Positions 1-64,000 of a stretch of 64,000 nt of DNA are shown piece after piece. The notes under the pieces are model-generated. The model was not told the DNA's origin. It made no database searches and was given only the letters and a program-made list of their open reading frames with translations. Origin of the DNA: Minisyncoccota bacterium (lineage in GTDB: Bacteria; Patescibacteriota; Minisyncoccia; UBA6257; 2-01-FULL-56-20); NCBI GenBank assembly GCA_035541435.1, contig DATKNL010000010.1, forward strand, positions 30,250 to 94,249, given 5' to 3'. The position numbers and the translations under genes are program-made. Numbering within the stretch: the stretch's first letter is position 1; each line of letters opens with the position of its first letter.

Positions 1-689
1 TTCATCACCTCGCGCTCGACGGCGCCGTCCTTCAGGTAATAGACGCGGTGCGCGTAGGGCAGGAGCTTCGCGTCGTGCGTGACGAGGATGACCGTCTTCT
101 GGTCCTTCATGTTGATCTCCTCGAGCGTGCCCATGACCTGGTCCGACGAGATGCTGTCGAGGTTGCCGACCGGCTCGTCGGCGAACAGGATCTCGGGGTC
201 GTTCACGAGCGACCGCGCGACGGCCACGCGCTGCATCTGTCCGCCCGACAGGTTCGTGCCGAGCTTGTGCGCGTGCTGGTCGACGCCGAACCGCTTGAGG
301 AGCGCCATCGCCTGCTTGTCGCGCTCGCTCTTCGAAAGGCCGGCGAAGATGAGCGGCAGCGCGACGTTGTCGAGCACGGTGAGCGACGGGATGAGGTTGA
401 ACGACTGATAGATGATGCCGACCGTGCTCTGCTGGAACTTCACCATCTGCCGCCAGTCGTACTTATAGGGGTTCTCGCCCTTGATGAGCACCTCGCCCGA
501 CGACGGCGCCAGGATGCCGAGCAGCGAATAGAGCAGCGTCGACTTGCCGCAGCCCGACGGGCCGAACAGGATGATATACTCGCGCGGATAGATCTCGAGG
601 CTTTCGCCGCGGAGGGCGTAATATTCGTTCGCCTTCCCCTCGTTATAGACGATCTTTAAATTGTTGACGCGGATGATGGGCTCGATCAT
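1..689 (-). CDS. ABC transporter ATP-binding protein (MacB/LolD/FtsE-like), 3' end runs off window start
   Basis: Minus-strand ATG (revcomp of 687-689) gives MIEPIIRVNNLKIVY...ILFGPSGCGKSTLL (Walker A)...LSGGQMQRVAVARSLVNDPEILFADEPVGNLD (ABC signature and Walker B)...VILVTHD (H-loop). Absent from the ORF track because no stop codon falls inside the window. Confidence 0.85.
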   Translation of the reverse strand, partial: MIEPIIRVNNLKIVYNEGKANEYYALRGESLEIYPREYIILFGPSGCGKSTLLYSLLGILAPSSGEVLIKGENPYKYDWRQMVKFQQSTVGIIYQSFNLIPSLTVLDNVALPLIFAGLSKSERDKQAMALLKRFGVDQHAHKLGTNLSGGQMQRVAVARSLVNDPEILFADEPVGNLDSISSDQVMGTLEEINMKDQKTVILVTHDAKLLPYAHRVYYLKDGAVEREVM

Positions 690-693
690 GGCA

Positions 694-2172
694 TTATTTC
701 TTCTTGCCGCCGGCGGCGTTCAGCCAGCCGAACGTCCCTTGGAAGTTGTCGAGGATGATGTCGACGATGCTCTTCTGCTGCTCGGGCGTGAGGAGCACGA
801 AATCCTCGGAGCTCGTCGTGTTGCCGTCGACGTCGGTGCAGGTCACCCAGTACTTATAGACGGTCGCCGGCGCGAAGTTCGTGATCACGCTCACGTGCTT
901 CGTGAGCGGCGCGCTTTCGGGCGACGACGTCACGCTGCCCGCATCCTTCTTCACGACGCCCTCGATATAGGACAGGTAGCAGGTCGCCGGGACGTCGGTC
1001 ATCCACGAGACGACCGTCTGCACGGTCGTGTCCTGGCCGGGATAGAGCGTCGAGTCGTTGTTCACCTGCGAGATGACCGGCGGGAAGATGTTCTTCGTCG
1101 TCACGAAATAGATCGGGTCGCTCACCACGCGGTCGCCCGCCTGGTTCTCGGCCGTCACGACCGCGGAATAGCGCGTCTGGAAGGTGAGGTTCGTGAGCTG
1201 CAGGATGTGCGTCACGAGGAAGGACGGGTCGCCGGTCGAGAGCGCCTTGCGGTTCGCCATGTTGGTATAGGTCACCGTTCCGGCCGACGGCACCGGCGTC
1301 CCCCAGCTGATCGTCGCCTCGTGCTCGCCGACCTTCACGACGTGCGGGTTGATGATCTGCGGCAGGACCGACTTCGTCGTGAACGTAAGGTCGCCGCTCT
1401 CGCCCGCCGATCCGATCGGGCCCTTCGAGGCCACCTTGTAATGGTATTGCGTCGCGGGCGACAGGCCATAGAGCGTAACCGTATGCGTCTTCGTGCTCGC
1501 GTTCGGGTCCTGCTCCTCGCGGGCATAGGGATTCGACGCAGCGGAATTGTACTCCGCCGCCGAAGCGACGAAGACCTCGCCGTCGGCATCCTGGTCGGTC
1601 GTCCAGCTCACCGTCGCCTGGTCCGTCTGGATGTCGATCTGCGGATTGCCGAGGATCTCGGGCGGCCCGATCTCCTTTTCGGCCTGCGCGTTCAGGGCCT
1701 GGGCGACCGTCTGGAGCGCCGTCGGGCTCGTGATCTGCTGGATCGCCGCGATGCTCTTCTCAGCGAGCTGCTGCTGCTGCGGATTCGTGATCTTCGAAAG
1801 GTCGACCGTGCTCGAGGTCGTGAACGTATAGTCGCCCGATACCTGCTGGTTGCCATCGGCGTCGGTCGAGCGGATGCGATAGAAATAGGTCGTCGCCGGA
1901 TCGAGGCCGAGCACCGTGATGGAGTGCGTCTTCGCGGGCGGCTCCTCGTTGCGGATGCCGCAATAGTTCGTGTCGAGGCTCACGTCGATGTCGCTGTCGG
2001 TCTTCGTGTTCGTCGTCCAGGTGATGACGCTCGACGTCGGCGTGAGCTCGGTCACGGCGACGTCCGAGACCGTCGGCGCCGCCGTCTGCGCGAACGCGCG
2101 CCCGATCGCGTGCGCCGCGACAAGGAGCGCCCCCACGAGGATCATAAGGCCGGCAACACGACGAGCACGCAT
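694..2172 (-). CDS. Secreted protein with four fibronectin type III-like repeats
   Basis: Track ORF 694..2367. Real start judged to be the internal ATG at 2172 (MRARRVAGLMILVGALLVAAHA signal peptide, AGGG 6 nt upstream). The longer start would overlap the upstream gene by about 170 bp. Four ~95-aa repeats of type ...TWTTNTKTD...TTYFYRIRSTDADGN / TVSWTTDQDADG...TQYHYKV / TISWGTPVPS...TRYSAVV / VVSWMTDVPA...TVYKYWVTCTDVDGN. Confidence 0.7.
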   Translation of the reverse strand: MRARRVAGLMILVGALLVAAHAIGRAFAQTAAPTVSDVAVTELTPTSSVITWTTNTKTDSDIDVSLDTNYCGIRNEEPPAKTHSITVLGLDPATTYFYRIRSTDADGNQQVSGDYTFTTSSTVDLSKITNPQQQQLAEKSIAAIQQITSPTALQTVAQALNAQAEKEIGPPEILGNPQIDIQTDQATVSWTTDQDADGEVFVASAAEYNSAASNPYAREEQDPNASTKTHTVTLYGLSPATQYHYKVASKGPIGSAGESGDLTFTTKSVLPQIINPHVVKVGEHEATISWGTPVPSAGTVTYTNMANRKALSTGDPSFLVTHILQLTNLTFQTRYSAVVTAENQAGDRVVSDPIYFVTTKNIFPPVISQVNNDSTLYPGQDTTVQTVVSWMTDVPATCYLSYIEGVVKKDAGSVTSSPESAPLTKHVSVITNFAPATVYKYWVTCTDVDGNTTSSEDFVLLTPEQQKSIVDIILDNFQGTFGWLNAAGGKKK

Positions 2173-2194
2173 TATCCCTATTGTATCACGCACC

Positions 2195-4789
2195 CTAGGG
2201 CCACGGCAGCGAATTGACCACGCCGACGAACGAGTTGCCGCCGGTATAGGTGGTCGCCATCTGTCCCGACGGGATCGCGATCCCCCAATAGAACGCGGAC
2301 GTCTGCGCGACCGCGGTCGACGTCGGCTTCGGCAGGTTGATCGCGACGGTCGATCCGGGATTCGCAAGGAGCGTCGTGCCCGACGCGTACGGGACCGACG
2401 CCGTCGCGAAGTGCTGCTGCCCGACGGGGATGCTGAACGAGCCGCTCGTCATGTTCGTGCCATAGACGCGCACGTTCATCGACGTGTTGCCGGTCGCCTT
2501 GATGGTCGCCGTCGCGGTGAGCGTTGACATGCTCTGCCCGGTGATGAAGCTTCCGTAATTGATCGTCGACGTGGTCTCGAAGGCGAGGAGCGAAAGGAGC
2601 GGTACGCCGCTCGACGTCGCCACGGCCCCGGTTCCCACCGTGTCCGTCGCGTCGATGAGCGTGCTCCACGAATCGCCCGCCCACGGCGTCCCCGAATCGG
2701 TCGGCTGCGCGAAGTACCAGAGCGGATAGTCGCACTCGACCGTGCACGAGTTGCCGGCGCACGAGTCGATCGCGCAGTTCGATCCGCTGCCGACGTAGCA
2801 GTTGTTGTTGTCAGCCGCACAGTTCGGACCGAGGCTCGTGCGATAGGCGACGCCGGTGATCGAATAGATGTCGGCCGAACCGTTCGAGTCGGTCACCGTG
2901 CCGGTCGCGACGATGGTGGTCGTCGTCCCCTCGATGAGCGTGATGCTCGCGCCATGGTTCAGCGACACGTTCGTGACGGTCGGCGCCGCGTCGACCTGGG
3001 TCTCGACGACGTTCGTATAGGAATCGAGCAGGCTCCCGTCTCCCTTCACGACCCTGAAACAGAAGGTCTGTCCGGCCGACCCGCTGTTGTTGATCAGCGA
3101 AAAGTCCCACTTGCCGTCCTGGTTCGCGAAGATCTTCGCGGTGTCGTTCGAGAACGGGTTCTGCTCTATATAGGTCTCATTGTCGATGACATTCGTGCCG
3201 TCCGTCGGATCCTGGGCGTTCGCGGTGAGCGCCGCGCCGTTCGCCGGCGTCGGGTTGTTATAAAAGCTGACCGCGCTCGAGGTCGCCGTCCCCACGTCGG
3301 CATAGGTCTCGCCCGAGAATCCCGTGTCGCACCCGCCCGCCGTGCTCGTCGCATATTGCAGCTTGAACGACTGGCCGCTGATGTCGATGCCGGTGCCGGC
3401 GACCGAGACGAGCACGCGCAGGCGGAACGGCTTGCCGGCAAGCGGGACGAGCGAGGTCGCGTTCTGCGTATCGAACGGCGTCCCGACCTGAGTGCCGTCG
3501 AGGTCCTGAAAGACGCGGTAGCCGGCCTCGGTGAACGTGTTCGGCGTGAAGACCGTGATCGTCGTGCCGTTCAGCGAATCGGCGTTCACGTCGACCCAGG
3601 TCGCATAGAGGCGGTACTGCGACATGCCGTCGATGCGGGCGCCATAGATGTTCGTCGTCGTCTGGTTGACCGGACCCTGCCGCGCTCCCCACGCGCTCAT
3701 GCTGGTGCTCGTCGAGATCTTGTAATAGACGTTCGCGGTGTTCGCCGTGCCGGGCGTCGTGCGGCCGCTATAGACGACGTAGACGTTCCCCGTGTTGAGG
3801 TCCAGGCCGATCTTCGCGCCGGTGAGGCCGAGCGTCGAACTCGTCTCGACGTCGGAGTCGCGCGTCCACGTGCTCGACGCCGGCGAATAGGTCCAGGTGC
3901 GGATCGCGCCCGTTCCCGCCGAGAGCGTCGCGACGTTGCAGGCCGACGCCATATAGATGAAGTTCGTCGAGTGGTTGACGGCCGTGCCGAAATGGCCGTC
4001 ATAGGTCGTATTCGGCGGGCAGTTGCTGTCGATCGTCGCCCAGCCGGCATCCCAGGTCGACGAGGCCACGTGCCACACCTTCGATTCGAGCAGGTTGCTC
4101 GCGATCACGAACCGGATGTTGAGGATGTTGCCGCTCGGCAGCGGGTTCAGGATCATCCAGTCGTTCGCGTTCGTCCCCCACGTGGTCGACGTTCCGACCT
4201 CGAGCCAGGTGCTTGTCGTCGTGCAGTTCGTCGAGCACGAGAGCACGTACGAATCCGCGGAGTTATAGACGCCCGCATACAGCCGCCCGTTCGTCCCCTC
4301 GGTCAGGGCGTCGACGGTCGCGCCGGCCGTGAAGGTTCCTCCTTGGGAAGCCGCCGAGATGTCGACAATCGATGTCAGCGTGTCGTTCGAGGTGTCGAGC
4401 CGGTCATACCAGAGGTCGTCGTTGCGGCTGTCGATCGTCGCGATGTGGACATAGGTGCCGGTCGAGTTGCCCGGCGTCCACCGGTCATACCAGACGGCGA
4501 CGCGGATGCAGGTCGTGTTCGGACCGACCGCCACCGCCGCGCTCCAGGTCGTGCCGCCGTCGGTCGTCTTCGAATAGACGCAGTTGTTCGACGAGTCGCG
4601 ATAAAAGGCATAGCCCGTCGAGCTCGTCGTGAAGACGTTCGTGAACGCCGTGCCGTTGTTCGAGTTGCTGTTCGTCGTGACGGCCGAGTCGATGACCGTC
4701 GAGGTCACCGCCCGCGCTCCATGCGGCAGGAACAGGCACAACGCACCGGCGAAGGCGGCGGCAAGGGCGATGAGGGTCGGTCGTCTCAT
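2195..4789 (-). CDS. Large secreted Asp-box (BNR)-containing protein, probable beta-propeller, sialidase-like fold
   Basis: 864-aa ORF with signal peptide MRRPTLIALAAAFAGALCLFLPHGARA. Asp-box motif SKTTDGGTTWS. Thr/Ser/Asn-rich, no TM; ends NSLPWP. Confidence 0.6.
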   Translation of the reverse strand: MRRPTLIALAAAFAGALCLFLPHGARAVTSTVIDSAVTTNSNSNNGTAFTNVFTTSSTGYAFYRDSSNNCVYSKTTDGGTTWSAAVAVGPNTTCIRVAVWYDRWTPGNSTGTYVHIATIDSRNDDLWYDRLDTSNDTLTSIVDISAASQGGTFTAGATVDALTEGTNGRLYAGVYNSADSYVLSCSTNCTTTSTWLEVGTSTTWGTNANDWMILNPLPSGNILNIRFVIASNLLESKVWHVASSTWDAGWATIDSNCPPNTTYDGHFGTAVNHSTNFIYMASACNVATLSAGTGAIRTWTYSPASSTWTRDSDVETSSTLGLTGAKIGLDLNTGNVYVVYSGRTTPGTANTANVYYKISTSTSMSAWGARQGPVNQTTTNIYGARIDGMSQYRLYATWVDVNADSLNGTTITVFTPNTFTEAGYRVFQDLDGTQVGTPFDTQNATSLVPLAGKPFRLRVLVSVAGTGIDISGQSFKLQYATSTAGGCDTGFSGETYADVGTATSSAVSFYNNPTPANGAALTANAQDPTDGTNVIDNETYIEQNPFSNDTAKIFANQDGKWDFSLINNSGSAGQTFCFRVVKGDGSLLDSYTNVVETQVDAAPTVTNVSLNHGASITLIEGTTTTIVATGTVTDSNGSADIYSITGVAYRTSLGPNCAADNNNCYVGSGSNCAIDSCAGNSCTVECDYPLWYFAQPTDSGTPWAGDSWSTLIDATDTVGTGAVATSSGVPLLSLLAFETTSTINYGSFITGQSMSTLTATATIKATGNTSMNVRVYGTNMTSGSFSIPVGQQHFATASVPYASGTTLLANPGSTVAINLPKPTSTAVAQTSAFYWGIAIPSGQMATTYTGGNSFVGVVNSLPWP

Positions 4790-4846
4790 GATGAAGAAAG
4801 CCGAACGGGTCCGGTTTCTTCAATTATATCCCACGTTCGCGCACCC

Positions 4847-6772
4847 TTATTGCACAACGAGGTTCAGCTGGCACCCCGTCGAGCGGAGCGATGCGTCGTC
4901 CTGGCGTTCGCGATAGATGACGAGCAGGCTGTATGATCCGCGCGCCGCCCGCGCCGACGCCGAAAGCGTCGCCGTCACGGTGCTTGTCGCGTCGGTCACG
5001 GGGCCGGGCACAAGGGACGACGACACGCCGGGCGGAAGCGATCCGAGCCGCACGCTGTAGAGCGGATGCTGATAGCCGTTCGGCAGGGACGGCGCGGACG
5101 CGCCGGGCTTCACCGTCGTGGACGGCGTCGTGAGCCCCGAAAAGAGCTCGATGGCATAGCTCGCGCTCGTGCCGCGCGCGACCGTCTGCGAGAACGGCGC
5201 GGCGACGCACTGCTGGTGCGCCCCCTGCTGGAAGACGTCGGCCTGCGGGATGGCGGGCTGCTGCAGGATGTCCTGCGGCGGAATGTCGGTGGCGGTCGTG
5301 TCCGGCTGCCCCGTCGCATCCGGCGATGACGCGGCGGTGTCGGCCGCAACCGACCCGTCGGCCGCCGACGATTGATCGGCGGGCGGCGTGATCGTCGTCG
5401 TCCCTTCGGGCGTGTCGACATAGGAAACCTCGACGCCGGCCGCATCAAGATAGACCTTCGGCGCGTCGGACGTGCCAAGCCCCACGAACGCGACCTGCAG
5501 GTGCGCGAGCTCGTCCCACGACGAGATCGGGATCGGATAGCGTCCCGACTGCCAGTTGTCGTCGTGGATGTTCACGAGGGGCTGCCAGGTCGTGCCATCC
5601 GTCGAATAGACGAGGCCGAGGAAGTCGCCCGGCGTGCTCGACGGCAGGATGATGTTCTGGAATACCGACGTGTTCACGGTGATGGGCGCGGGCGGCGTCG
5701 CGGTCGTCGGAACCCCTTCGGTCGTCGTCGCCATGAGCGCCGTCGACGAATCGGCCACGGCGGCGGCGCTCGTCGCATCGGCGTACGCCTTTTGGGGCAT
5801 CAGTTCGAAAAGCCACGACGTTGGCGACGAAGGTGGCGGCGGGGTTGCGTCGGGCGCAGGCGTAGCGGGCGCGGGTGTCGGCACCGGCGTCGGTTCGGGC
5901 GATGGCAAGGGCGTCGGCTCCGGTGCGGGCGCAGGCGGAGGAGGCGTTTCCGAAGATGATGACGACACGGTATCCGACGATGGTGCGATCAAAGGAGCAG
6001 ATGCATCGGTGGACGAAGCGGTGCCGCCATCGGACGCGGGCGCCGCAGGCGAAGGCGAGGTCGACGTCGCACCGTCGGATGGCGCAGGGACCGTCGACGT
6101 GGCCGCCGTCGACGAAGCCGCATCGTCGGTGCTCGAAGCCGCCGTCACGTCGGACGTCGAAACCGGTGCCGCCGAAGCGCCACCGCCCCCTCCTCCGCTC
6201 GCGGGCGCGGCCTGGGGCAGGTCGACATACCACGAGAGCACGAGCGTGGCGGATTGGAAGTTCTTTCCCGCGAGGTCGCTGATCGGGACGTCACCCGAAA
6301 AGTTGCCGCAGAACATCTGCTGCGTCCCGGTCGAAAAGACGGCCGAATTGAGCCCGGTGAACGACGAGCCGGGCGATCCCGCGGCGACCTCGGGCCTGCC
6401 GAGCGCATTCTGCACGTTGTCCCAGCTGCCAAGGCACGATGACGGATAGAAATCGACGGTCGTCGCGAATCCCACGAGCAGGAACCGCACGAAAAGCCCC
6501 AATATGAAAACGGCGGCGAACGCGATGAGCGGCCGGCGGTACGTCACGGCGAACTTCTTCGCCGCGCGGCGGCTCACCTCGAACTCGACATGCAGGATCA
6601 GCTCACGGAGCATCACGGTCTTCGGCGCCGCACCGGTCCTGATGTCGATAAGGTGCGAGTCGGGACGGCGGCCGCGCTTGCGGCGCGAGAGCGCGAGCGC
6701 GCGGTCCCGAAGCGTCCGCACGCGGGCCGCAAGGCGTTCCTTCACCCGGGCGATCCGTTCCCGCATGGTCAC
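4847..6772 (-). CDS. Membrane-anchored protein with long Pro/Thr/Ser/Ala-rich low-complexity linker
   Basis: 641-aa ORF. Basic N-terminus then one TM (LIAFAAVFILGLFVRFLLVGFA). PAPEPTPLPSPEPTPVPTPAPATPAPDATPPPP linker and Ala/Ser/Thr tracts. 4-bp overlap with the upstream gene at 6769-6772. Confidence 0.55.
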   Translation of the reverse strand: MTMRERIARVKERLAARVRTLRDRALALSRRKRGRRPDSHLIDIRTGAAPKTVMLRELILHVEFEVSRRAAKKFAVTYRRPLIAFAAVFILGLFVRFLLVGFATTVDFYPSSCLGSWDNVQNALGRPEVAAGSPGSSFTGLNSAVFSTGTQQMFCGNFSGDVPISDLAGKNFQSATLVLSWYVDLPQAAPASGGGGGGASAAPVSTSDVTAASSTDDAASSTAATSTVPAPSDGATSTSPSPAAPASDGGTASSTDASAPLIAPSSDTVSSSSSETPPPPAPAPEPTPLPSPEPTPVPTPAPATPAPDATPPPPSSPTSWLFELMPQKAYADATSAAAVADSSTALMATTTEGVPTTATPPAPITVNTSVFQNIILPSSTPGDFLGLVYSTDGTTWQPLVNIHDDNWQSGRYPIPISSWDELAHLQVAFVGLGTSDAPKVYLDAAGVEVSYVDTPEGTTTITPPADQSSAADGSVAADTAASSPDATGQPDTTATDIPPQDILQQPAIPQADVFQQGAHQQCVAAPFSQTVARGTSASYAIELFSGLTTPSTTVKPGASAPSLPNGYQHPLYSVRLGSLPPGVSSSLVPGPVTDATSTVTATLSASARAARGSYSLLVIYRERQDDASLRSTGCQLNLVVQ

Positions 6773-8601
6773 TCCGAGGCAAGCGCCTTATCGACGTCGT
6801 CGATCTCTTTCTGGATGGTCGTTTCGGAAATCGCGAGCGCGTTGCGCATGGTGTCGAGCACGCGTTCGGGTTCGAGCCGCTGCTCGCCCTGCGCCTGAAG
6901 CGCCCCGCCCTCCATGTGGCTAATCTGGTCGTCGACTTCCTCGCGGAGCGTCTCGAAGACCACCCGGGTCTTCACGCGCGCTTCGGCGTTCTCGCGTTTC
7001 GCCAGCGCGACCTGGATGTCGAGGATCTTCTTCTTATAGAAGCCGAAGGTCACGAGGCCGCTGATCACGGCGACGAGGAGCACGATGAGCGCCCAGCCGA
7101 AGCGGTCGAGGAACGGCGCGGGAATCACGTCCATGAACGCCTTGGCGGTCGTGCTCGCGAACGCGCCCTGCGTGGTGACCATCGAGACGACGAGCGTGTA
7201 CTTGCCGGTCGAGAGGCCGCTCTCGACGGCATAGAGCCAGTGGCCGGTCTCGTCGGCGGTCATCTTGCCCTCGCTCATCACCTTGCCCGTGCCGTCGTTC
7301 ACGTCGACGGTCACGTTCGAGCCGCTATCGGCGACGCCCTCGAGGACGATCGGCGATTTCTCGATGACGGCCGCGGGGAAGTTCGTGATCTCAGGCTGGG
7401 AGACGCCCGATATGTCGAACTCGGCGTCGGCTTCGGTGCTGTTGCCCGCCTTGTCGACCGCGAGGACCGCGACCGTGTGCTTGCCCGGCAGGAGCGGCGC
7501 CGCGGTATAGGCGCCGTTCTTCACGTCGGACAGGGCGACCGTCGTCGAGGCCGTCCCATCGAACACCACGAGGTAATGATCGATGCCCGAAACCGTGTCA
7601 GTCGCATTGAAGAGCAGGACGGTGCGTCCGGAGATGCCGGCACCGGGCTGCGCGGTCACCGTAAAGGGCTGCGGCGGCGTCACGTCGATCTGCACCTGCA
7701 TGGTGACCGGGTCGCTCCAGTTGCCCAGAGCGTCCTCGAACCGGACATGGAAATAGGACAGGCCCTCGGCGACGTTCGAATACTGCTTCGACGAGATGAG
7801 GCCCTGCGATGTCCGCTTCGGATAGGTCGACGGGTTCGTGTCGAGCACCGCGTTCACGCCGGCGATGTCGGGGGTGAGCTGCCAGGTGAAGTTCGGATTC
7901 GCGCTCGCGTACCACTTCGTGGGATCAGGATGCGTAGGAGATGCGATCGTTACGCTCGGCGTGAAGCCGGAAGGAGCCGCGCCGCCCGCCGATCCGTCGC
8001 CGCCCGAGGAGCCGGCCGCAGCTCCAGACGAGCCGCCGCCGCCCGATGAACCGCCGGAGCCGCCGGACGAACCCTTCGACGATCCCGACGATGAACCGGC
8101 GCCGGCCGATCCGCTCACCGTGAACGATCCCTTCGTCGTTCCCGAAAGCACGTTCGTTCCCTGTCCGTCCGCCGCAAGCGCGTCAGCCGACGCGAACGCC
8201 AGATCGGTCGATCCCGCCTTGAGCGCCTTGAAGGTCACGTCGCAGATGTCGCCCGCGCTGCCGGTATAGGCTTCGGTACTGCCGCCGCTGAACGAAACCG
8301 ATCCGTCGGTGTTCGAAAACGACGGGTCCTTCACCCACAGGTTGAAGACCGAATTCCCCTTTGAAATGCTCTGCACCGCGAGCACGGTCGGGTCGAACGT
8401 CAGCTTGCCGTCCGCGGCGTTCACCCCGATGCCGCCGCCGCTGTCGAGCATGATGCTCACGGTGAACGTGCCGCCGACCGCATAGGTCCCGCTGGACGGC
8501 GTGACCGACATCGCGGCCGCGCCCGCGCCGAAGCTGCCCGCCGGGAAGGCGAGCGTCACAAGGCCGAACGCGGCAAGGGCGATGACGAGGCTATTTTTCA
8601 T
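6769..8601 (-). CDS. Surface protein with N-terminal cohesin-like domain, Gly/Ser linker, Ig-like region, C-terminal TM anchor and coiled-coil tail
   Basis: Track ORF 6769..8766. Start assigned to ATG at 8601 (MKNSLVIALAAFGLVTLAFPAGSFGA signal peptide). Cohesin-like module TFTVSIMLDSGGGIGVNAADGKLTFDPTVLAVQSISKGNSVFNLWV...DICDVTFKALKAGSTDLAF. GSSSGSSKGSSGGSGGSSGGGGSSG linker. C-terminal TM WALIVLLVAVISGLVTFGFYKKK, then a charged helical tail. Confidence 0.6.
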   Translation of the reverse strand: MKNSLVIALAAFGLVTLAFPAGSFGAGAAAMSVTPSSGTYAVGGTFTVSIMLDSGGGIGVNAADGKLTFDPTVLAVQSISKGNSVFNLWVKDPSFSNTDGSVSFSGGSTEAYTGSAGDICDVTFKALKAGSTDLAFASADALAADGQGTNVLSGTTKGSFTVSGSAGAGSSSGSSKGSSGGSGGSSGGGGSSGAAAGSSGGDGSAGGAAPSGFTPSVTIASPTHPDPTKWYASANPNFTWQLTPDIAGVNAVLDTNPSTYPKRTSQGLISSKQYSNVAEGLSYFHVRFEDALGNWSDPVTMQVQIDVTPPQPFTVTAQPGAGISGRTVLLFNATDTVSGIDHYLVVFDGTASTTVALSDVKNGAYTAAPLLPGKHTVAVLAVDKAGNSTEADAEFDISGVSQPEITNFPAAVIEKSPIVLEGVADSGSNVTVDVNDGTGKVMSEGKMTADETGHWLYAVESGLSTGKYTLVVSMVTTQGAFASTTAKAFMDVIPAPFLDRFGWALIVLLVAVISGLVTFGFYKKKILDIQVALAKRENAEARVKTRVVFETLREEVDDQISHMEGGALQAQGEQRLEPERVLDTMRNALAISETTIQKEIDDVDKALASE

Positions 8602-9184
8602 CCAGGGCTTTGACCGCCAGCTTTTTGCCGGCGCCGGGCTTCTTCGACGGCAGCACGACGACAAGCACGCCCTTCTCGGAAACGGCGCTCGCCTCGCTCG
8701 GATCGAACGCGGCGGGGAGATAGACTTTGCGATACAGGGTCCGCCATTTGATTTCCTGCTTGGCATAACGGCCCTTCTCGTCGTTGCCCTCGGGGGCGCC
8801 CGGGATGGGCGGGAGCGTCGGGCGCTTCTGCGTCACCTGGACGGTGACCGTGTTCGCCTCCTCGTCGATCACGAGATCGACGTCCTCTTTCGCGACGCCG
8901 CCGATCTGAAAGAAAAGCACCATGCGCGCATCGGATTGGAAGAGGTCGACATCGAGCGGCTCGGCGCCTTCGGGAAGCTGCTCCTTCGGCGGCTCCTGGG
9001 ATGCGGCCTGCGCGGCCGCGGCGTTCGCGTTCGCGGCGGCAGCCGGTGCGCCCGCGGGTGCGGGGACGGCGACGCGCTCGCCGGTTCCCTTGAACGAGAC
9101 GCTTTTCGCCGGCGCCTGCGCGGGTTCCGGCGGCGCGTCAACCTCGTTCAGCCTGCTCGACAGTTTTTGATAGAACGAAAGCAT
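8591..9184 (-). CDS. Hsp20/alpha-crystallin family small heat-shock protein
   Basis: 197 aa. Alpha-crystallin domain ...DVDLFQSDARMVLFFQIGGVAKEDVDLVIDEEANTVTVQV...YAKQEIKWRTLYRKVYLPAAFDPSEASAVSEKGVLVVVLPSKKP. Last 11 nt overlap the start of the cohesin gene. Confidence 0.8.
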   Translation of the reverse strand: MLSFYQKLSSRLNEVDAPPEPAQAPAKSVSFKGTGERVAVPAPAGAPAAAANANAAAAQAASQEPPKEQLPEGAEPLDVDLFQSDARMVLFFQIGGVAKEDVDLVIDEEANTVTVQVTQKRPTLPPIPGAPEGNDEKGRYAKQEIKWRTLYRKVYLPAAFDPSEASAVSEKGVLVVVLPSKKPGAGKKLAVKALDEK

Positions 9185-9213
9185 ACCCGTGATACCTTAA
9201 GTATATCAGATCG

Positions 9214-10944
9214 TCACCCCGTCCAATGGAACAGGAGGATCGAAAAATCTGTCAGATTGACCGTCCCGTCGCCGTTGAAGTCGGTTCCCGCGAAATCGGT
9301 GTTCCAATGGAAGAGCAGAATCGAAAAGTCGACGAGGTTCACCTTGCCGTCGCCGTTCACGTCGCCGATCAGACCCTTTGACGACGGATTCTTGCCGACG
9401 CCGAGATAGGCGGGGTTCGAATAGTTGCTGCTCCCGAAGCCCGCGAGCTCCGCGCGCGCCTTCACAAGGTAGGTGTCGACAGCGAATCCCTTCGTCGCGA
9501 GGTCGACGCTCCACGCACCCGCGCCGTTCGCGAGCGTCGTCGTCGTGACCGGATTCTGCGCGTTCGTCTGGCTGATGACGGCGAGCGTGACGAGCGAAAG
9601 CGGCGGCGCCGAACCCGCGATGATGACGTCCGACCCCGGCGATACCGTGCTCGTGGCGAGCGAGAGGCCGGGCGGCAGCAGGATGTTCGTCACGCTGTTC
9701 GTCGTGCCGAGCACCACCGTGAGCGTCGTCGTGTACGACGCGATCGCATCGCCCGCCGCATCCTCCTCGACGATCGTAAATGAATAGGTGCCTTGCGGAA
9801 GGGCCGGGATCGACACCGAAAAGATGCCGCCATCGCCCACCCGCGCCGTCATGATCTGTTTGCCGTCCTGCAGGATGCTGAGCGGCGTGCCCGGGACGCC
9901 GAGTCCTTTCAGGATGAGGCTCGGCTGCGGCGGCGGTGCCGGAAACGTGTCGCCGCCCCCGCCGCTCCCGCCACCCGTGCCGGGAAGCGCGACCGGACCG
10001 CCGCCCGTGCCGCCGCCCAGTCCCGTTCCCGTCGGATCGCCCGCCTTGAACTCGATCACGTAATCATTTGGATTCACGTTGCCGACGAAATCCATGCAGC
10101 GCACATAGATGTCATAGGTCGTCCCCTTCGCGAACGGTCCCATGAAGTTCGCGGTATGGAACGTACCGATCGACGTGTGCGCGAACCCGTTCGGCATCGC
10201 GTCATAGGCGACGCCCGACGACGTCGCATAACGGCACGTCGAATAGACGTCGGTGTTCACCGAGAGCAGCACGCCGTTCACGTTCGACGGGATCGTTCCC
10301 GACGGCATGCCGTTCGAAATGACCGCGGGGTTCACGCGGTCCTGGTTCACGTCGACGCCGACCGCCGGCAGGACGGCGGTCATCGCCGCGCCCTCGTCGA
10401 GCGGCGCGCCGCCGGCGTCATAGGTGTTCAAAAGGATGCGATAGGAGCCGGTCGAGCTCGGGTTCGTGATCTGGTCGATACCCTGGCCGCCGAAGGTCGC
10501 ATTCTGCCCGAGAAGGATCCGCACGTAGGAATTGGCCGGGATGCCGCCCCCCGACGAGAGCGTGACCGTCATCGGCCCCGTCGGCGCGCCGGCCGAAAAG
10601 CCGTCATGGGCCGCGTCGGGCGCCGCCGCAAGCGAACGGTCCGTGAAGTTGCCGATGGGCGACGTGGGCGATACGGCGATGTCCGCATCGCCGAAATCGA
10701 ACGAGGGATCGATCGAGAACGCATCGCCTTCGAACGTGATCACGATCGTGCCCGACGCCGGGATGCCGCTCGGGACGCCGAACACGATGCGGTGGTCCGC
10801 AACGGTCGACGGGCGCGAATCGGTCACGGTGTCGCTCACGAACGTGAGCCGCGCCGCGTGCGCGCCGTGCGCAAGCGCTAAAAAAACGGCTGCCGCAAGA
10901 CAGGTCGCCGTTACCGCGCGCGCTCGCCAGGTCGGGGTGTGCAC
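9214..10944 (-). CDS. Secreted protein with C-terminal tandem dockerin (type I) repeats
   Basis: Signal peptide MHTPTWRARAVTATCLAAAVFLALAHGAHA. C-terminus GDVNGDGKVNLVDFSILLFHWNTDFAGTDFNGDGTVNLTDFSILLFHWTG is a canonical duplicated Ca-binding dockerin segment. Gly-rich linker GGGTGGGPVALPGTGGGSGGGGD. N-terminal module VSDTVTDSRPSTVADHRIVF is shared with the gene at 12562-13680. Confidence 0.7.
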   Translation of the reverse strand: MHTPTWRARAVTATCLAAAVFLALAHGAHAARLTFVSDTVTDSRPSTVADHRIVFGVPSGIPASGTIVITFEGDAFSIDPSFDFGDADIAVSPTSPIGNFTDRSLAAAPDAAHDGFSAGAPTGPMTVTLSSGGGIPANSYVRILLGQNATFGGQGIDQITNPSSTGSYRILLNTYDAGGAPLDEGAAMTAVLPAVGVDVNQDRVNPAVISNGMPSGTIPSNVNGVLLSVNTDVYSTCRYATSSGVAYDAMPNGFAHTSIGTFHTANFMGPFAKGTTYDIYVRCMDFVGNVNPNDYVIEFKAGDPTGTGLGGGTGGGPVALPGTGGGSGGGGDTFPAPPPQPSLILKGLGVPGTPLSILQDGKQIMTARVGDGGIFSVSIPALPQGTYSFTIVEEDAAGDAIASYTTTLTVVLGTTNSVTNILLPPGLSLATSTVSPGSDVIIAGSAPPLSLVTLAVISQTNAQNPVTTTTLANGAGAWSVDLATKGFAVDTYLVKARAELAGFGSSNYSNPAYLGVGKNPSSKGLIGDVNGDGKVNLVDFSILLFHWNTDFAGTDFNGDGTVNLTDFSILLFHWTG

Positions 10945-10973
10945 GCTTTCATTTTACCACTCCTTCCGCGCCG

Positions 10974-11390
10974 TCAGGCGCCGCCGCCCGCCGCGGGTCC
11001 GCGGTCCTCATCGTGATTCGCCTCGCGCTCCGAACGTCGCCAGTCGAAATAGAAGTTGAGGCCGACGAGCAGCGCAAGGATGCCGACGATGACGATGAGA
11101 TAGCGCATGAGCGGCGACGATGCGGCCGCGCTCGAAGCCGCCGTGTCCGAGGCGAGCGCCTCCTTTTGCGCCTCGAGGTCGGCCTGCTCCATCTCGAGCT
11201 GGGTCTGCTTCGCATCGAGCTGGGCGTTCAGCGTGTTGTAGGGGTTCGGCTCGATGCCAAGCGTCACGCCGACCTGGGCGAGCATGCGTCCGGCCGTCGA
11301 CGACTCAAGCGCGCGGCTGCCGACGAAGCCGACGGCGATCAGTCCGATCGCCGCCATGCTGATGAAGACTCCGATGGCCTTGCGGAGCAT
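10974..11390 (-). CDS. Small membrane protein (two TM helices flanking a coiled-coil segment)
   Basis: 138 aa. TM1 IGVFISMAAIGLIAVGFVG, central QLDAKQTQLEMEQADLEAQKEALAS, TM2 YLIVIVGILALLVGLNFYF. 1-nt TGATG overlap with the upstream gene. Confidence 0.45.
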   Translation of the reverse strand: MLRKAIGVFISMAAIGLIAVGFVGSRALESSTAGRMLAQVGVTLGIEPNPYNTLNAQLDAKQTQLEMEQADLEAQKEALASDTAASSAAASSPLMRYLIVIVGILALLVGLNFYFDWRRSEREANHDEDRGPAAGGGA

Positions 11391-12508
11391 CAGCCAAAGA
11401 AGAAGAACAGGACGAGCAGGAAGACGATGGCGAAGATGGCGGTCGCGATAAGGATGAAGACGAGGCGCGAGAACGGCAGGCGGTCTTCGGCGAGGAACCG
11501 CTCCTCGGCCGAGGCGCCGCGGTCAGGGCGGCCCGACGTCATCGCGGCGACCCTGCGGCGCACATAGGCGCGCACGGACCAGACAAAGATGAGGACGAAG
11601 AACAGGATGCTCCCGAGGACGGCGATGATCGGGACGACCGGGATGATCCAGAACGAGACTTCGCGCGAGACCGTCTTCTGTCCCTGATCGCCGTAGGTGA
11701 GCGACATCACGGCGTCGAAACGGCCCATCATGAATCCGGTCCCCGTCCAATGCGCGGTGAAGCTGCGGTCGGTTCCCGGGAAGATCGCGGCGTTGCCGTC
11801 GTTCATGATCGCCTCGCCAACCTTCTGGCCGAACATGTTCATGATGTCGATCGGGCCGCGCGGACGAAGCAGCACGTTGCCGTCGTTGTGCGCGATCGCC
11901 GTAAACGTCACGTCGGGCGCCTGATAGAGCCCCTTGTCGGTGCTGAATTCCTGGATCTGCGCGTCTTCGGTCGCCTCGCCCGCGATGCGGAGGTCGATGA
12001 GCGATCCGACCTCATAGCCGATGCCCGTTCCCGTGAAGGCCGGCCGCTTGGCGCCGAGCGTCACGAAGATCGCGCCATAATGGCCGCCCGGAGCCGCGGT
12101 CTTCGGGACCGTGATCGTGAAGGGAACGACGGCGCTGCCGTTCGCGGGAATGGTGATGACGGGATTCGCGATCGAAACCCACGAGCTCAGGCCGTATTCG
12201 GGGACCGATGACGACGTGAAGACCGGCTGTCCGGTCGCCGTCATGTCCGATATGTTCTCGACGGTCACCGTGAACTGCTTCGCCGTCGGATCAGGGTTCG
12301 TCACCGTGATCGACGTCGAGAACGTGTCGCCCGGGTTGACGAGCTGCTCAAAAAGCGCTGGCTGGACTTTGATACCCGTTCCGACCGTCTGCGTTTGTGC
12401 GTGGGCAAGGGGGAGCGCGACCGCTGCGACGATGGCAATCGCCATCAGTCCTTTCAACGCGTTTTTCATGGTTTGCTTCATCGTATCACGAGAGTTCCCG
12501 GTCGACAA
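11390..12508 (-). CDS. Cell-surface protein, DUF916/CscA-like: signal peptide, ~250-aa domain, C-terminal TM anchor and charged tail (paralog 1 of 3)
   Basis: 372 aa. Signal ...AIAIVAAVALPLAHAQT. Motifs PGGHYGAIFV, NDGNVLLRPRGPI, TDRSFTAHWTGTG. C-terminal TM IIPVVPIIAVLGSILFFVLIFVW then basic tail. Same architecture and motifs as 13797-14912 and 14909-15949. Confidence 0.6.
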   Translation of the reverse strand: MSTGNSRDTMKQTMKNALKGLMAIAIVAAVALPLAHAQTQTVGTGIKVQPALFEQLVNPGDTFSTSITVTNPDPTAKQFTVTVENISDMTATGQPVFTSSSVPEYGLSSWVSIANPVITIPANGSAVVPFTITVPKTAAPGGHYGAIFVTLGAKRPAFTGTGIGYEVGSLIDLRIAGEATEDAQIQEFSTDKGLYQAPDVTFTAIAHNDGNVLLRPRGPIDIMNMFGQKVGEAIMNDGNAAIFPGTDRSFTAHWTGTGFMMGRFDAVMSLTYGDQGQKTVSREVSFWIIPVVPIIAVLGSILFFVLIFVWSVRAYVRRRVAAMTSGRPDRGASAEERFLAEDRLPFSRLVFILIATAIFAIVFLLVLFFFFG

Positions 12509-12561
12509 TGCACATGATCCAGCAAAAAACCCCGAGGATTCGGGGTTTTTCGGCGTCTTCC

Positions 12562-13680
12562 TTAGAAGACCGGGGTTGCGACGTAGATGAGGTTATTCGT
12601 GTAATCGTTGGCCGCAGGTTGCAGCGGGCTGATTTCGATGCGGAAGGCGACTTTCGCCGCGCCTACGTTCTGCGTCACGCCGTCAGCCGGACCGGTCCAG
12701 GCGAAGACCGTGAGCGTCGATGTCGGCTGGAAGCTGCCGGCGTAGAGCGGGGTCGACGTTCCGAAGGCCAGGGTGCCGCTTGCGTCGTCGCTCGTGATGC
12801 CGAAGTGGCCATAGGTGTTCGGGTTGTTGATCGTATTGGCCGGAGCCGCCCATGAGCTCGGAACGCTCGTCGCGTTCGCGTCGCGGAAGAGGTGGATCTT
12901 GAACCCTGTCTGGCTCGTGAGATCCTGGTCCTCATGCACCGTCACGGCGAACCCGTTCGCGGCGTTGGTCGTCACGTTCAGCTGTTGGCCAAGTTCGGCA
13001 TGGGTGTTTGGCGCGATCGTCCCGAATGGCAGCGACGTCGTCGCGGAGGCCCCGGTCGTCGTCGCCCCGTTGCCAAGCGTCGTGCTCGTCGCCAGGCCGC
13101 CGACGGTGAAGGTGAAGGTCGTCGCGACCGCCGCGGTCACGTTCACGCCGTTCACGATGGCTACGCGGGTATCGGCCGAGTTGAGCTGGGTTCCGTTGAT
13201 CCTGATGATATAGGAACCGGTACTCGTCGGATTCGTGATCTTGTTGTTGAGGACCTGCAGGGTGATCGTACCGGCGTTCACGGTGTTTCCTGCACAGACC
13301 GTAAACGTCAGCGCGTTCGTGCTGGTTGTCATGCTCACGCGGTTCGATCCCGCGCTGCAGCTGCTCACAATCGACATGCCGGTCGACGTCACATCGGCTA
13401 AGCCGACCGTTTGGACGCCGGTAAAGAGGCTGCCCGTCGGGTCGAAGGTATAAACGATGGTCTGCGTGGCGGTCGTGGAGGTCGAGTTCGTATAGACGAT
13501 CGTGTGATTCGCGGCAAAACCGGGGCGCGAATCGGACAACGTGTCGCTCACCTGGGTGAGGTTTACGGCATGCGCGACCGAAATGGCATGCAGCAGGGTC
13601 GTCCACGCGAGAATGCTGATCACCAACCCGGCGGCAACGGCGACCGTCAAATCTTTCTTGAGATACTTTTGGGAAACCAT
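12562..13680 (-). CDS. Thr-rich secreted protein, paralogous to 15949-17277, possible WxL-like surface protein
   Basis: Track ORF 12562..13731. Start chosen at ATG 13680 (MVSQKYLKKDLTVAVAAGLVISILAWTTLLHAISVAHA signal peptide); 13731 is the alternative. N-terminal VSDTLSDSRPGFAANHTIVY module shared with the dockerin protein. C-terminus ...LIYVATPVF parallels ...VVYVATPSY of the 15949 gene. Confidence 0.5.
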   Translation of the reverse strand: MVSQKYLKKDLTVAVAAGLVISILAWTTLLHAISVAHAVNLTQVSDTLSDSRPGFAANHTIVYTNSTSTTATQTIVYTFDPTGSLFTGVQTVGLADVTSTGMSIVSSCSAGSNRVSMTTSTNALTFTVCAGNTVNAGTITLQVLNNKITNPTSTGSYIIRINGTQLNSADTRVAIVNGVNVTAAVATTFTFTVGGLATSTTLGNGATTTGASATTSLPFGTIAPNTHAELGQQLNVTTNAANGFAVTVHEDQDLTSQTGFKIHLFRDANATSVPSSWAAPANTINNPNTYGHFGITSDDASGTLAFGTSTPLYAGSFQPTSTLTVFAWTGPADGVTQNVGAAKVAFRIEISPLQPAANDYTNNLIYVATPVF

Positions 13681-13796
13681 GTCTTTTGGGGAAAACGTAA
13701 GGACCTTTTTGGTTCTGTTCTTACCATTCATTATCTAAACAGATTGTAAACACCGCAAGGACCACTTATCCACAAGCCGTCAAGGGTCTTTCCCGA

Positions 13797-14912
13797 TCAC
13801 CGTCGTTTTCTCAGATCAACGACGTCGGAGGACTCCTCTTTATTATGTTTTTCATGCGGCGCGACCGCTTCCTGAGGCGACGGATGAGCCGGGGGCGGAA
13901 CGGGCGGAATGCCGGCGAGGCCGCCCCACTGCCCCATTTCCCGCATGAGGGTCCTCTTTATATAACGTCGCACGAAGATCACGAAGCAGACGATGACCGC
14001 AAGGAACCCGCCGACGTCCTCAACGACCTTCTTCCACGGCAGAACCCAGAACGTGATCGTCTGCGAAACCGTCTTCGACTGATCGCTCCCATAGGCAAGG
14101 GTGACGACCGCCGTATATTCGCCGATCCCCCACAGCGTCATCGGACCCTGCCACTCCGCGCCGAACCTTCTCGTGCTCGAAGGGAGGACGTAGCCGAGGT
14201 CGCGTCCCTGGTTGATGCTCACGCGCCCGGCTTCGTGGCCGAGCATCGTGTAGACCTCGATCTGTCCCGCGGGACGCAGGTGAACATTGCCGTCGTTCGC
14301 GAACCTGATCGTGAAGTTCACGTCGGGATCCGCATACCACGACCGGTCGGACGAGAATTCCTGGATGGCGCCCGATTCCTTCACGTCGCCCGACACGCTC
14401 ACGAAGATGAGCGCCGAGATATAGCTGCTCACGCCGACGAACGATCCGTTGCCTGACTTCGCCGCAGGCGGCGTGCCGATGAGGATCGCTGCGTAATGGC
14501 CGCCGGGCGACGCGTCCTTCGGGACGGTGACCGAAAACGGGACGTCGGCCGCCGTCCCCGGCGGGACGGTGACGGACGGCTCGCGGACCGTGATCCAGTT
14601 CGCAAGCTGATCGGTGTCGTTCGCGATGTTCGCAAGCGGCACGAACGTGCCGTGCCCCTGGTCGTCGGACGGCGCGAACCCGGCCGTGACGGCCCGCACG
14701 GTGAGACTCGACGTGTTCGTGTTCACGACCCTGATCGAACTCGACCACGAGTCGCCCGGACTCACGTTCAGCGTAAAGAACGGCGGCGTGATCGTGAGCG
14801 AAGTCGCGCCTTCGGATTGCGCGTGCGAGAGGAGCGGAGCGGCGCACGCTGCCGCCAGGGTGACGGCCGCGCACGATGCGAATATTTTTTTCACGGTCGA
14901 CGTCGTATTCAT
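13797..14912 (-). CDS. Cell-surface protein, DUF916/CscA-like (paralog 2 of 3)
   Basis: Start set at ATG 14912 (MNTTSTVKKIFASCAAVTLAAACAAPLLSHAQS signal). This gives an ATGA overlap with the stop of the upstream paralog, whereas the track's longer ORF would overlap it by 230 bp. Motifs PGGHYAAILI, NDGNVHLRPAGQIEVY, RRFGAEWQG. C-terminal TM FLAVIVCFVIFV plus a Pro-rich tail. Confidence 0.6.
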   Translation of the reverse strand: MNTTSTVKKIFASCAAVTLAAACAAPLLSHAQSEGATSLTITPPFFTLNVSPGDSWSSSIRVVNTNTSSLTVRAVTAGFAPSDDQGHGTFVPLANIANDTDQLANWITVREPSVTVPPGTAADVPFSVTVPKDASPGGHYAAILIGTPPAAKSGNGSFVGVSSYISALIFVSVSGDVKESGAIQEFSSDRSWYADPDVNFTIRFANDGNVHLRPAGQIEVYTMLGHEAGRVSINQGRDLGYVLPSSTRRFGAEWQGPMTLWGIGEYTAVVTLAYGSDQSKTVSQTITFWVLPWKKVVEDVGGFLAVIVCFVIFVRRYIKRTLMREMGQWGGLAGIPPVPPPAHPSPQEAVAPHEKHNKEESSDVVDLRKRR

Positions 14913-15949
14913 ATTCGTGTTCGTGTGCGCGATGTCCGATGCGCATAGGGAGGCCGCGGCGGTTCCGCATCGCGCGGCCCGCGAAGATCGACCACATCCC
15001 TGCGCTTCATGAGATGGGCGATCACGCTCTTCCGCCGATGGTGGCGCTTCAGATAGGACCGGTGCAGCGCGACCGCAACGATGATGACGAGCGCGAGCAG
15101 TCCCGCAAAGAGCGCGAGAAGTTTCTGCCACGGCATCACCCACACGAGCGCCGTATCCGCGAGCTGCGCATCGCGCGCGCCATAGGTCGCTTCGAGGCTC
15201 GCCTTATATTCGCCCATCCCCGAACCGCCGCCGTCCCATCGCGCGGTGAACGTCTTCGTGTCGCCCGGCGCGATCGCGACGCCCGAAGGGTTCGCGGGGA
15301 CCGATCCGAGCTCGTGCCCGATGTTGTCATAAAAGATGACCGATCCCGCGGGTGTCGTCACGACCGTGCCGTCGTTCCGGATCTGATAGCTTATGACGAC
15401 GGGAAATCCCGATGAAAAGCGCTTTTCGGGGCCGAATTGCACGAGCTGCAGGTCCTCTTTTGCATCCGAGGCAACGGTGAAGTTGACGAGCGTTTGCGGG
15501 GCTCCCGTGAGATGCTGCTCGGCTTCGTCCCTCGTGGAACCCTCGACGAAGGCGATGACCGCATGATAGTCGCCGGCGGTCGCATACGGGTTCACATTGA
15601 TCTCGACCGGCACCGTTTTCGATTCGCCCGGCGCGAAGATCATGGCCCCGCGCGTGACGCTGATCCAGTCGGCGAGCAGCGCGGGACGGTCCGATGTCGA
15701 GGGATCGGTGAACGGCTGGCTGCCGTCGGCCGTGAGCTCGTAGACCGACGCGAAGACGTTCACCTGATGATCGGTGACGTTCGTCACGGTGAGCGAATAG
15801 TCGGATATGTCGTGCGGCAATCCGTGGGCGTCGATCACCGCGGGCGTAACGGTGAGATCGGGAGCCGCATGGGCGACGGCGGCGCCCGCTCCGGGCAGGA
15901 TGCCGCTCGTCATGACCGCGACCGCGATTGCGATGAGGACGTTCTTCAT
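14909..15949 (-). CDS. Cell-surface protein, DUF916/CscA-like (paralog 3 of 3)
   Basis: Start set at ATG 15949 (MKNVLIAIAVAVMTSGILPGAGAAVAHA signal), with a 1-nt TGATG overlap with the upstream gene. Motifs AGDYHAVIAF, NDGTVVTTPAGSVIFYD, TKTFTARWDGGG. C-terminal TM LLALFAGLLALVIIVAVAL plus a basic tail. Confidence 0.6.
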   Translation of the reverse strand: MKNVLIAIAVAVMTSGILPGAGAAVAHAAPDLTVTPAVIDAHGLPHDISDYSLTVTNVTDHQVNVFASVYELTADGSQPFTDPSTSDRPALLADWISVTRGAMIFAPGESKTVPVEINVNPYATAGDYHAVIAFVEGSTRDEAEQHLTGAPQTLVNFTVASDAKEDLQLVQFGPEKRFSSGFPVVISYQIRNDGTVVTTPAGSVIFYDNIGHELGSVPANPSGVAIAPGDTKTFTARWDGGGSGMGEYKASLEATYGARDAQLADTALVWVMPWQKLLALFAGLLALVIIVAVALHRSYLKRHHRRKSVIAHLMKRRDVVDLRGPRDAEPPRPPYAHRTSRTRTRI

Positions 15950-17277
15950 CAGTATGATGGCGTCGCGACGTAGACGACATTGTCGCCATAGGAACCGTTC
16001 ACCTGGGTCGCGCCCGCCTGGATGCGATAGACGACGTCCACCGTGCTGCTCGACACCGGCACCGATCCATAGCCGATCTCGGCGGGCGTCGACGTGAGCG
16101 CCGCATAGGTGTCGTTCGCCGCGAAGCGCGTCGAGCCGCCGGCGAGCACCGGACTGCCCGGATGATAGCCGTAGCATGCGGTCGACGTCGCAAGGCATGC
16201 GCTCGTCCACGGCAGCGGGCTCACGTTCGTTCCCGCGACGCCGGGAATCGAATGCCCCTGCCCATCGGTGAGTGGCGAATCCTGATAGGCATAGATCTCA
16301 TAGCCGTTGCCTGCGTTCGTCGTGATCGAGAGCCGCTGCGCGCCCGCGACGCTCGTCGCGATGACGAGCGTTCCGAACGAGATCGAGGTCGCCGTCGTCG
16401 AGACGCCGGTCACGACGCCGTTCGTGCTCGTCCCTTGCGGGAGGCCGCTCACGCTGAACGTGAGCGCCGCGCCGGCGGTGAGCAGGCTCGGATAGGATGA
16501 CGTGGCATAGAGCGGCGCCGGCACGCCGGTGTCCGCATAGACGGGCCTGAAGAAATAGGTCGTGCCCGCGCTCGGCGCGATCCCCTGGACGGTGAATTCG
16601 AATTCCGCGGTGCTGCTCGCCGCCTGGGTGAACGTGCTCGTGCTCGTGCCCGACGTGTTGTGCGTGCCGCAGCCCGTGCCCGAGCCGGCCGCGCACGGCC
16701 CGCTCGTCGAGAGCACCGTCGACGATACGACGGCGTTGTCCGTGCCGCCCCCGGCGACCGACGCGTAGCACCACGTCGACGACGCCACGCAGCTGCCGAT
16801 GTCCGTCACGGCCGAGACGGCGGCGGAAAAATCGGAATAGGTCGAGTATTGCAGCGCGTACTTCACGTTGTCGGCGCCGACGCCGCCCGTCTCGCGGATG
16901 TCGATCCGCAGCTTGATCGCCTGGTTCGAGGCGATGTTCGACGGCGCGACGTTTTCTGCGGCAAGGGGACTCACGGGCTTCTCGTCGGCAGCGTCGCTGT
17001 ACCATCGCCATGCGTAGGACCGCGGCGCGAAGTCCGCATAGTTCTCCGGTCCCGCGTGATCAAGAAAGCTCGCGCTCGAGGCGTTCCCATTCACGAACGG
17101 CGTCGCGCCGCTCAGGACCTGGAAGTCCGTCGACGAGGACGATCCCGAAAAGAATCCGACATACGAATCCTCGACAAGAAAATGCGTGCTCGAAGCGATG
17201 TCGGCGCGCGACAGGAACGGAGCGGCAAGCGCAAGCACCGCCGCAGCTCCGAGTATGCCGAGCGTCCGCCGTGTCAT
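15949..17277 (-). CDS. Thr/Ser-rich secreted protein, paralog of 12562-13680
   Basis: 442 aa. Signal MTRRTLGILGAAAVLALAAPFLSRA. Ser/Thr/Gly/Ala-rich. C-terminal ...YRIQAGATQVNGSYGDNVVYVATPSY. Confidence 0.55.
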   Translation of the reverse strand: MTRRTLGILGAAAVLALAAPFLSRADIASSTHFLVEDSYVGFFSGSSSSTDFQVLSGATPFVNGNASSASFLDHAGPENYADFAPRSYAWRWYSDAADEKPVSPLAAENVAPSNIASNQAIKLRIDIRETGGVGADNVKYALQYSTYSDFSAAVSAVTDIGSCVASSTWCYASVAGGGTDNAVVSSTVLSTSGPCAAGSGTGCGTHNTSGTSTSTFTQAASSTAEFEFTVQGIAPSAGTTYFFRPVYADTGVPAPLYATSSYPSLLTAGAALTFSVSGLPQGTSTNGVVTGVSTTATSISFGTLVIATSVAGAQRLSITTNAGNGYEIYAYQDSPLTDGQGHSIPGVAGTNVSPLPWTSACLATSTACYGYHPGSPVLAGGSTRFAANDTYAALTSTPAEIGYGSVPVSSSTVDVVYRIQAGATQVNGSYGDNVVYVATPSY

Positions 17278-17280
17278 GGG

Positions 17281-17784
17281 CTAGTGGGAAAGGCTCTTGA
17301 TGGCCGCGACGACGGCGCTGTCAGGACGGAGCGTTTCCCAGAAGAAGATCTGTCCCATCGGGATCACCATCGCGTCCGTCGGACCGTGAATCTCGCTCCC
17401 CAGGCGCACCAGCTTGAGATTCGACTGGTCGGTTGCCCCCGAAAGGTCCTGCGCGTTGGGCGCGACCTGCAGATAATAGACGTCCGTCAGCGTGACCGTC
17501 GACGAGAACGGCACGTGAGAAAAATGCCCGAAATAGACCTGGTTGTTCGTGAGGAACACCGCCTGCCAGCTCGAGCGCGCCGCCGCATACGAGGAAAGTC
17601 CCCACGCGGCCACAGCGATCACGACGATCACGAGGAACCACTTGACGAACGTCCGCATGCCGCGGGGCCTGACGCTCCCGGGCCTCGGCGGCACATGCGG
17701 CGTCCCCGTCGGACCGGGCGCGCCATTCAGATTGAGTGTTGTGTTAGCCATGAAAATGATGATTGGGTTTGGTGTCTGGATCAA
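17281..17784 (-). CDS. Small single-pass membrane protein, hypothetical
   Basis: 167 aa. Pro/Gly-rich N-terminus, TM FLVIVVIAVAAWGLSSYAA, then a ~100-aa C-terminal domain. Start uncertain; alternatives are M at 17784 or 17751. Confidence 0.4.
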   Translation of the reverse strand: MIQTPNPIIIFMANTTLNLNGAPGPTGTPHVPPRPGSVRPRGMRTFVKWFLVIVVIAVAAWGLSSYAAARSSWQAVFLTNNQVYFGHFSHVPFSSTVTLTDVYYLQVAPNAQDLSGATDQSNLKLVRLGSEIHGPTDAMVIPMGQIFFWETLRPDSAVVAAIKSLSH

Positions 17785-17794
17785 TTCCTCGGGC

Positions 17795-18967
17795 TCATGG
17801 CGTTACCGATGCCGGATCCACGGGCGGCACGGATGTCGCGTCGACGTCCGGCGGCGGAGCCGTCGACGAGGCCGTCGTATCGATGGATGCGCCCAGGTCC
17901 TGCACGTCCGGCGCTGACGCCGCAGATGACGCCGCGTCAGGCGTGGTCGAGGCGTCGGCTGACGGGGCAGCGACATCCGCGGCCGCGGGGGTCGTCGCGT
18001 CAGGCGAAACGTCAGACGTCACGTCGGGAACCGCCGCGGGTGCCGGCGCTGCCGGAACGACGACTCCCGTGCCGCCTGAAAATCCCCCGCCGGACGATTC
18101 CCCGCCCGACGCCGGGGCGGCCGCATAGGTCTGGATGATGAGCCAGTCGAAAGCGACCGGTTGCGACTGCGGAGTCACGACGCCCACATGGAACCCGACG
18201 CCATCCAGTTTCTGCGTCACGGTGAGCGGCGCCTGCGATTCGGTCGTCGGCGTTATGAAAATCTTCGACGACGACGCGACCGCGGTGTTCGCAATGAAGA
18301 TGTCGCCCGCGCCGGTCGCGAGCACCGCCTCGCCGGTCAGCTGGTTCTCGCCGTGCGGCAGCGTGAGCGATCCGCCGGGAAGGATCGCGAGGTTTTTTGC
18401 GAACACGTTCACGGCCGCGACGACCGTCGCCTTCACGGAATTCGCGACCACCGTCGCGAAGGACTGCACGGCATCGCCCGCGTCGGCGACGATGCCGAAG
18501 AACTGGGCGATGGCCGCGTCGAGCAGCGACATGTCGTCGGGCGCCGCCGCAACGGACGAGGTGTCGATCGCGATCGTCGCCGTCGCGGTGACGACCGGGA
18601 CCGGCTCGGCGAAGATCACCGGCTGCACGGGCGCCACGCCCTGCGCGGCCACGGACGGAATCGGATTGCCCGCGGAATCCTCGTCATAGGCCTGCACGTC
18701 GAACGTCCCGCCCTGGCGGTCCGCATCGGGCACCTCGATCGCATAGGCGTATCCCCCATTCGCGCATTCCGGATCGCTGCTCCCCCAGATCGATCCGTCC
18801 GTCGCGTTCCTTATGACGACGAGCACGAACCGCGACGAGCACGAGCCCGCGATCGAAAGCATTCCCGATCCGGCATCGAACGAGACTGCGGAGGTCGCTG
18901 CGCGGATGGCGGCGGCAGGCGCGATGAGTGCCGCTGCGGCGGCGAGGATGGCGATGAATTTTTTCAT
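17795..18967 (-). CDS. Secreted hypothetical protein, Ala/Thr/Pro/Asp-rich C-terminus
   Basis: Track ORF 17795..18994. Start placed at ATG 18967 (MKKFIAILAAAAALIAPAAAIRA signal peptide), 2 bp after the stop of the upstream gene. Confidence 0.5.
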   Translation of the reverse strand: MKKFIAILAAAAALIAPAAAIRAATSAVSFDAGSGMLSIAGSCSSRFVLVVIRNATDGSIWGSSDPECANGGYAYAIEVPDADRQGGTFDVQAYDEDSAGNPIPSVAAQGVAPVQPVIFAEPVPVVTATATIAIDTSSVAAAPDDMSLLDAAIAQFFGIVADAGDAVQSFATVVANSVKATVVAAVNVFAKNLAILPGGSLTLPHGENQLTGEAVLATGAGDIFIANTAVASSSKIFITPTTESQAPLTVTQKLDGVGFHVGVVTPQSQPVAFDWLIIQTYAAAPASGGESSGGGFSGGTGVVVPAAPAPAAVPDVTSDVSPDATTPAAADVAAPSADASTTPDAASSAASAPDVQDLGASIDTTASSTAPPPDVDATSVPPVDPASVTP

Positions 18968-18968
18968 G

Positions 18969-21359
18969 TTATTCGCGACTTCCCAGATAGACATAGGCGA
19001 TGCGGTGGACGGCCGCGGCGGTCGTGAGCGTCGTCACGGTATTGAACACGCCGAGGTTCGTCGCGCTGCTCGGGATGTTGGTAGACTTCACCGTCTTCAC
19101 ATAAGCCCCGCCATTCGTCGCAACCTCGCAGGTGAGCTGCCCCGGCGTCGACGCATCGAGGAGGATGTCGTAATAGGTGCTCGTCGTCACGGTGACGCCG
19201 GTGTTCACATAGCTGATCGACGTGCCGTCGCCCGACCCGCACTGCCAGGTGGTGTCGTTGGCCGACGTCGAATAGCGGAGGCCGATGAAGACCGTCGTCG
19301 ACGCGCTCGTCGTCGCATCGGTCCCCATGAGCGCAACGGAGCTCAGCGCCACCCAGATGCGGCGGCTCGCGATCGACGTGTCGGTCCTGATTCGCGTCGC
19401 AAACCGCGGCGTATAGCGCGCCTCGGTCTGCGTGAACGCCTGCGTCTCACCGCCCGCGGCGCCGTTCGTCGCGCCGGTCGTCCACTGCACGTAGAAATCC
19501 TCGGCCTGCGCGCTTGCGGCGGCGGTTCCCGTCGCCGTCGGTGCGACCATGTTCACGTTCGTGAGCGTCGTCGCCGTCGTGCCGAGCGGGGCCCAATAGC
19601 CCCAACGCTTCTCGAAGAAGATCGGCTGCCAATCCATGTTGGTCGGCACGCAGTCATACCATGTGCCACCCTGGTCGCAGCGGAAGGAGCCCGTGCTCGA
19701 GCTGTAATACATCGCGCCGTTGAAGCCGGTCGGATCGCCGGCGTCGGCCTTCACGTCGAGGCCGAGCAGCGTCGGCACCGTTCCCGCGGCGCCGTTGTCG
19801 CCGATCTTGATCTTGTTGTTGAGCGTATCGGCCTGAAAAAGCGTATTGGTGCCGCTGGCATTCTCAATGAGGAACGCGGCCGACGTGTCGTTCGACGGCT
19901 GAAAGACCGCATTGCCGGAACTGTTGATCGCAAAGACCGTCGACGAGGCGTCGTTCACCTGGAACGCGTTCCCCGTGCCGAAATTCTGCACGATGAGCGC
20001 CGATCCCGCCACGTTTGCGCCGGCATAGATCGAAACCGTGCTCGTCGACTGCGTCGAGGTCGGCGTGTTCACGATGGCAAGCGCCGTTCCCGTGGCGTTC
20101 TGCGTGAGAAAGAGGCCCGTCCCGGCGGCATTCTGCAGGATGGTCATGCCGCCCGTGACCGACGGGCTCGTGAGTGCGGGCGAGGTGAGCGTCTTGTTGG
20201 CAAGCGTCTGCGAAAAGTTCGCGAGCGCGACCGTGTCGGTTCCCGTCCCGAAATCAGGGATGGTGAGCGCCTCGCCGATCGTCGGATTCCAGCTCAGCGT
20301 TCCCGTCGCGCCCGTCCCCCGGAACACGAACTGGCTCGAGGTCGCCGTCGCCTGCAGCATGCTGCCGATCACGCTGCTCGCCGCGCGAAAGATGCCGCTC
20401 GACGCGATGAACGTGTTTGCGGAAAAGAACTGGATCGCACCCGTTCCGCCGCCGCCCTGAAGCGTGAGCGTGTTCGATCCCGTCGCGTTGATCTGCGGAT
20501 TCGCGTCGCCGAGCATGAGGCTGCCGTTCGCAAGTACGGGGATCTGGCTGCCGGTCGCGTTCTGCGACGGCGTGAACCCGCCGACCGAATATGAATTGAT
20601 GGCGTAGCCCGAAGCCACGATCCGGGGACGGGGCGCAAGGTGCTCGAACACCTCGCTTCCGCCCGTGCAGCTCGGATCGACCTTGGTCGCCACTGAGACA
20701 TCGAGATAGCTCGTGTCGTTGCTTTGGAAGTCATAGGTCAGGGCGTCGCCGCCGGCGCTTGTGTCGCCGATCCCCACGTTGAACACCCCGTTCTGGACGT
20801 TCACGGTCATGATCGACGCCGTTGCGGCCGGCCACAGCTGGGAACCGCCCGACGAGGCGTTGAAAATGGAGAAGCGAAAGCAATATGCGGTTCCAGCGCC
20901 GCCAAGCAGGTTGCCTCCTGAATCGAATAGGCGGCCCTGATAGCTCAGGATCTTGGGAACCCCCACAGCCGCATGGGCCACCGGGGCCTGCATGATGTTC
21001 GCGATGAGCGCGTAAAGAAGGAATAGGCAAAAAGCCACAAGGAGGGCTATGAATATATAGAGGAGTTTTCTCGTGAACCCGATCAGCCGCTCTTCGGTCG
21101 TGTTGGCGGCAATCCACCGGCGGGTCCGGGCACGAATCCCCGTAATCCTGCCCATTTTGCCAGCCGGAGACTTGCTCATGGACAGATAAGCATTCAGGGC
21201 CTCTTCGGTCGTCATCCAGGCCACGTTCAGATAGATCTGCTTGCCCTCCAATTTGCCCTTCCTTATGAGCTGTCCGAGGTAGTCCTGGCTGTATCCCGAG
21301 ATTTTAGACGCCTCCTTGAGGGTTATGTATTTTTTGCCGCTTTTTTCGATATTTTCCAT
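18969..21359 (-). CDS. Large membrane-anchored protein with N-terminal cytoplasmic MerR/excisionase-type HTH, one TM and ~650-aa Thr/Gly/Ser/Ala-rich extracytoplasmic region
   Basis: 796 aa. N-terminal KYITLKEASKISGYSQDYLGQLIRKGKLEGKQIYL (HTH_17-like). TM LLYIFIALLVAFCLFLLYALIA. Downstream low-complexity region with many NxT/S sites. First gene after the AT-rich divergent promoter region at 21360-21549. Confidence 0.6.
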   Translation of the reverse strand: MENIEKSGKKYITLKEASKISGYSQDYLGQLIRKGKLEGKQIYLNVAWMTTEEALNAYLSMSKSPAGKMGRITGIRARTRRWIAANTTEERLIGFTRKLLYIFIALLVAFCLFLLYALIANIMQAPVAHAAVGVPKILSYQGRLFDSGGNLLGGAGTAYCFRFSIFNASSGGSQLWPAATASIMTVNVQNGVFNVGIGDTSAGGDALTYDFQSNDTSYLDVSVATKVDPSCTGGSEVFEHLAPRPRIVASGYAINSYSVGGFTPSQNATGSQIPVLANGSLMLGDANPQINATGSNTLTLQGGGGTGAIQFFSANTFIASSGIFRAASSVIGSMLQATATSSQFVFRGTGATGTLSWNPTIGEALTIPDFGTGTDTVALANFSQTLANKTLTSPALTSPSVTGGMTILQNAAGTGLFLTQNATGTALAIVNTPTSTQSTSTVSIYAGANVAGSALIVQNFGTGNAFQVNDASSTVFAINSSGNAVFQPSNDTSAAFLIENASGTNTLFQADTLNNKIKIGDNGAAGTVPTLLGLDVKADAGDPTGFNGAMYYSSSTGSFRCDQGGTWYDCVPTNMDWQPIFFEKRWGYWAPLGTTATTLTNVNMVAPTATGTAAASAQAEDFYVQWTTGATNGAAGGETQAFTQTEARYTPRFATRIRTDTSIASRRIWVALSSVALMGTDATTSASTTVFIGLRYSTSANDTTWQCGSGDGTSISYVNTGVTVTTSTYYDILLDASTPGQLTCEVATNGGAYVKTVKSTNIPSSATNLGVFNTVTTLTTAAAVHRIAYVYLGSRE

Positions 21360-21549
21360 ATCTCGGGGGTCGATATTTCACAAAACTCGGGCTCCGATAT
21401 TTACGTATTCATTATATAAAATGGCGCATTTGACTAACTGTGGATAAGAATTTTTAATAGGATAATTTTGAGCAAAATAGGCAATAGTTTTTGACAGAAC
21501 GCCCGCCCTCCTATAGAAAGAAGGGAGCTACTATCTCACGGAGGTTCTC
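21360..21549. promoter_or_regulatory. AT-rich divergent promoter region between the surface-protein array (-) and the YeiH-like gene (+)
   Basis: AT content is about twice that of flanking DNA. Plus strand: TTGACA (21491-21496), 15-nt spacer, TATAGA, GGAGG SD 6 nt before ATG 21550. Minus strand carries TATATAAT. Direct repeat CGATATTT(C/A)AC twice. TGTGGATAA (21439-21447) is a perfect DnaA-box 9-mer. Confidence 0.4.
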
Positions 21550-21649
21550 ATGAACCAAATCGGCGTTCCCGCATCCCGGCTGTCCACCGACTGGTGGGCG
21601 GTCATTGCGGCCTTTGCGGCAACCATCCTCATAAAACTGGGGGTGCTCC

Positions 21650-22690
21650 ATGTCGGCTGGTAGGCTGATGAGGGTTTTTCCCGGCGTCGCCCTGATGTTC
21701 GGCATCGGCATCCTCGGAAAGCTCATCGAGCAGTCGATCGACGTTATCGGCAAGGCGCACGGCTGGCACCTGCCGAAAATCGAATATGTCCTCTGGGCGA
21801 TCCTGCTCGGGCTCCTCATAAGGAACCTCCGCGTCGTCCCCCGGATGTGTGACCCGGGAATCGCAACCTATGATTTCTGGCTCAAAGCCGGCATCGTCCT
21901 CCTCGGAACGCGCTTCCTGCTCGGCGATATCGCCAAGCTCGGACCGCTCGTTCTTGCGCTGGTGGTCATCGAAATCCTCTTTTCGATCGCCGTCATGACG
22001 CTCATCGGACGCTGGTTCGGCCTCGGCGGCAAACTGACGTCCCTCCTGGCCGTCGGATCCGGCATCTGCGGAGTTTCGGCCATCATCGCAACCGAAGGCG
22101 CGATCGAAGCCGAAGAAAAGGATGCGGCCCTTGCCATCGCCGTGATCCTTGCGGTCGGGGCGGTGGCGCTCTTCCTTTTCCCGTTCTTCGGACACGTCTT
22201 GCACATGCCGGACCAGTGGTTCGGGGTATGGGCTGGCCTCGCCGTCGACAACACGGCCGAAGCCACGGCAGCGGGAGCGATCTTCTCGGATGCCGCGGCG
22301 AAGACCGCGGTGCTCGTGAAGACCACCCGCAATGCGATGATCGGATTCGTCGTCCTCGCCTATGCGGTCTATTGGGCGAACAAGGGCATGGCGAAACGGA
22401 TCGAGCGTCGGGGACGGTTCCTGTGGGAAAAGTTCCCCAAGTTCGTGCTCGGCTTTCTCGCGGTTTCGGTCGCCGCAAGCGCGCACGCATTCAGCAAGGG
22501 CGAGCTCGCAAGCCTAGCAAACCTCTCGAGGTGGGCGTTCCTCATCACCTTCGCCGGCGTCGGCCTTCGGACCGACATCCGCGCGATGATGAAGCAGGGA
22601 ACGCGGCCCCTGCTCGTCGGCCTGCTCGGCGAACTCCTGATAGCCGCCTCGACCCTCACGATGGTCGCGGTGGCGTCGGCCTTCGCCTGA
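21650..22690 (+). CDS. YeiH/UPF0324 family membrane protein (putative sulfate exporter family); probable N-terminal segment at 21550-21663 is in a different frame
   Basis: 346 aa, multi-TM, alignable by eye to E. coli YeiH from about residue 35. A hydrophobic 37-aa ORF (MNQIGVPASRLSTDWWAVIAAFAATILIKLGVLHVGW) with a strong SD starts at 21550, is in frame -1 relative to the main ORF and ends at 21663, next to a G5 run. Confidence 0.7.
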   Translation: MSAGRLMRVFPGVALMFGIGILGKLIEQSIDVIGKAHGWHLPKIEYVLWAILLGLLIRNLRVVPRMCDPGIATYDFWLKAGIVLLGTRFLLGDIAKLGPLVLALVVIEILFSIAVMTLIGRWFGLGGKLTSLLAVGSGICGVSAIIATEGAIEAEEKDAALAIAVILAVGAVALFLFPFFGHVLHMPDQWFGVWAGLAVDNTAEATAAGAIFSDAAAKTAVLVKTTRNAMIGFVVLAYAVYWANKGMAKRIERRGRFLWEKFPKFVLGFLAVSVAASAHAFSKGELASLANLSRWAFLITFAGVGLRTDIRAMMKQGTRPLLVGLLGELLIAASTLTMVAVASAFA

Positions 22691-22715
22691 CAGCGGCGAT
22701 GCCGCTCACCTGACT

Positions 22716-22750
22716 CCAGCAGACGCCTCACGGCTCTGCTGGATTTTTTA
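22716..22750 (+). terminator. Rho-independent terminator after the YeiH-like gene
   Basis: CCAGCAGA-cgcctcacggc-TCTGCTGG stem-loop followed by ATTTTTTATTT, 25 nt after the stop at 22690. Confidence 0.6.
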
Positions 22751-22752
22751 TT

Positions 22753-23103
22753 TCAGACGTTCCCGATCGAAAGGATGACGAGTGCGATGACGCCGAGAAC
22801 GACCCCGACCGTCTGCGTAACGCTCAGACTCTCTTTGAAGATGATGAGGCCGATGAATAGGAATCCGGCGATCGAAAGAAGATCCCACAAGAGGGACGTC
22901 ACCACCAAACCGTTCTTGAGAAGCGATGGAATATAGAAAAAGGCCGACGCGACGTATCCGGCGAAGGCGAGGATGAGCCACAACGGCTCGCGCCCGACGG
23001 ACCAGGTCTTTGCGCTGTAATCGCCAAGGATCACGCCGCACGCGCTCAAGGCGATCAGCGCCCACATCGGAAGCGCGGGAAGGATGTCCGTGAAAAGGTC
23101 CAT
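22753..23103 (-). CDS. Small 4-TM membrane protein, SMR/DMT-superfamily-like
   Basis: 116 aa, four hydrophobic helices (WALIALSACGVILG, LWLILAFAGYVASAFFY, LVVTSLLWDLLSIAGFLFIGLIIF, VGVVLGVIALVILSIG). Size and topology match EmrE/YnfA-type proteins. Confidence 0.5.
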   Translation of the reverse strand: MDLFTDILPALPMWALIALSACGVILGDYSAKTWSVGREPLWLILAFAGYVASAFFYIPSLLKNGLVVTSLLWDLLSIAGFLFIGLIIFKESLSVTQTVGVVLGVIALVILSIGNV

Positions 23104-23157
23104 TGTCTAAATTCTACCCTATTCAGCCAAGAAGGATCTCCCCTCCGCCGTTTGATT

Positions 23158-23288
23158 CCTCGCACACATCCTGCATGAGCATGAAAAGGGATTCTCGGAG
23201 GCGCGCAGGCGCCGAGAGCATAGGCGGCCGGTCAGCAGACCGGAACGCCGTCCCTTTTCATGCTCATGTAGGATGTGCCCTCGCGAGG
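23158..23288. repeat. Imperfect ~34-bp inverted repeat (arms 23158-23191 and 23251-23288) separated by a 59-nt GC-rich loop; the right arm overlaps the 3' end and trailer of tRNA-Arg
   Basis: Arm1 CCTCGCACACATCCTGCATGAGCATGAAAAGGGA. Reverse complement of arm2 is CCTCGCGAGGGCACATCCTACATGAGCATGAAAAGGGA. The 26-nt core has 1 mismatch. Confidence 0.6.
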
Positions 23289-23347
23289 AATTGAACCTCG
23301 ATCTTCTCCTTCGGAGGGAGATGTCCTATCCGTTGAACGACGGGGGC
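23276..23347 (-). tRNA. tRNA-Arg (anticodon CCG)
   Basis: Manual fold of the minus strand: GCCCCCG-TC-GTTC-AACGGATA-GGAC-A-TCTCC-CTCCGAA-GGAGA-AGAT-CGAGG-TTCAATT-CCTCG-CGAGGGC-A. Has U8, a 7-nt anticodon loop with U33 and CCG at 34-36, a TTCAATT T-loop, and one C-A mismatch in the acceptor stem. CCA is not encoded. Confidence 0.7.
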
Positions 23348-23363
23348 AGCTGCCGGACGCTCA

Positions 23364-24482
23364 CTATCTTACTATAAAGGAATAGACGGAGTAAACCGCC
23401 GCCACGATGAACAGGGCCGCCACGGCATCGAGCAGGAATTTCACGGCAGGGCGGAGCCTCAGCGAATGCCGGCCGACCGAGACGATGATCAGATATTGCA
23501 GGCTGAGGAATCCGCCGCCGACGAGGCCAACGATCGAGAGAAAGTTGTTGAATCCCGCGAGGACAAGCAGCGGTGGCACGAAAACGAGGATCCCGCGCGA
23601 AAGGACCGGCGGCCAGCGAAGATCCTTCTCGAGGGCATTCTTGATTTCCCGCGAGATGGGCAGATAGACGGTCGCGACCGCAAGCAAGCCGAGCGCGGCA
23701 AGCATGTCTTTTTTCCAAAGGGGCCACCCGGCGAGCCCCGAAGCGGTGTCGGGCGCGATGGCCGCCCCGCCCGAGGAACCGATGATGCCGGCGGCAAACA
23801 TGGCATAAAGGAGCGCGGCGAACAGGGTCCCTCCGGCCAGCGCGCGCCACGGCGAACGGGTTCGGTCGTGCCGCTTGCGCGCCTCATAGGCCGGCTCGAT
23901 GCTCGTCCAGCCCGCAAGCGAAAAAAGGACGGCGCCGAATGGCAAAAAGAGATTCGCTCCGTTCACCGCCGCCACGCCCCTGAAGACGACGTTCGGCCAT
24001 GCCGAAACGAAGATGATCAGGATGATGAACGACGTGCAGGCGATCCCCACGAGTTCAAGCTCCCGGATTTCACGGTCGCTCGCAAGCGCGATGCACGAAA
24101 TGAAGATCCAAAACCCGGTGAACGCATAGGCGAACGTCGCCTGCGGAACCGCAAGACGGATGAACTGGGCGCCGAGGACGAGATAGGCGAGCAGCGTAAG
24201 AAGAAGCCCGATCACGATGGCGACGAAGCCGATCCAGAATCCGGGCGCACCGAACCGGTCGCGGGCAAGCCCAAGCAGCCGTTTTTTCTCGCCCTCGCCT
24301 TCGAGCGTCTTCAGATAGACGACATGGGCGACGCTCACGAGCACCGCAAGTACCGCAAGATAGGCGAGGCTCACGAGCCACCCGGCCTGGAAAAAGACAT
24401 AGGGAAGCGCGAACACCCCGTCGCCGACCGTCGCCGCTGCGACAATCCCGGCGATTTCAAAGAATGGCATTTGGCGCTTCAT
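23364..24482 (-). CDS. Polytopic membrane transporter, APC-superfamily-like permease (about 11 TM)
   Basis: 372 aa, hydrophobic throughout with Gly-rich helices typical of amino acid/polyamine permeases. No soluble domain. Confidence 0.5.
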   Translation of the reverse strand: MKRQMPFFEIAGIVAAATVGDGVFALPYVFFQAGWLVSLAYLAVLAVLVSVAHVVYLKTLEGEGEKKRLLGLARDRFGAPGFWIGFVAIVIGLLLTLLAYLVLGAQFIRLAVPQATFAYAFTGFWIFISCIALASDREIRELELVGIACTSFIILIIFVSAWPNVVFRGVAAVNGANLFLPFGAVLFSLAGWTSIEPAYEARKRHDRTRSPWRALAGGTLFAALLYAMFAAGIIGSSGGAAIAPDTASGLAGWPLWKKDMLAALGLLAVATVYLPISREIKNALEKDLRWPPVLSRGILVFVPPLLVLAGFNNFLSIVGLVGGGFLSLQYLIIVSVGRHSLRLRPAVKFLLDAVAALFIVAAVYSVYSFIVR

Positions 24483-24494
24483 GCCTGCCGTGGA

Positions 24495-24866
24495 TTATTC
24501 CGTCCGATACACCAGGTCGCCTTCGCGCACACGCTTTTTCACCTTGATGCCGATCTGCTTTCCCTTCGGGGCGACCTTCACCGGCTTGCGGTCGTACTGC
24601 ATCGACTTAGCCTCGTCGGCGAAATCGGTCGTCGCTCCTTTATAATGCAGCTTCGCCCCCGCCGGGACCTTCGTCTTGAACCGCACGATGGCCACTTTTA
24701 TATGGGTGAAGAAATGCGTGACGGTTCCGATAGGCTTCTCGGCGCCTTTCGCTTTTGCAACCTTCTTTGCCTTGGTCGCTGCGGGCTTCTTCTTCACCCG
24801 AGAAACGCGCGATTTCTTCTTCGCGCCCACCTTCTTTTTAGATTTTTTTAATGGCTTCTTCTTCAT
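24495..24866 (-). CDS. Lys-rich (histone H1-like) protein with C-terminal EF-Tu domain-2-like beta-barrel
   Basis: 123 aa. N-terminal KKKPLKKSKKKVGAKKKSRVSRVKKKPAATKAKKVAKAKG. C-terminal IGTVTHFFTHIKVAIVRF...GKQIGIKVKKRVREGDLVY resembles the translation-protein beta-barrel. Confidence 0.5.
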   Translation of the reverse strand: MKKKPLKKSKKKVGAKKKSRVSRVKKKPAATKAKKVAKAKGAEKPIGTVTHFFTHIKVAIVRFKTKVPAGAKLHYKGATTDFADEAKSMQYDRKPVKVAPKGKQIGIKVKKRVREGDLVYRTE

Positions 24867-24884
24867 AATGACAAAGCGGTCCGC

Positions 24885-25538
24885 CTAGCCATGCAACCGG
24901 TGATCAGACAGATGCATGTCGGCCTGGCTCACCTCCTTGTCGTCGGCCTCGACCATGTCGATCACCCGTTCAAGCAGCTTCTTCGGATCGTCATCGAAGA
25001 TGACCCGGCCCATGCCGCGATGCGCGTTCTTGAGGATGCCTTCGAGCTCGTCGCTTGCGCCGCCCGTCCCCGTGAGGACGCCCTGGGGCTTCTTGTCCTC
25101 GAAGGCGATTGTGAATTCGTTGAGCGTCCCGATGCGGCCATAGATCGTGATGATCGCGTCGGCGGCCCGGGTAAGCAGCAGGTTGCGTCCCGAATAATCG
25201 AAGCCGGTATATATGATGAGGTCGTGATAATCGAGCGGAAGGTGATAGGTCTTCACGTGGGCGAGCTTCGAGGCGGCCGGCGAAAGGCCGATCACGATAC
25301 CGCCCGCATCCTTCGCGCCCTTTGCCGCCCAATAGGGAATTCCCGTCGTGGCCCCCGTAATGAGCACCATGCCCCGAAGCGCGATGAGCGCCCCGACTTC
25401 CATTGCCTTCCTCACCGTGTCGGGCGGGCAATATTCCGTCTCGGCCGAGCCCGAGATGCAGATTTTGTACTTCAGATAGCTTGATGAAAGCTGCTCGAGG
25501 GTCTTTAAGGGATCGTTCTCGGTCGTTTCTTGTTGCAT
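24885..25538 (-). CDS. TIGR00725/LOG-family Rossmann-fold protein (lysine-decarboxylase-like)
   Basis: Motifs ITGATTGIPYWAAKGA and IYGRIGTLNEF. The track ORF starts at TTG 25619; the ATG at 25538 (MQQETTEND) is the alternative chosen here. Confidence 0.55.
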   Translation of the reverse strand: MQQETTENDPLKTLEQLSSSYLKYKICISGSAETEYCPPDTVRKAMEVGALIALRGMVLITGATTGIPYWAAKGAKDAGGIVIGLSPAASKLAHVKTYHLPLDYHDLIIYTGFDYSGRNLLLTRAADAIITIYGRIGTLNEFTIAFEDKKPQGVLTGTGGASDELEGILKNAHRGMGRVIFDDDPKKLLERVIDMVEADDKEVSQADMHLSDHRLHG

Positions 25539-25575
25539 AGGACTATGATAGCGCACTTCAGAGAGGTCCGAAAGC

Positions 25576-26922
25576 TCACAATTCCACGCTTTCGCCTGTT
25601 TTTGGCGCTTCGGCCGCAACGTTGAACTCTTCCGTGATCTTTGCCGCGAGCGTCGCGCTCGACTGCGGCTCGCCCTGAACGACGAACACCTTTTTCAGGG
25701 TGGTTTTCATGTGCCCGACCCATGAGAGAAGCCGGGGCTGGTCCGCGTGCGCCGAATAGCCCGGGATATTCACCTTGCGGCACCGGACCGGAATGGTCTC
25801 ACCAAAGATTTTCACCTCGTGGGCACCCTCAAGAAGGGTCCTGCCGAGCGAACCCTGGGCCTGATAGCCGACGAAGATGATTTCGCTCTTCGGATCGGAA
25901 AGATAGCGCTGTTCGTGATGCAGGATGCGCCCGCCGTTCGACATGCCCGAACCCGCGATGATGATCTTCGGCGGCGGGACGTCGTTGATCTCCTTCGACT
26001 GCTCGGTCGTGAGGGTGAGCCGCAACCCGGGAAAGTTCAGGATGTCGTCGCCTGATGCGGCGATGTGCCGCGTTTCCTGATTGAAGTAGTTTTCGTGCTT
26101 CTTATAGACGGCCGTCAGCTTGATCGCAAGCGGGCTGTCGATGAAGACGGGCACGCGCGGGATCCGCTTTTCTTCGAAAAGCTGATGAAGATGATACAGG
26201 AGCTCCTGGGTGCGTTCCATCGCGAACGTCGGGATCATCAGCACGCCGCCGGCCTTCACGGTGTCGTCAACCGCCCGTTCAAGCATCTCGCGACGCTGAT
26301 CGACGTTCTTATGGACGCGGTCCCCGTAGGTCGACTCGATGATGCAGTAATCGGCGGCATCGAGCGTTTCGGTCGGCTTGATGATCGGCGCGGGCGAATT
26401 GCCGAGGTCCCCCGAAAACACGACCGTCTTGCCCTCGGCCTGGACGCGCACGATGGCGGAACCGAGGATGTGCCCCGCGTCGAACAGGTCGACGGCGAAT
26501 TCGCCGACGGACACCCGCTCGTGATAATCGAGACCGCGCCACCGGCTCATGACGTGTTCGATGTCCTGGTCGCCATAGAGCGGCTCGCGGTGCTCGCGCT
26601 CAGCCTCCTTCGAAAGCAGGTGCTCCGAATCAAGCAGCATGAGTTCCGCGAAATCACGAGTCGCCCCGGTGGAATAGATTGTCCCCTTGAATCCGGCCTT
26701 GACGAGACTCGGCAGGCGGCCGATATGGTCGAGATGCGAATGCGTTATGAAAACGGCGTCGACCTGCTCGACGGGATAGGGAAAGGGATCGAAGTTCTCC
26801 CGTTCGGCATAATGGCTTCCCTGGTGAAGGCCGCAATCCACCATGATCTTCGTCCCGCCCGCCTCTAGTATGTAATTCGCCCCAGTCGCCTCGCCGGTGC
26901 CTCCATAAAAGGTAAGTTTCAT
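25576..26922 (-). CDS. MBL-fold beta-CASP family hydrolase (RNA-metabolising metallo-beta-lactamase)
   Basis: 448 aa. HSHLDHIG zinc motif (motif 2), downstream D and H motifs (GHILGSA, PGYSAHAD). Overall layout is that of beta-CASP ribonucleases. Confidence 0.75.
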   Translation of the reverse strand: MKLTFYGGTGEATGANYILEAGGTKIMVDCGLHQGSHYAERENFDPFPYPVEQVDAVFITHSHLDHIGRLPSLVKAGFKGTIYSTGATRDFAELMLLDSEHLLSKEAEREHREPLYGDQDIEHVMSRWRGLDYHERVSVGEFAVDLFDAGHILGSAIVRVQAEGKTVVFSGDLGNSPAPIIKPTETLDAADYCIIESTYGDRVHKNVDQRREMLERAVDDTVKAGGVLMIPTFAMERTQELLYHLHQLFEEKRIPRVPVFIDSPLAIKLTAVYKKHENYFNQETRHIAASGDDILNFPGLRLTLTTEQSKEINDVPPPKIIIAGSGMSNGGRILHHEQRYLSDPKSEIIFVGYQAQGSLGRTLLEGAHEVKIFGETIPVRCRKVNIPGYSAHADQPRLLSWVGHMKTTLKKVFVVQGEPQSSATLAAKITEEFNVAAEAPKTGESVEL

Positions 26923-26956
26923 ATCCTTCTATTATAAGGGGTCGGCCGACAGATCC

Positions 26957-28255
26957 TCAATTCGCCCGGCCGGCCCTCCTCGCAAGCTCCTCCTCGAAGA
27001 CGGCGCTCTCATTCCAGGGCACGCTTGTCCCGTTCGCCCCGTGGATCGATTCCTCGCTCCCTTTGCCGGTCCCGATTACGACATCGCCCTCGCGCATGCC
27101 AGCGACGGCCGCCCTGATTGCCTCGCGACGATCGTCGACCACATGTACCGGCACCTTGCGGGCGCCGTCCATACCGGCAACGATCTCGCGCATGATCGCG
27201 CGGGGATCCTCGTCGTAAGGGTCCTCGTTCGTGACGAAAATCTCATCGCAGTAGCGCGTTGCGATCTCGCCCATCGCCGGGCGCTTCCAGCGGTCCCGGC
27301 CGCCGCCGGCCGAGCTCAACACGCAGATCAGCCGGGGATGCTCATGAAGCGCGTCAGGGACCGGCCGCGCGGCCCGATAGGCGGCTTCGAGCGATTCGGG
27401 CGTATGGGCATAATCGACGACGGCCGTGAAGGCGCCGCGCCGTACGAACTCCATCCTGCCGGGAACACCTCGGAATTCGGCGAGTGCCCGATCGATGGCC
27501 TCCTCTTTTATTCCGCATGCCTTGGCGAGAGCGATGGCCGCCGCAGCGTTTTCTTTGTTGAAGTCACTCAGCACGAACTCCTGTGGGCCGTCCGTCCGCT
27601 CGAAGCTGCGGACCGCGCCCTCGTCGAGGCGCGAATATGAAACCGACCCTTCCTTCATGACGGCCCCGCCGCCGCGCGACGCTCGTTCAAGCGCTTCGCG
27701 ATAAAAATCGTACTCCTTGTCGTCCCGGTTCAGAAAGACCCTGCCGCCGCGGCGCGCGACATATAAGAGGAATTCGAGCTTGGCGGCCCGATAGTTCTCA
27801 TAGGAACCGTGCCAATCGATGTGCTCGGGAGCGAGGTTCGTGAGGGTCGCAAAATCCCATTCGATGAACCGGTGCCGGTGCAGGGCGACGCCCTGCGACG
27901 TGACCTCGACGAGCGCATAGCGGCACCCGGCGCGGCGCGCGCCCGAAAAGAATTTTTGGATGAAACCGCGACCCGGCATGGAATTGCCGGTTCGGTTCTT
28001 GCGCGTCTCGTCGCCGACCTTCACCCGAAGCGACGACAGGAGCGCGGTCCTTTCGCCGCCTGCCTCAAGCATCGCGTTCAGAAGTTCGAGGGTCGTCGTT
28101 TTTCCCTTCGTTCCCGTGACGCCGATCACGATGAGGCCCCGCCCGGGATGCCCGTGCCGCACCGATCCGAGCCACGCCCAGGCATAATGATAAGCGCCAC
28201 GAATGCCCGGCATGCTCGCGACGGCGCCCGAAATGCGTGATTTGAACGACGGCAT
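26957..28255 (-). CDS. murE: Mur ligase family protein, MurE-like (peptidoglycan precursor synthesis)
   Basis: GVTGTKGKTTT P-loop. LVEVTSQGVALHRHRFIEWDFATLTNLAPEHIDWHGSYENYRAAK and DYAHTPESL match Mur ligase central and C-terminal domain motifs. N-terminal domain short or absent. Confidence 0.6.
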   Translation of the reverse strand: MPSFKSRISGAVASMPGIRGAYHYAWAWLGSVRHGHPGRGLIVIGVTGTKGKTTTLELLNAMLEAGGERTALLSSLRVKVGDETRKNRTGNSMPGRGFIQKFFSGARRAGCRYALVEVTSQGVALHRHRFIEWDFATLTNLAPEHIDWHGSYENYRAAKLEFLLYVARRGGRVFLNRDDKEYDFYREALERASRGGGAVMKEGSVSYSRLDEGAVRSFERTDGPQEFVLSDFNKENAAAAIALAKACGIKEEAIDRALAEFRGVPGRMEFVRRGAFTAVVDYAHTPESLEAAYRAARPVPDALHEHPRLICVLSSAGGGRDRWKRPAMGEIATRYCDEIFVTNEDPYDEDPRAIMREIVAGMDGARKVPVHVVDDRREAIRAAVAGMREGDVVIGTGKGSEESIHGANGTSVPWNESAVFEEELARRAGRAN

Positions 28256-28273
28256 GCTGCGTTGTAGCGGCGG

Positions 28274-28852
28274 TTATTTTTTGCTGAGCACGGCGAGCGC
28301 CGCCTTGAGGCGCGCCTCGGTCCCGCTCACGCCGGCGTCGACTTTCTGCAGCGCGGCCCGCGCCTCGTCGCGGCGGTACCCGAGGCTGACGAGCGCCTCG
28401 ACGAGGTCCGCGTCGGTCTGCATCTTCTCGACCACCAGCCCCGACTTCGCCGACTGCACCTTCGTGCGCAGTTCGACGATGACCCGTTCGGCCGTCTTGC
28501 GACCGATGCCCGACGCGCGCGTGAGGAGGTCGGGACGGCCCTCTTTGATGGCAGCCGAAAGCTCGTTGAGCGGCGCAACGTCGAGGATGGAAAGCGCCGA
28601 CTTCGGACCGACGCCCGAAACCGAAATGAGCATTTCAAAAAAGATCAGCTCCTCGTTCGACAGGAAGCCGTACAGGTCGAGGGCGTCCTCGCGCACATAT
28701 AAATGAGTGAAGAACGTCATCTCGCTGCCGATGGGCCGGAGCGATTCGACCGTCCGCTGGCTGGCGAAGATCCTCAATCCAAACCCGCCGACTTCAATAA
28801 CGGCCGTATGGCTCCCCTTGAACGCCAACTTCCCCGTCACGCTTGCAATCAT
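28274..28852 (-). CDS. ruvA: Holliday junction DNA helicase subunit RuvA
   Basis: MIASVTGKL...LISVSGVGPKSALSILD...GIGRKTAERVIVEL HhH motifs; C-terminal domain LVSLGY. Confidence 0.9.
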   Translation of the reverse strand: MIASVTGKLAFKGSHTAVIEVGGFGLRIFASQRTVESLRPIGSEMTFFTHLYVREDALDLYGFLSNEELIFFEMLISVSGVGPKSALSILDVAPLNELSAAIKEGRPDLLTRASGIGRKTAERVIVELRTKVQSAKSGLVVEKMQTDADLVEALVSLGYRRDEARAALQKVDAGVSGTEARLKAALAVLSKK

Positions 28853-28924
28853 GCTGTTATTATACGCCTGCCGAAAAAGAAATGCCCCGCCTGCATGAAG
28901 CAGCGGGGCGCACGATGAATCCGT

Positions 28925-29173
28925 TCAATTGACCTTCTTTTTGGGATCCTCCCAGGGCCGCTTCGAGATGGCTTTCGCCGGATGCGCCGCGGCATAATCC
29001 CACACGAACCGAACCGCCTTCGCGAGACCGCGGTCCCGGCTGAAGGTTTCTTTGAATTCGGCGGTTGAGGTTGCTTCGTCAAAAACAGACCCCGCAATGT
29101 CGCTGCATCGTCTTCGCAGCTCGGTCCAAAAACCGTCGTCTTCCTCGAGAAGCACCGGTTCTCGCTTTTTCAT
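28925..29173 (-). CDS. Hypothetical small protein
   Basis: 82-aa ORF between ruvA and rpsT with no recognisable motif. Confidence 0.35.
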   Translation of the reverse strand: MKKREPVLLEEDDGFWTELRRRCSDIAGSVFDEATSTAEFKETFSRDRGLAKAVRFVWDYAAAHPAKAISKRPWEDPKKKVN

Positions 29174-29245
29174 GCCCTATTCTCCTTGAAAATGGTAAAG
29201 CCGCGGTGATTTTAGCAAAGCGGCGGCCCACTGTCCAGCGGACCC

Positions 29246-29274
29246 TTGTCAAACCGGCCTGGTTCGGCTATGCT
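29246..29274 (+). promoter_or_regulatory. Sigma70-like promoter for rpsT (TTGTCA, 17-nt spacer, TATGCT); transcript predicted to be near-leaderless
   Basis: The -10 element ends 7 nt before ATG 29282. No SD sequence is possible in the space. Confidence 0.4.
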
Positions 29275-29281
29275 AACCCCA

Positions 29282-29539
29282 ATGCCTATCACATCATCCG
29301 CCAAGAAAGCCTTGCGTCAGAACCGCACGCGCCGCGCGCGCAACGTCAAACGGCGCGAGGGCTACAAGAAGCTTGTGGTGAAATATCGCAAGCTCGTGGC
29401 CGCAAAAAGTACCGAGGAAGCCACGAAACTGATGCCACTCGTCTTCAAGGCACTCGACAAAGCCGCAAAGACGAAAGTCATCGAGAAAAACAAGGCGTCC
29501 CGGCTGAAGAGCCGCCTTTCGAAGCTCGTCAAAGCCTAA
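29282..29539 (+). CDS. rpsT: 30S ribosomal protein S20
   Basis: MPITSSAKKALRQNRTRRARN...KNKASRLKSRLSKLVKA matches the bS20 consensus. Track ORF begins at 29246; the start chosen is ATG 29282. Confidence 0.85.
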   Translation: MPITSSAKKALRQNRTRRARNVKRREGYKKLVVKYRKLVAAKSTEEATKLMPLVFKALDKAAKTKVIEKNKASRLKSRLSKLVKA

Positions 29540-29544
29540 AAAAT

Positions 29545-29573
29545 CGCCCGAGCAGGGCGGTTTTTTTATTTCA
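29545..29573. terminator. Rho-independent terminator between convergent rpsT (+) and holA (-)
   Basis: AAAAAATCGCCCGAGCAGGGCGGTTTTTTTATTT: stem CGCCC/GGGCG flanked by an A-run and a T-run, so it can act in both directions. Confidence 0.6.
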
Positions 29574-29588
29574 TAGCTGAGACCGCGC

Positions 29589-30368
29589 CTATCCGAGCGC
29601 GAAATCCACCAGCACTTCTTCGTATTCCAACCGGCCCGACTTGATCGCGACGTCATATTGCGCCACGAGCGGCATCCTGCTGCCGGCCTGTGCTGCGACG
29701 ATGTTGAAGATCTTCGCGGCCGGATCGTTGATCGCGAAAAGCGTCTCGAGGGCCGTCAGGCGGTTGCGGACATCGAATCCCTTCAGTCCCTGGATGAGCG
29801 CCCAGTAATTCGGTGCGGCGGCAAGTCCCATGTCGTCAAGATCGCTTTTTGCGATGACGGCCTTGAACGAGGCGAGCTTGTCGAGTTCGGTTATGACGGC
29901 CCAGGTCTGCCCCTCATAGACCGAGGCAAGGAACGCAGCCGCCGAAGGTTCGAGGACGAGGTCGCGCTTTTTCGCTTCGCCGTTCACGAATTTCACGAAT
30001 TCGGCACCGGCGGGCACTTCGAACTTCTGCGAGAGGACCGGCTCGTCGAGAAGGAACGCAAGCGCCTTTAGGGGCTTGTCCCGTTCCGCCACGAGCACCT
30101 GCAGTCCCTTCGCCGCAACGACCGGCTTCAGAGCCTCTTTCAGTTTTTCGGGCTGCGCCTCGAAGGCGTTCTCGATCACCGCGAGTTTCGCCGTCTCAAA
30201 CATCGGCTGATTGCGGACGAACGCGCCGAACGAATCGAACGCGTCCTTCGACGCGAGATCGAAAAAGCCCAGCCCCAGATCGGAGCGCTTCTTTCGGAAC
30301 TCCGCGATGATGTCCTTTTTCTTCTGTTCGCGCCGGTAGTCGTCCGGCCCGTAAAGGAAGATGATCAT
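29589..30368 (-). CDS. holA: DNA polymerase III delta subunit-like (HolA), compact form
   Basis: N-terminus MIIFLYGPDDYRREQKKKDIIAEFRKK is typical of HolA. Length is 259 aa. Assignment by motif only. Confidence 0.5.
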   Translation of the reverse strand: MIIFLYGPDDYRREQKKKDIIAEFRKKRSDLGLGFFDLASKDAFDSFGAFVRNQPMFETAKLAVIENAFEAQPEKLKEALKPVVAAKGLQVLVAERDKPLKALAFLLDEPVLSQKFEVPAGAEFVKFVNGEAKKRDLVLEPSAAAFLASVYEGQTWAVITELDKLASFKAVIAKSDLDDMGLAAAPNYWALIQGLKGFDVRNRLTALETLFAINDPAAKIFNIVAAQAGSRMPLVAQYDVAIKSGRLEYEEVLVDFALG

Positions 30369-30390
30369 GAAAAAATCCGCGGCGCGCCGA

Positions 30391-32097
30391 TTACCTGCGC
30401 GCGAACGCCTTGCCGAAAATCGCGACGCCGGCCTTCGCTGAAACCGATGCGCGCGCCGACGCCGCCTTCATGAACTCGCGGAACAGCGGATTCGGCTTCA
30501 AGGGGTGCGAGGTGAATTCGGGATGGAACTGCGACCCCATGAAAAACGGGTGGCTTTCGCGGGGCAGCTCCATGACCTCCATAAGGCGCCGGTCGGGCGA
30601 CCGGCCCGAGAACGTCATGCCGGATTTTTCGATTTTTTTAATGAATGCGGGGTTAACCTCATAGCGATGCCTGTGGCGTTCCGAGATGCGGGTCGTGCCA
30701 TAGGCGGCTTCTGCCATGGTCCCTTTGGCAAGCACCGCCGGATAGGCCCCCAGGCGCATGGTTCCCCCGTAATTCCTGTCTTCCATAAGCTTTTTCTGCT
30801 CGGGGAGGATGTCGATTACCGGGAACCTGGTCTTCGGATCGATTTCGGTCGTGTTGGCGCCCTTCATCTTGAGCACGTTGCGGGCGAATTCGACGACGGC
30901 AAGCTGCATGCCGTAGCAGAGGCCGAGATACGGAATCTTGTTTTCGCGGCAATACCGGATCGCGTTCAGTTTGCCCTCGACGCCGCGGGCGCCGAAGCCG
31001 CCGGGCACGATGACGCCGTCGAGCTGCTCGAGATCCCGCAGGGACGCGGTGCTCCGTTCGAACTCCTCGGAATCAAGCCACCGGATTTCGGGACGCACGC
31101 CCCAATAGGATGCCGCGTGTTTGATCGATTCGATGACCGAGATATAGGAATCGGCGAGGATGAACTTTCCCGTCGAGAAATATTTCCCCACGATGCCGAT
31201 CTTCACGGTCTCGCGCGCGTTGCGGATGCGGTCGGCGAGCACGCGCCATTCCTTGAGGTCCTTCTTCGGCGGACGGATCTTGAGCTTCTCGAGGACCGAG
31301 TTGCCGAGGTTGTCCTTTTCGAAATTGATCGGCACGTCGTACAGGCTCGCGGCGTCCGGCGCCGAAATCACGTCCTTCGCGCGCAGGCTGCAGTTGAACG
31401 CGATCTTCTCCTTTCGCTTTTCGTCGAGCGCATATTTTGCGCGCGCAAGGATGATGTCGGGTTGCAGGCCGACCGAGTTCAGGGCCCGCACCGCATGCTG
31501 CGTCGGCTTGGTCTTCAGCTCGTTCTCGTCGCTCACGATCGGCAGATGGCTCACGAGGATGAGCGCGATGTCCTCGGGATGCTTGATGCGCATCATGCGG
31601 ACCGCCTCGAGGAACAGGATGTTCTCATATTCGCCCACCGTTCCGCCGATCTCGATCATCGTGACGTCGGCTTTCGAAAGCGCCGCCGCGTTCTCGATCC
31701 GTCGGATCACCTCGAGCGGGATGTAGGGCACGACGCTCACCGATCGGCCGCCATATCCCATGCCGCGCTCGCGTTCGATGACGGTCTTATAGATGCTGCC
31801 GGTCGTCATATAGTTCGCCGCCGAGAGGTTGCGGTCCAGGAACCGCTCATAGTTGCCCATGTCCTGGTCGCATTCCGTTCCGTCGTTCAAAACAAAAACC
31901 TCACCGTGCTCGGTGGGGTTCATCGTGCCCGCATCCACGTTCACATAGGGATCGATTTTGATCGCGGTGACCTCGAAACCGCGGGACTGGAGGATCTTGC
32001 CGATCGACGCCGATGCGATCCCCTTGCCGACGCCCGACATGACGCCTCCGACAACGAAAACGTATTTGCGGTTTCGGCGGGGCTTCTTCATCCACAT
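30391..32097 (-). CDS. pyrG: CTP synthase
   Basis: KYVFVVGGVMSGVGKGIASASIG N-terminus. C-terminal glutamine amidotransferase domain GLCYGMQLAVVEFARN...GSQFHPEF. Confidence 0.9.
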   Translation of the reverse strand: MWMKKPRRNRKYVFVVGGVMSGVGKGIASASIGKILQSRGFEVTAIKIDPYVNVDAGTMNPTEHGEVFVLNDGTECDQDMGNYERFLDRNLSAANYMTTGSIYKTVIERERGMGYGGRSVSVVPYIPLEVIRRIENAAALSKADVTMIEIGGTVGEYENILFLEAVRMMRIKHPEDIALILVSHLPIVSDENELKTKPTQHAVRALNSVGLQPDIILARAKYALDEKRKEKIAFNCSLRAKDVISAPDAASLYDVPINFEKDNLGNSVLEKLKIRPPKKDLKEWRVLADRIRNARETVKIGIVGKYFSTGKFILADSYISVIESIKHAASYWGVRPEIRWLDSEEFERSTASLRDLEQLDGVIVPGGFGARGVEGKLNAIRYCRENKIPYLGLCYGMQLAVVEFARNVLKMKGANTTEIDPKTRFPVIDILPEQKKLMEDRNYGGTMRLGAYPAVLAKGTMAEAAYGTTRISERHRHRYEVNPAFIKKIEKSGMTFSGRSPDRRLMEVMELPRESHPFFMGSQFHPEFTSHPLKPNPLFREFMKAASARASVSAKAGVAIFGKAFARR

Positions 32098-32121
32098 CAG
32101 TCTACTCCAAACCTGCGCAAC

Positions 32122-33444
32122 TTAAAAGAGGGTTTCGATGCTCACTTCGTGCTTGGGGATGAGGCTCGGGTCCGTCGGGAGGGCGAACGATACCGTCGTG
32201 CCCCGGTTGAGTTCCGATTCGACCCAGATTTCGCCGCCATGGGCCGCGATGATGCTTTTCGTGATGAAGAGGCCGAGCCCCGAACCCTCCGTCTGGAGCT
32301 TCATGGCGTTGTCGGCCCTATAGAACTTGGTAAACAGCTTCTCGACCGACTCCGGCGGGATGCCGATGCCCGTGTCCTTGACCGAAACCACGAGGAACGG
32401 CTTCCCCTGCATGGCGTCGACCTTCACGACGACCTCGCCGTTCTCGACGTTATAGCGGATGGCGTTCTCGAGGATATTCACAAGCGCAAGCGAAAGGCGG
32501 CGGGGGTCTACCATTACCCGGGGAAGGGCCGCCTGGGGGGCGTCGAAATAGATCTTGACCCCCGCCTTGTTGGCGGCGGGCAGCACGTTTGCCAAAACGG
32601 ACTGGATGAACGGCGCCAAGTCGGTCTCTTCGAACTTATAGCCGAACTGCCCGTCTTCCATTTTCGCGATATTGAGCAGGTCTTCGATCCGGCGAAGCAG
32701 GTTCTGCGAGGCCGCGAAGGTGTTGTCGACGATGACCTTGTTGGTTTCGCCGAGCGACGGGTCCGACGCCAGGGTCTGCAGCGCCCAGTTGATGTCCGTA
32801 ACCGGTCCCCGCAGCTGATGCGACGCGACCGTGATGAACTCGCTCCGGGACCTCAGGGCGAGGATCTGGGCCGTCCGGTCGCGGATGATCTTCAGGAATC
32901 CGGCGGCGTTCCCATGGTCGTCGGTCACCGGAGCCGTCGTCACCCTGAACTCGAACTGCGGGTCCGTGAACGAGACGTCGACCACCTGGGGCACGACGTT
33001 CTCCCCCGAACGCGCGATCACGCGGGGGGCAAGCGAGGGGAAGATGACCTGCGTCAGGGTCTTCCATCCGTCCCGCTCGACGTCCTGCGGCGTGAACTTG
33101 TGGCCGAGCGCGTCCTTCGCCGCGATCTTGAACAGGCGCTCGGCAGCGGGATTGAAGAACGTCGCCCGAAAATCCGGGTCGTAGACGATGAGCGCATCCT
33201 CGACGCTCGCAAGGATGCTCTTGAGTTCGCCCCGCTCGACGCTCGTGCCGTGATCGATGGATGCCGCTCGATAGGTCGCGGCGAAAACCAGGATCATGAC
33301 GGCCGCAAGCAGGCCTATCTCGATCCACGAGACAGGAGCGGCGAGAAAGATCGCCGCGATTACGATCGACGCGGCGACGGCCGCAAGAAGCAGCCAGGCG
33401 ACCCTGAACTCAGGCCAGGCGAAGATATTCCTCAGGCTTCCCAT
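32122..33444 (-). CDS. Sensor histidine kinase (2 TM, PAS-like, HisKA, HATPase_c)
   Basis: H-box ASHQLRGPVTDINWAL. N, G1 and G2 boxes NILENAIRYN, VKDTGIGI, GSGLGLFITKSII. No adjacent response regulator. Confidence 0.8.
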   Translation of the reverse strand: MGSLRNIFAWPEFRVAWLLLAAVAASIVIAAIFLAAPVSWIEIGLLAAVMILVFAATYRAASIDHGTSVERGELKSILASVEDALIVYDPDFRATFFNPAAERLFKIAAKDALGHKFTPQDVERDGWKTLTQVIFPSLAPRVIARSGENVVPQVVDVSFTDPQFEFRVTTAPVTDDHGNAAGFLKIIRDRTAQILALRSRSEFITVASHQLRGPVTDINWALQTLASDPSLGETNKVIVDNTFAASQNLLRRIEDLLNIAKMEDGQFGYKFEETDLAPFIQSVLANVLPAANKAGVKIYFDAPQAALPRVMVDPRRLSLALVNILENAIRYNVENGEVVVKVDAMQGKPFLVVSVKDTGIGIPPESVEKLFTKFYRADNAMKLQTEGSGLGLFITKSIIAAHGGEIWVESELNRGTTVSFALPTDPSLIPKHEVSIETLF

Positions 33445-33459
33445 GCCCTAATGATACCA

Positions 33460-34404
33460 TCAGAAAAGTGTGCCCTGGTTGTCGGGCGCCTTCTTTCGCT
33501 TGGGCTCCTTGGGCGGCTTTCGCGTCGGCGTTTCGGGCGTCGATGCCGCGAGAAACCGCTTAAGCAGCGAATCGAACCCCATTTCCATGAAATAATCGGG
33601 CACGCCCGAGGGGTTTTCGGGCGAGGCAAGCTCTTTTAACGATGGCATCGCAACCGGAACGTGCCGTTCAAGCGTCACCAGGGCTTCCGAAAGCTCGGCG
33701 TCTTTTTTAAAGGGGCCATAGCGCGCGGCAAGTTTGGGATCCTCGTGCAGCCGCTCGAACATTGCCTTCACCGTCCCGAACCGCTTGACGAGCTCGAGCG
33801 CGGTCTTCGGACCGATGCCGGGAACGCCCTTGATGTTGTCGGACGTGTCGCCCACGAGGGCCTTATAGTCGATCAGTCGGGACGGCGCGAGGCCGTATTT
33901 CGCGATGACGGCCTGCTCGTCATAGATCGTCGTATCGCTTACGCCCTTGTTGAACGTCTTCACCACCACGCGGTCGCCTTCGACGAGCTGGAGGGTGTCG
34001 CGATCCCCGGTCAGGATCACCACTTGAAGGTCGGGCTCCGTCTTGAACGCTTCGGCAAACGTGGCGATCAGATCGTCCGCCTCATAGCCAGGCACCTCGA
34101 ACGTTTTCACGCCGAACGCCTCGAACAGGTTGTGCGTCTCGATGATCTGCTTCACGAGTTCGTCGGCTGCAGGAGGGCGCTGGGCCTTGTATGCCGCATA
34201 CTGCTTGTCGCGAAAGGTCGGTTCCGGCCGGTCGAACAGCGCAGCGACATAATCGGGTCTCTCTTCGCGCCACAGCTTGATGAGGATGCTCGCGATGCCG
34301 TAGATGGCGCCCGACGGCCGCCCATCGGGCGTCGTGAGCGGCGGCAGCGCGTGAAAGGACCGATGGATGATCGAGTTCGCGTCGATAAGCAGCAGCTTCT
34401 TCAT
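33460..34404 (-). CDS. Standalone 5'-3' exonuclease (Pol I N-terminal/FEN domain, no polymerase domain)
   Basis: Starts MKKLLLIDANSIIHRSFHAL at ATG 34404, giving an ATGA overlap with the tsaE stop. Motifs GYEADDLIATFA, ILTGDRDTLQL, VGDTSDNIKGVPGIGPKTA (H3TH). The track's longer N-terminal extension is a shadow. Confidence 0.85.
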   Translation of the reverse strand: MKKLLLIDANSIIHRSFHALPPLTTPDGRPSGAIYGIASILIKLWREERPDYVAALFDRPEPTFRDKQYAAYKAQRPPAADELVKQIIETHNLFEAFGVKTFEVPGYEADDLIATFAEAFKTEPDLQVVILTGDRDTLQLVEGDRVVVKTFNKGVSDTTIYDEQAVIAKYGLAPSRLIDYKALVGDTSDNIKGVPGIGPKTALELVKRFGTVKAMFERLHEDPKLAARYGPFKKDAELSEALVTLERHVPVAMPSLKELASPENPSGVPDYFMEMGFDSLLKRFLAASTPETPTRKPPKEPKRKKAPDNQGTLF

Positions 34405-34889
34405 GCCGTTCGGTGGCGCGTCGTGATGATGCGCTCGTTTTCCTTCGCGCCGTGGCTGAACGCGATCCATCGCGCGTTCCGCGGAAGCACGCCTTTCAGA
34501 CGTTCCGGCCACTCGACGAATACGATGTTGCCCGGTTCCTCGAGCATGGACCAGAAACCGATGGGTCCGAGATGCCGGCCGTCCTTCTTGCTTGCGGCCT
34601 TGAGGCGATAGGCGTCCATATGGAAAACATTTTTAAAATGCGGGTCCTTCTTCGCGGGAAGACGATAGCGCCTGATGACGACGAAGGTCGGGCTCTGTAC
34701 GCGCTTCCTCACGCCGAAGCCGGAAAGAAATCCCTGGACGAACGTCGTCTTGCCGGATCCGAGCATTCCTTCAAGCGCGAAAACGATCGGAGACGGTTTT
34801 GGGCCCTCCTTGCGTATGGCCCGGGCAAGCGCCTTACCGAAATCCTTCGTCTCCTTCGATGATGAGCTGGTGAATTTTTTTGTCTGCAT
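34401..34889 (-). CDS. tsaE: tRNA t6A37 biosynthesis ATPase TsaE (YjeE)
   Basis: Internal start MQTKKF... at 34889. ALEGMLGSGKTTFVQGF P-loop, DAYRL, IVFVEWPERL. Track ORF 34401..35183 has a spurious N-terminal extension. Confidence 0.8.
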   Translation of the reverse strand: MQTKKFTSSSSKETKDFGKALARAIRKEGPKPSPIVFALEGMLGSGKTTFVQGFLSGFGVRKRVQSPTFVVIRRYRLPAKKDPHFKNVFHMDAYRLKAASKKDGRHLGPIGFWSMLEEPGNIVFVEWPERLKGVLPRNARWIAFSHGAKENERIITTRHRTA

Positions 34890-35406
34890 GGGCGAGATAG
34901 GACCATCCGGCAAGCACGGCGGTCGCGAGAGCGACGGCAAGGCCGAACGCCTGAAGAAACCCGAACGAAGGATTGAGTGCGACGCCGAACGGATAATGCC
35001 CCACGGCAACGACGTCATCGATCGTCTGGTTGGGTGCTCCCGGCGTCGGATCGACGAACGCAAAATGCTGCGTGTCGGCTGTTCCGTAATCGGTACGGGA
35101 AAAGCTCTTTCCTTCGGGCGCAGGCCCGACAAAGGCTCCGTGATCGACGAGCGCCCCTCCGGGACCATATAACCATAATCCACCGTCCGAATTTTTCAAT
35201 GACAGCTTCGTGCTGGTTTTTGAAAACAGCGCATAACCGGACGGGCCCACAAAAACCGCTTCAATCACGTGAGGCTTTGCCCTGCCCCCGGTCCAAAGCG
35301 ACCATCCGGCCAGGCTCACCGACGAGCTGCCCGAATTGAAAAGTTCGACAAATTCGCCGTCATCCCTACCCTGGGGATTCGGATACCATTCATTTATATA
35401 GACCAC
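34834..35406 (-). CDS. Lamin-tail-domain (LTD) protein with C-terminal TM
   Basis: INEWYPNPQGRDDGEFVELFNSGSSSVSLAGWSL is the LTD signature. C-terminal TM LQAFGLAVALATAVLAGWSYL. Its 3' end overlaps the predicted tsaE start by about 56 nt. Confidence 0.6.
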   Translation of the reverse strand: MVYINEWYPNPQGRDDGEFVELFNSGSSSVSLAGWSLWTGGRAKPHVIEAVFVGPSGYALFSKTSTKLSLKNSDGGLWLYGPGGALVDHGAFVGPAPEGKSFSRTDYGTADTQHFAFVDPTPGAPNQTIDDVVAVGHYPFGVALNPSFGFLQAFGLAVALATAVLAGWSYLAHADKKIHQLIIEGDEGFR

Positions 35407-35449
35407 GAGCCCATCCTATCCCGGGCGTGATTAAACCCTCATTAAATAT

Positions 35450-36481
35450 CTAAAGAAGCTCGCCCTCGCCCCTGATTTTCAGGTGCTTATAGGCTGCCGG
35501 CAATACGATGCGGCCCGCGGACGAACGCTGCAGGAACCCGAGCGTCATGAGGAAGGGCTCATAGATGTCCTCGATGACCCCCTTGTCCTCGGAAAGCGCC
35601 GCCGAAAGCGTGTTGATGCCGACCGGTCCTCCGTGAAACTTCTCGATGATCGTCATGAGCAGGCGCCGGTCCTGGGGTTCGAGCCCCGCCTCGTCGATCT
35701 CGAGCATCTCGAGCGTCCGCAGGGCGGCCTCTTCGTCGATGCGCCTCGTGCCGTGCACCTCGGCGAAATCGCGCGCGCGCCGAAGCAGTCGGTTCGCCAC
35801 GCGCGGCGTGCCGCGGGAAGCGCGTGCGAGAATGCGGATCGCCTCGGGCGAGAAATCGATCCCGAGAATCTTCGCCGACCGCTCGAGGATCCGCTTGATG
35901 TCGTCGATGTCGTAATAGTTGAGGCGCAGCGTCGCGCCGAACCGCGACCGAAGCGGCTGCGAAAGCAGGTTCTCGCGCGTCGTCGCCGCGATGAGGGTGA
36001 AGGGCGGCAGGTCGAGGGAAAGCGTGCGCGCCGAGGGACCCTTGCCGACGACGAGGTGGAGCTTGCGCGCCTCCATGGCCGGATAGAGCACCTCTTCGAT
36101 CATCGGGTTCACGCGATGCGCCTCGTCGATGAATAAGATCTCCCCCGGCGAAAGGTTGGTCAGGATCGCGGCGAGGTCGCCGGTCTTTTCAAGCGCAGGA
36201 CCCGACGTCGTCTTGATGAGGCCGCCGAGTTCGCTCGCGACAAGATAGGCGAGCGTCGTTTTGCCAAGCCCTGCGGGACCGGAGAAAAGAAGATGGTCGG
36301 CAACCTCGCCGCGGTTCTTGGCGGCTTCGAGGATGACCTTGAGGTTGTTCTTGATCTTTTCCTGGCCGACATAGTCATCCCATTCGGTCGGCCGCAGGGT
36401 GAGGTCGATATTCTGGTCGTCGCTACCTGGTTGGTCCTTCGGTTTGCTCATAAAACAAGGCTTCTGGAGGGCACTTGACAA
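35450..36481 (-). CDS. ruvB: Holliday junction DNA helicase RuvB
   Basis: LRPTEWDDYVGQEKIK...LLFSGPAGLGKTTLAYLVASE (Walker A)...LFIDEAHRV. Track start is TTG; an ATG 30 nt downstream (MSKPKDQ) is possible. Confidence 0.9.
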   Translation of the reverse strand: MSSALQKPCFMSKPKDQPGSDDQNIDLTLRPTEWDDYVGQEKIKNNLKVILEAAKNRGEVADHLLFSGPAGLGKTTLAYLVASELGGLIKTTSGPALEKTGDLAAILTNLSPGEILFIDEAHRVNPMIEEVLYPAMEARKLHLVVGKGPSARTLSLDLPPFTLIAATTRENLLSQPLRSRFGATLRLNYYDIDDIKRILERSAKILGIDFSPEAIRILARASRGTPRVANRLLRRARDFAEVHGTRRIDEEAALRTLEMLEIDEAGLEPQDRRLLMTIIEKFHGGPVGINTLSAALSEDKGVIEDIYEPFLMTLGFLQRSSAGRIVLPAAYKHLKIRGEGELL

Positions 36482-36502
36482 TAAATTGTATGTATGCTAT
36501 CA
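36474..36502 (+). promoter_or_regulatory. Consensus sigma70 promoter (TTGACA, 17-nt spacer, TATCAT) reading rightward into a ~190-bp gene-free AT-rich region
   Basis: Perfect -35, 5 of 6 at -10. No plus-strand CDS downstream before 38506. May drive a small RNA or be fortuitous. Coordinates ±1. Confidence 0.35.
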
Positions 36503-36697
36503 TCTGTACCTGAAGTAGCTGATTTAAATCTGGGGGCGGGAATTATTTCTAAAAATTTTCAGGACGAACCGGTTTCGGCTGGTTCTATCCTTTGAGTAAT
36601 TCTAACCTCTTTTATCTTTCGATAGAAGAGATCTATATCCTTTCGCGAGGAATTGCCCCCAGGTTTAAGCCAACTACTTTTTTTGTTGTTAAAACGG

Positions 36698-38383
36698 CTA
36701 CCACGCGATCTCGCCGGTCACATCCTCGACTTCGCTCCAGGTCGTGATTCCTTGAAGGACCTTGAGGATGCCGTCCTGCTGCATCGTCACCATCTCCTGC
36801 CTGTCCGCAAGCTCGCGCAACGCCACCTCCGACGCCTCTTTGAGAATCGTCTTCTCAAGTTCGGGGCCGCCTTCAAGAAATTCGAAAATGCCGATCCGTC
36901 CCTTATAGCCTAGGCCGCCACACTCGCCGCATCCGACGGCCTCATACATTTCATACGCCTGAAACGGGGATTTGTCCACCCTCTTCGGAAGGCGCGCGAG
37001 GAAATTCTTAATTTTCGCCTCAAGCGCCGCATCGGGCGTCTTCTTTTTCTTACACGTTTTGCAGAGCACCCGCACGAGCCGCTGCGCGATGACGAGCGAA
37101 AGCGCCGGCCCGATGCTTACCGGCTTCACGCCGAGATTGATGAGGCGCGGAACCGCGCCCACGGCGTCGTTCGTGTGCAGTGTCGAGAGCACGAGGTGTC
37201 CGGTGAGCGCCGCCTGCAAGGCGATGTCGGCCGTATCAAGATCGCGGACCTCGCCCACGAGGATCACGTCCGGATCCTGGCGCACGATCGCGCGGAGCCC
37301 GTTCGCGAACGTATAGCCCGATTCCCCGTCGACCTGCGTCTGCTCGATGCCTTCGATGCGGTATTCGATCGGATCCTCGAGCGTGATGATCTTGATTTCG
37401 GGCTTGTTGATGGTCCTCAGGAACGCATAGAGCGTCGTCGTCTTGCCCGAACCCGTGGGCCCCGTGTTCAGGATCAGCCCGTTCGGGCGGGCGAGCTGCC
37501 GCTTCACGATATCGAGGCTGTCGGGGCGGAGCCCAAGATCGGCGATGGCAACCGTGGTCGCCGACGGGTCGAGGATGCGCATGACGATCGTCTCGCCGAA
37601 TTCGGCCGGGATCACCGAAACGCGCATCTCAACCTCCTTGCCCCCGAGCTCGATGGTGAACCGCCCGTCCTGCGCCGCGTCGCGGACGTTCAGCTTGAGT
37701 CCCGAAAGCAGCTTGATGCGCGACACGAATGCGCGGTACGTCTCAAGCGGCAAGCCGTCGAAGATGTCGTGCAGCAGGCCGTCGATGCGAAATCGGATCT
37801 TCGCCTTCTTTTCCTCGGCTTCGGTATGGACATCTGATGCGCGCATGCCCAAAGCCCCGGCAAGGATGATCTCGATCAGCGCGACTGGTGAGATGCGCGC
37901 CGGATCGTGGCTTGCGATCTCCTTGCCGATCGCATCGGTCGACGACAGGCGCTTGCGCAGGTCCTCGAGCCGGTCCTTCGAAATCTTCACCGTGCCGGTG
38001 ATCGCCTCGGCTTCCGGCCGCACGAACTGATAGAACCGCAACGCGGCCTCGAGGCTCGACGGGGAGATGACGACCTGCTTCACCGAATATTTCTTCCCTT
38101 CGAGGTCGCTCACAACCTTCTTCGCGGTTTCGAGGGACGGATTCACGACGCCGAGCGCGATCTTCGTTCCCTTTATTTCGATCGCAACCGCTTTCGCGTT
38201 GCGCGCGTCTTCTTCGGGGACGGCCCGGACGGCGTCAAGGGAAACGGGAACGGTGGCGAGGTTCGCATATGAAAGCCCGAGCTGGGCCGCAAGCCGTTCC
38301 GCGGCGCGCTCCTCGCCGTCACGGCGGAGTTTCACGATCCGCTCCTGAAGCTCATTCGGCTGTAAATCGTGCATTGCTATCAT
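36698..38383 (-). CDS. pilB: Type IV pilus/type II secretion assembly ATPase (PilB/GspE family)
   Basis: N-terminal GspE_N-like region. LILNTGPTGSGKTTTLYAFL Walker A. VRQDPDVILVGEVRD. C-terminal tetracysteine CKTCKKKK...CGECGGLGYKGRIG. Confidence 0.85.
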   Translation of the reverse strand: MIAMHDLQPNELQERIVKLRRDGEERAAERLAAQLGLSYANLATVPVSLDAVRAVPEEDARNAKAVAIEIKGTKIALGVVNPSLETAKKVVSDLEGKKYSVKQVVISPSSLEAALRFYQFVRPEAEAITGTVKISKDRLEDLRKRLSSTDAIGKEIASHDPARISPVALIEIILAGALGMRASDVHTEAEEKKAKIRFRIDGLLHDIFDGLPLETYRAFVSRIKLLSGLKLNVRDAAQDGRFTIELGGKEVEMRVSVIPAEFGETIVMRILDPSATTVAIADLGLRPDSLDIVKRQLARPNGLILNTGPTGSGKTTTLYAFLRTINKPEIKIITLEDPIEYRIEGIEQTQVDGESGYTFANGLRAIVRQDPDVILVGEVRDLDTADIALQAALTGHLVLSTLHTNDAVGAVPRLINLGVKPVSIGPALSLVIAQRLVRVLCKTCKKKKTPDAALEAKIKNFLARLPKRVDKSPFQAYEMYEAVGCGECGGLGYKGRIGIFEFLEGGPELEKTILKEASEVALRELADRQEMVTMQQDGILKVLQGITTWSEVEDVTGEIAW

Positions 38384-38417
38384 TGTAGCCCCGAAAAAGC
38401 GGCATTTCCATGGGATA

Positions 38418-38447
38418 TTGACAATGAGGTTAATTTTGTGCTAAAAT
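38418..38447 (+). promoter_or_regulatory. Sigma70-like promoter (TTGACA, 18-nt spacer, TGcTAAAAT extended -10) for the 38506 gene
   Basis: Followed by a GC palindrome GCGCCGCCGGCGC and a strong SD AAGGGAG 6 nt before ATG 38506. Confidence 0.5.
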
Positions 38448-38505
38448 ATAACCGTTCTTTACCACTATTATTGGCACCTGCGCCGCCGGCGCGAAGGGAG
38501 AAACC

Positions 38506-39213
38506 ATGAAACCGTTCACGTATTACGCCGTCCGCTTTTTCTTTTTCCTTGTCACGCCGGGAATCTTCACGTCGATTCCGGCAATGACGCAGAACATCGT
38601 CACCTATCCGGCCCCGTCGAAGGAGAAGCACGCCGCCATGCCGGATTTCAAAAATGCGGCATTCGGAATCAACTTCACGGGAGCGGCCGCCGAAAAGATG
38701 CAGCAGATCCTTCAGGGAAAGAAGGTCGGCGCGAGAAAATTCAACGTCGACAGCAATCGGTGCCCGTCAAACCCGTCATCCCCCCTCGTCTGCGTTTCCT
38801 ATTCCATAAGACAGGGAGGCGCGATTTTCGGATATGGCACCGCGTTCAGTTCAGGCAGGCGCGGCGGCATAGGCTCGACGAGCTCGATGAGCGGCAACCT
38901 TGTCGTGGTCGAACTCAAGGTCGAACTGCTGCAGCCGAACCGCGATCCCGTGCTCCTCGGCAGCTGCGACGCAGAGAACGCTGCCGGATATGGCGGCGAT
39001 TCGACCTATAGCTACGACCGCCACGGGTCAGGATCGTTCAGTTCGTACGGTCAGACACCCCTGGGCCTCGCGGCCGGCGTCGCTCTCGGGAAATGCATGA
39101 GCCGTCAGTTCGGAGACAACTTCGGAAAAGCGGTCTTCGACTCCGCAGCCCATCCCCGATGGTATCCCGGCGCTTACGAGGCCGTGAAGGCTGCGTTTCC
39201 CGAATCGAAATGA
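38506..39213 (+). CDS. Secreted Gly/Ser-rich hypothetical protein
   Basis: 235 aa. N-terminal hydrophobic signal FFFFLVTPGIFTSIPA. Strong SD and promoter upstream, terminator downstream. Confidence 0.6.
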   Translation: MKPFTYYAVRFFFFLVTPGIFTSIPAMTQNIVTYPAPSKEKHAAMPDFKNAAFGINFTGAAAEKMQQILQGKKVGARKFNVDSNRCPSNPSSPLVCVSYSIRQGGAIFGYGTAFSSGRRGGIGSTSSMSGNLVVVELKVELLQPNRDPVLLGSCDAENAAGYGGDSTYSYDRHGSGSFSSYGQTPLGLAAGVALGKCMSRQFGDNFGKAVFDSAAHPRWYPGAYEAVKAAFPESK

Positions 39214-39232
39214 AGGCATTCGAAAGAATCCA

Positions 39233-39262
39233 CCCGTCGCACCTGCGGCGGGCTTTTTTTTC
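39233..39262 (+). terminator. Rho-independent terminator after the 38506-39213 gene
   Basis: CCCGTCGC-acc-TGCGGCGGG stem followed by CTTTTTTTTTCTC. Confidence 0.55.
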
Positions 39263-39299
39263 TCGGTTTCCGGATTATAATTCAAGCGAAACCACCACC

Positions 39300-39836
39300 A
39301 TGTCAGGACACTCGCATTGGGCCGGCATCAAGCACAAAAAGGAGGTCACCGACAAGAAGCGCGGGAAGGTCTTTTCGAAGCTGCTCGCAGCCATTTCGGC
39401 GGCGGCGAAAACCGAGCAGAATCCCGACTTCAACCCGCGCCTCCGTACGGCGGTCACGAAGGCGAGGGCCGCAAGCGTTCCGGCGGACACCATCGAGCGG
39501 GCCATCAAGAAAGCGTCCGAAGCCAAGGCGATGGACGAGCTGCTCTTCGAAGCCTATGGTCCCGGCGGCTCGGCCATCATGATCGAGGCCCTTTCCGACA
39601 ACCGCAACCGGACCATTCAGGAGATCAAGCTGATCCTCAAGGAACACAACGGGAAGTGGGCCGAATCAGGCAGCGTCCAATGGGCCTTTGAAAAGACAGC
39701 CGAGGGGTGGAACGCGAAATTCCCCCAAGACCTTCCGGAAGCGGAACGGAATCAGCTCATCAACCTGCTTGAGGCTATTGATGACAATGACGACGTGCAG
39801 GAGGTCTACACGAATGCGAATTTAACCGAAATTTAA
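39300..39836 (+). CDS. yebC: YebC/PmpR family transcriptional regulator (short, 178 aa)
   Basis: MSGHSHWAGIKHKKEVTDKKRGKVFSKL...EAYGPGGSAIMIEALSDNRNRT...DDVQEVYTNANL are the hallmark YebC motifs. The track ORF's N-terminal extension overlaps the previous gene, so ATG 39300 was chosen. Confidence 0.8.
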   Translation: MSGHSHWAGIKHKKEVTDKKRGKVFSKLLAAISAAAKTEQNPDFNPRLRTAVTKARAASVPADTIERAIKKASEAKAMDELLFEAYGPGGSAIMIEALSDNRNRTIQEIKLILKEHNGKWAESGSVQWAFEKTAEGWNAKFPQDLPEAERNQLINLLEAIDDNDDVQEVYTNANLTEI

Positions 39837-39858
39837 TCATCGTTCGCCTATCCTTATC

Positions 39859-40338
39859 ATGATCGCTCTCGGCATCGATCCAGGCACGCGACGAGTCGGC
39901 TTCGGGGTCGTCAGGCAGGAAGGCAACGAAGCCCGCCTCATCAAAGCCGACATCGTGCCCGTTTCAAGCTCGAACGACGTCGACGCGCTTTTCGAGATCA
40001 AGGCGTGCATCGACGGACTGATCCGGCGTCACAAACCCGACGTCATAGCGGTCGAAAAGCTTTTCTTCTCGAAAAACCGGACGACGGCGATCGCCGTAGC
40101 GCAGGCCCGCGGGGTCATCCTGCTTGCCGCACGCGAGGGCGGCGTACGCATCAGGGAATACGGACCGAACGAAGTGAAGATCGGCGTCACGGGTTATGGC
40201 GCAGCCGACAAGAAGGCGGTGCTTAAAATGGTGCGCCTCATCCTCAAAAAACCGGCCCTTTCAGTGATCGATGATGCGAGTGACGCACTCGCGCTCGCGA
40301 TCATCGCATGCGGCGACCGCACTTATCCACATCCGTAA
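39859..40338 (+). CDS. ruvC: Crossover junction endodeoxyribonuclease RuvC
   Basis: MIALGIDPGTRRVGFGVV...VIAVEKLFF...DDASDALALAI catalytic acidic residues. Confidence 0.9.
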   Translation: MIALGIDPGTRRVGFGVVRQEGNEARLIKADIVPVSSSNDVDALFEIKACIDGLIRRHKPDVIAVEKLFFSKNRTTAIAVAQARGVILLAAREGGVRIREYGPNEVKIGVTGYGAADKKAVLKMVRLILKKPALSVIDDASDALALAIIACGDRTYPHP

Positions 40339-40366
40339 TTGACACGCATCGAGACTTCCCTATACT
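40339..40366 (+). promoter_or_regulatory. Sigma70-like promoter (TTGACA, 16-nt spacer, TATACT)
   Basis: Immediately after the ruvC stop. Precedes the small acidic ORF at 40408. TTATCCACA (40323-40331) lies just upstream. Confidence 0.4.
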
Positions 40367-40407
40367 GATTTTAAAAATTAACGAAAAGGTCGCGATCAAC
40401 AATCATC

Positions 40408-40569
40408 ATGACGACGGAATTATTCAGGCTCGCGCTCGAGTTTCGCGGATTAAGCGACGAAGACAGCGATGACACCGGAGTGGACGACATCGAGGAACTC
40501 GACGGCGAAGAGGAGGGTGCCGAGGAGCTTGGCGTTGAAGAAGAAGCCGACCCTCTTATCGAAGGTTAG
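40408..40569 (+). CDS. Small highly acidic protein (53 aa), hypothetical
   Basis: MTTELFRLALEFRGLSDEDSDDTGVDDIEELDGEEEGAEELGVEEEADPLIEG. Below the ORF-track size cutoff. Own promoter upstream and a candidate hairpin plus T-run downstream (about 40586-40615). Confidence 0.3.
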   Translation: MTTELFRLALEFRGLSDEDSDDTGVDDIEELDGEEEGAEELGVEEEADPLIEG

Positions 40570-40647
40570 GATTCCCTGCGTTTGAAATAAAAAACGGCGC
40601 TTGTCGCTGTTTTTTATTGTAAAACGCGGTAAAATGAGGCTTGGGTC

Positions 40648-42816
40648 ATGCCTTCGCACTATCCCATAAAAGCCCGACGTTCGTGGTCTCGTATCGCGGC
40701 AGTCATAGGCATCGTCATCGCGGGAGCCATCGGCATCCTTCTCGTTGCCATCCTTTATTTTGCGAGTACGGTTCCGACCATCCAGGAAATCTCGAGCCAG
40801 CAGATCAGCCAGTCCACCAAAATCTATGACCGCACCGGGGCGGTCCTTTTATATCAGATCAGCAACGGCCCGACACGAACGGTCGTTTCATATGATCAGA
40901 TTCCGCAATCCCTCAAGGATGCGACCGTCGAACTGGAAGATGAGAATTTTTATAACGAACCCGGTTTCGACTGGAAGGGGATCGTTCGAGCCGTCTATGA
41001 AGACATCGTCCACCACTCTTTCGTTCAGGGCGGCTCAACCATCACGCAGCAGCTCGCGCGGACCGCATTCCTCACCCTCGATCAGACCCTTAGCCGAAAG
41101 CTCAAAGAGTTCGTCCTGGCGGTAAAGCTGAACAACTATTATTCAAAGGATCAGATTCTCGCCCTCTACCTGAACGAGGTCCCTTATGGTCCGAATATCG
41201 CAGGGGTCGAGGCGGCGAGCGAGGCTTATTTCGGGGTTCCGGTGACCCAGATCAACCTTGCCCAGGCGGCGCTCCTCGCATCGCTTCCCCAAGCACCCTC
41301 CTATTATTCGCCGTGGGGCAGTCACACCGACGAGCTGTTCGCCAGGCAGAAATTCACCCTGCAGAAGATGTATGCCGCGGGGAAAATCACCAAGCAGCAG
41401 CTGAATGACGCGTTGGCCTATAAGATCACCTTCCAACCCCAGTCCGCGAGCGGCATCGGCGGCGGCATCAAGGCGCCGCACTTCGTCATGGCCGTCGAGC
41501 AGTACCTCTATCAGAAATATGGCGAGAACATGGTTGACCGCGGCGGTCTCAAGGTCGTGACGACCCTCAATTGGCCGATGCAGCAGGCGGCCGAAACCGC
41601 GGTTGCCCAGGGTGTGGCCCGCGACAAGCAGCTCTACGACTCGAACAACGGCGCGCTTGTGGCGCAGGATCCGGTCACCGGCCAGGTTCTCGCGCTTGTA
41701 GGATCGGCCGACTATTTCGACACGTCGAACGAGGGCAACTTCGACGTCGCGACCCAGGGCCTCCGCCAGCCGGGATCGTCGCTTAAGCCGTTCGTCTATA
41801 TGACCGGCTTCCAGATGGGCTACACGCCCGATACGATCCTCTTCGACGTCCCCACCGAGTTCAGCACCGATCCCTCGTGTCCGACCATTCCGAACTTCAC
41901 AACGGCATCCAATGCGAAATGCTTCCACCCCCAGGATTTCGAGGGGACGTTTGCGGGCCCGATGACGATCCGCAACGCGCTCGCCCAATCAGTCAACGTC
42001 CCGGCCGTACAGATGCTTTATCTTGTGGGCGAGCAGACGGCGCTTCAGAACGTCGCCAACTTCGGAATCACGACCCTCACCCAACCGAACCAATACGGCC
42101 TCTCGCTCGTGCTTGGCGGCGGCGCCGTCCACCTTATCGACCTCACTGAGGCTTATTCGGTTCTTGCCGACGATGGCACGAAACACAACCAGACGATGGT
42201 GCTGCAGGTCCAGGACAACAACGGCAACACCCTCGAATCCTACGGCGACCAGACGTCCGCGGTCGCCGACACCCAATCGGTTCGCCTGGTGAACGACATC
42301 CTTTCCGACCCGAACGCTCGCGCGCCGCTCTTCCAGGCCAGCCAAAACCTCACCGTGTTCCCCGGCTATGACGTAGCGCTCAAGACGGGTACCTCGAACG
42401 ATTATCGCGACGCGTGGGCCATGGGATACACGCCATCGATCGTCGTCGGCGTCTGGGCGGGAAGAAACGACAACGTACCCATGAAGAAAAACGGCTCAAG
42501 CATCCTTGCGGCCGTTCCGATTTGGAGCGCATTCATGCAGCAGGCCCTCCCCATGGTGCCCAACACCACATTCACGCCGCCCGACCCGCCGTCGGAACCG
42601 AAACCGATCCTTGCCGGACAGGCCTTCGTCAACGGGCAGGTTCATTCGATCCTTTATTACGTCAACAAAACCGATCCGCTCGGACCGCCGCCCGCGAACC
42701 CGGCGAGCGATCCCCAGTTTCACAACTGGGAAACCGATCTTCAGGCGTGGGTCTCGAGAAATCCCGGCATACTCCAGCAGCAGGGCCCGGGTTCGAGCAC
42801 CAGCACGCAGGGATAG
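40648..42816 (+). CDS. Class A penicillin-binding protein (PBP1A; GT51 transglycosylase plus transpeptidase)
   Basis: N-terminal TM, GT51 motifs EDENFYNEPGFDW and GGSTITQQLAR. Transpeptidase SxxK (GSSLKP), SxN-like, KTGT (ALKTGTSNDYRDAWAMGY). Confidence 0.85.
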   Translation: MPSHYPIKARRSWSRIAAVIGIVIAGAIGILLVAILYFASTVPTIQEISSQQISQSTKIYDRTGAVLLYQISNGPTRTVVSYDQIPQSLKDATVELEDENFYNEPGFDWKGIVRAVYEDIVHHSFVQGGSTITQQLARTAFLTLDQTLSRKLKEFVLAVKLNNYYSKDQILALYLNEVPYGPNIAGVEAASEAYFGVPVTQINLAQAALLASLPQAPSYYSPWGSHTDELFARQKFTLQKMYAAGKITKQQLNDALAYKITFQPQSASGIGGGIKAPHFVMAVEQYLYQKYGENMVDRGGLKVVTTLNWPMQQAAETAVAQGVARDKQLYDSNNGALVAQDPVTGQVLALVGSADYFDTSNEGNFDVATQGLRQPGSSLKPFVYMTGFQMGYTPDTILFDVPTEFSTDPSCPTIPNFTTASNAKCFHPQDFEGTFAGPMTIRNALAQSVNVPAVQMLYLVGEQTALQNVANFGITTLTQPNQYGLSLVLGGGAVHLIDLTEAYSVLADDGTKHNQTMVLQVQDNNGNTLESYGDQTSAVADTQSVRLVNDILSDPNARAPLFQASQNLTVFPGYDVALKTGTSNDYRDAWAMGYTPSIVVGVWAGRNDNVPMKKNGSSILAAVPIWSAFMQQALPMVPNTTFTPPDPPSEPKPILAGQAFVNGQVHSILYYVNKTDPLGPPPANPASDPQFHNWETDLQAWVSRNPGILQQQGPGSSTSTQG

Positions 42817-42819
42817 CCC

Positions 42820-43932
42820 CTAGGACTTCAGGATGGGTTTTAAAACGTAGAAATACGACGTATCGCTTGTCGATCTGATGAGCGCGGGGTTCGCGTCCTC
42901 CCGAAGGCCAAGAAAGATGCTGTCTGTCTTGATGGCTTTCAGAGGGTCGGCGAGATAGCGCCAGTTGAAGTGCGTTTCAATCATCTCACCTTTTATCTTG
43001 GCGGGGAGGGTGTAGACGTTCTCACCAAGCGCCTGATCTGCGGAACTCATCTCGATGGCTTTCTTATTCTGGTGCACTTTGATCTTAATCTCGCTGTTTT
43101 TTTGGCCAAAGATCCCCGACAGCTTCACGGCGTTTGCCAATTCCTCCTTTTCAACCGCTATTTCCGTGGAAAATTCATGAGGAATAATCGCTGAATAGTC
43201 GGGGAATGATCCGTCGATGAGGCGTGAAACCAATTCGGTTTTTTCGGTTTTAAAAAGAATCTGGTTCTCATCCATGGTGATCCTCACCAATTCCTCGTCC
43301 TTAAGGATCCTCGAGGCTTCCAGGCCTGTTTTAAGCGGAACCAGGACCTTAAAGGGATCCATATTCTTTGCGGTAAAAAGACTGGAGGATAGGGTCTTTT
43401 CAGCCAGCCTAAAACCGTCGGTCGACGCCATCTTCAGGTTTTCAATCGAAAAATCGAAAAAGATGCTGTTCAGTTCGGGTCGTAAGTCGGAAAACTGCGA
43501 AGCTACGGTTACCTGCTGGATCGCCTCCTTGAGGAAAATGCCCTTTATTTCCAAATAGCCGCCCCCGGTTTTTATCTTCGGCGTGATCGGAAAGTCATCA
43601 GCCGGCATGCCGTTTATTGTGGCACTATAATTGTCGGTCGTGATTTCGATGTTGTTTCCCTTTTTCTCGAAGTTGAGGCGGTCGCTCTGAATGCTCCCGA
43701 TGACACCCGATAAAAGGTTGAGTGGCGCCGTTGTCTTGCCGTTCTCGATGACCTTTCCGACGACGGCGTGATTGATCGCGATCTCAAGATTGGTCGCTGA
43801 AAAAGATATTCCCTTGTCGTTCGTCTCGATGAGGATGTTTTTAAGTATGGGAAGGTTCTGATTTTCTCCCGTCGCCCTCTCGATGACCGACAAGGCTTCT
43901 TTGATATTCGATCGGATCGCGATAAATTTCAT
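42820..43932 (-). CDS. dnaN: DNA polymerase III beta sliding clamp
   Basis: 370 aa, MKFIAIRSNIKEALSVIERATGENQNLPILKNILIE. Three-domain length. Directly downstream of dnaA. Confidence 0.9.
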   Translation of the reverse strand: MKFIAIRSNIKEALSVIERATGENQNLPILKNILIETNDKGISFSATNLEIAINHAVVGKVIENGKTTAPLNLLSGVIGSIQSDRLNFEKKGNNIEITTDNYSATINGMPADDFPITPKIKTGGGYLEIKGIFLKEAIQQVTVASQFSDLRPELNSIFFDFSIENLKMASTDGFRLAEKTLSSSLFTAKNMDPFKVLVPLKTGLEASRILKDEELVRITMDENQILFKTEKTELVSRLIDGSFPDYSAIIPHEFSTEIAVEKEELANAVKLSGIFGQKNSEIKIKVHQNKKAIEMSSADQALGENVYTLPAKIKGEMIETHFNWRYLADPLKAIKTDSIFLGLREDANPALIRSTSDTSYFYVLKPILKS

Positions 43933-44069
43933 TTCAGTAATCTTAATATATCAAAGATATAAAGAAATTTATTTTTATTATGACTATTAGGGACTGCGTT
44001 GTGGGGATAATTTCGAAACGACTGATTTTTAAAGATTAAGATCTGATTTTTTTCTCACGCATCCTGTTA
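43933..44069. other. AT-rich dnaA-dnaN intergenic region: candidate DNA unwinding element / oriC
   Basis: 137 bp at about 75% AT inside GC-rich DNA. Near-consensus DnaA boxes TGGGGATAA (revcomp TTATCCCCA, 44002-44010) and TTATCAACT. More boxes lie upstream of dnaA at 45504-45522. Confidence 0.45.
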
Positions 44070-45461
44070 TCAACTCTTGAATATCATATCCTTAATCATT
44101 AATATCTTCTGATTCAACCCTGGATTTCTATTGACCTCATGACTGATCTTTTCATAAGAATGGATCGCGGTGGTGTGATCCCTCCCCAATTTTTCACCAA
44201 TATACGGATAGGAAAGTTCCGAGATATCCCGAAGAAGATAGATGGCGATCTGCCGCGGCTCGACAATTTCTTTGCGCCGATTGTGACTCATAAGATCCTC
44301 GACGGAGATATTGAAGAATTCCGCGACCGTCTTGAGAATCTGTGCGTCGCTGACCCGCTTGGTGAGGTTTTGAGTCGATTTTTCAATGATTTCCGCGGCA
44401 ATATCCTCGGTGATCTCAGTCTGCTTCCGCTCTTCGTAGAATAGGATTTTTTTAAGGATGCCCTCGAGTTCGCGGATGTTCTTGCGGAGCTTTTTAGCGA
44501 TGATATCGATGACGGGGTCGCTAAGCTGCCGGTTCGTTTCCTGAAGTTTTGCCTTGATGATGGCGACCCGCGTTTCAAATTCCGGATAGGCGATGTCGGC
44601 GATAAGGCCGCCCTCAAAACGGGAGCGAAGCCGCTCTTCGAGGGTTGGAATCGACTGTGGGGGCCGATCAGAGGATATGATGATCTGCTTGTTCCCCTCA
44701 TAAAGGGCGTTGAAGGTGTGGAAGAATTCCTCTTCGGTCTTGTCTTTGCCGCCGATGAACTGAATGTCGTCGATGATCAGCACGTCGACATCGCGGTATT
44801 TCTTCTTGATGCTCTCGATGCGGTCGTTTCTGATGCCCCAGACGATATCGCGGGTGTATTGCTCGGATGCGACATATTTCGGACGGACCCTTCGCTGGTG
44901 TTTGACGAGGATTTCGTTGCCGATCGCCTGAATCAGGTGCGTCTTACCAAGGCCAACCCCTCCATAAATGAAGAACGGGTTGTATTTTTTGCCGATATTC
45001 TCGACGATGGCGCTTGCGGCTGCGAACGCGAGCTCGTTCGATGGGCCGACCACGAACGAAGCGAGGGTATATTTCGGGTTAAGGTTCGTTTCAGGGTCCG
45101 TTTTGAAGTCGAGGTCCATGACCTCGGCCTTTGCGAGCGTCGCGGTCGTGTTTTGAGGGACTGCGCGGGCTACGGCGGCCGCCTTGGCTCCGACGACGAA
45201 CTCGATCTTCTTCACCGAACTGTCCAGATTCCGCAGGATGCCGAGAAGATTCTTCTGGTATTTGTTCTCAACCCACTCTTTTGCGAAATTATTCGGCAGG
45301 GCGACATAGAGCGTGCCCTCCTTCTTGTCGATAAGCCTGCTGTTCTTCACCCAGGCAACGAAATGCGCTTTCGAAAGTTGGACTTCCATCTCACCAAGTG
45401 TCGATTGCCACATTTGATCAAGGTCCATGGTGAAATGATTCTTGTTTGGTTCATTATTCAT
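44070..45461 (-). CDS. dnaA: Chromosomal replication initiator DnaA
   Basis: Start at ATG 45461 ([10 protein letters not shown]). [23 protein letters not shown] Walker [15 protein letters not shown]-terminal DNA-binding domain ...[19 protein letters not shown]. Confidence 0.9.
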
Positions 45462-45593
45462 CGAAACACTTGTTCTTGTCAAAGCGACGACGGAAATCGT
45501 TTTGTGGATTATGTGTGCATAAGCCGTTTTGACCGTCGCGGAGCGATCCGGTCGGGGGTTGCTTTTCTTTCCGAACCTGGTACCATCATAGGC

Positions 45594-45728
45594 ATGTCGC
45601 TTACGTATAACCCCAAAAAGAAAAAGCGCCGCCGAACGCACGGTTTTTTAAATCGACAACGGACGGCAACGGGGCGAAAAGTCCTTTCGCGTCGCCGCGC
45701 GAAGGGCCGAAAGAAGCTGACGGTCTAG
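45594..45728 (+). CDS. rpmH: 50S ribosomal protein L34
   Basis: [44 protein letters not shown] matches the bL34 consensus. Lies within the longer track ORF 44718..45728. Confidence 0.85.
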
Positions 45729-45739
45729 GGGTGATCATC

Positions 45740-46033
45740 ATGACGCGCTTGCCGCGTACGGAATTCAGGGCGCGGGGGTATCAATCGCTTCATACCAGCT
45801 ATTTCTCGCTGAAAAAGAAGCAAAACGGAAGGAGCGATGTGCGGATCGGCGTCGTTGTTCCGAAAGGCGTGCATAAGACGGCTGTTCGAAGGAATTTCTG
45901 GAAGCGCCAGGCGCGGACGGCGGTTCCCCAGCGGATCTGGCGGGGGTATGACCTCATCATCGCGCTGCGTCCCGCGGTGAACGACCTTACGAGACGGCAG
46001 TTCAGGGACATGATTGCGAAAATAACTCCATGA
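45740..46033 (+). CDS. rnpA: RNase P protein component
   Basis: Basic ~98-aa protein (VVPKGVHKTAVRRNFWKRQAR) immediately after rpmH. ATGA overlap with yidC. The track starts at GTG 45731. Confidence 0.75.
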   Translation: MTRLPRTEFRARGYQSLHTSYFSLKKKQNGRSDVRIGVVVPKGVHKTAVRRNFWKRQARTAVPQRIWRGYDLIIALRPAVNDLTRRQFRDMIAKITP

Positions 46034-46737
46034 ATTGGTACCAAGTCATTTTTTATCAGCCGGTTCTCAATCTGCTGATCTATGTTTATGACACGATTGC
46101 GCTCCACAGCCTCGGATTCGCCATCATTCTCGTCACCATCCTCATCAGGGTGGTTCTTTTTCCCTTCTTTCACCGCGGTGCGAAGCAGCAGATGCTTATG
46201 CAGCGCATCCAGCCGCACGTGAAGAAGATTCAAGAGACGCACAAGGACGACATTCAGAAGCAGTCCGCGGCGCTCATGGCGCTTTACAAGGAGCACGGCA
46301 TCAATCCGTTCTCGAGCTTTCTGCTGCTCATCATCCAGATTCCCATCATGATCGCCCTGTATTGGGCCGTGCGCTCGGGGCTTGGCACGGGACACATCAC
46401 GGGCCTTTATTCGTTCGTGCCGGTTCCAAGCGGCATCAACACGGTCTTTCTCGGCATCGTCAACCTGGCGAATCCCAGCCTGATCCTGCTGCTCGTCGCC
46501 GCAGCCGCCCAATACGCCCAGGCGCGGCTTGCCATCTATAAGCCGCCGCAAGGCCACGTCCTTTCGCCCGCCGAGCGGATGGCCCGGCAGATGTCCTTCA
46601 TCGGCCCCCTGATCACCCTCGTCATCTTCTATAGCCTTCCCGCCGCCGTGGCGCTCTATTGGATAACCACCTCGGTCTTCGCAAGCATCCAGCAGGTGTT
46701 CGTCAACCGCACGCTTCGGGAGAAATACGGATCGTAG
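46030..46737 (+). CDS. yidC: Membrane protein insertase YidC/Oxa1 (short form)
   Basis: 235 aa. ILIRVVLFPFFHRGAKQQMLMQRIQPHVKKIQETHKDD...LYKEHGINPFSSFLLLIIQIPIMIALYWAV is the conserved YidC core. Confidence 0.85.
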   Translation: MNWYQVIFYQPVLNLLIYVYDTIALHSLGFAIILVTILIRVVLFPFFHRGAKQQMLMQRIQPHVKKIQETHKDDIQKQSAALMALYKEHGINPFSSFLLLIIQIPIMIALYWAVRSGLGTGHITGLYSFVPVPSGINTVFLGIVNLANPSLILLLVAAAAQYAQARLAIYKPPQGHVLSPAERMARQMSFIGPLITLVIFYSLPAAVALYWITTSVFASIQQVFVNRTLREKYGS

Positions 46738-46813
46738 CGCGGGCGAAAAGGCGCCTTATGCGGCTGCGGGCGCTTGATTTTGTGTGGAAAATATGGAATA
46801 GTAACCAGCATAT

Positions 46814-47317
46814 ATGGATTGGGAGACCTTCATCAAAACCACGTTCGACCTCATCGGGTTCAAGGATTACCGTCTGGAAGTGAAGCCGCAGGAAAAGCAC
46901 GCGTCGCTTTTCATCTATGAGGACCAGAACCTCATGCGCGAAAGCCTGCCCTCGATCGTCGAAAGCATCAACCACCTGATTCAGATGGTTGCCAAGAAGC
47001 ACGCGACCGAGACGATCTTTCTCGACGTGAACAACTATCGGCAGGAGCGCGAGAACCTTATCGCGGAACTCGCACGCGCGGCCGCCAAAAAGGCGCTTGC
47101 GACAAAAGAAGAGGTGTCGCTTCCCGCAATGAACTCCTACGAACGCCGCCTGGTGCACGTCGAGCTCGCCATCCATCCCGAAGTGCGAACCGAAAGCATG
47201 GGGATGGGCAAGGAGCGCTACGTTGTCATCAAGCCGATTACGGACGGATCAGAAAAAGGAAGCCCGGCCGTTCCCGCATCCGAGACCGACACCGAAGCCG
47301 AACCGGGAACGGAATAG
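46814..47317 (+). CDS. jag: Jag/KhpB RNA-binding protein (KH plus R3H)
   Basis: R3H motif NSYERRLVHVELA. Canonical position after yidC. Confidence 0.8.
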   Translation: MDWETFIKTTFDLIGFKDYRLEVKPQEKHASLFIYEDQNLMRESLPSIVESINHLIQMVAKKHATETIFLDVNNYRQERENLIAELARAAAKKALATKEEVSLPAMNSYERRLVHVELAIHPEVRTESMGMGKERYVVIKPITDGSEKGSPAVPASETDTEAEPGTE

Positions 47318-47335
47318 GCAGCGAATTTTTTGGAG

Positions 47336-48565
47336 CTATGGCTGTACGGCGAACCCGTACAGCTTTTTTGTATACCGATCGATGAAATAGATCTCGGTCC
47401 CGGCAACTTTCATGTCGGAAACGTCGACATGCTGGCTGGGATCGCTCCAAAGCACGTCGATGGCCCCGGTTGCCGTGTTGATGCGATAGATGTCGTCCGA
47501 GGTGAACAGCGCCCGCTCGTTATAGTCGTCGGGAAGGCTCGCGGAATTCCATGCGGCCGCATCCCGAGGAATGCCGCAATACAGGGCAAGGTAGGAAACG
47601 GTCGACGTTCCCGATGCCGTGTTCGCCTGGGCGAAGGCGCATTTCGAGGGCAGGGTCGCAAGGTTCAGGGCTTCAAGCGTCGAACCCGAAGCGTTGACGA
47701 GCCGGAGCGATCCGCCTTGGCCGGACTGCGTCGCGGCAAAAAGAAGGCCCGTGGCGCCGCTCCAAAGCGCTTCAGCCCCCGGCGTTTCGGTGACTACCGG
47801 GGACAGGGTCCCCTGCGCATTGTCGAACATGGTGATGGATCCGGCATCGAGGAAGCTTGGCCGGTCAGCAAGGGCGAACTTTCCCGAGGACACCCACTGA
47901 AGCGCGAGGTCGTTCGCATGCAGCGCAAGAAGCTGCGAGGTCTTACCCGTCGACGCATCCATGATCGAAAGCTGCTCGGTGCCGGTCGATGCCGCCGTGA
48001 GGTATGCGACGCGGTTGTCGGTCGGCGACCACGAGGGCGAGAGCATCTTCTGCGTAAGCGGGGTCCATTTCGCCGTCGCGACATCAAAGAGGTCGGTCTG
48101 AGGCGCCGACGGGTTGCCGAAGGCGATGAGCGCCTTCTTGCCGGTCGCAGAAAACGATCCGCCAACGACGTCGCTTGCCGTCGAAGAGCTGATCACCGAG
48201 ACCTTGCCGCCTGAAACCTGGCCGATGATGCCGTTCGTTTCGATCACGAGCGCCGAACCGCTTGCCGTGGGAAGATATTCGAGGATGGGATCGTTCGCCA
48301 ACGGTCCGAAACTGCCCGCCACGGCACCGGTTGCGGGAGTCCCGGCGTTGCCGGTCGTTCCCGTCGCGGTGCCGCCGGCCTGACCATTGCCGGTCGATGC
48401 CCCCTGTGATCCTCCGCCGGTGGCGGCCGGCAGCGATCCCGTCTGCCCTCCTGACGGTTTGGGCGCGATGTTCTGCAGTGAGAAGCTCTTCCAGAAATAA
48501 AGGATGAGCACGGCGAGGATGGCGACGGCGACAACGGCGATGACGATTGAAAGATAGCGTTTCAT
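47336..48565 (-). CDS. Membrane-anchored TolB/PD40-like beta-propeller protein (last gene of the T4SS-like operon)
   Basis: N-terminal TM IVIAVVAVAILAVLILYFW, Gly/Thr linker, PD40-like repeat SPSWSPTDNRVAYL. 1-bp gap to the upstream pilin-like gene. Confidence 0.55.
   Translation of the reverse strand: MKRYLSIVIAVVAVAILAVLILYFWKSFSLQNIAPKPSGGQTGSLPAATGGGSQGASTGNGQAGGTATGTTGNAGTPATGAVAGSFGPLANDPILEYLPTASGSALVIETNGIIGQVSGGKVSVISSSTASDVVGGSFSATGKKALIAFGNPSAPQTDLFDVATAKWTPLTQKMLSPSWSPTDNRVAYLTAASTGTEQLSIMDASTGKTSQLLALHANDLALQWVSSGKFALADRPSFLDAGSITMFDNAQGTLSPVVTETPGAEALWSGATGLLFAATQSGQGGSLRLVNASGSTLEALNLATLPSKCAFAQANTASGTSTVSYLALYCGIPRDAAAWNSASLPDDYNERALFTSDDIYRINTATGAIDVLWSDPSQHVDVSDMKVAGTEIYFIDRYTKKLYGFAVQP
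47341..47370 (+). terminator. Rho-independent terminator for jag, lying inside the 3' end of the convergent PD40 gene
   Basis: GCTGTACGG-cgaac-CCGTACAGC followed by TTTTTTG. On the minus strand the same bases encode ...KKLYGFAVQP. Confidence 0.6.
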
Positions 48566-48566
48566 A

Positions 48567-49295
48567 TTATTGGCAGAGATAGTGCACGGTTTGGGGTGTC
48601 GTTCCCTGGGTGGCGACGTTCACGCAATGCAGGTTGGGCGCACAGGTTCCATAATGGCTGTTCGGCGGATCGCCGCCGCAGGTGTAGTCGGCCGGATTGG
48701 TCGAATGGCAGGCATAGCTCGGATGGGCGTAGTCGCCGTCGTTCGCGCAGATCTGGCCCTGGGGGCATTGTCCCGTCGAGCGCCCGCCGCAAAATACGGC
48801 GCCTGCCGCGTTTTCGCAGCTTCCATTCGTGCAGACGGTTCCCTGGGGGCAGGCCGCCGAGCATCCGCCGCCTTGCTGGTTTCCGCTTGTTGAAATTCCC
48901 TGGAGCGAGGGGAGGTTGAGCGTGGTGAGCGCCGGATCGATCGTGCTTAGGATGAGATAGGCTCCCGCGAGCAGCGCGACGCCGAGGATGGCGCCCCAAA
49001 GCCATTCCTTCGCCTCGCTCTGCATCGACGGATTGCCGCCGGAAGACATATACTTGATGCCGCCGAAGACCATGGCGCCGAACGCGGCAAGGCCGCCGAT
49101 CGCGAGGGCAAACTGATAGAAACTTTTAATGAAGCTTCCGGGATTGCAGTCCGAAGAGTTGGGGTTGGCGCACGAATCCGTTGCGCCGTTGATGGAGGGG
49201 AGGGAAACCGAGATGGCCGCGGCGCGCACCGATCCGGGAACGGTGACCGCCGCCATCAGGGCGGCGACCGAAAAGATGATGGATAGCGCCTTCAT
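48567..49295 (-). CDS. VirB2/TrbC-like pilin candidate with Cys-rich C-terminal extension
   Basis: Signal MKALSIIFSVAALMAAVTVPGSVRA. Two hydrophobic helices separated by a short polar loop (FIKSFYQFALAIGGLAAFGAMVFGG-IKYMSSGGNPSMQSEAKE-WLWGAILGVALLAGAYLILSTI), as in T4SS pilins. A ~110-aa C-terminal domain with 12 Cys follows (CPQGTVCTNGSCENAAGAVFCGG...). Confidence 0.5.
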   Translation of the reverse strand: MKALSIIFSVAALMAAVTVPGSVRAAAISVSLPSINGATDSCANPNSSDCNPGSFIKSFYQFALAIGGLAAFGAMVFGGIKYMSSGGNPSMQSEAKEWLWGAILGVALLAGAYLILSTIDPALTTLNLPSLQGISTSGNQQGGGCSAACPQGTVCTNGSCENAAGAVFCGGRSTGQCPQGQICANDGDYAHPSYACHSTNPADYTCGGDPPNSHYGTCAPNLHCVNVATQGTTPQTVHYLCQ

Positions 49296-49299
49296 CGGA

Positions 49300-50013
49300 T
49301 TATAAGGAGGGCTGATAAGTCAGATTTTCCGAAGCCGATGCCTGGGTCGAATCGCCGCCATTCGAAACCTGGACCGACGCGCTGATGGCGGTTCCTGCCG
49401 CGGTGCCTTTCGGCAGGGTGACCTGCGCCGTCATCGGATTCTCGGCGTTGCCACCGGTCTGGCCGTTGATGTTCCAGAAATAGCTAAGATTGTCCGATGA
49501 CGAGGTGTTGAAGAAATAGGGAATGGCGGCAAGCACGAAGGGATTCGCTGAAAATTGTCCGTTCGGATAGGGCGCCTCGATCACGGCCTTCGGACCCGCC
49601 ATGGGGATCGTGATCGAATGGATGAGGAACGAGCCGTTGTAGTTCGGAAGGTCGACTTCGAGCGTCATCGAGCCCGGAGCCTGGCCGAACGGCGGGAACG
49701 AGATGGTTTGCGCGCCGACGCCGCCGCCCAGCAGCGTGCCATTCAGATACCAATAGATCGTCTGACCCGAAAGGTTTGCAAGCGTCCCGTTGGCCCTGAG
49801 AAGCTCGATCGACGCCGTGATGCGGGATCCATAGGTCGGCAGCGCCTTGCCCGGATAGTTGGGCGGAACATAGCTGCCATTCGCCTTCCAGGTGATGAGG
49901 AACTGCGGCCCGGTTGCCGCATCGGCGCGCGATGCCGAAACGAAGAAGCCGCAGGCCGCGGCAATAAGAAGAGCGGCGACGCCAAACATGAACGCTAAAG
50001 TGCGGTTCGCCAT
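49300..50013 (-). CDS. Secreted hypothetical protein (T4SS-like operon)
   Basis: Start at ATG 50013 (MANRTLAFMFGVAALLIAAACGFFVSASRADA signal). The track's upstream extension is Arg-rich shadow. Several NGS/NGT sequons. Confidence 0.45.
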   Translation of the reverse strand: MANRTLAFMFGVAALLIAAACGFFVSASRADAATGPQFLITWKANGSYVPPNYPGKALPTYGSRITASIELLRANGTLANLSGQTIYWYLNGTLLGGGVGAQTISFPPFGQAPGSMTLEVDLPNYNGSFLIHSITIPMAGPKAVIEAPYPNGQFSANPFVLAAIPYFFNTSSSDNLSYFWNINGQTGGNAENPMTAQVTLPKGTAAGTAISASVQVSNGGDSTQASASENLTYQPSL

Positions 50014-50047
50014 ATCCGTACCTTTATTGTACCAAATGAAATCGCGA

Positions 50048-50713
50048 TCAGGGTGCGGGACGATTCTCGTTCCCGGGCTTTTCGGGTTCCGGCATCTGCT
50101 CGAACTCCTCTTCCTGCGCGACCTCGACCGGATTCCGCTCCTCGGGAGGCGTGAGCGCCTCTTCGGCGGCGCGTTCCCGCTCGTCCGATTCGTTTTCCTG
50201 GTCGTCCCCCTGTTCGTCTTGCTGTGCGACGCCCCGTTGTCCGCGCCTCGCTCCGGCCGGCCGCGCGCCTTCGGCGGCCTGGACGGTCTGCTGCTCGGCC
50301 GTTTCGGCGAGCTTTTCCGTGGCGGCATTCTCGGCGGCTCCTTCGGCGGCAGCCAATTCCCCGCCTCCTTCGAGCGCCGCTCCCTTTCTAATAATCTTAC
50401 TGGCTAAAGATTTCGGATTATTGGCGGCACGAATTCCGATGAGGACGGCAGCCGTGCGGCCGGGGATGAAGAACAGCTGGAGGACATCGTCGATGAATTG
50501 CAGGATCGCCGGCCAGCCGAATCCGACTTTGATGACGAAGACGCTGGTGAAAAATCCGTCGAACAGCAAGTTGATCGGCTCCATGATGGCTTCGCCGGGC
50601 AGGCCGACGACGCTTGCGGCGAACAGGTCGAATACGACCTCGAGCGCGTCGTTTGCAACCGCGAGCAGGATCAGGGCGACGATCCAGAGGGTGTCGAAGG
50701 GTTTTTCTTCCAT
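50048..50713 (-). CDS. Membrane protein with acidic C-terminal tail (T4SS-like operon)
   Basis: 221 aa. TMs LWIVALILLAVA and FFTSVFVIKVGFGWPAIL. Glu-rich C-terminal tail. Confidence 0.45.
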   Translation of the reverse strand: MEEKPFDTLWIVALILLAVANDALEVVFDLFAASVVGLPGEAIMEPINLLFDGFFTSVFVIKVGFGWPAILQFIDDVLQLFFIPGRTAAVLIGIRAANNPKSLASKIIRKGAALEGGGELAAAEGAAENAATEKLAETAEQQTVQAAEGARPAGARRGQRGVAQQDEQGDDQENESDERERAAEEALTPPEERNPVEVAQEEEFEQMPEPEKPGNENRPAP

Positions 50714-50729
50714 AGCTCGCAGCCGTTAA

Positions 50730-52463
50730 CTAGAGTCCCTGCGCCTTTTCCTCGAGCAGCTGTTCGGGATTCGTCGTGATGATCTGGTCCTCGAAATAGG
50801 AGGGGACGATCTGGATCGCGACGTGCCGCTTGCCGGCGAAGAAGATGCCGGTGCCCACTTCGGCCCCGAGCAGGAAGTTCTTTTCGGCCTCGGTGAGGTC
50901 GAACGCCTTTGCGACGATGTCGATCGTCGCCGGCGCCTGCTTGAGGAGCAGCTGGATCGACGAGTTCGTGATGATCGGCCGGCCGAGGGGCGCGCGCAGG
51001 AAGTCCTCGACGTCCTGCGTGATGGTCGAGATGCCGAGATAATATTTGCGGGCGCGCTTCACGAGGTCGTGCAGGAATTTGGCGCTGTCGTCGTTCTTCA
51101 TCATGATCCATGCCTCGTCGATGAAGAGCAGGCGCTTGGCAAGCTTCGCGCGGATCAGGCTCCAGATGAAGTTCAGCACGAGGAACATGCCGATCGGGCG
51201 CAGCTCCTCTTCGAGGTCGCGGATCGAGAAGACGATGAGGCGGTTCGTGACGTCGATGTTCGTCGGCTGGTTGAGGAATCCTGCAAAGCTCCCCTTGGTG
51301 TATTTATAGAGCTTCTCGGCGAGGTCCTTGCCGCCTTCCATGCCGCGGAGGACGGTCTCGAGGTCGCCCAAGAGCGGCGGTTCCTTGCCGGCGAAGTCCC
51401 CGTCGGCCACGATGTCGCGCGACGCATAGGTCTCGGTGATCGCCCGGTCAAGGAGCGCGTCCTCTTCGGGGGTGAGCGCGCCGAGCATCAGCTTGAGGAG
51501 GCTTGCGAGCGTCACGACATGCGACCGCAGCACGTCCGACGGCGATTCGTTCTCGGGGATCAGCGGTACGTCGAACGGGTTGATGTGCTCGTGGGACGAG
51601 AGCGAGATGTTGAACATGCTGCCGCCGAACGTCTTCGCCAGGCGCTCGTATTCGTTTTCCGGATCGATCACGAGCACCATGTCGACGCCCGCCATGAGCG
51701 AGCGGATGATCTCGAGCTTCGTCGTGTACGATTTTCCGGCGCCCGATTTCGCGAAGACCACCTGGTTCGCGTTCTCGAGCGAGAAGCGGTCGAAGATGAC
51801 GAGGTTGTTGTTGTGCAGGTTGATGCCGTACATGATCCCTTCGTTCGACGAGAGGTCCTCCGAGACGAACGGGAAGAACGACGAGATCGGCCCCGTGTTC
51901 ATCGGCGTGTAGATCTGCAGCTTGTCGGCGTCGAGCGGCAGGACCGAGAACAGCCCTTCGAGCTGGCTGAAGAGCGCCGGCTTCAGATAGATGAGCTTCG
52001 CCTCCATCATGCTCGTGAGCTTGCTTTCGAGCTTGACGAGCTCGTCCTCGTTGTCGGCATAGATCGTGATATAGACGCCCGTGTCGAAGAGCTTCTCTTC
52101 GGACTGCTGCAGCGAGTCGCGCAGGTTCTCGATGTCCTGGACGGCGGTCTCGAGCATCGGGTTCCTCACGAGCCCCTTCTCCTGCTCGTCGGCGATCTGC
52201 GATTCGAGTTGCCCGGCCTTCTTCCTCAGGTTTTTGAGCGCCACGCCGGTATCGATCGGATTCACATAGATCGAGACGTCGAACAGGTTCGGCAGGTTGA
52301 TGAGCGGCTCGAACCATCCGGTCGAAAGGTAGCGCGGATAGGACAGCACGAAGAACGTCTTCGCGAGCTTGTCGCCGATCTTCAGGTAGTTCGGAAAGAC
52401 CTGCGCGCCGGCGGGGGCGATGATCTTCTTGATATCCTTGAAATTGGCCGATTCTTCGGGCAT
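50730..52463 (-). CDS. VirB4/TraE/PrgJ-family T4SS ATPase, ATPase (C-terminal) portion
   Basis: Walker A FAKSGAGKSYTTK, Walker B LLFIDEAWIMM. Conserved VirB4 central region YPRYLSTGWFEPLINLPNLFDVSIY. Confidence 0.8.
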   Translation of the reverse strand: MPEESANFKDIKKIIAPAGAQVFPNYLKIGDKLAKTFFVLSYPRYLSTGWFEPLINLPNLFDVSIYVNPIDTGVALKNLRKKAGQLESQIADEQEKGLVRNPMLETAVQDIENLRDSLQQSEEKLFDTGVYITIYADNEDELVKLESKLTSMMEAKLIYLKPALFSQLEGLFSVLPLDADKLQIYTPMNTGPISSFFPFVSEDLSSNEGIMYGINLHNNNLVIFDRFSLENANQVVFAKSGAGKSYTTKLEIIRSLMAGVDMVLVIDPENEYERLAKTFGGSMFNISLSSHEHINPFDVPLIPENESPSDVLRSHVVTLASLLKLMLGALTPEEDALLDRAITETYASRDIVADGDFAGKEPPLLGDLETVLRGMEGGKDLAEKLYKYTKGSFAGFLNQPTNIDVTNRLIVFSIRDLEEELRPIGMFLVLNFIWSLIRAKLAKRLLFIDEAWIMMKNDDSAKFLHDLVKRARKYYLGISTITQDVEDFLRAPLGRPIITNSSIQLLLKQAPATIDIVAKAFDLTEAEKNFLLGAEVGTGIFFAGKRHVAIQIVPSYFEDQIITTNPEQLLEEKAQGL

Positions 52464-52475
52464 GGCTCCTCTATA

Positions 52476-53174
52476 TTATTGCTGATCGGCGCGGGCGGCC
52501 GCGGCTCCCGTTCCCCGTTCGACGGTCTGGGGATTATAGAAATTATAGAAAAGCTCGACGAGCTCCTGGTTGCCGAGCGCCGTCGCCTCAAGCCCGATGG
52601 CAAGGAGGCCGGTGACGGCCTGGTTGACCCGCTGGTTCAGTTGGCCGACGTTCTCTTTGAAGTCTTGCTCGGCCTGTTCTTCCGATCCCGCAGCAGCGGC
52701 GGGTCCGTTTTTTTTGCCGCCGCCGAAGAGCCCGCCCAGGATGCCCTGGCTTGCGCTCTTGATGACCGATCCCAGGGGATAGAACGGGACGACGACCAGG
52801 AACATCTTTTCCATGATCGCGTTCTTTGCGACGAATCCCTTGATGAACTCGGCGTATTCGTCGATCTGGCTCTGGAGGATCGGCGACGTCTCAACCTGCT
52901 TGCGGCGCATAAGGGTCTCGACGTACTTGTCGATGTTCACCTTGCGGGAATGGATCAGGACCTGCAACGGGAAGTCGATGGAGTTCAGAAAGGTCTGATA
53001 GGTCTGGGTGATGATCGTCTGTTCGGTTTCGGACTTCAGCGCGAAGTTCACTCCGCCAACCAGGATGATCTGGCGAAGGCTGCCGTCCTTAAGGACGACC
53101 ACGTCGTCGCGGATTTCCTTGATGTCGACGAGGTCGAGCGAGCTGCCGGTATCCTGCCGTGAAGGTGCCGCCAT
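52476..53174 (-). CDS. VirB4-family N-terminal domain encoded as a separate ORF
   Basis: LDLVDIKEIRDDVVVLKDGSLRQIILVGGVNFALKSETEQTIITQTYQTFLNSIDFPLQVLIHSRKVN matches the N-terminal region of Gram-positive VirB4 homologues. Ends at TAA 12 nt before the ATPase ORF, which is in a different frame. Confidence 0.55.
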   Translation of the reverse strand: MAAPSRQDTGSSLDLVDIKEIRDDVVVLKDGSLRQIILVGGVNFALKSETEQTIITQTYQTFLNSIDFPLQVLIHSRKVNIDKYVETLMRRKQVETSPILQSQIDEYAEFIKGFVAKNAIMEKMFLVVVPFYPLGSVIKSASQGILGGLFGGGKKNGPAAAAGSEEQAEQDFKENVGQLNQRVNQAVTGLLAIGLEATALGNQELVELFYNFYNPQTVERGTGAAAARADQQ

Positions 53175-53230
53175 GTCCTTATTTTACAATGGAATCGCGA
53201 ATCCGGCGAAGCGCCGGCCGGCCCTGGACC

Positions 53231-53815
53231 TCAGCGGTAATCGACGCGCCGCGCCGCCGCACGGTCCCCCGTCGGACGGGTGAAAATGTGATAGCGCTCG
53301 TTCATTTTGCGCTCAAGGAACTGCCGGTCCGAGGTCTTCTTGGTCGCCTCGCCCGTCTGGACGCTTTGCAGCTTCTTATGAAGCGACGATCCGGCGATGA
53401 TATCGGCGATCTGGTCCAGTGAGATGCCCTTTTCCTTTTTCTCGGCGACTACCGGCGCCGGCGTTGCTTTGGGCGGGAGGACGGCCCGCGAAGATGACGG
53501 CGGTGCGGATTTTTTCTGCGGAAGCGAAACCGTCGGATGCTCGGGCTGCCAGACGTAGGTCTGGGGCTTCCAATAATAGCTCACGGCGGCAAGCACGACC
53601 TGCGGCAGCGGCCGGCCCTCGATCTTCACGAACGAAAGCGCGAGCGACGACCCGATGAGGACGACTGCGGCGATGATGAAAAGCCAGAACGAAACGAAGA
53701 AATAAAAGAAGGCGCTTATGAAGCACGCGACGCCCACGAAGGCGAATTGGCGCAACGAGAGCGGACCTATGACTTTGTCGTCGGTCTCGATGAATTGCGG
53801 GACCTGAAACTGCAT
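53231..53815 (-). CDS. PrgI/VirB3-like small membrane protein
   Basis: MQFQVPQFIETDDKVIGPLSLRQFAFVGVACFISAFFYFFVSFWLFIIAAVVLIGSSL: N-terminal motif plus a TM hairpin as in PrgI-family proteins. Position immediately upstream of VirB4. Confidence 0.5.
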   Translation of the reverse strand: MQFQVPQFIETDDKVIGPLSLRQFAFVGVACFISAFFYFFVSFWLFIIAAVVLIGSSLALSFVKIEGRPLPQVVLAAVSYYWKPQTYVWQPEHPTVSLPQKKSAPPSSSRAVLPPKATPAPVVAEKKEKGISLDQIADIIAGSSLHKKLQSVQTGEATKKTSDRQFLERKMNERYHIFTRPTGDRAAARRVDYR

Positions 53816-53818
53816 CCC

Positions 53819-55612
53819 TTAAGTATAGTCCTTCCGGATCGGCTTTGAAGGGCCGGCGGCCGGATTGGTCAGCTTCGGTTGGGGCGTCGGAGGGGCCGGC
53901 GGCTTCGGTGTCGCGGTCGGCGCCGCGGGCGCAACCGGTGTCGCAGGTGCGACGGGTGTTGGCATTGCGGCCGTCGCGGGCGCGTGCGGTGGTGTGGCAG
54001 GTGCCACGGGCGCCGTGGGTGCGACGGGTGCGGTCGGTGCCGCACTCGTCATTTTCGCAGCACCTGGCATGACAGTCGGCTTCGGCGGCATGGGTGGCAG
54101 CGGGGGGAGGGGCGAGACGGGCGTAGCTGGCGGCGTAAAGGTGGGCGCAGGTGCGGTCGTCGCCTTAGGCGACGTCGATTGCGGCGGCGTGGGACCCGAA
54201 GGTTGCGATGCCGGCGGCGGCGTGGGGCCTGCGGGACGTTCGGTGACTCCGATCGTGGCGACGGGCACCTTCGGCGCGTTCGACGTCGAGGCGGCCGAAG
54301 GCACGCCAGATGTCCCCGGCTTTGCCGTCGTCATTTCGGTAACCGTCCGCTCGCCCGGCATGGGCGGCGTCTCTTTGAAATTGCTGTAATGCGGCAGCTT
54401 GGTCGTGCCGGAAGCCGGCTTCGCGGATGCGCCCGCAAGCGATCCGAGTTCGAGGACGGCCGCCTTCACGACATCCTTCGGCTTGATTTCTTCGAGCGAG
54501 ATTTCCGCGCCGCCGCCCGGACGCGCAAGATGGAAATCGTTCTTCGCGCCGATCGACGAGAATTCCGCATCGTGATGCAGCATGACGGGAGGCGGTGCGG
54601 CTGCAGCCGGCTGAGCGTCCGATGGCGATGATGACGACGGGTGCGCGTCCGATGACGAGGTCATCTTCGACCAGCCAGGCTGCGAGAAGGGTGACGCTTT
54701 CGGCGCCGCGGGAGCCGGCATCGCGGCCTGCGGTGCGCCCTTTGCGGTCGACGACAGCGCCGCTGCCGCCTCGGAAATCGATGCGGGCTTTGCCGGCGGG
54801 GTCGCAGGCGATGCCGGCGTCGACGGCTTGGATGATGACGTCGACATGAGCGACGATGCCGTTACGAACGAAGGCTTCGTTCCCGTCGACGGCGAAGGGC
54901 TTGCGGCTGGCTGTCCGCCGCTTCCCGCGATGGATGAGAGCACGGCAGAGACCGGTTTTGCGGCAGGTCCCGCGGCAACGGCATGTTGATTGCCCTGCTG
55001 CATTCCCTGCGGCTGTCCCGCCCCACCGCTACTGCCTCCCTGAGGTTTCGGCGGCATCGCGGGCGATCCGCTGATCTGACTGAGCACGGTTTTGCCGGCA
55101 TCAAGGGTCGCGGTGGTCACGGTGACGGACGGTTTGGGTGCGGGCGTGGTCGCGGGCGCCGCCTTGCCCGGGATAAGCGACGCGGTCTGCGTCGACATGG
55201 GGACGGCGTCGTGGACGATGTCGTTCATCATGCGGGGTGCCGGATGCGCGCCATTCCCTGCAAGAGGACTCGCGACCGGTACGGCGCCGGCCGGATTGTA
55301 GATCTTGTCGATCTCCTGTCGGATCGGAGCGAACAATCTTTCGTTCAGGGCGTTTTGAATATCGCCCGACGTCTTCGCGTCGAGCGCGATTTGTGTGACA
55401 AGTTCTGCTGCGAGGTCTTCGGGGTGAAGGAATCCCATCAGGACCCATCCGACAAGCTTGGCGACTACATAAATTTTTTCTTCGGGAACGTTTTCTCGCT
55501 GGCAGGTCTTCCAAACGAAATCAGAACCGGCTTCCGAGACGAGGGCTTCTCGCAGGACATCGGGGAGGGCGTCCCACCGCTCCAGGGCTTGGTTTGTGCT
55601 GATTGTCGTCAT
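53819..55612 (-). CDS. Protein with ~130-aa N-terminal globular domain and ~460-aa Pro/Ala/Thr/Ser-rich disordered region (T4SS-like operon)
   Basis: No signal peptide or TM. Repeats such as APTAPVAPTAPVAPATP. The DNA carries imperfect GGTGCGACGGGTG-type repeats around 53900-54050. Confidence 0.5.
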   Translation of the reverse strand: MTTISTNQALERWDALPDVLREALVSEAGSDFVWKTCQRENVPEEKIYVVAKLVGWVLMGFLHPEDLAAELVTQIALDAKTSGDIQNALNERLFAPIRQEIDKIYNPAGAVPVASPLAGNGAHPAPRMMNDIVHDAVPMSTQTASLIPGKAAPATTPAPKPSVTVTTATLDAGKTVLSQISGSPAMPPKPQGGSSGGAGQPQGMQQGNQHAVAAGPAAKPVSAVLSSIAGSGGQPAASPSPSTGTKPSFVTASSLMSTSSSKPSTPASPATPPAKPASISEAAAALSSTAKGAPQAAMPAPAAPKASPFSQPGWSKMTSSSDAHPSSSSPSDAQPAAAAPPPVMLHHDAEFSSIGAKNDFHLARPGGGAEISLEEIKPKDVVKAAVLELGSLAGASAKPASGTTKLPHYSNFKETPPMPGERTVTEMTTAKPGTSGVPSAASTSNAPKVPVATIGVTERPAGPTPPPASQPSGPTPPQSTSPKATTAPAPTFTPPATPVSPLPPLPPMPPKPTVMPGAAKMTSAAPTAPVAPTAPVAPATPPHAPATAAMPTPVAPATPVAPAAPTATPKPPAPPTPQPKLTNPAAGPSKPIRKDYT

Positions 55613-55615
55613 GAT

Positions 55616-57928
55616 CTATGAGTGAGCGCCACCTTCGACGGCAGAGGCGGGAGGCGCAGATGTTGTACCCGTTCCGGGATCCTGAAGGACAGCGTTGTAG
55701 TCGAAGGCCTGTTTCCTGGCGCGGCGTGCCGTTTCGAGATTCTCCTCTTCCCGGGTCATCGTTTGCCTGAGCGCATCCTGCTCCTTCTTGAGAATTTCGA
55801 TCTGAGCTTTCCCGGCGTCGATCTGGGTTTGGATGGCCTTCTTGTCGGCCTCGCTTTCGGTTTGGGCAATTTGCTTGGTGAGTCTTTCGATCTGATTTTC
55901 CTGTTCCTTGATAGCCTGGGCCTTTTCCGCGCTCTTAACGAAGAACGCCCGTTGAGACATTTCCGTTTGGATGACGTCGTCATAGACTCGGTTAAACGTC
56001 TGAAGCTGAGCCCCCTTCAGTTTAGAGATGGCGCTTGCGGGAAGATGAGGTTGGCGCAGGGCCATGTTTTTAAGCAACGACCGAGTTTTGAAGTCGTCCT
56101 TCCCGAAAACGTCATTGACGTTTGCCTTAGCGATGTCGCTCTTCAACAGCTTGTCGACGAATTTGCCCGATTCCTCGTCGATCTTGGGCTGCGCCTTGGT
56201 GCGAACATTCTCGAATTCACGAATTGCCGCCTCGATAGCTTGGGCATTTCCTGATTTCTTGGCGTTGGAAACCTTGGCTTCTGCTTCGATAACGGGCTGC
56301 ATGGCTGCGCGCATCTCGGCGTTGTTACCGATGGCCTTGTCGGCCTCTTCCTGGTCGTGCTTCCATCCATATCGCTCGATGGCTGGCCGGTTGGCATCCA
56401 TCCATGCGCCAACTGTCTGGTTGCGTACCATGGTGTCCGGCGCGAGCTTACCCTTTTCGCGAAGTTTCGAGATGTGCGCCAGGGTTTCCTCCATGCTCAT
56501 CCTCCCCTTCAGGGCCTCCTTGATCGATTCGGGGTTGTCAGAGACATGTTTTTTTGCCTCTTCGACCATCTTGCTGTTCGTGATATAAGGTTCCATGGCG
56601 CGGCCTGCCTTGTTGGCTACGGTGCCGATCAGAGGAATCTTGGCGAGCGTCTGGTTTGATTTGAGCCCTTTCGATAATTTGTCTGCTGCCGGTTTCCCGA
56701 TCCGGACAGCCGCTTTTTTGGTCTGCTTCGCGGCGAATCCCTTCACCTGGCCGCCGGCCCATTTCGCGCCGCTCACGACCGCTTCGGATCCTCCGAGCGA
56801 GAGGGCCTGCGCGGCAAAGAGGCCGCCGAGCGCGAGGCCGACGAGCACGATGTCGTTGAGGGCCTGCTGCGTCCATCCGCCATGCGCGGTGCTTGCGGCG
56901 CTTGCAGCATAGGGGTTGTTCGGGTTTTGCACGGCAGCCGCATCGATGTTCGCAGCCGGAACGGTCGGTGATCCGTTGAGCGCGACCGCCGAAAGCATGG
57001 CGACATACAGGAAGAACGTCACGAGCGCGGGAAAAAGCGCCCATTTGATGAACAGCCCCCACCACTTCGCGAAATAATCGAACTTCGGGAAGATCCATGT
57101 GAGCCAGGCAAGTGGCAATACGATGAGAAGGAATACGAGATAGACATAGCGAACGACGAGCATGATGCCGACGATGAGCAGGGTGAAGACGACGATGCCC
57201 AGAAAGATCGTCGAAAAGAAACCGGCGGTGACGGCCTGCATGAACGTCGTCGCCCCCGAAGAGTCGTTGCCTTTCGTCATATTGGCGGCAGCATTGCATA
57301 CGAGCGCCGTTTCAGGATCCAGATCGCAGTCATTCGAAGCCTGCTGGGTGTTGCCGGCCGTCTGGGCGGGAACAATGTCCGGAGGAGCCTGGAATTTCGA
57401 TACTCCGAAGTCGGTGGCCATAAGCGTTGCAACGTTATTGTCCCCTCCCATGGCACCAACGAAATAATTCGAAAGATTATCGGCCAAGCCGACGATCGGT
57501 CCCGTTATGACAAGCCCGAAATTGACAAGGATCGCCATGAGGACGAGCTTCCACAGGGATTGCTTGATGCCATAGCTTTCGCTGCGCAGGATGGTCGCGA
57601 TCGCTATGATGATGATCCCAAGGACGAATCCGAGGTTCGCGATGGCGAGTGCTATCGAAAACCCCTGTTGGACCGTGGCGGAGTTGAACGCGCTTTCGTC
57701 AAGGTGAATGCCGAGGTTGATGATCTGCGCACTCAGGTCGACAAGCAGAAAGAGGAAGCTGTTGATGGCGGTGCTTATGAAAAGCACGGCGCTCGTAACC
57801 GGACTGGTGTACCAGTTGACCATGCTCGGGTTCGAACTTGCCGCCCATGTTCCGCGCGGAAGGGCGATCATCGTTCCCGTCAGGGCGGTCAGGATCAGGC
57901 CGGCTTTCTTGGTGAAAAACTTCTTCAT
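55616..57928 (-). CDS. VirB6/TrbL-like polytopic T4SS membrane protein with long C-terminal coiled-coil region
   Basis: Signal peptide plus at least 6 TMs (FLFLLVDLSAQIINLGI, GFVLGIIIIAIATIL, LVLMAILVNFGLVITGPIVGL, FFSTIFLGIVVFTLLIVGIMLVV, VFLLIVLPLAWLTWIFP, WALFPALVTFFLYVAMLSAVAL). A ~380-aa hydrophilic Lys/Glu/Gln-rich tail follows. Confidence 0.6.
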   Translation of the reverse strand: MKKFFTKKAGLILTALTGTMIALPRGTWAASSNPSMVNWYTSPVTSAVLFISTAINSFLFLLVDLSAQIINLGIHLDESAFNSATVQQGFSIALAIANLGFVLGIIIIAIATILRSESYGIKQSLWKLVLMAILVNFGLVITGPIVGLADNLSNYFVGAMGGDNNVATLMATDFGVSKFQAPPDIVPAQTAGNTQQASNDCDLDPETALVCNAAANMTKGNDSSGATTFMQAVTAGFFSTIFLGIVVFTLLIVGIMLVVRYVYLVFLLIVLPLAWLTWIFPKFDYFAKWWGLFIKWALFPALVTFFLYVAMLSAVALNGSPTVPAANIDAAAVQNPNNPYAASAASTAHGGWTQQALNDIVLVGLALGGLFAAQALSLGGSEAVVSGAKWAGGQVKGFAAKQTKKAAVRIGKPAADKLSKGLKSNQTLAKIPLIGTVANKAGRAMEPYITNSKMVEEAKKHVSDNPESIKEALKGRMSMEETLAHISKLREKGKLAPDTMVRNQTVGAWMDANRPAIERYGWKHDQEEADKAIGNNAEMRAAMQPVIEAEAKVSNAKKSGNAQAIEAAIREFENVRTKAQPKIDEESGKFVDKLLKSDIAKANVNDVFGKDDFKTRSLLKNMALRQPHLPASAISKLKGAQLQTFNRVYDDVIQTEMSQRAFFVKSAEKAQAIKEQENQIERLTKQIAQTESEADKKAIQTQIDAGKAQIEILKKEQDALRQTMTREEENLETARRARKQAFDYNAVLQDPGTGTTSAPPASAVEGGAHS

Positions 57929-57929
57929 C

Positions 57930-60065
57930 TCATTGCGTGACGATCACAGTGCAGGTTGCCGGCGTGTCACCTGTCGTGTCGCTCAGGGTCACCGTATAGG
58001 TTCCCGGTGCGACGAATGCGTGACTGAAGACGTAGCCGGTGGCCGTCGATCCGTCAGAAGACGCCCACGAATAATTGACCGTGCCGTTCGCGCCGGACTT
58101 CCCGCCGTTCGCCGATACGAAGATCGAAACGGAGCTCGAGGTGTTTTGCGCGGTCGGATTGCACGAGAGAGGAATGACGGGCGCCGTCGCTCCCCCGCTT
58201 TGGATCGACGAGGGGTTCGTTCCCGAGAGGCCGCTGTTGATCGCCTGAGTCGCGGTGTTTACCGCGAGGCTCGAGAGGCTGTTGAGCAGCGAGTCGGTGA
58301 GGGCGTTCAGCAGGCCGGCGATGTCATCGGCCGACGTGATGAGCTTGATCGGCGAATCGAGGATCGAGCTCAGGCTGTATCCGGTTGTGATGCCCGGGGT
58401 CGTGGTCTTCGGTTCCGACCCGTCGGCGCAGCTTCCGCCGTTCGAGACATAGACAGGGGTGTCGCCGGCATTGCACGATCCGCCGTTCGGATAGGCGTTC
58501 GCTCCCGACGGCGTTCGGCATTCGAGATGATAGCCGCTTTTCGGATCGCTCCCGTCCGCGCAGACGCCGTCACCCGTAAATCCCTGCGATGACGTGAGCT
58601 GCGTCGTTGCGGCGAGCTGCGCGTTCCGCGCATTCTGATCGGCGATCTGCGCCTGAAAATAAAGGCTTTGATAATAGTTGTTGACAGGAAGGGCGTTCAC
58701 GCCGAACGCGAGCCATCCGCCGTTCGAGAAATTCTGATAGAACTGGCTGAGCGAATAGCCGCCAAGCGCCGCAGTGAACGTCCCCGCGCAATAGTTGTTG
58801 CCCGCGTTCACGTTATAGAACGTGCTCAGCGTGACCTGGATCTGCGGAAGGATTGATGGATTCACGCAGGCGAAGTTGCTGTTCAGATAGTTGAGCGCCC
58901 CCTGGGTATAGGACTGCACGAGCGCAACGCCCCACTGCTGAACGAACCGCGGCGCGCCGCTGCCTTGGATCCATTTGAGCACGTGCTGTTGGACGAGGGC
59001 GGTGAGGGCGTTTTTAAGAATCTGCAAAATGATGTCGTTCACATGCTGCAAGACGATCTCCGCGAATACGCTGGGGTCGAACGTGATGTCGCCGAGTCCG
59101 AAGATCGCGTGCGCCGTGTGGATGCCGAGGATGTTGTCGACGAAGGAAATCGAAGCCGATACGTCCTCGTTCGAATTCTTGCCGAAGTACAATCCGACCT
59201 GGCTCGCCTTCTGCATCTGAAGCTGCAGGTTCTGGAGCGCCGCCTGATATTTCGCCTGCTCCTCTTTGAAGATGATGCCCGTCTTCACCGGGTCGGCATT
59301 CGCGCCTTCCGCGAGCTGAAGGGAATTCTTTTCATACACGAGCATCATTACGAGGCTCTTATGGAAATCGGCAAGCTGGCTCGGAACGCGCAACGCGAGA
59401 ACGTCGCCGAGCGATCCTTGAATCTGCGTATTGATCGCCGCCATCTGGCCCGGATCGGTTCCGAGCGAATCGACGGCCTCGCTGAGGTTCGTCGAAACGA
59501 AATGCTTGGTGAGGACGTCGTTCAGCGCCTTCCCGTATTGCGCGATGTCATCGCCGCTTGACGAGGTGGCGATCCTGATCGGCTGCATGTTCGCCTCAAG
59601 GGTCCAGTCGGGAATCTGCAGGCCCGCCGTCGCCGTCGCGTTCGCCACCTGCATGGCGATGGCGTTGATGTCCGGTTGGGCGAGGTTCGGATTCCCGTTC
59701 GCGTCAGGCGTCGCGCCGTTCGGATTCGCCGATATCACGCCGTCCAGATAGGTTTCGGCGAGCGCATTCGTGAGATTGCTGTCATCCGAAAGAGAAATGC
59801 TCGTGGTGGGAACGTCGTCCGAAATCACCTCGACGCCGTTTGCCACTGCGACGGCGGGAAGGAACGCGTTCTGATTCTGCAGGGGCGTCTGGGTGGGCGA
59901 CTGTGACTCTTGTGATCCGGCTTGTCCATTTGCGGCCAGCGTGCCGGATGAGTCTGTTCCGGCGACCGACCCCGAGCCCCCGATATTCATCACAAGGACT
60001 GCCGATACGCTCGCAGCGGCAGCCAAAATCAAGAAACCGGTGATCAATTTCTTGACATCGATCAT
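57930..60065 (-). CDS. Large secreted/surface protein, first gene of the T4SS-like operon
   Basis: 711 aa, signal/anchor ITGFLILAAAASVSAVLVM. Gln/Asn/Ser/Thr-rich. Cys-containing region (CADGSDPKSGYHLECRTPSGANAYPNGGSCNAGDTPVYVSNGGSCADGSEPK). C-terminal beta-rich domain. Confidence 0.5.
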   Translation of the reverse strand: MIDVKKLITGFLILAAAASVSAVLVMNIGGSGSVAGTDSSGTLAANGQAGSQESQSPTQTPLQNQNAFLPAVAVANGVEVISDDVPTTSISLSDDSNLTNALAETYLDGVISANPNGATPDANGNPNLAQPDINAIAMQVANATATAGLQIPDWTLEANMQPIRIATSSSGDDIAQYGKALNDVLTKHFVSTNLSEAVDSLGTDPGQMAAINTQIQGSLGDVLALRVPSQLADFHKSLVMMLVYEKNSLQLAEGANADPVKTGIIFKEEQAKYQAALQNLQLQMQKASQVGLYFGKNSNEDVSASISFVDNILGIHTAHAIFGLGDITFDPSVFAEIVLQHVNDIILQILKNALTALVQQHVLKWIQGSGAPRFVQQWGVALVQSYTQGALNYLNSNFACVNPSILPQIQVTLSTFYNVNAGNNYCAGTFTAALGGYSLSQFYQNFSNGGWLAFGVNALPVNNYYQSLYFQAQIADQNARNAQLAATTQLTSSQGFTGDGVCADGSDPKSGYHLECRTPSGANAYPNGGSCNAGDTPVYVSNGGSCADGSEPKTTTPGITTGYSLSSILDSPIKLITSADDIAGLLNALTDSLLNSLSSLAVNTATQAINSGLSGTNPSSIQSGGATAPVIPLSCNPTAQNTSSSVSIFVSANGGKSGANGTVNYSWASSDGSTATGYVFSHAFVAPGTYTVTLSDTTGDTPATCTVIVTQ

Positions 60066-60163
60066 TTACCTCTATTATAGCTCTGACTTCCTCTTCTGTA
60101 TTAGGGCTTTATCCACACAAAACGCTTATTTTTCCGATCATTCCGAATGTCCGGGCGCTGAAA

Positions 60164-60934
60164 TCAGAAAAAAAGTTTTGCGATCGTGGCAACGTTGTCG
60201 ATTGCAAGGTCCTGCGGCCGCTCCGAGGCGTTGATTCCTGCTTGGGCGAGCGTTTTTTCGATAAATTCGCGCGATTTGTCGGCGTGAGCCGCCACGTTGT
60301 TGAGAATCGTCTTGCGCGGTTGCGAGAAAACGGCCCTGACGGCGGAATAATACCGATCCTGACCGACGTCGCCATCGTTTTCCCTGAGCGCGAGAAGGAC
60401 AACGGCCGAATCAACCTCGGGCGGCGGCGAAAAATCGCCTTTCGGAACCCGTGCGATGATCGTCGCATCGGCCCAGAACTGCACGCTTGCCGCGAGCCGA
60501 TTCATGTGCGGAGGCTTGGCCGAGAGGCGTTCGGCGACCTCGTCCTGCACCATGAGGATGGTCCGTTCCGGCTTGTGCGGAAGCTCGCTCACGAGGCGCA
60601 GGAGCTTCCCGGTGATGTAATAAGGGATGTTGCCGACGAGCTTCCATGAGGCCCCGCCCATTTCGCTGACGGCAGAAGGAAGAAGCCTGAGGGCGTCGCC
60701 TTCCTTGACGGTCACCGCGGGGAGGTCGCGTACGAGTGCGGCGGCAAGCCGCGCGTCCTTTTCGAGGACCGTGATATTCGCCGCACCCGCCGATGCTTTG
60801 ACGATGCGGCGCGTGAGCTCGCCGTGTCCCGATCCGATTTCGATCACGGCATCCCCCGCTCCGACGCCAAGCGCGGACGCGATCTTGTCCGCGACCGCGG
60901 CGTTGCGAAGGAAGTGTTGGCCAAGTCGTTTCAT
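60164..60934 (-). CDS. rsmA: 16S rRNA (adenine1518/1519-N6)-dimethyltransferase RsmA/KsgA
   Basis: Start at ATG 60934 (MKRLGQHFLRN). SAM motif VIEIGSGHGELT; NIPYYIT. Confidence 0.85.
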   Translation of the reverse strand: MKRLGQHFLRNAAVADKIASALGVGAGDAVIEIGSGHGELTRRIVKASAGAANITVLEKDARLAAALVRDLPAVTVKEGDALRLLPSAVSEMGGASWKLVGNIPYYITGKLLRLVSELPHKPERTILMVQDEVAERLSAKPPHMNRLAASVQFWADATIIARVPKGDFSPPPEVDSAVVLLALRENDGDVGQDRYYSAVRAVFSQPRKTILNNVAAHADKSREFIEKTLAQAGINASERPQDLAIDNVATIAKLFF

Positions 60935-60935
60935 A

Positions 60936-62930
60936 TCAGTCGAGAAATACGGAACGCTCTTCGAACCCCTCAGATTCGTCGAAACCATCGGAGTCGCCCG
61001 CGCCGAGGCCGCGCCGGCCGCGGGTGCCGTCACCATCATCATACGACGAGGCGCTCCCCGCGGCGAACGTGACGCAGTCCTCGGGAATTTCCGAAATGAA
61101 CCGCGACGGGATTCCATAAAAGCTGATTGCGAGGTTCTTCCGCGCCCGCGTCATTGCGACATACATCAGTCGCCGCTCCTCTTCGAGCGACGCGTCGTCG
61201 TCGAGCGAGCGGCCGTGCGGCAGGAGTCCCTCGGCGGCTCCCGCGATGAAGACCGTATCGAACTCGAGTCCTTTCGCAAGATGAATGGTCATAAGGCTCA
61301 CTTCCTCCCCCCGGTTTTTCTGTTCGTTCACGTCGTCGGTCGCCTGAAGCAGGCTGAGCTTTTCGAGGAAGTCCGGCAGCGATTCGAATTCTCCGGCAAA
61401 CGCAACGAGTTCCGCTATGTTCTCTTCGCGCTCGTCGGAGTTGATGAAGTTATCTTCAAGATATTCGACGTAGTTGAACGTTTCAAGAAAAAGCTTGAGC
61501 GCGTCGACGGGTTTGATCGCGGGACCGCCGTCGTCCGCGGCGGTCGGGCCGCCCTGGAAGGCCGATTTTATAAGCCTTGCGCGGAATTCGGCGAATCGGC
61601 GCTTCGTGAGGTTTTTCTCAAGCCGGTCCTTCGCGACCTCGTCCTTGTCGTTCGAGATGTAGCGCAATGCGGCCATCGCATCTTTCACTTCGCGCCGTTC
61701 ATAGAACTTGAGGCCGCCGAAAATGCGATAGGGAATGTCGCGACGGATGAGCGCCTGTTCGATCGCGCGCGACTGCGCGTTCGTGCGATAGAGGATGGCG
61801 ATCTCTTCGGCCGCATCCTGCCGTTCGCCGCGGTTCCCCTGCTCCTCGCGCCGCAGGTCGTCGCGTACCCGCCGCTTGCCGATCTCCTGCGCGATCCATT
61901 CCGCCTCTTCGTTCTCGCCCCAGGCCTCGAAGAGCGCGATGCGCTCGCCGTCGGGATTCTTGGTCCAGAGGTTCTTCGGCGTGCGGAACGAGTTGTTCTT
62001 CACGACGCCGGCCGCCGCGCGGATGATCGTCCCGGTCGAGCGGTAGTTCTCTTCCAAAAAATGCACCGAGGCGCCCTTCCAGACCTTGTCGAAGTCGAGG
62101 AACGTCTTGATGTTCGCGTAGCGCCAGCTATAGATCGTCTGCTCGTCATCGCCTACGACGCTCAGGTTGCGATGCCCTTCGGCGAGAAGCGTGATGAACT
62201 CGCACTGCTTCGGGTTGATGTCCTGATATTCGTCGACCAGGATCGCGTCGAACATCGATTGATATTTTCTGAGCACGTTCGGATGCTGCCTGAAGATCGC
62301 GACCGGCTTCTCGATCAGGTCGTCAAAGTCGAACGCGTTATTGCGCGCGAGTGCCGCCTCGTAGTGCTCGTAAACCTTCACGACATTCCTCGAGGTCCCA
62401 TCGGTTGCGGCCCGCAGCTCGTCGATGGCTCCGTCTTTGTTCTTGATCTCGGAAATCCTCTGCCCGAAAAACGCCGGCGTCTCCTTCTTGTTCAGCCGCT
62501 GCCGGTTGCCGAATGCCCCGTCCTCTTTCGGGGGCTTGGGCAGGACCGCCTTGACCGCCTTTTTGAGCAGGTCGAACGAATCGTGATCGTCAAAGATGGC
62601 GAAATTCGGACTGCGGCCAAGAAGCCGGCACTCCTTTCTGAGGATCCTCGCGCCCAGGGAGTGAAAGGTGCTGATCAGGGGTCCCGGAATGCTCACCCGG
62701 TTCGCCATCTCCTTTGCCGCCTTGTTCGTGAAAGTGATGGCACAGATTCGTTCGGGGCTCATCCCTGACTCGATAAGATGGACGATCCGGCTCGTGAGCG
62801 TCTTGGTTTTCCCGGTCCCAGCGCCGGCCACTATTAAAAGAGGCCCGTTTTTAGCCTTCGCTGCGGCTGACTGGGCCGGATTCATGGGGAAAATCGGTGG
62901 ATTTGCCCTATTTTGATTGCTGCTCGTCAT
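60936..62930 (-). CDS. pcrA: ATP-dependent DNA helicase PcrA/UvrD family
   Basis: GPLLIVAGAGTGKTKTLTSRI (motif I), ILVDEYQD (motif II), FTVTFSKAAKEM-type motif Ia, C-terminal VAMTRARKNL (motif VI). Confidence 0.9.
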   Translation of the reverse strand: MTSSNQNRANPPIFPMNPAQSAAAKAKNGPLLIVAGAGTGKTKTLTSRIVHLIESGMSPERICAITFTNKAAKEMANRVSIPGPLISTFHSLGARILRKECRLLGRSPNFAIFDDHDSFDLLKKAVKAVLPKPPKEDGAFGNRQRLNKKETPAFFGQRISEIKNKDGAIDELRAATDGTSRNVVKVYEHYEAALARNNAFDFDDLIEKPVAIFRQHPNVLRKYQSMFDAILVDEYQDINPKQCEFITLLAEGHRNLSVVGDDEQTIYSWRYANIKTFLDFDKVWKGASVHFLEENYRSTGTIIRAAAGVVKNNSFRTPKNLWTKNPDGERIALFEAWGENEEAEWIAQEIGKRRVRDDLRREEQGNRGERQDAAEEIAILYRTNAQSRAIEQALIRRDIPYRIFGGLKFYERREVKDAMAALRYISNDKDEVAKDRLEKNLTKRRFAEFRARLIKSAFQGGPTAADDGGPAIKPVDALKLFLETFNYVEYLEDNFINSDEREENIAELVAFAGEFESLPDFLEKLSLLQATDDVNEQKNRGEEVSLMTIHLAKGLEFDTVFIAGAAEGLLPHGRSLDDDASLEEERRLMYVAMTRARKNLAISFYGIPSRFISEIPEDCVTFAAGSASSYDDGDGTRGRRGLGAGDSDGFDESEGFEERSVFLD

Positions 62931-62995
62931 TGTGGTAACATAACCATATTAGTACCCTAGTCGTAAAAGTTAAAAGTAGGTATAAACCACTTTCA

Positions 62996-64000
62996 GTGGC
63001 TGTTTTTTTGGTTGGGACCCTGTTCGTGACCCGGTTCGCATTTCTGCCTCAGACGGGAACAGTCGTTGAGCGGGGCGTTTTCGGCGGTCCTTCGGCTGAT
63101 CCTTCCGCGGCTTCCGGCATCCTGATTGCCACCGCCCAGGGAGCTGAAACGGGCGCATTGACCGATCAGGGGCTCGCCACGTTCGTGTCCGACGCCGACG
63201 TCTCAGGATCAAGCGGGCAATTGGCGCCGGCTCAGATGCCTGCGGACATCGTCGATCAGGGAGCCCTTCAGGATCCCGGCCAGCCGATCGGTCCTTCGGT
63301 TGCCAGGACGGGTTTGATAGATTACACGGTTCGGAACGGCGACAGCCTTTCGAAAATTGCTTCCTATTTCGGGGTTTCGGTTCAAACGATCCTCAGTGCC
63401 AATCCCGGCATCAAGGCGGGATCCCTCAAGGCGGGAGTCGACCTCAAGATTTTGCCGACGAGCGGCGTCATTTACGAGACGAAGCCCGGCGACACCCTCG
63501 CTTCGATCGCGGCAGCGTTCGGGATTCCTCAAGACAAAATAACGCAGTTCAACGCTTCTGTAAATTTCAACTCACTTGAATCTGGGCAGTCGATCGTGGT
63601 TCCGGGAGGAACTGACAGCGCGATCACCACGACGCAGGCAGGCGGTCCCGTCCTTCCGAACTTTGATAAAAACTTTATCATGCCGACGGTCGGCTATAAC
63701 TGGGGTATCCTCCATCACGAGAACGCCGTCGATATCGCCAACTCCTGCGGCACGCCGGTTGACGCGGCCGCCTCAGGCATCGTCGTTCCCGACCCCGACG
63801 AATCGAATCAGATCGGAGGATGGAATGGCGGTTATGGAAACTTCGTCCTTATCCAGCATGCGTTCGGGAACAACATCGAAACCCGATATGCCCACCTCGA
63901 GAAAGTTCTCGTGCAGATCGGCGACTATGTGACGCAGGGCCAGGAAATCGGCCTCATGGGAGAAACCGGTGATGCGACGGGGTGCCATCTGCATTTCGAA
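62996..64000 (+). CDS. LysM-LysM-M23 peptidoglycan endopeptidase, 3' end runs off window
   Basis: Manual in-frame translation from GTG 62996: hydrophobic anchor VAVFLVGTLFVTRFAFL; LysM 1 IDYTVRNGDSLSKIASYFGVSVQTILSANP; LysM 2 IYETKPGDTLASIAAAFGIPQDKITQFN; M23 HHENAVDIA...GGYGNFVLIQHAFGN...GETGDATGCHLHFE. Absent from the ORF track because there is no stop in the window. ATG 63236 is an alternative start. Confidence 0.7.
   Translation, partial: MAVFLVGTLFVTRFAFLPQTGTVVERGVFGGPSADPSAASGILIATAQGAETGALTDQGLATFVSDADVSGSSGQLAPAQMPADIVDQGALQDPGQPIGPSVARTGLIDYTVRNGDSLSKIASYFGVSVQTILSANPGIKAGSLKAGVDLKILPTSGVIYETKPGDTLASIAAAFGIPQDKITQFNASVNFNSLESGQSIVVPGGTDSAITTTQAGGPVLPNFDKNFIMPTVGYNWGILHHENAVDIANSCGTPVDAAASGIVVPDPDESNQIGGWNGGYGNFVLIQHAFGNNIETRYAHLEKVLVQIGDYVTQGQEIGLMGETGDATGCHLHFE

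Follow-up and report, generated by a model that had tools for sequence, protein, structure and literature searches.

Why is VirB4, a single polypeptide in many secretion systems, represented here by two consecutive ORFs? The pair lies on the minus strand of the window (the whole 64,000-nucleotide stretch of DNA that was analysed), in a metagenome-assembled genome (MAG) of Candidatus Paceibacterota (Patescibacteria/CPR), with whose protein entries those of the window agree exactly. A preliminary description of the locus left three answers side by side: a natural two-polypeptide VirB4, a recent frameshift pseudogenisation, or an assembly error. We find that the pair is very probably a natural, conserved two-gene VirB4 within a chromosomal T4SS locus. 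The observation is real, ordinary, and already known, in these ultra-small bacteria as well as in staphylococcal plasmids, as the combination of TrsD and VirB4.

The ORF pair and its surroundings

Both ORFs share one reading frame. The upstream, TrsD-like gene (52476..53174, minus strand) encodes 232 amino acids, runs from an ATG start to a TAA stop, and includes the peptide LDLVDIKEIRDDVVVLKDGSLRQIILVGGVNFALKSETEQ. Its stop codon is followed by a 12-nt spacer, TATAGAGGAGCC (52464..52475, minus strand), in frame with both ORFs, and then by a 577-aa ORF for a short-form VirB4 ATPase (50730..52463, minus strand). These coordinates, the TAA plus 12 nt, and the ATPase ORF's own ATG agree with the preliminary description. 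Its statement that the two ORFs occupy different frames is wrong: 53174-52463 = 711 = 3x237, and a single-frame translation (...ARADQQ*YRGAMPEES...) spans both, with the TAA as the sole interruption. Because both ORFs translate in one frame, the break is an in-frame stop and not a frameshift.

A Shine-Dalgarno-like GAGGAG (52466-52471) lies inside the spacer, 2 nt 5' of the ATPase ATG, a distance shorter than the usual Shine-Dalgarno spacing; no obvious Shine-Dalgarno sequence is present in most relatives. A promoter and terminator scan found no terminator-like site between the 232-aa and 577-aa ORFs, while cluster-wide promoter and terminator counts matched chance expectation and carried no information. 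We suggest that a single transcript covers both genes and that each is translated on its own, with the ATPase gene starting at its own ATG 12 nt past the TAA. Coupled re-initiation at this ATG is probable and may be aided by the adjacent GAGGAG.

Genes around the pair belong to a T4SS cluster. Directly upstream of the TrsD-like gene is a gene for a PrgI-family (VirB3-like) membrane protein (53231..53815, minus strand), which has strong hydrophobic segments and matches Pfam PF12666 PrgI above cutoff (E 4.8e-9). Downstream in the cluster lies a gene for a T4SS pilin-like (VirB2-like) protein (48567..49295, minus strand; Pfam PF18895 T4SS_pilin, E 3e-8, above cutoff). A 770-aa cluster protein (55616..57928, minus strand) is possibly a VirB6-like membrane component, going by a match to NCBIfam NF046089 (CD3337/EF1877 mobilome membrane protein) that falls far below cutoff (E 4.6e-4). 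The genes dnaA (44070..45641, minus strand; Pfam Bac_DnaA, DnaA_N, and Bac_DnaA_C) and dnaN (42820-43932; DNA_pol3_beta domains) place the T4SS cluster in a chromosomal-origin context. Scanning the ORFs from 36.7 to 61.1 kb revealed no relaxase or coupling protein; several of these ORFs have no family match.

Division of VirB4 between the two polypeptides

The 577-aa ORF carries the VirB4 ATPase domain together with part of the N-terminal domain. It matches NF045971 (CD1110-family VirB4) with E 1.4e-116 and 390.6 bits, above the cutoff of 325, over positions 185-734 of 752. It also matches Pfam P-loop_TraG, AAA_10, and DUF87. Walker A (SGAGKS, aa 240-245, 51729-51746) and Walker B (LLFIDEAW, aa 445-452, 51108-51131) are both present, which, together with the NF045971 match, upholds the earlier identification of 50730-52463 as a Walker A/B ATPase. 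The C-terminal ATPase domain (aa 219-563; 50775..51809, minus strand) was delimited by phmmer against PDB 4AG5/4AG6 (E 9e-42), the C-terminal domain of Thermoanaerobacter VirB4. Preceding it, aa 1-218 (51810..52463, minus strand) hold the portion of VirB4's N-terminal domain, its C-terminal half, that stays on the ATPase polypeptide. Positions 275-373 of 375 of Pfam TraC_F_IV align to ATPase aa 79-177, upstream of the 4AG5-aligned part. Since the 577-aa ORF keeps approximately 218 aa of the N-terminal domain, the breakpoint lies inside that domain. The labels “N-domain” and “ATPase” given to the two ORFs in the preliminary description are thus approximate: the ATPase domain is indeed on the 577-aa ORF, but the N-domain is not wholly on the 232-aa ORF.

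The 232-aa gene, of the TrsD family, specifies a soluble protein of its own, equivalent to the first half of VirB4's N-terminal domain. In profile searches, its product hits several VirB4 profiles at their N-terminal positions, in line with the resemblance to the VirB4 N-terminal region first noted for 52476-53174, and it also matches the TrsD/TraD profile NF041427. The latter match covers aa 18-91 only and reaches 38.9 bits where the cutoff is 200, so the homology to TrsD is remote; the NF041427 model was built on Firmicutes plasmid proteins. Using hhalign, a 41-sequence family profile aligns colinearly and over its full length with pSK41 TrsD (columns 8-204 to residues 33-217, E 9.3e-6, probability 83%). 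A precomputed PF26593 (TraC-like) assignment is present on every small-ORF homologue among the matches listed. Searching plasmids with the small ORF by tblastn returned remote matches only (<=33% identity) and did not recover pSK41/pGO1. A PDB sequence search with the small ORF gave no match; only fold comparison with solved VirB4 succeeded, and it shows the fold of the TrwK N-terminal domain.

Together, the two ORFs account for one full-length VirB4. Full-length VirB4 proteins (R388 TrwK, Agrobacterium VirB4, and the CD1110-family and PrgJ-type proteins) are single polypeptides of ~750-820 aa, whereas here the N-terminal domain is divided over two. The likeness nevertheless extends to both ends, with a homologous C-terminal domain (4AG5) and the TrwK-like fold of the small ORF. 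The small and ATPase ORFs cover positions 12-115 and 185-734, respectively, of the CD1110 profile, and positions 19-116 and 253-724 of TIGR00929. In the alignment to full-length VirB4 that the preliminary description had proposed, the two ORFs between them span the entire profile in colinear order. P0249, a naturally fused relative, covers TIGR00929 positions 18-725 without a break. An AF2 model of this relative (44-row alignment) reached pLDDT 54.6 and pTM 0.38, too poor to read the packing of the halves.

This complementarity bears on whether the 232-aa protein could be an additional paralogue of VirB4's N-terminal region, serving as an accessory factor to a self-sufficient 577-aa VirB4. Such a reading would fit the literature, in which TrsD appears only as a remote homologue of the VirB4 N-terminus with no function given. 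However, the 577-aa polypeptide lacks a complete N-terminal domain: it starts at approximately position 177-185 of the 752-position CD1110 profile, without the segment matched by the small ORF. Furthermore, fused relatives hold each segment once, colinear with full-length VirB4. We therefore regard a paralogue as very improbable.

Conservation of the split among relatives

The two-gene arrangement of VirB4 is widespread among relatives. The best 120 of 690 small-ORF homologues are all 224-257 aa long (61-74% identity), and the best 120 ATPase homologues are all 567-596 aa long (81-93% identity). The 150 best-ranked of 1,987 cluster representatives include a single full-length fused form. Comparison of orthologous loci, as suggested in the preliminary description, places the split state in 74 of 81 related GTDB-species loci. 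A single fused ORF, which that description had set against a natural split, is found in only six of the 81, nested among split relatives. The locus L015 was dropped as a fused case because its apparent fusion crosses masked Ns. The fused relatives are ~790 aa in length, and a few Paceibacteria lineages have re-fused the genes secondarily.

Junctions between the halves vary among the 74 split loci. Gaps are mostly -14 to +28 nt and all three stop codons are used. No frame is preferred (frames 0/1/2 = 20/31/23), and in two loci an unrelated gene, of family TIGR02436, lies between the halves. The same-frame relation of the two ORFs in the present genome is a coincidence.

That shared frame is nevertheless what a recent pseudogenisation would predict, in which a nonsense mutation (e.g., CAA to TAA after ...DQQ) cut a formerly fused VirB4. 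Only the TAA and four codons separate the ORFs, the stop follows two Gln codons, and fused relatives exist. Yet the closest relatives (small ORF 58-74% identity, ATPase 87-93%) are all split, in varied frames and with gaps of +8, -8, +5, and +4 nt. Conservation is strong in both halves, the downstream ORF's own ATG sits where its orthologues start, and the fused forms are a nested minority. These observations make pseudogenisation highly improbable.

Equally, an in-frame pair might yield a fused full-length VirB4 by programmed stop-codon readthrough or recoding. Among the 74 split loci, however, the halves are in frame in 20 and out of frame in 54, with no enrichment, and many orthologous loci overlap in an ATGnnTGA-style arrangement or hold an inserted gene. 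TAA is also an ordinary stop of the neighbouring genes, which use TAA, TAG, and TGA, and in E. coli a TAA with a T after it is a strong context for termination. We give readthrough hardly any credence. A false stop codon from assembly or sequencing error deserves just as little, even in a MAG, since separate projects have produced hundreds of independent assemblies with the two-ORF layout, and an error would have had to place a stop and an ATG, together with a plausible ribosome-binding site, exactly at the conserved breakpoint.

Frameshift pseudogenisation and assembly error, both raised in the preliminary description on the presumption of different frames, are accordingly rejected. Its remaining suggestion, a natural two-polypeptide VirB4 of a kind known in some systems, is strongly supported by hundreds of independent relatives, by pSK41 trsD/trsE, and by the published Patescibacteria T4SS.

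Known systems and a proposed mechanism

A comparable split occurs in the Staphylococcus plasmids pSK41/pGO1 (MPF_FATA subclass pGO1). These have the same gene order: a small VirB3-like membrane gene, a ~230-aa TrsD, and a DUF87/VirB4 ATPase. TrsD and TrsE also go by the names TraD and TraE. In pSK41, trsD (227 aa) and trsE (672 aa) are 14 nt apart; the corresponding values here are 232 aa, 577 aa, and 12 nt. TrsD is colinear with the small ORF and both end in an FYxxYNP/FYALYDY motif. TrsE residue 48 pairs with ATPase residue 25, and TrsE residue 30 and ATPase residue 9 each fall at CD1110 position ~183-185. Because pSK41 trsD/trsE breaks at the same point, the split appears to be ancient. The relationship is remote, however, with 23% identity and a TrsE that is ~95 aa longer. 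Furthermore, the pSK41 system serves plasmid conjugation and includes a relaxase and a coupling protein, whereas the present locus is chromosomal, adjoins dnaA, and has a pilin gene.

The present locus is an instance of the Patescibacteria T4SS (PMC12102498), from which it shows no substantive difference. The two share TrsD beside virB4, PrgI/VirB3, a PF18895 VirB2-like pilin, and nearby dnaA/dnaN/ksgA. Patescibacteria contain 2,272 TrsD homologues, of which 1,664 lie beside virB4, and the T4SS is found near dnaA (Quiñonero-Coronel 2025, PMC12102498). For Ca. Southlakia epibionticum this T4SS has been shown to be essential (Wang et al. 2023, PMC10633639), and its TrsD homologue is itself listed as essential (PMC12102498). 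The description of TrsD there goes no further than “remotely homologous to the N-terminal portion of VirB4”, and no function is given; the view of TrsD and VirB4 as complementary halves is not explicit, and fused variants are not reported (PMC12102498). We found no literature on a “split VirB4” under that phrase. TrsD is not discussed in the main text of Guglielmini 2014, and the pIP501 and pELF papers hold nothing on TraD as a VirB4 fragment. As the literature consulted treats TrsD only as a remote relative of the VirB4 N-terminus without an assigned function, the picture of complementary halves plus re-fusion is apparently unstated.

Gene boundaries near the VirB4 N-terminus also shift in the opposite direction. 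VirB3-VirB4 fusions occur in some Campylobacter and Actinobacillus systems, and none were found in Patescibacteria (PMC12102498). Those fusions join VirB4 to VirB3, as opposed to fission within VirB4, and the boundaries are labile in both cases.

The R388 structure suggests how a divided VirB4 could work. In the cryo-EM model, VirB3 wraps around residues 15-400 of VirB4, which make up its N-terminal domain, and VirB4 forms dimers via this same domain (PMC9259494). By analogy, the two polypeptides encoded here would associate and rebuild a complete VirB4 N-terminal domain. The rebuilt domain could then dock on the upstream-encoded PrgI/VirB3-like membrane protein and mediate VirB4 oligomerisation, while the ATPase half would power assembly and secretion.

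More tentatively, TrsD and short VirB4 might constitute an obligate two-subunit VirB4, in which the N-terminal half-domain would act as a separately dosed adaptor controlling ATPase docking on VirB3/PrgI. Since the breakpoint is identical in both, this reading would place a single fission before the Patescibacteria T4SS and the pGO1/pSK41-type Gram-positive systems diverged, with independent reversals in at least two Paceibacteria lineages.

Our additions to the literature are modest: the two genes are complementary halves and not paralogues, their breakpoint within the VirB4 N-terminal domain is common to pSK41 trsD/trsE, and natural fused variants exist. The fused and split forms offer a natural comparison for the role of the VirB4 N-terminal half-domain in a T4SS essential for Patescibacteria epibiotic growth. 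For annotation, a “hypothetical protein” of ~230 aa paired with a “DUF87/ATP-binding protein” of ~580 aa in a CPR genome should be taken for a single functional VirB4 and not for a pseudogene or frameshift. The NCBI product names at the present locus are likewise of the “hypothetical protein” and “DUF87/ATP-binding protein” type.

The two ORFs and their junction

The VirB4 split is real, natural and previously described in the literature. The small ORF (52476..53174, minus strand) runs from ATG to TAA and encodes 232 aa, and the ATPase ORF (50730..52463, minus strand) runs from ATG to TAG and encodes 577 aa, both at the positions given in the preliminary description. On the coding strand, the spacer reads TAA-TATAGAGGAGCC-ATG, confirming the TAA, the 12-nt spacing and the ATPase ORF's own ATG. 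The two ORFs had also been placed in different frames, which is wrong: a one-frame translation of 50730-53174 crosses both, with the TAA as its sole interruption (...ARADQQ*YRGAMPEES...). Thus, there is no frameshift at the junction. The TAA is not recoded, since neighbouring genes terminate at all three stop codons.

A 779-aa ORF on the opposite strand (50823..53162, plus strand) covers the VirB4 gene pair, junction included, and occupies the codon-aligned antisense frame. GC3 in the sense genes is 0.80-0.90, with no TTA, CTA or TCA codon in the ATPase ORF and one in the small ORF. Antisense stops are absent because these codons are essentially absent, and we reject this ORF as a gene; it is a shadow of sense codon usage.

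Complementary halves of one VirB4

The two ORFs are complementary and colinear, as profile matches divide between them. The ATPase ORF scores 390.6 bits (E 1e-116) against the CD1110-family VirB4 model, above the curated threshold of 325, yet matches only positions 185-734 of 752. It carries Walker A (aa 240-245) and Walker B (aa 445-452) motifs, upholding its identification as the Walker A/B ATPase, and the crystallised VirB4 C-terminal domain (4AG5) aligns to aa 219-563 (E 9e-42). On the VirB4 profiles, the small ORF matches N-terminal positions (CD1110 12-115, TIGR00929 19-116, VirB4_plasma 103-218), in agreement with the similarity first proposed for it; the TrsD/TraD model also matches (E 8e-10), with a score well under its curated cutoff. 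Within Pfam TraC_F_IV, a VirB4 N-terminal region, the end of the small ORF corresponds to positions 130-177, and positions 275-373 correspond to ATPase ORF aa 79-177. Alignment to full-length VirB4 thus places the small ORF on the N-terminal profile positions and the ATPase ORF on the later ones. The N-terminal domain of TrwK, the R388 VirB4, comprises residues 15-400 (PMC9259494). The break therefore falls within the VirB4 N-terminal domain, not at the boundary between N- and C-terminal domains. This explicit demonstration that TrsD and a short VirB4 are complementary halves is marginally new, as are the breakpoint common with pSK41 and the natural re-fusions described below.

Conservation, probable re-fusion and proposed working of the pair

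The split is real and conserved. Among the best 120 of 690 small-ORF homologues, all are 224-257 aa long (61-74% identity), and Candidatus Paceibacterota MAGs supply most of them; the best 120 ATPase ORF homologues are all 567-596 aa long (81-93% identity). When 1.84 billion cluster representatives were searched exhaustively with HMMER, 1,987 clusters matched, and the best 150 include a single full-length fused protein, P0249 (797 aa). We surveyed junctions at the P0249 locus and at 80 related loci drawn from different GTDB species. Of these 81, 74 are split and six truly fused (L001, L010, L011, L016, L020 and L025). The remaining locus, L015, was discarded: its junction (~4700-4900) crosses a block of masked Ns, translated as X, and so gives no evidence of a fused gene.

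Split junctions differ widely from locus to locus: in nine, the genes overlap by 4-14 nt (e.g., ATGGCTGA), and most have a gap of 0-28 nt. Across 74 pairs (including the window's own, and leaving out L032, which is split with halves overlapping by 8 nt), relative frames 0, 1 and 2 occur in 20, 31 and 23 pairs, and the upstream gene stops at TAA in 47, TGA in 14 and TAG in 13. Since gap, frame and stop all vary, the in-frame layout in the window is a matter of chance. In L053 and L076, an unrelated TIGR02436 four-helix-bundle gene sits between the trsD-like gene and virB4 (~4664-5114 and ~4619-5137, respectively). Variable frames, gaps and inserted genes rule out readthrough or frameshifting as a general mechanism. 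Among the three options of the preliminary description, the natural two-polypeptide VirB4 is right, the split being kept in relatives with varied junctions; pseudogenisation and assembly error are excluded because it is kept across hundreds of independent assemblies. The TIGR02436 family, here in two unrelated Patescibacteria loci, is known from 23S rRNA intervening sequences and is weakly Avd-like.

The placement of the fused relatives suggests that the genes re-fused secondarily and that the ancestral state was not fused. In a rough neighbour-joining tree built on the ATPase part, the fused loci occupy two positions (L001/L011/L025 and L016/L010/L020), both nested among split relatives, and more distant clades are all split. 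P0249 aligns to TIGR00929 positions 18-725 without interruption. From the conserved motif FYxxYNP, which closes the TrsD-like part, to the motif xSYPR, early in the ATPase part, fused proteins have 59-60 aa (90 aa in L025), and the two corresponding segments of split pairs total 65-72 aa. The fusions thus look like simple stop/start loss in a variable linker.

In the Staphylococcus plasmid pSK41 the order is similar: after a small membrane gene come trsD (227 aa) and, following a gap of 14 nt, a 672-aa DUF87/VirB4 (TrsE). Columns 8-204 of the small-ORF family profile are colinear with TrsD residues 33-217 (E 9e-6), and both finish at a common motif (ELVELFYNFYNP and EYLNQFYALYDY, respectively). 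ATPase ORF aa 25 pairs with TrsE aa 48, and CD1110 position 183-185 corresponds to TrsE aa 30, Miltoncostaea plasmid VirB4 aa 37 and aa 9 of the window's ATPase. Because the halves align at matching positions, the breakpoint is common to the window and pSK41, which suggests a single ancient fission or one permissive linker.

We show that the TrsD-like protein and short VirB4 are conserved polypeptides, co-transcribed, translated separately and jointly equal to one VirB4. In R388, VirB3 wraps the VirB4 N-terminal domain, which is also contacted by VirB4 dimers and VirB8 tails (PMC9259494). The pair may be arranged analogously: residues 1 to ~218 of the ATPase polypeptide would join the TrsD-like protein in a membrane-proximal N-terminal domain, which would dock on the VirB3-like PrgI and organise the ATPase oligomer. 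A single-chain model of a fused relative has low confidence. The ATPase gene is probably translated by re-initiation after termination 12 nt upstream; the contribution of a GAGGAG motif is uncertain, as it lies only 2 nt from the ATG.

Genomic context

The T4SS locus lies at the chromosomal replication-origin region, flanked by dnaN and dnaA (42820..45641) and ksgA (60164..61117). Patescibacteria T4SS are often near dnaA, dnaN and ksgA, and this siting matches Paceibacteria loci (PMC12102498). Quiñonero-Coronel et al. reported 2,272 TrsD homologues, 1,664 adjoining virB4, and noted that the one in Ca. Southlakia epibionticum is listed as essential (PMC12102498). The window layout is exactly the published one (PMC12102498): ksgA, a PKD protein, a 770-aa protein, a 597-aa low-complexity protein, PrgI, TrsD-like, VirB4, membrane proteins, a pilin, dnaA and dnaN.

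The Pro/Ala/Thr/Ser-rich 597-aa protein (53819..55612, minus strand), directly upstream of PrgI (53231..53815, minus strand), has a structured N-terminus of ~110 aa and no match in Pfam or NCBIfam. The pilin-like protein (48567..49295, minus strand; PF18895 at aa 55-118) bears a Cys-/Gly-rich C-terminal extension of ~120 aa, unusual among VirB2-type pilins. Two same-strand ORFs, 49300..50328 and 50048..50713 (both minus), overlap by ~280 nt. The former (342 aa) probably starts further downstream, at a Met before a signal-peptide-like segment (MANRTLAFMFGVAALLIAAA...), and its basic N-terminal extension is likely untranslated. Just past dnaN lie a class A penicillin-binding protein (40648..42816, plus strand) and a PilB/GspE-type T2SSE ATPase with an MshEN domain, a type IV pilus motor (36698..38383, minus strand). 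The window's G+C is 55-66%, high for a Patescibacteria genome, and its sole tRNA is tRNA-Arg(CCG) (23275-23347, minus strand).
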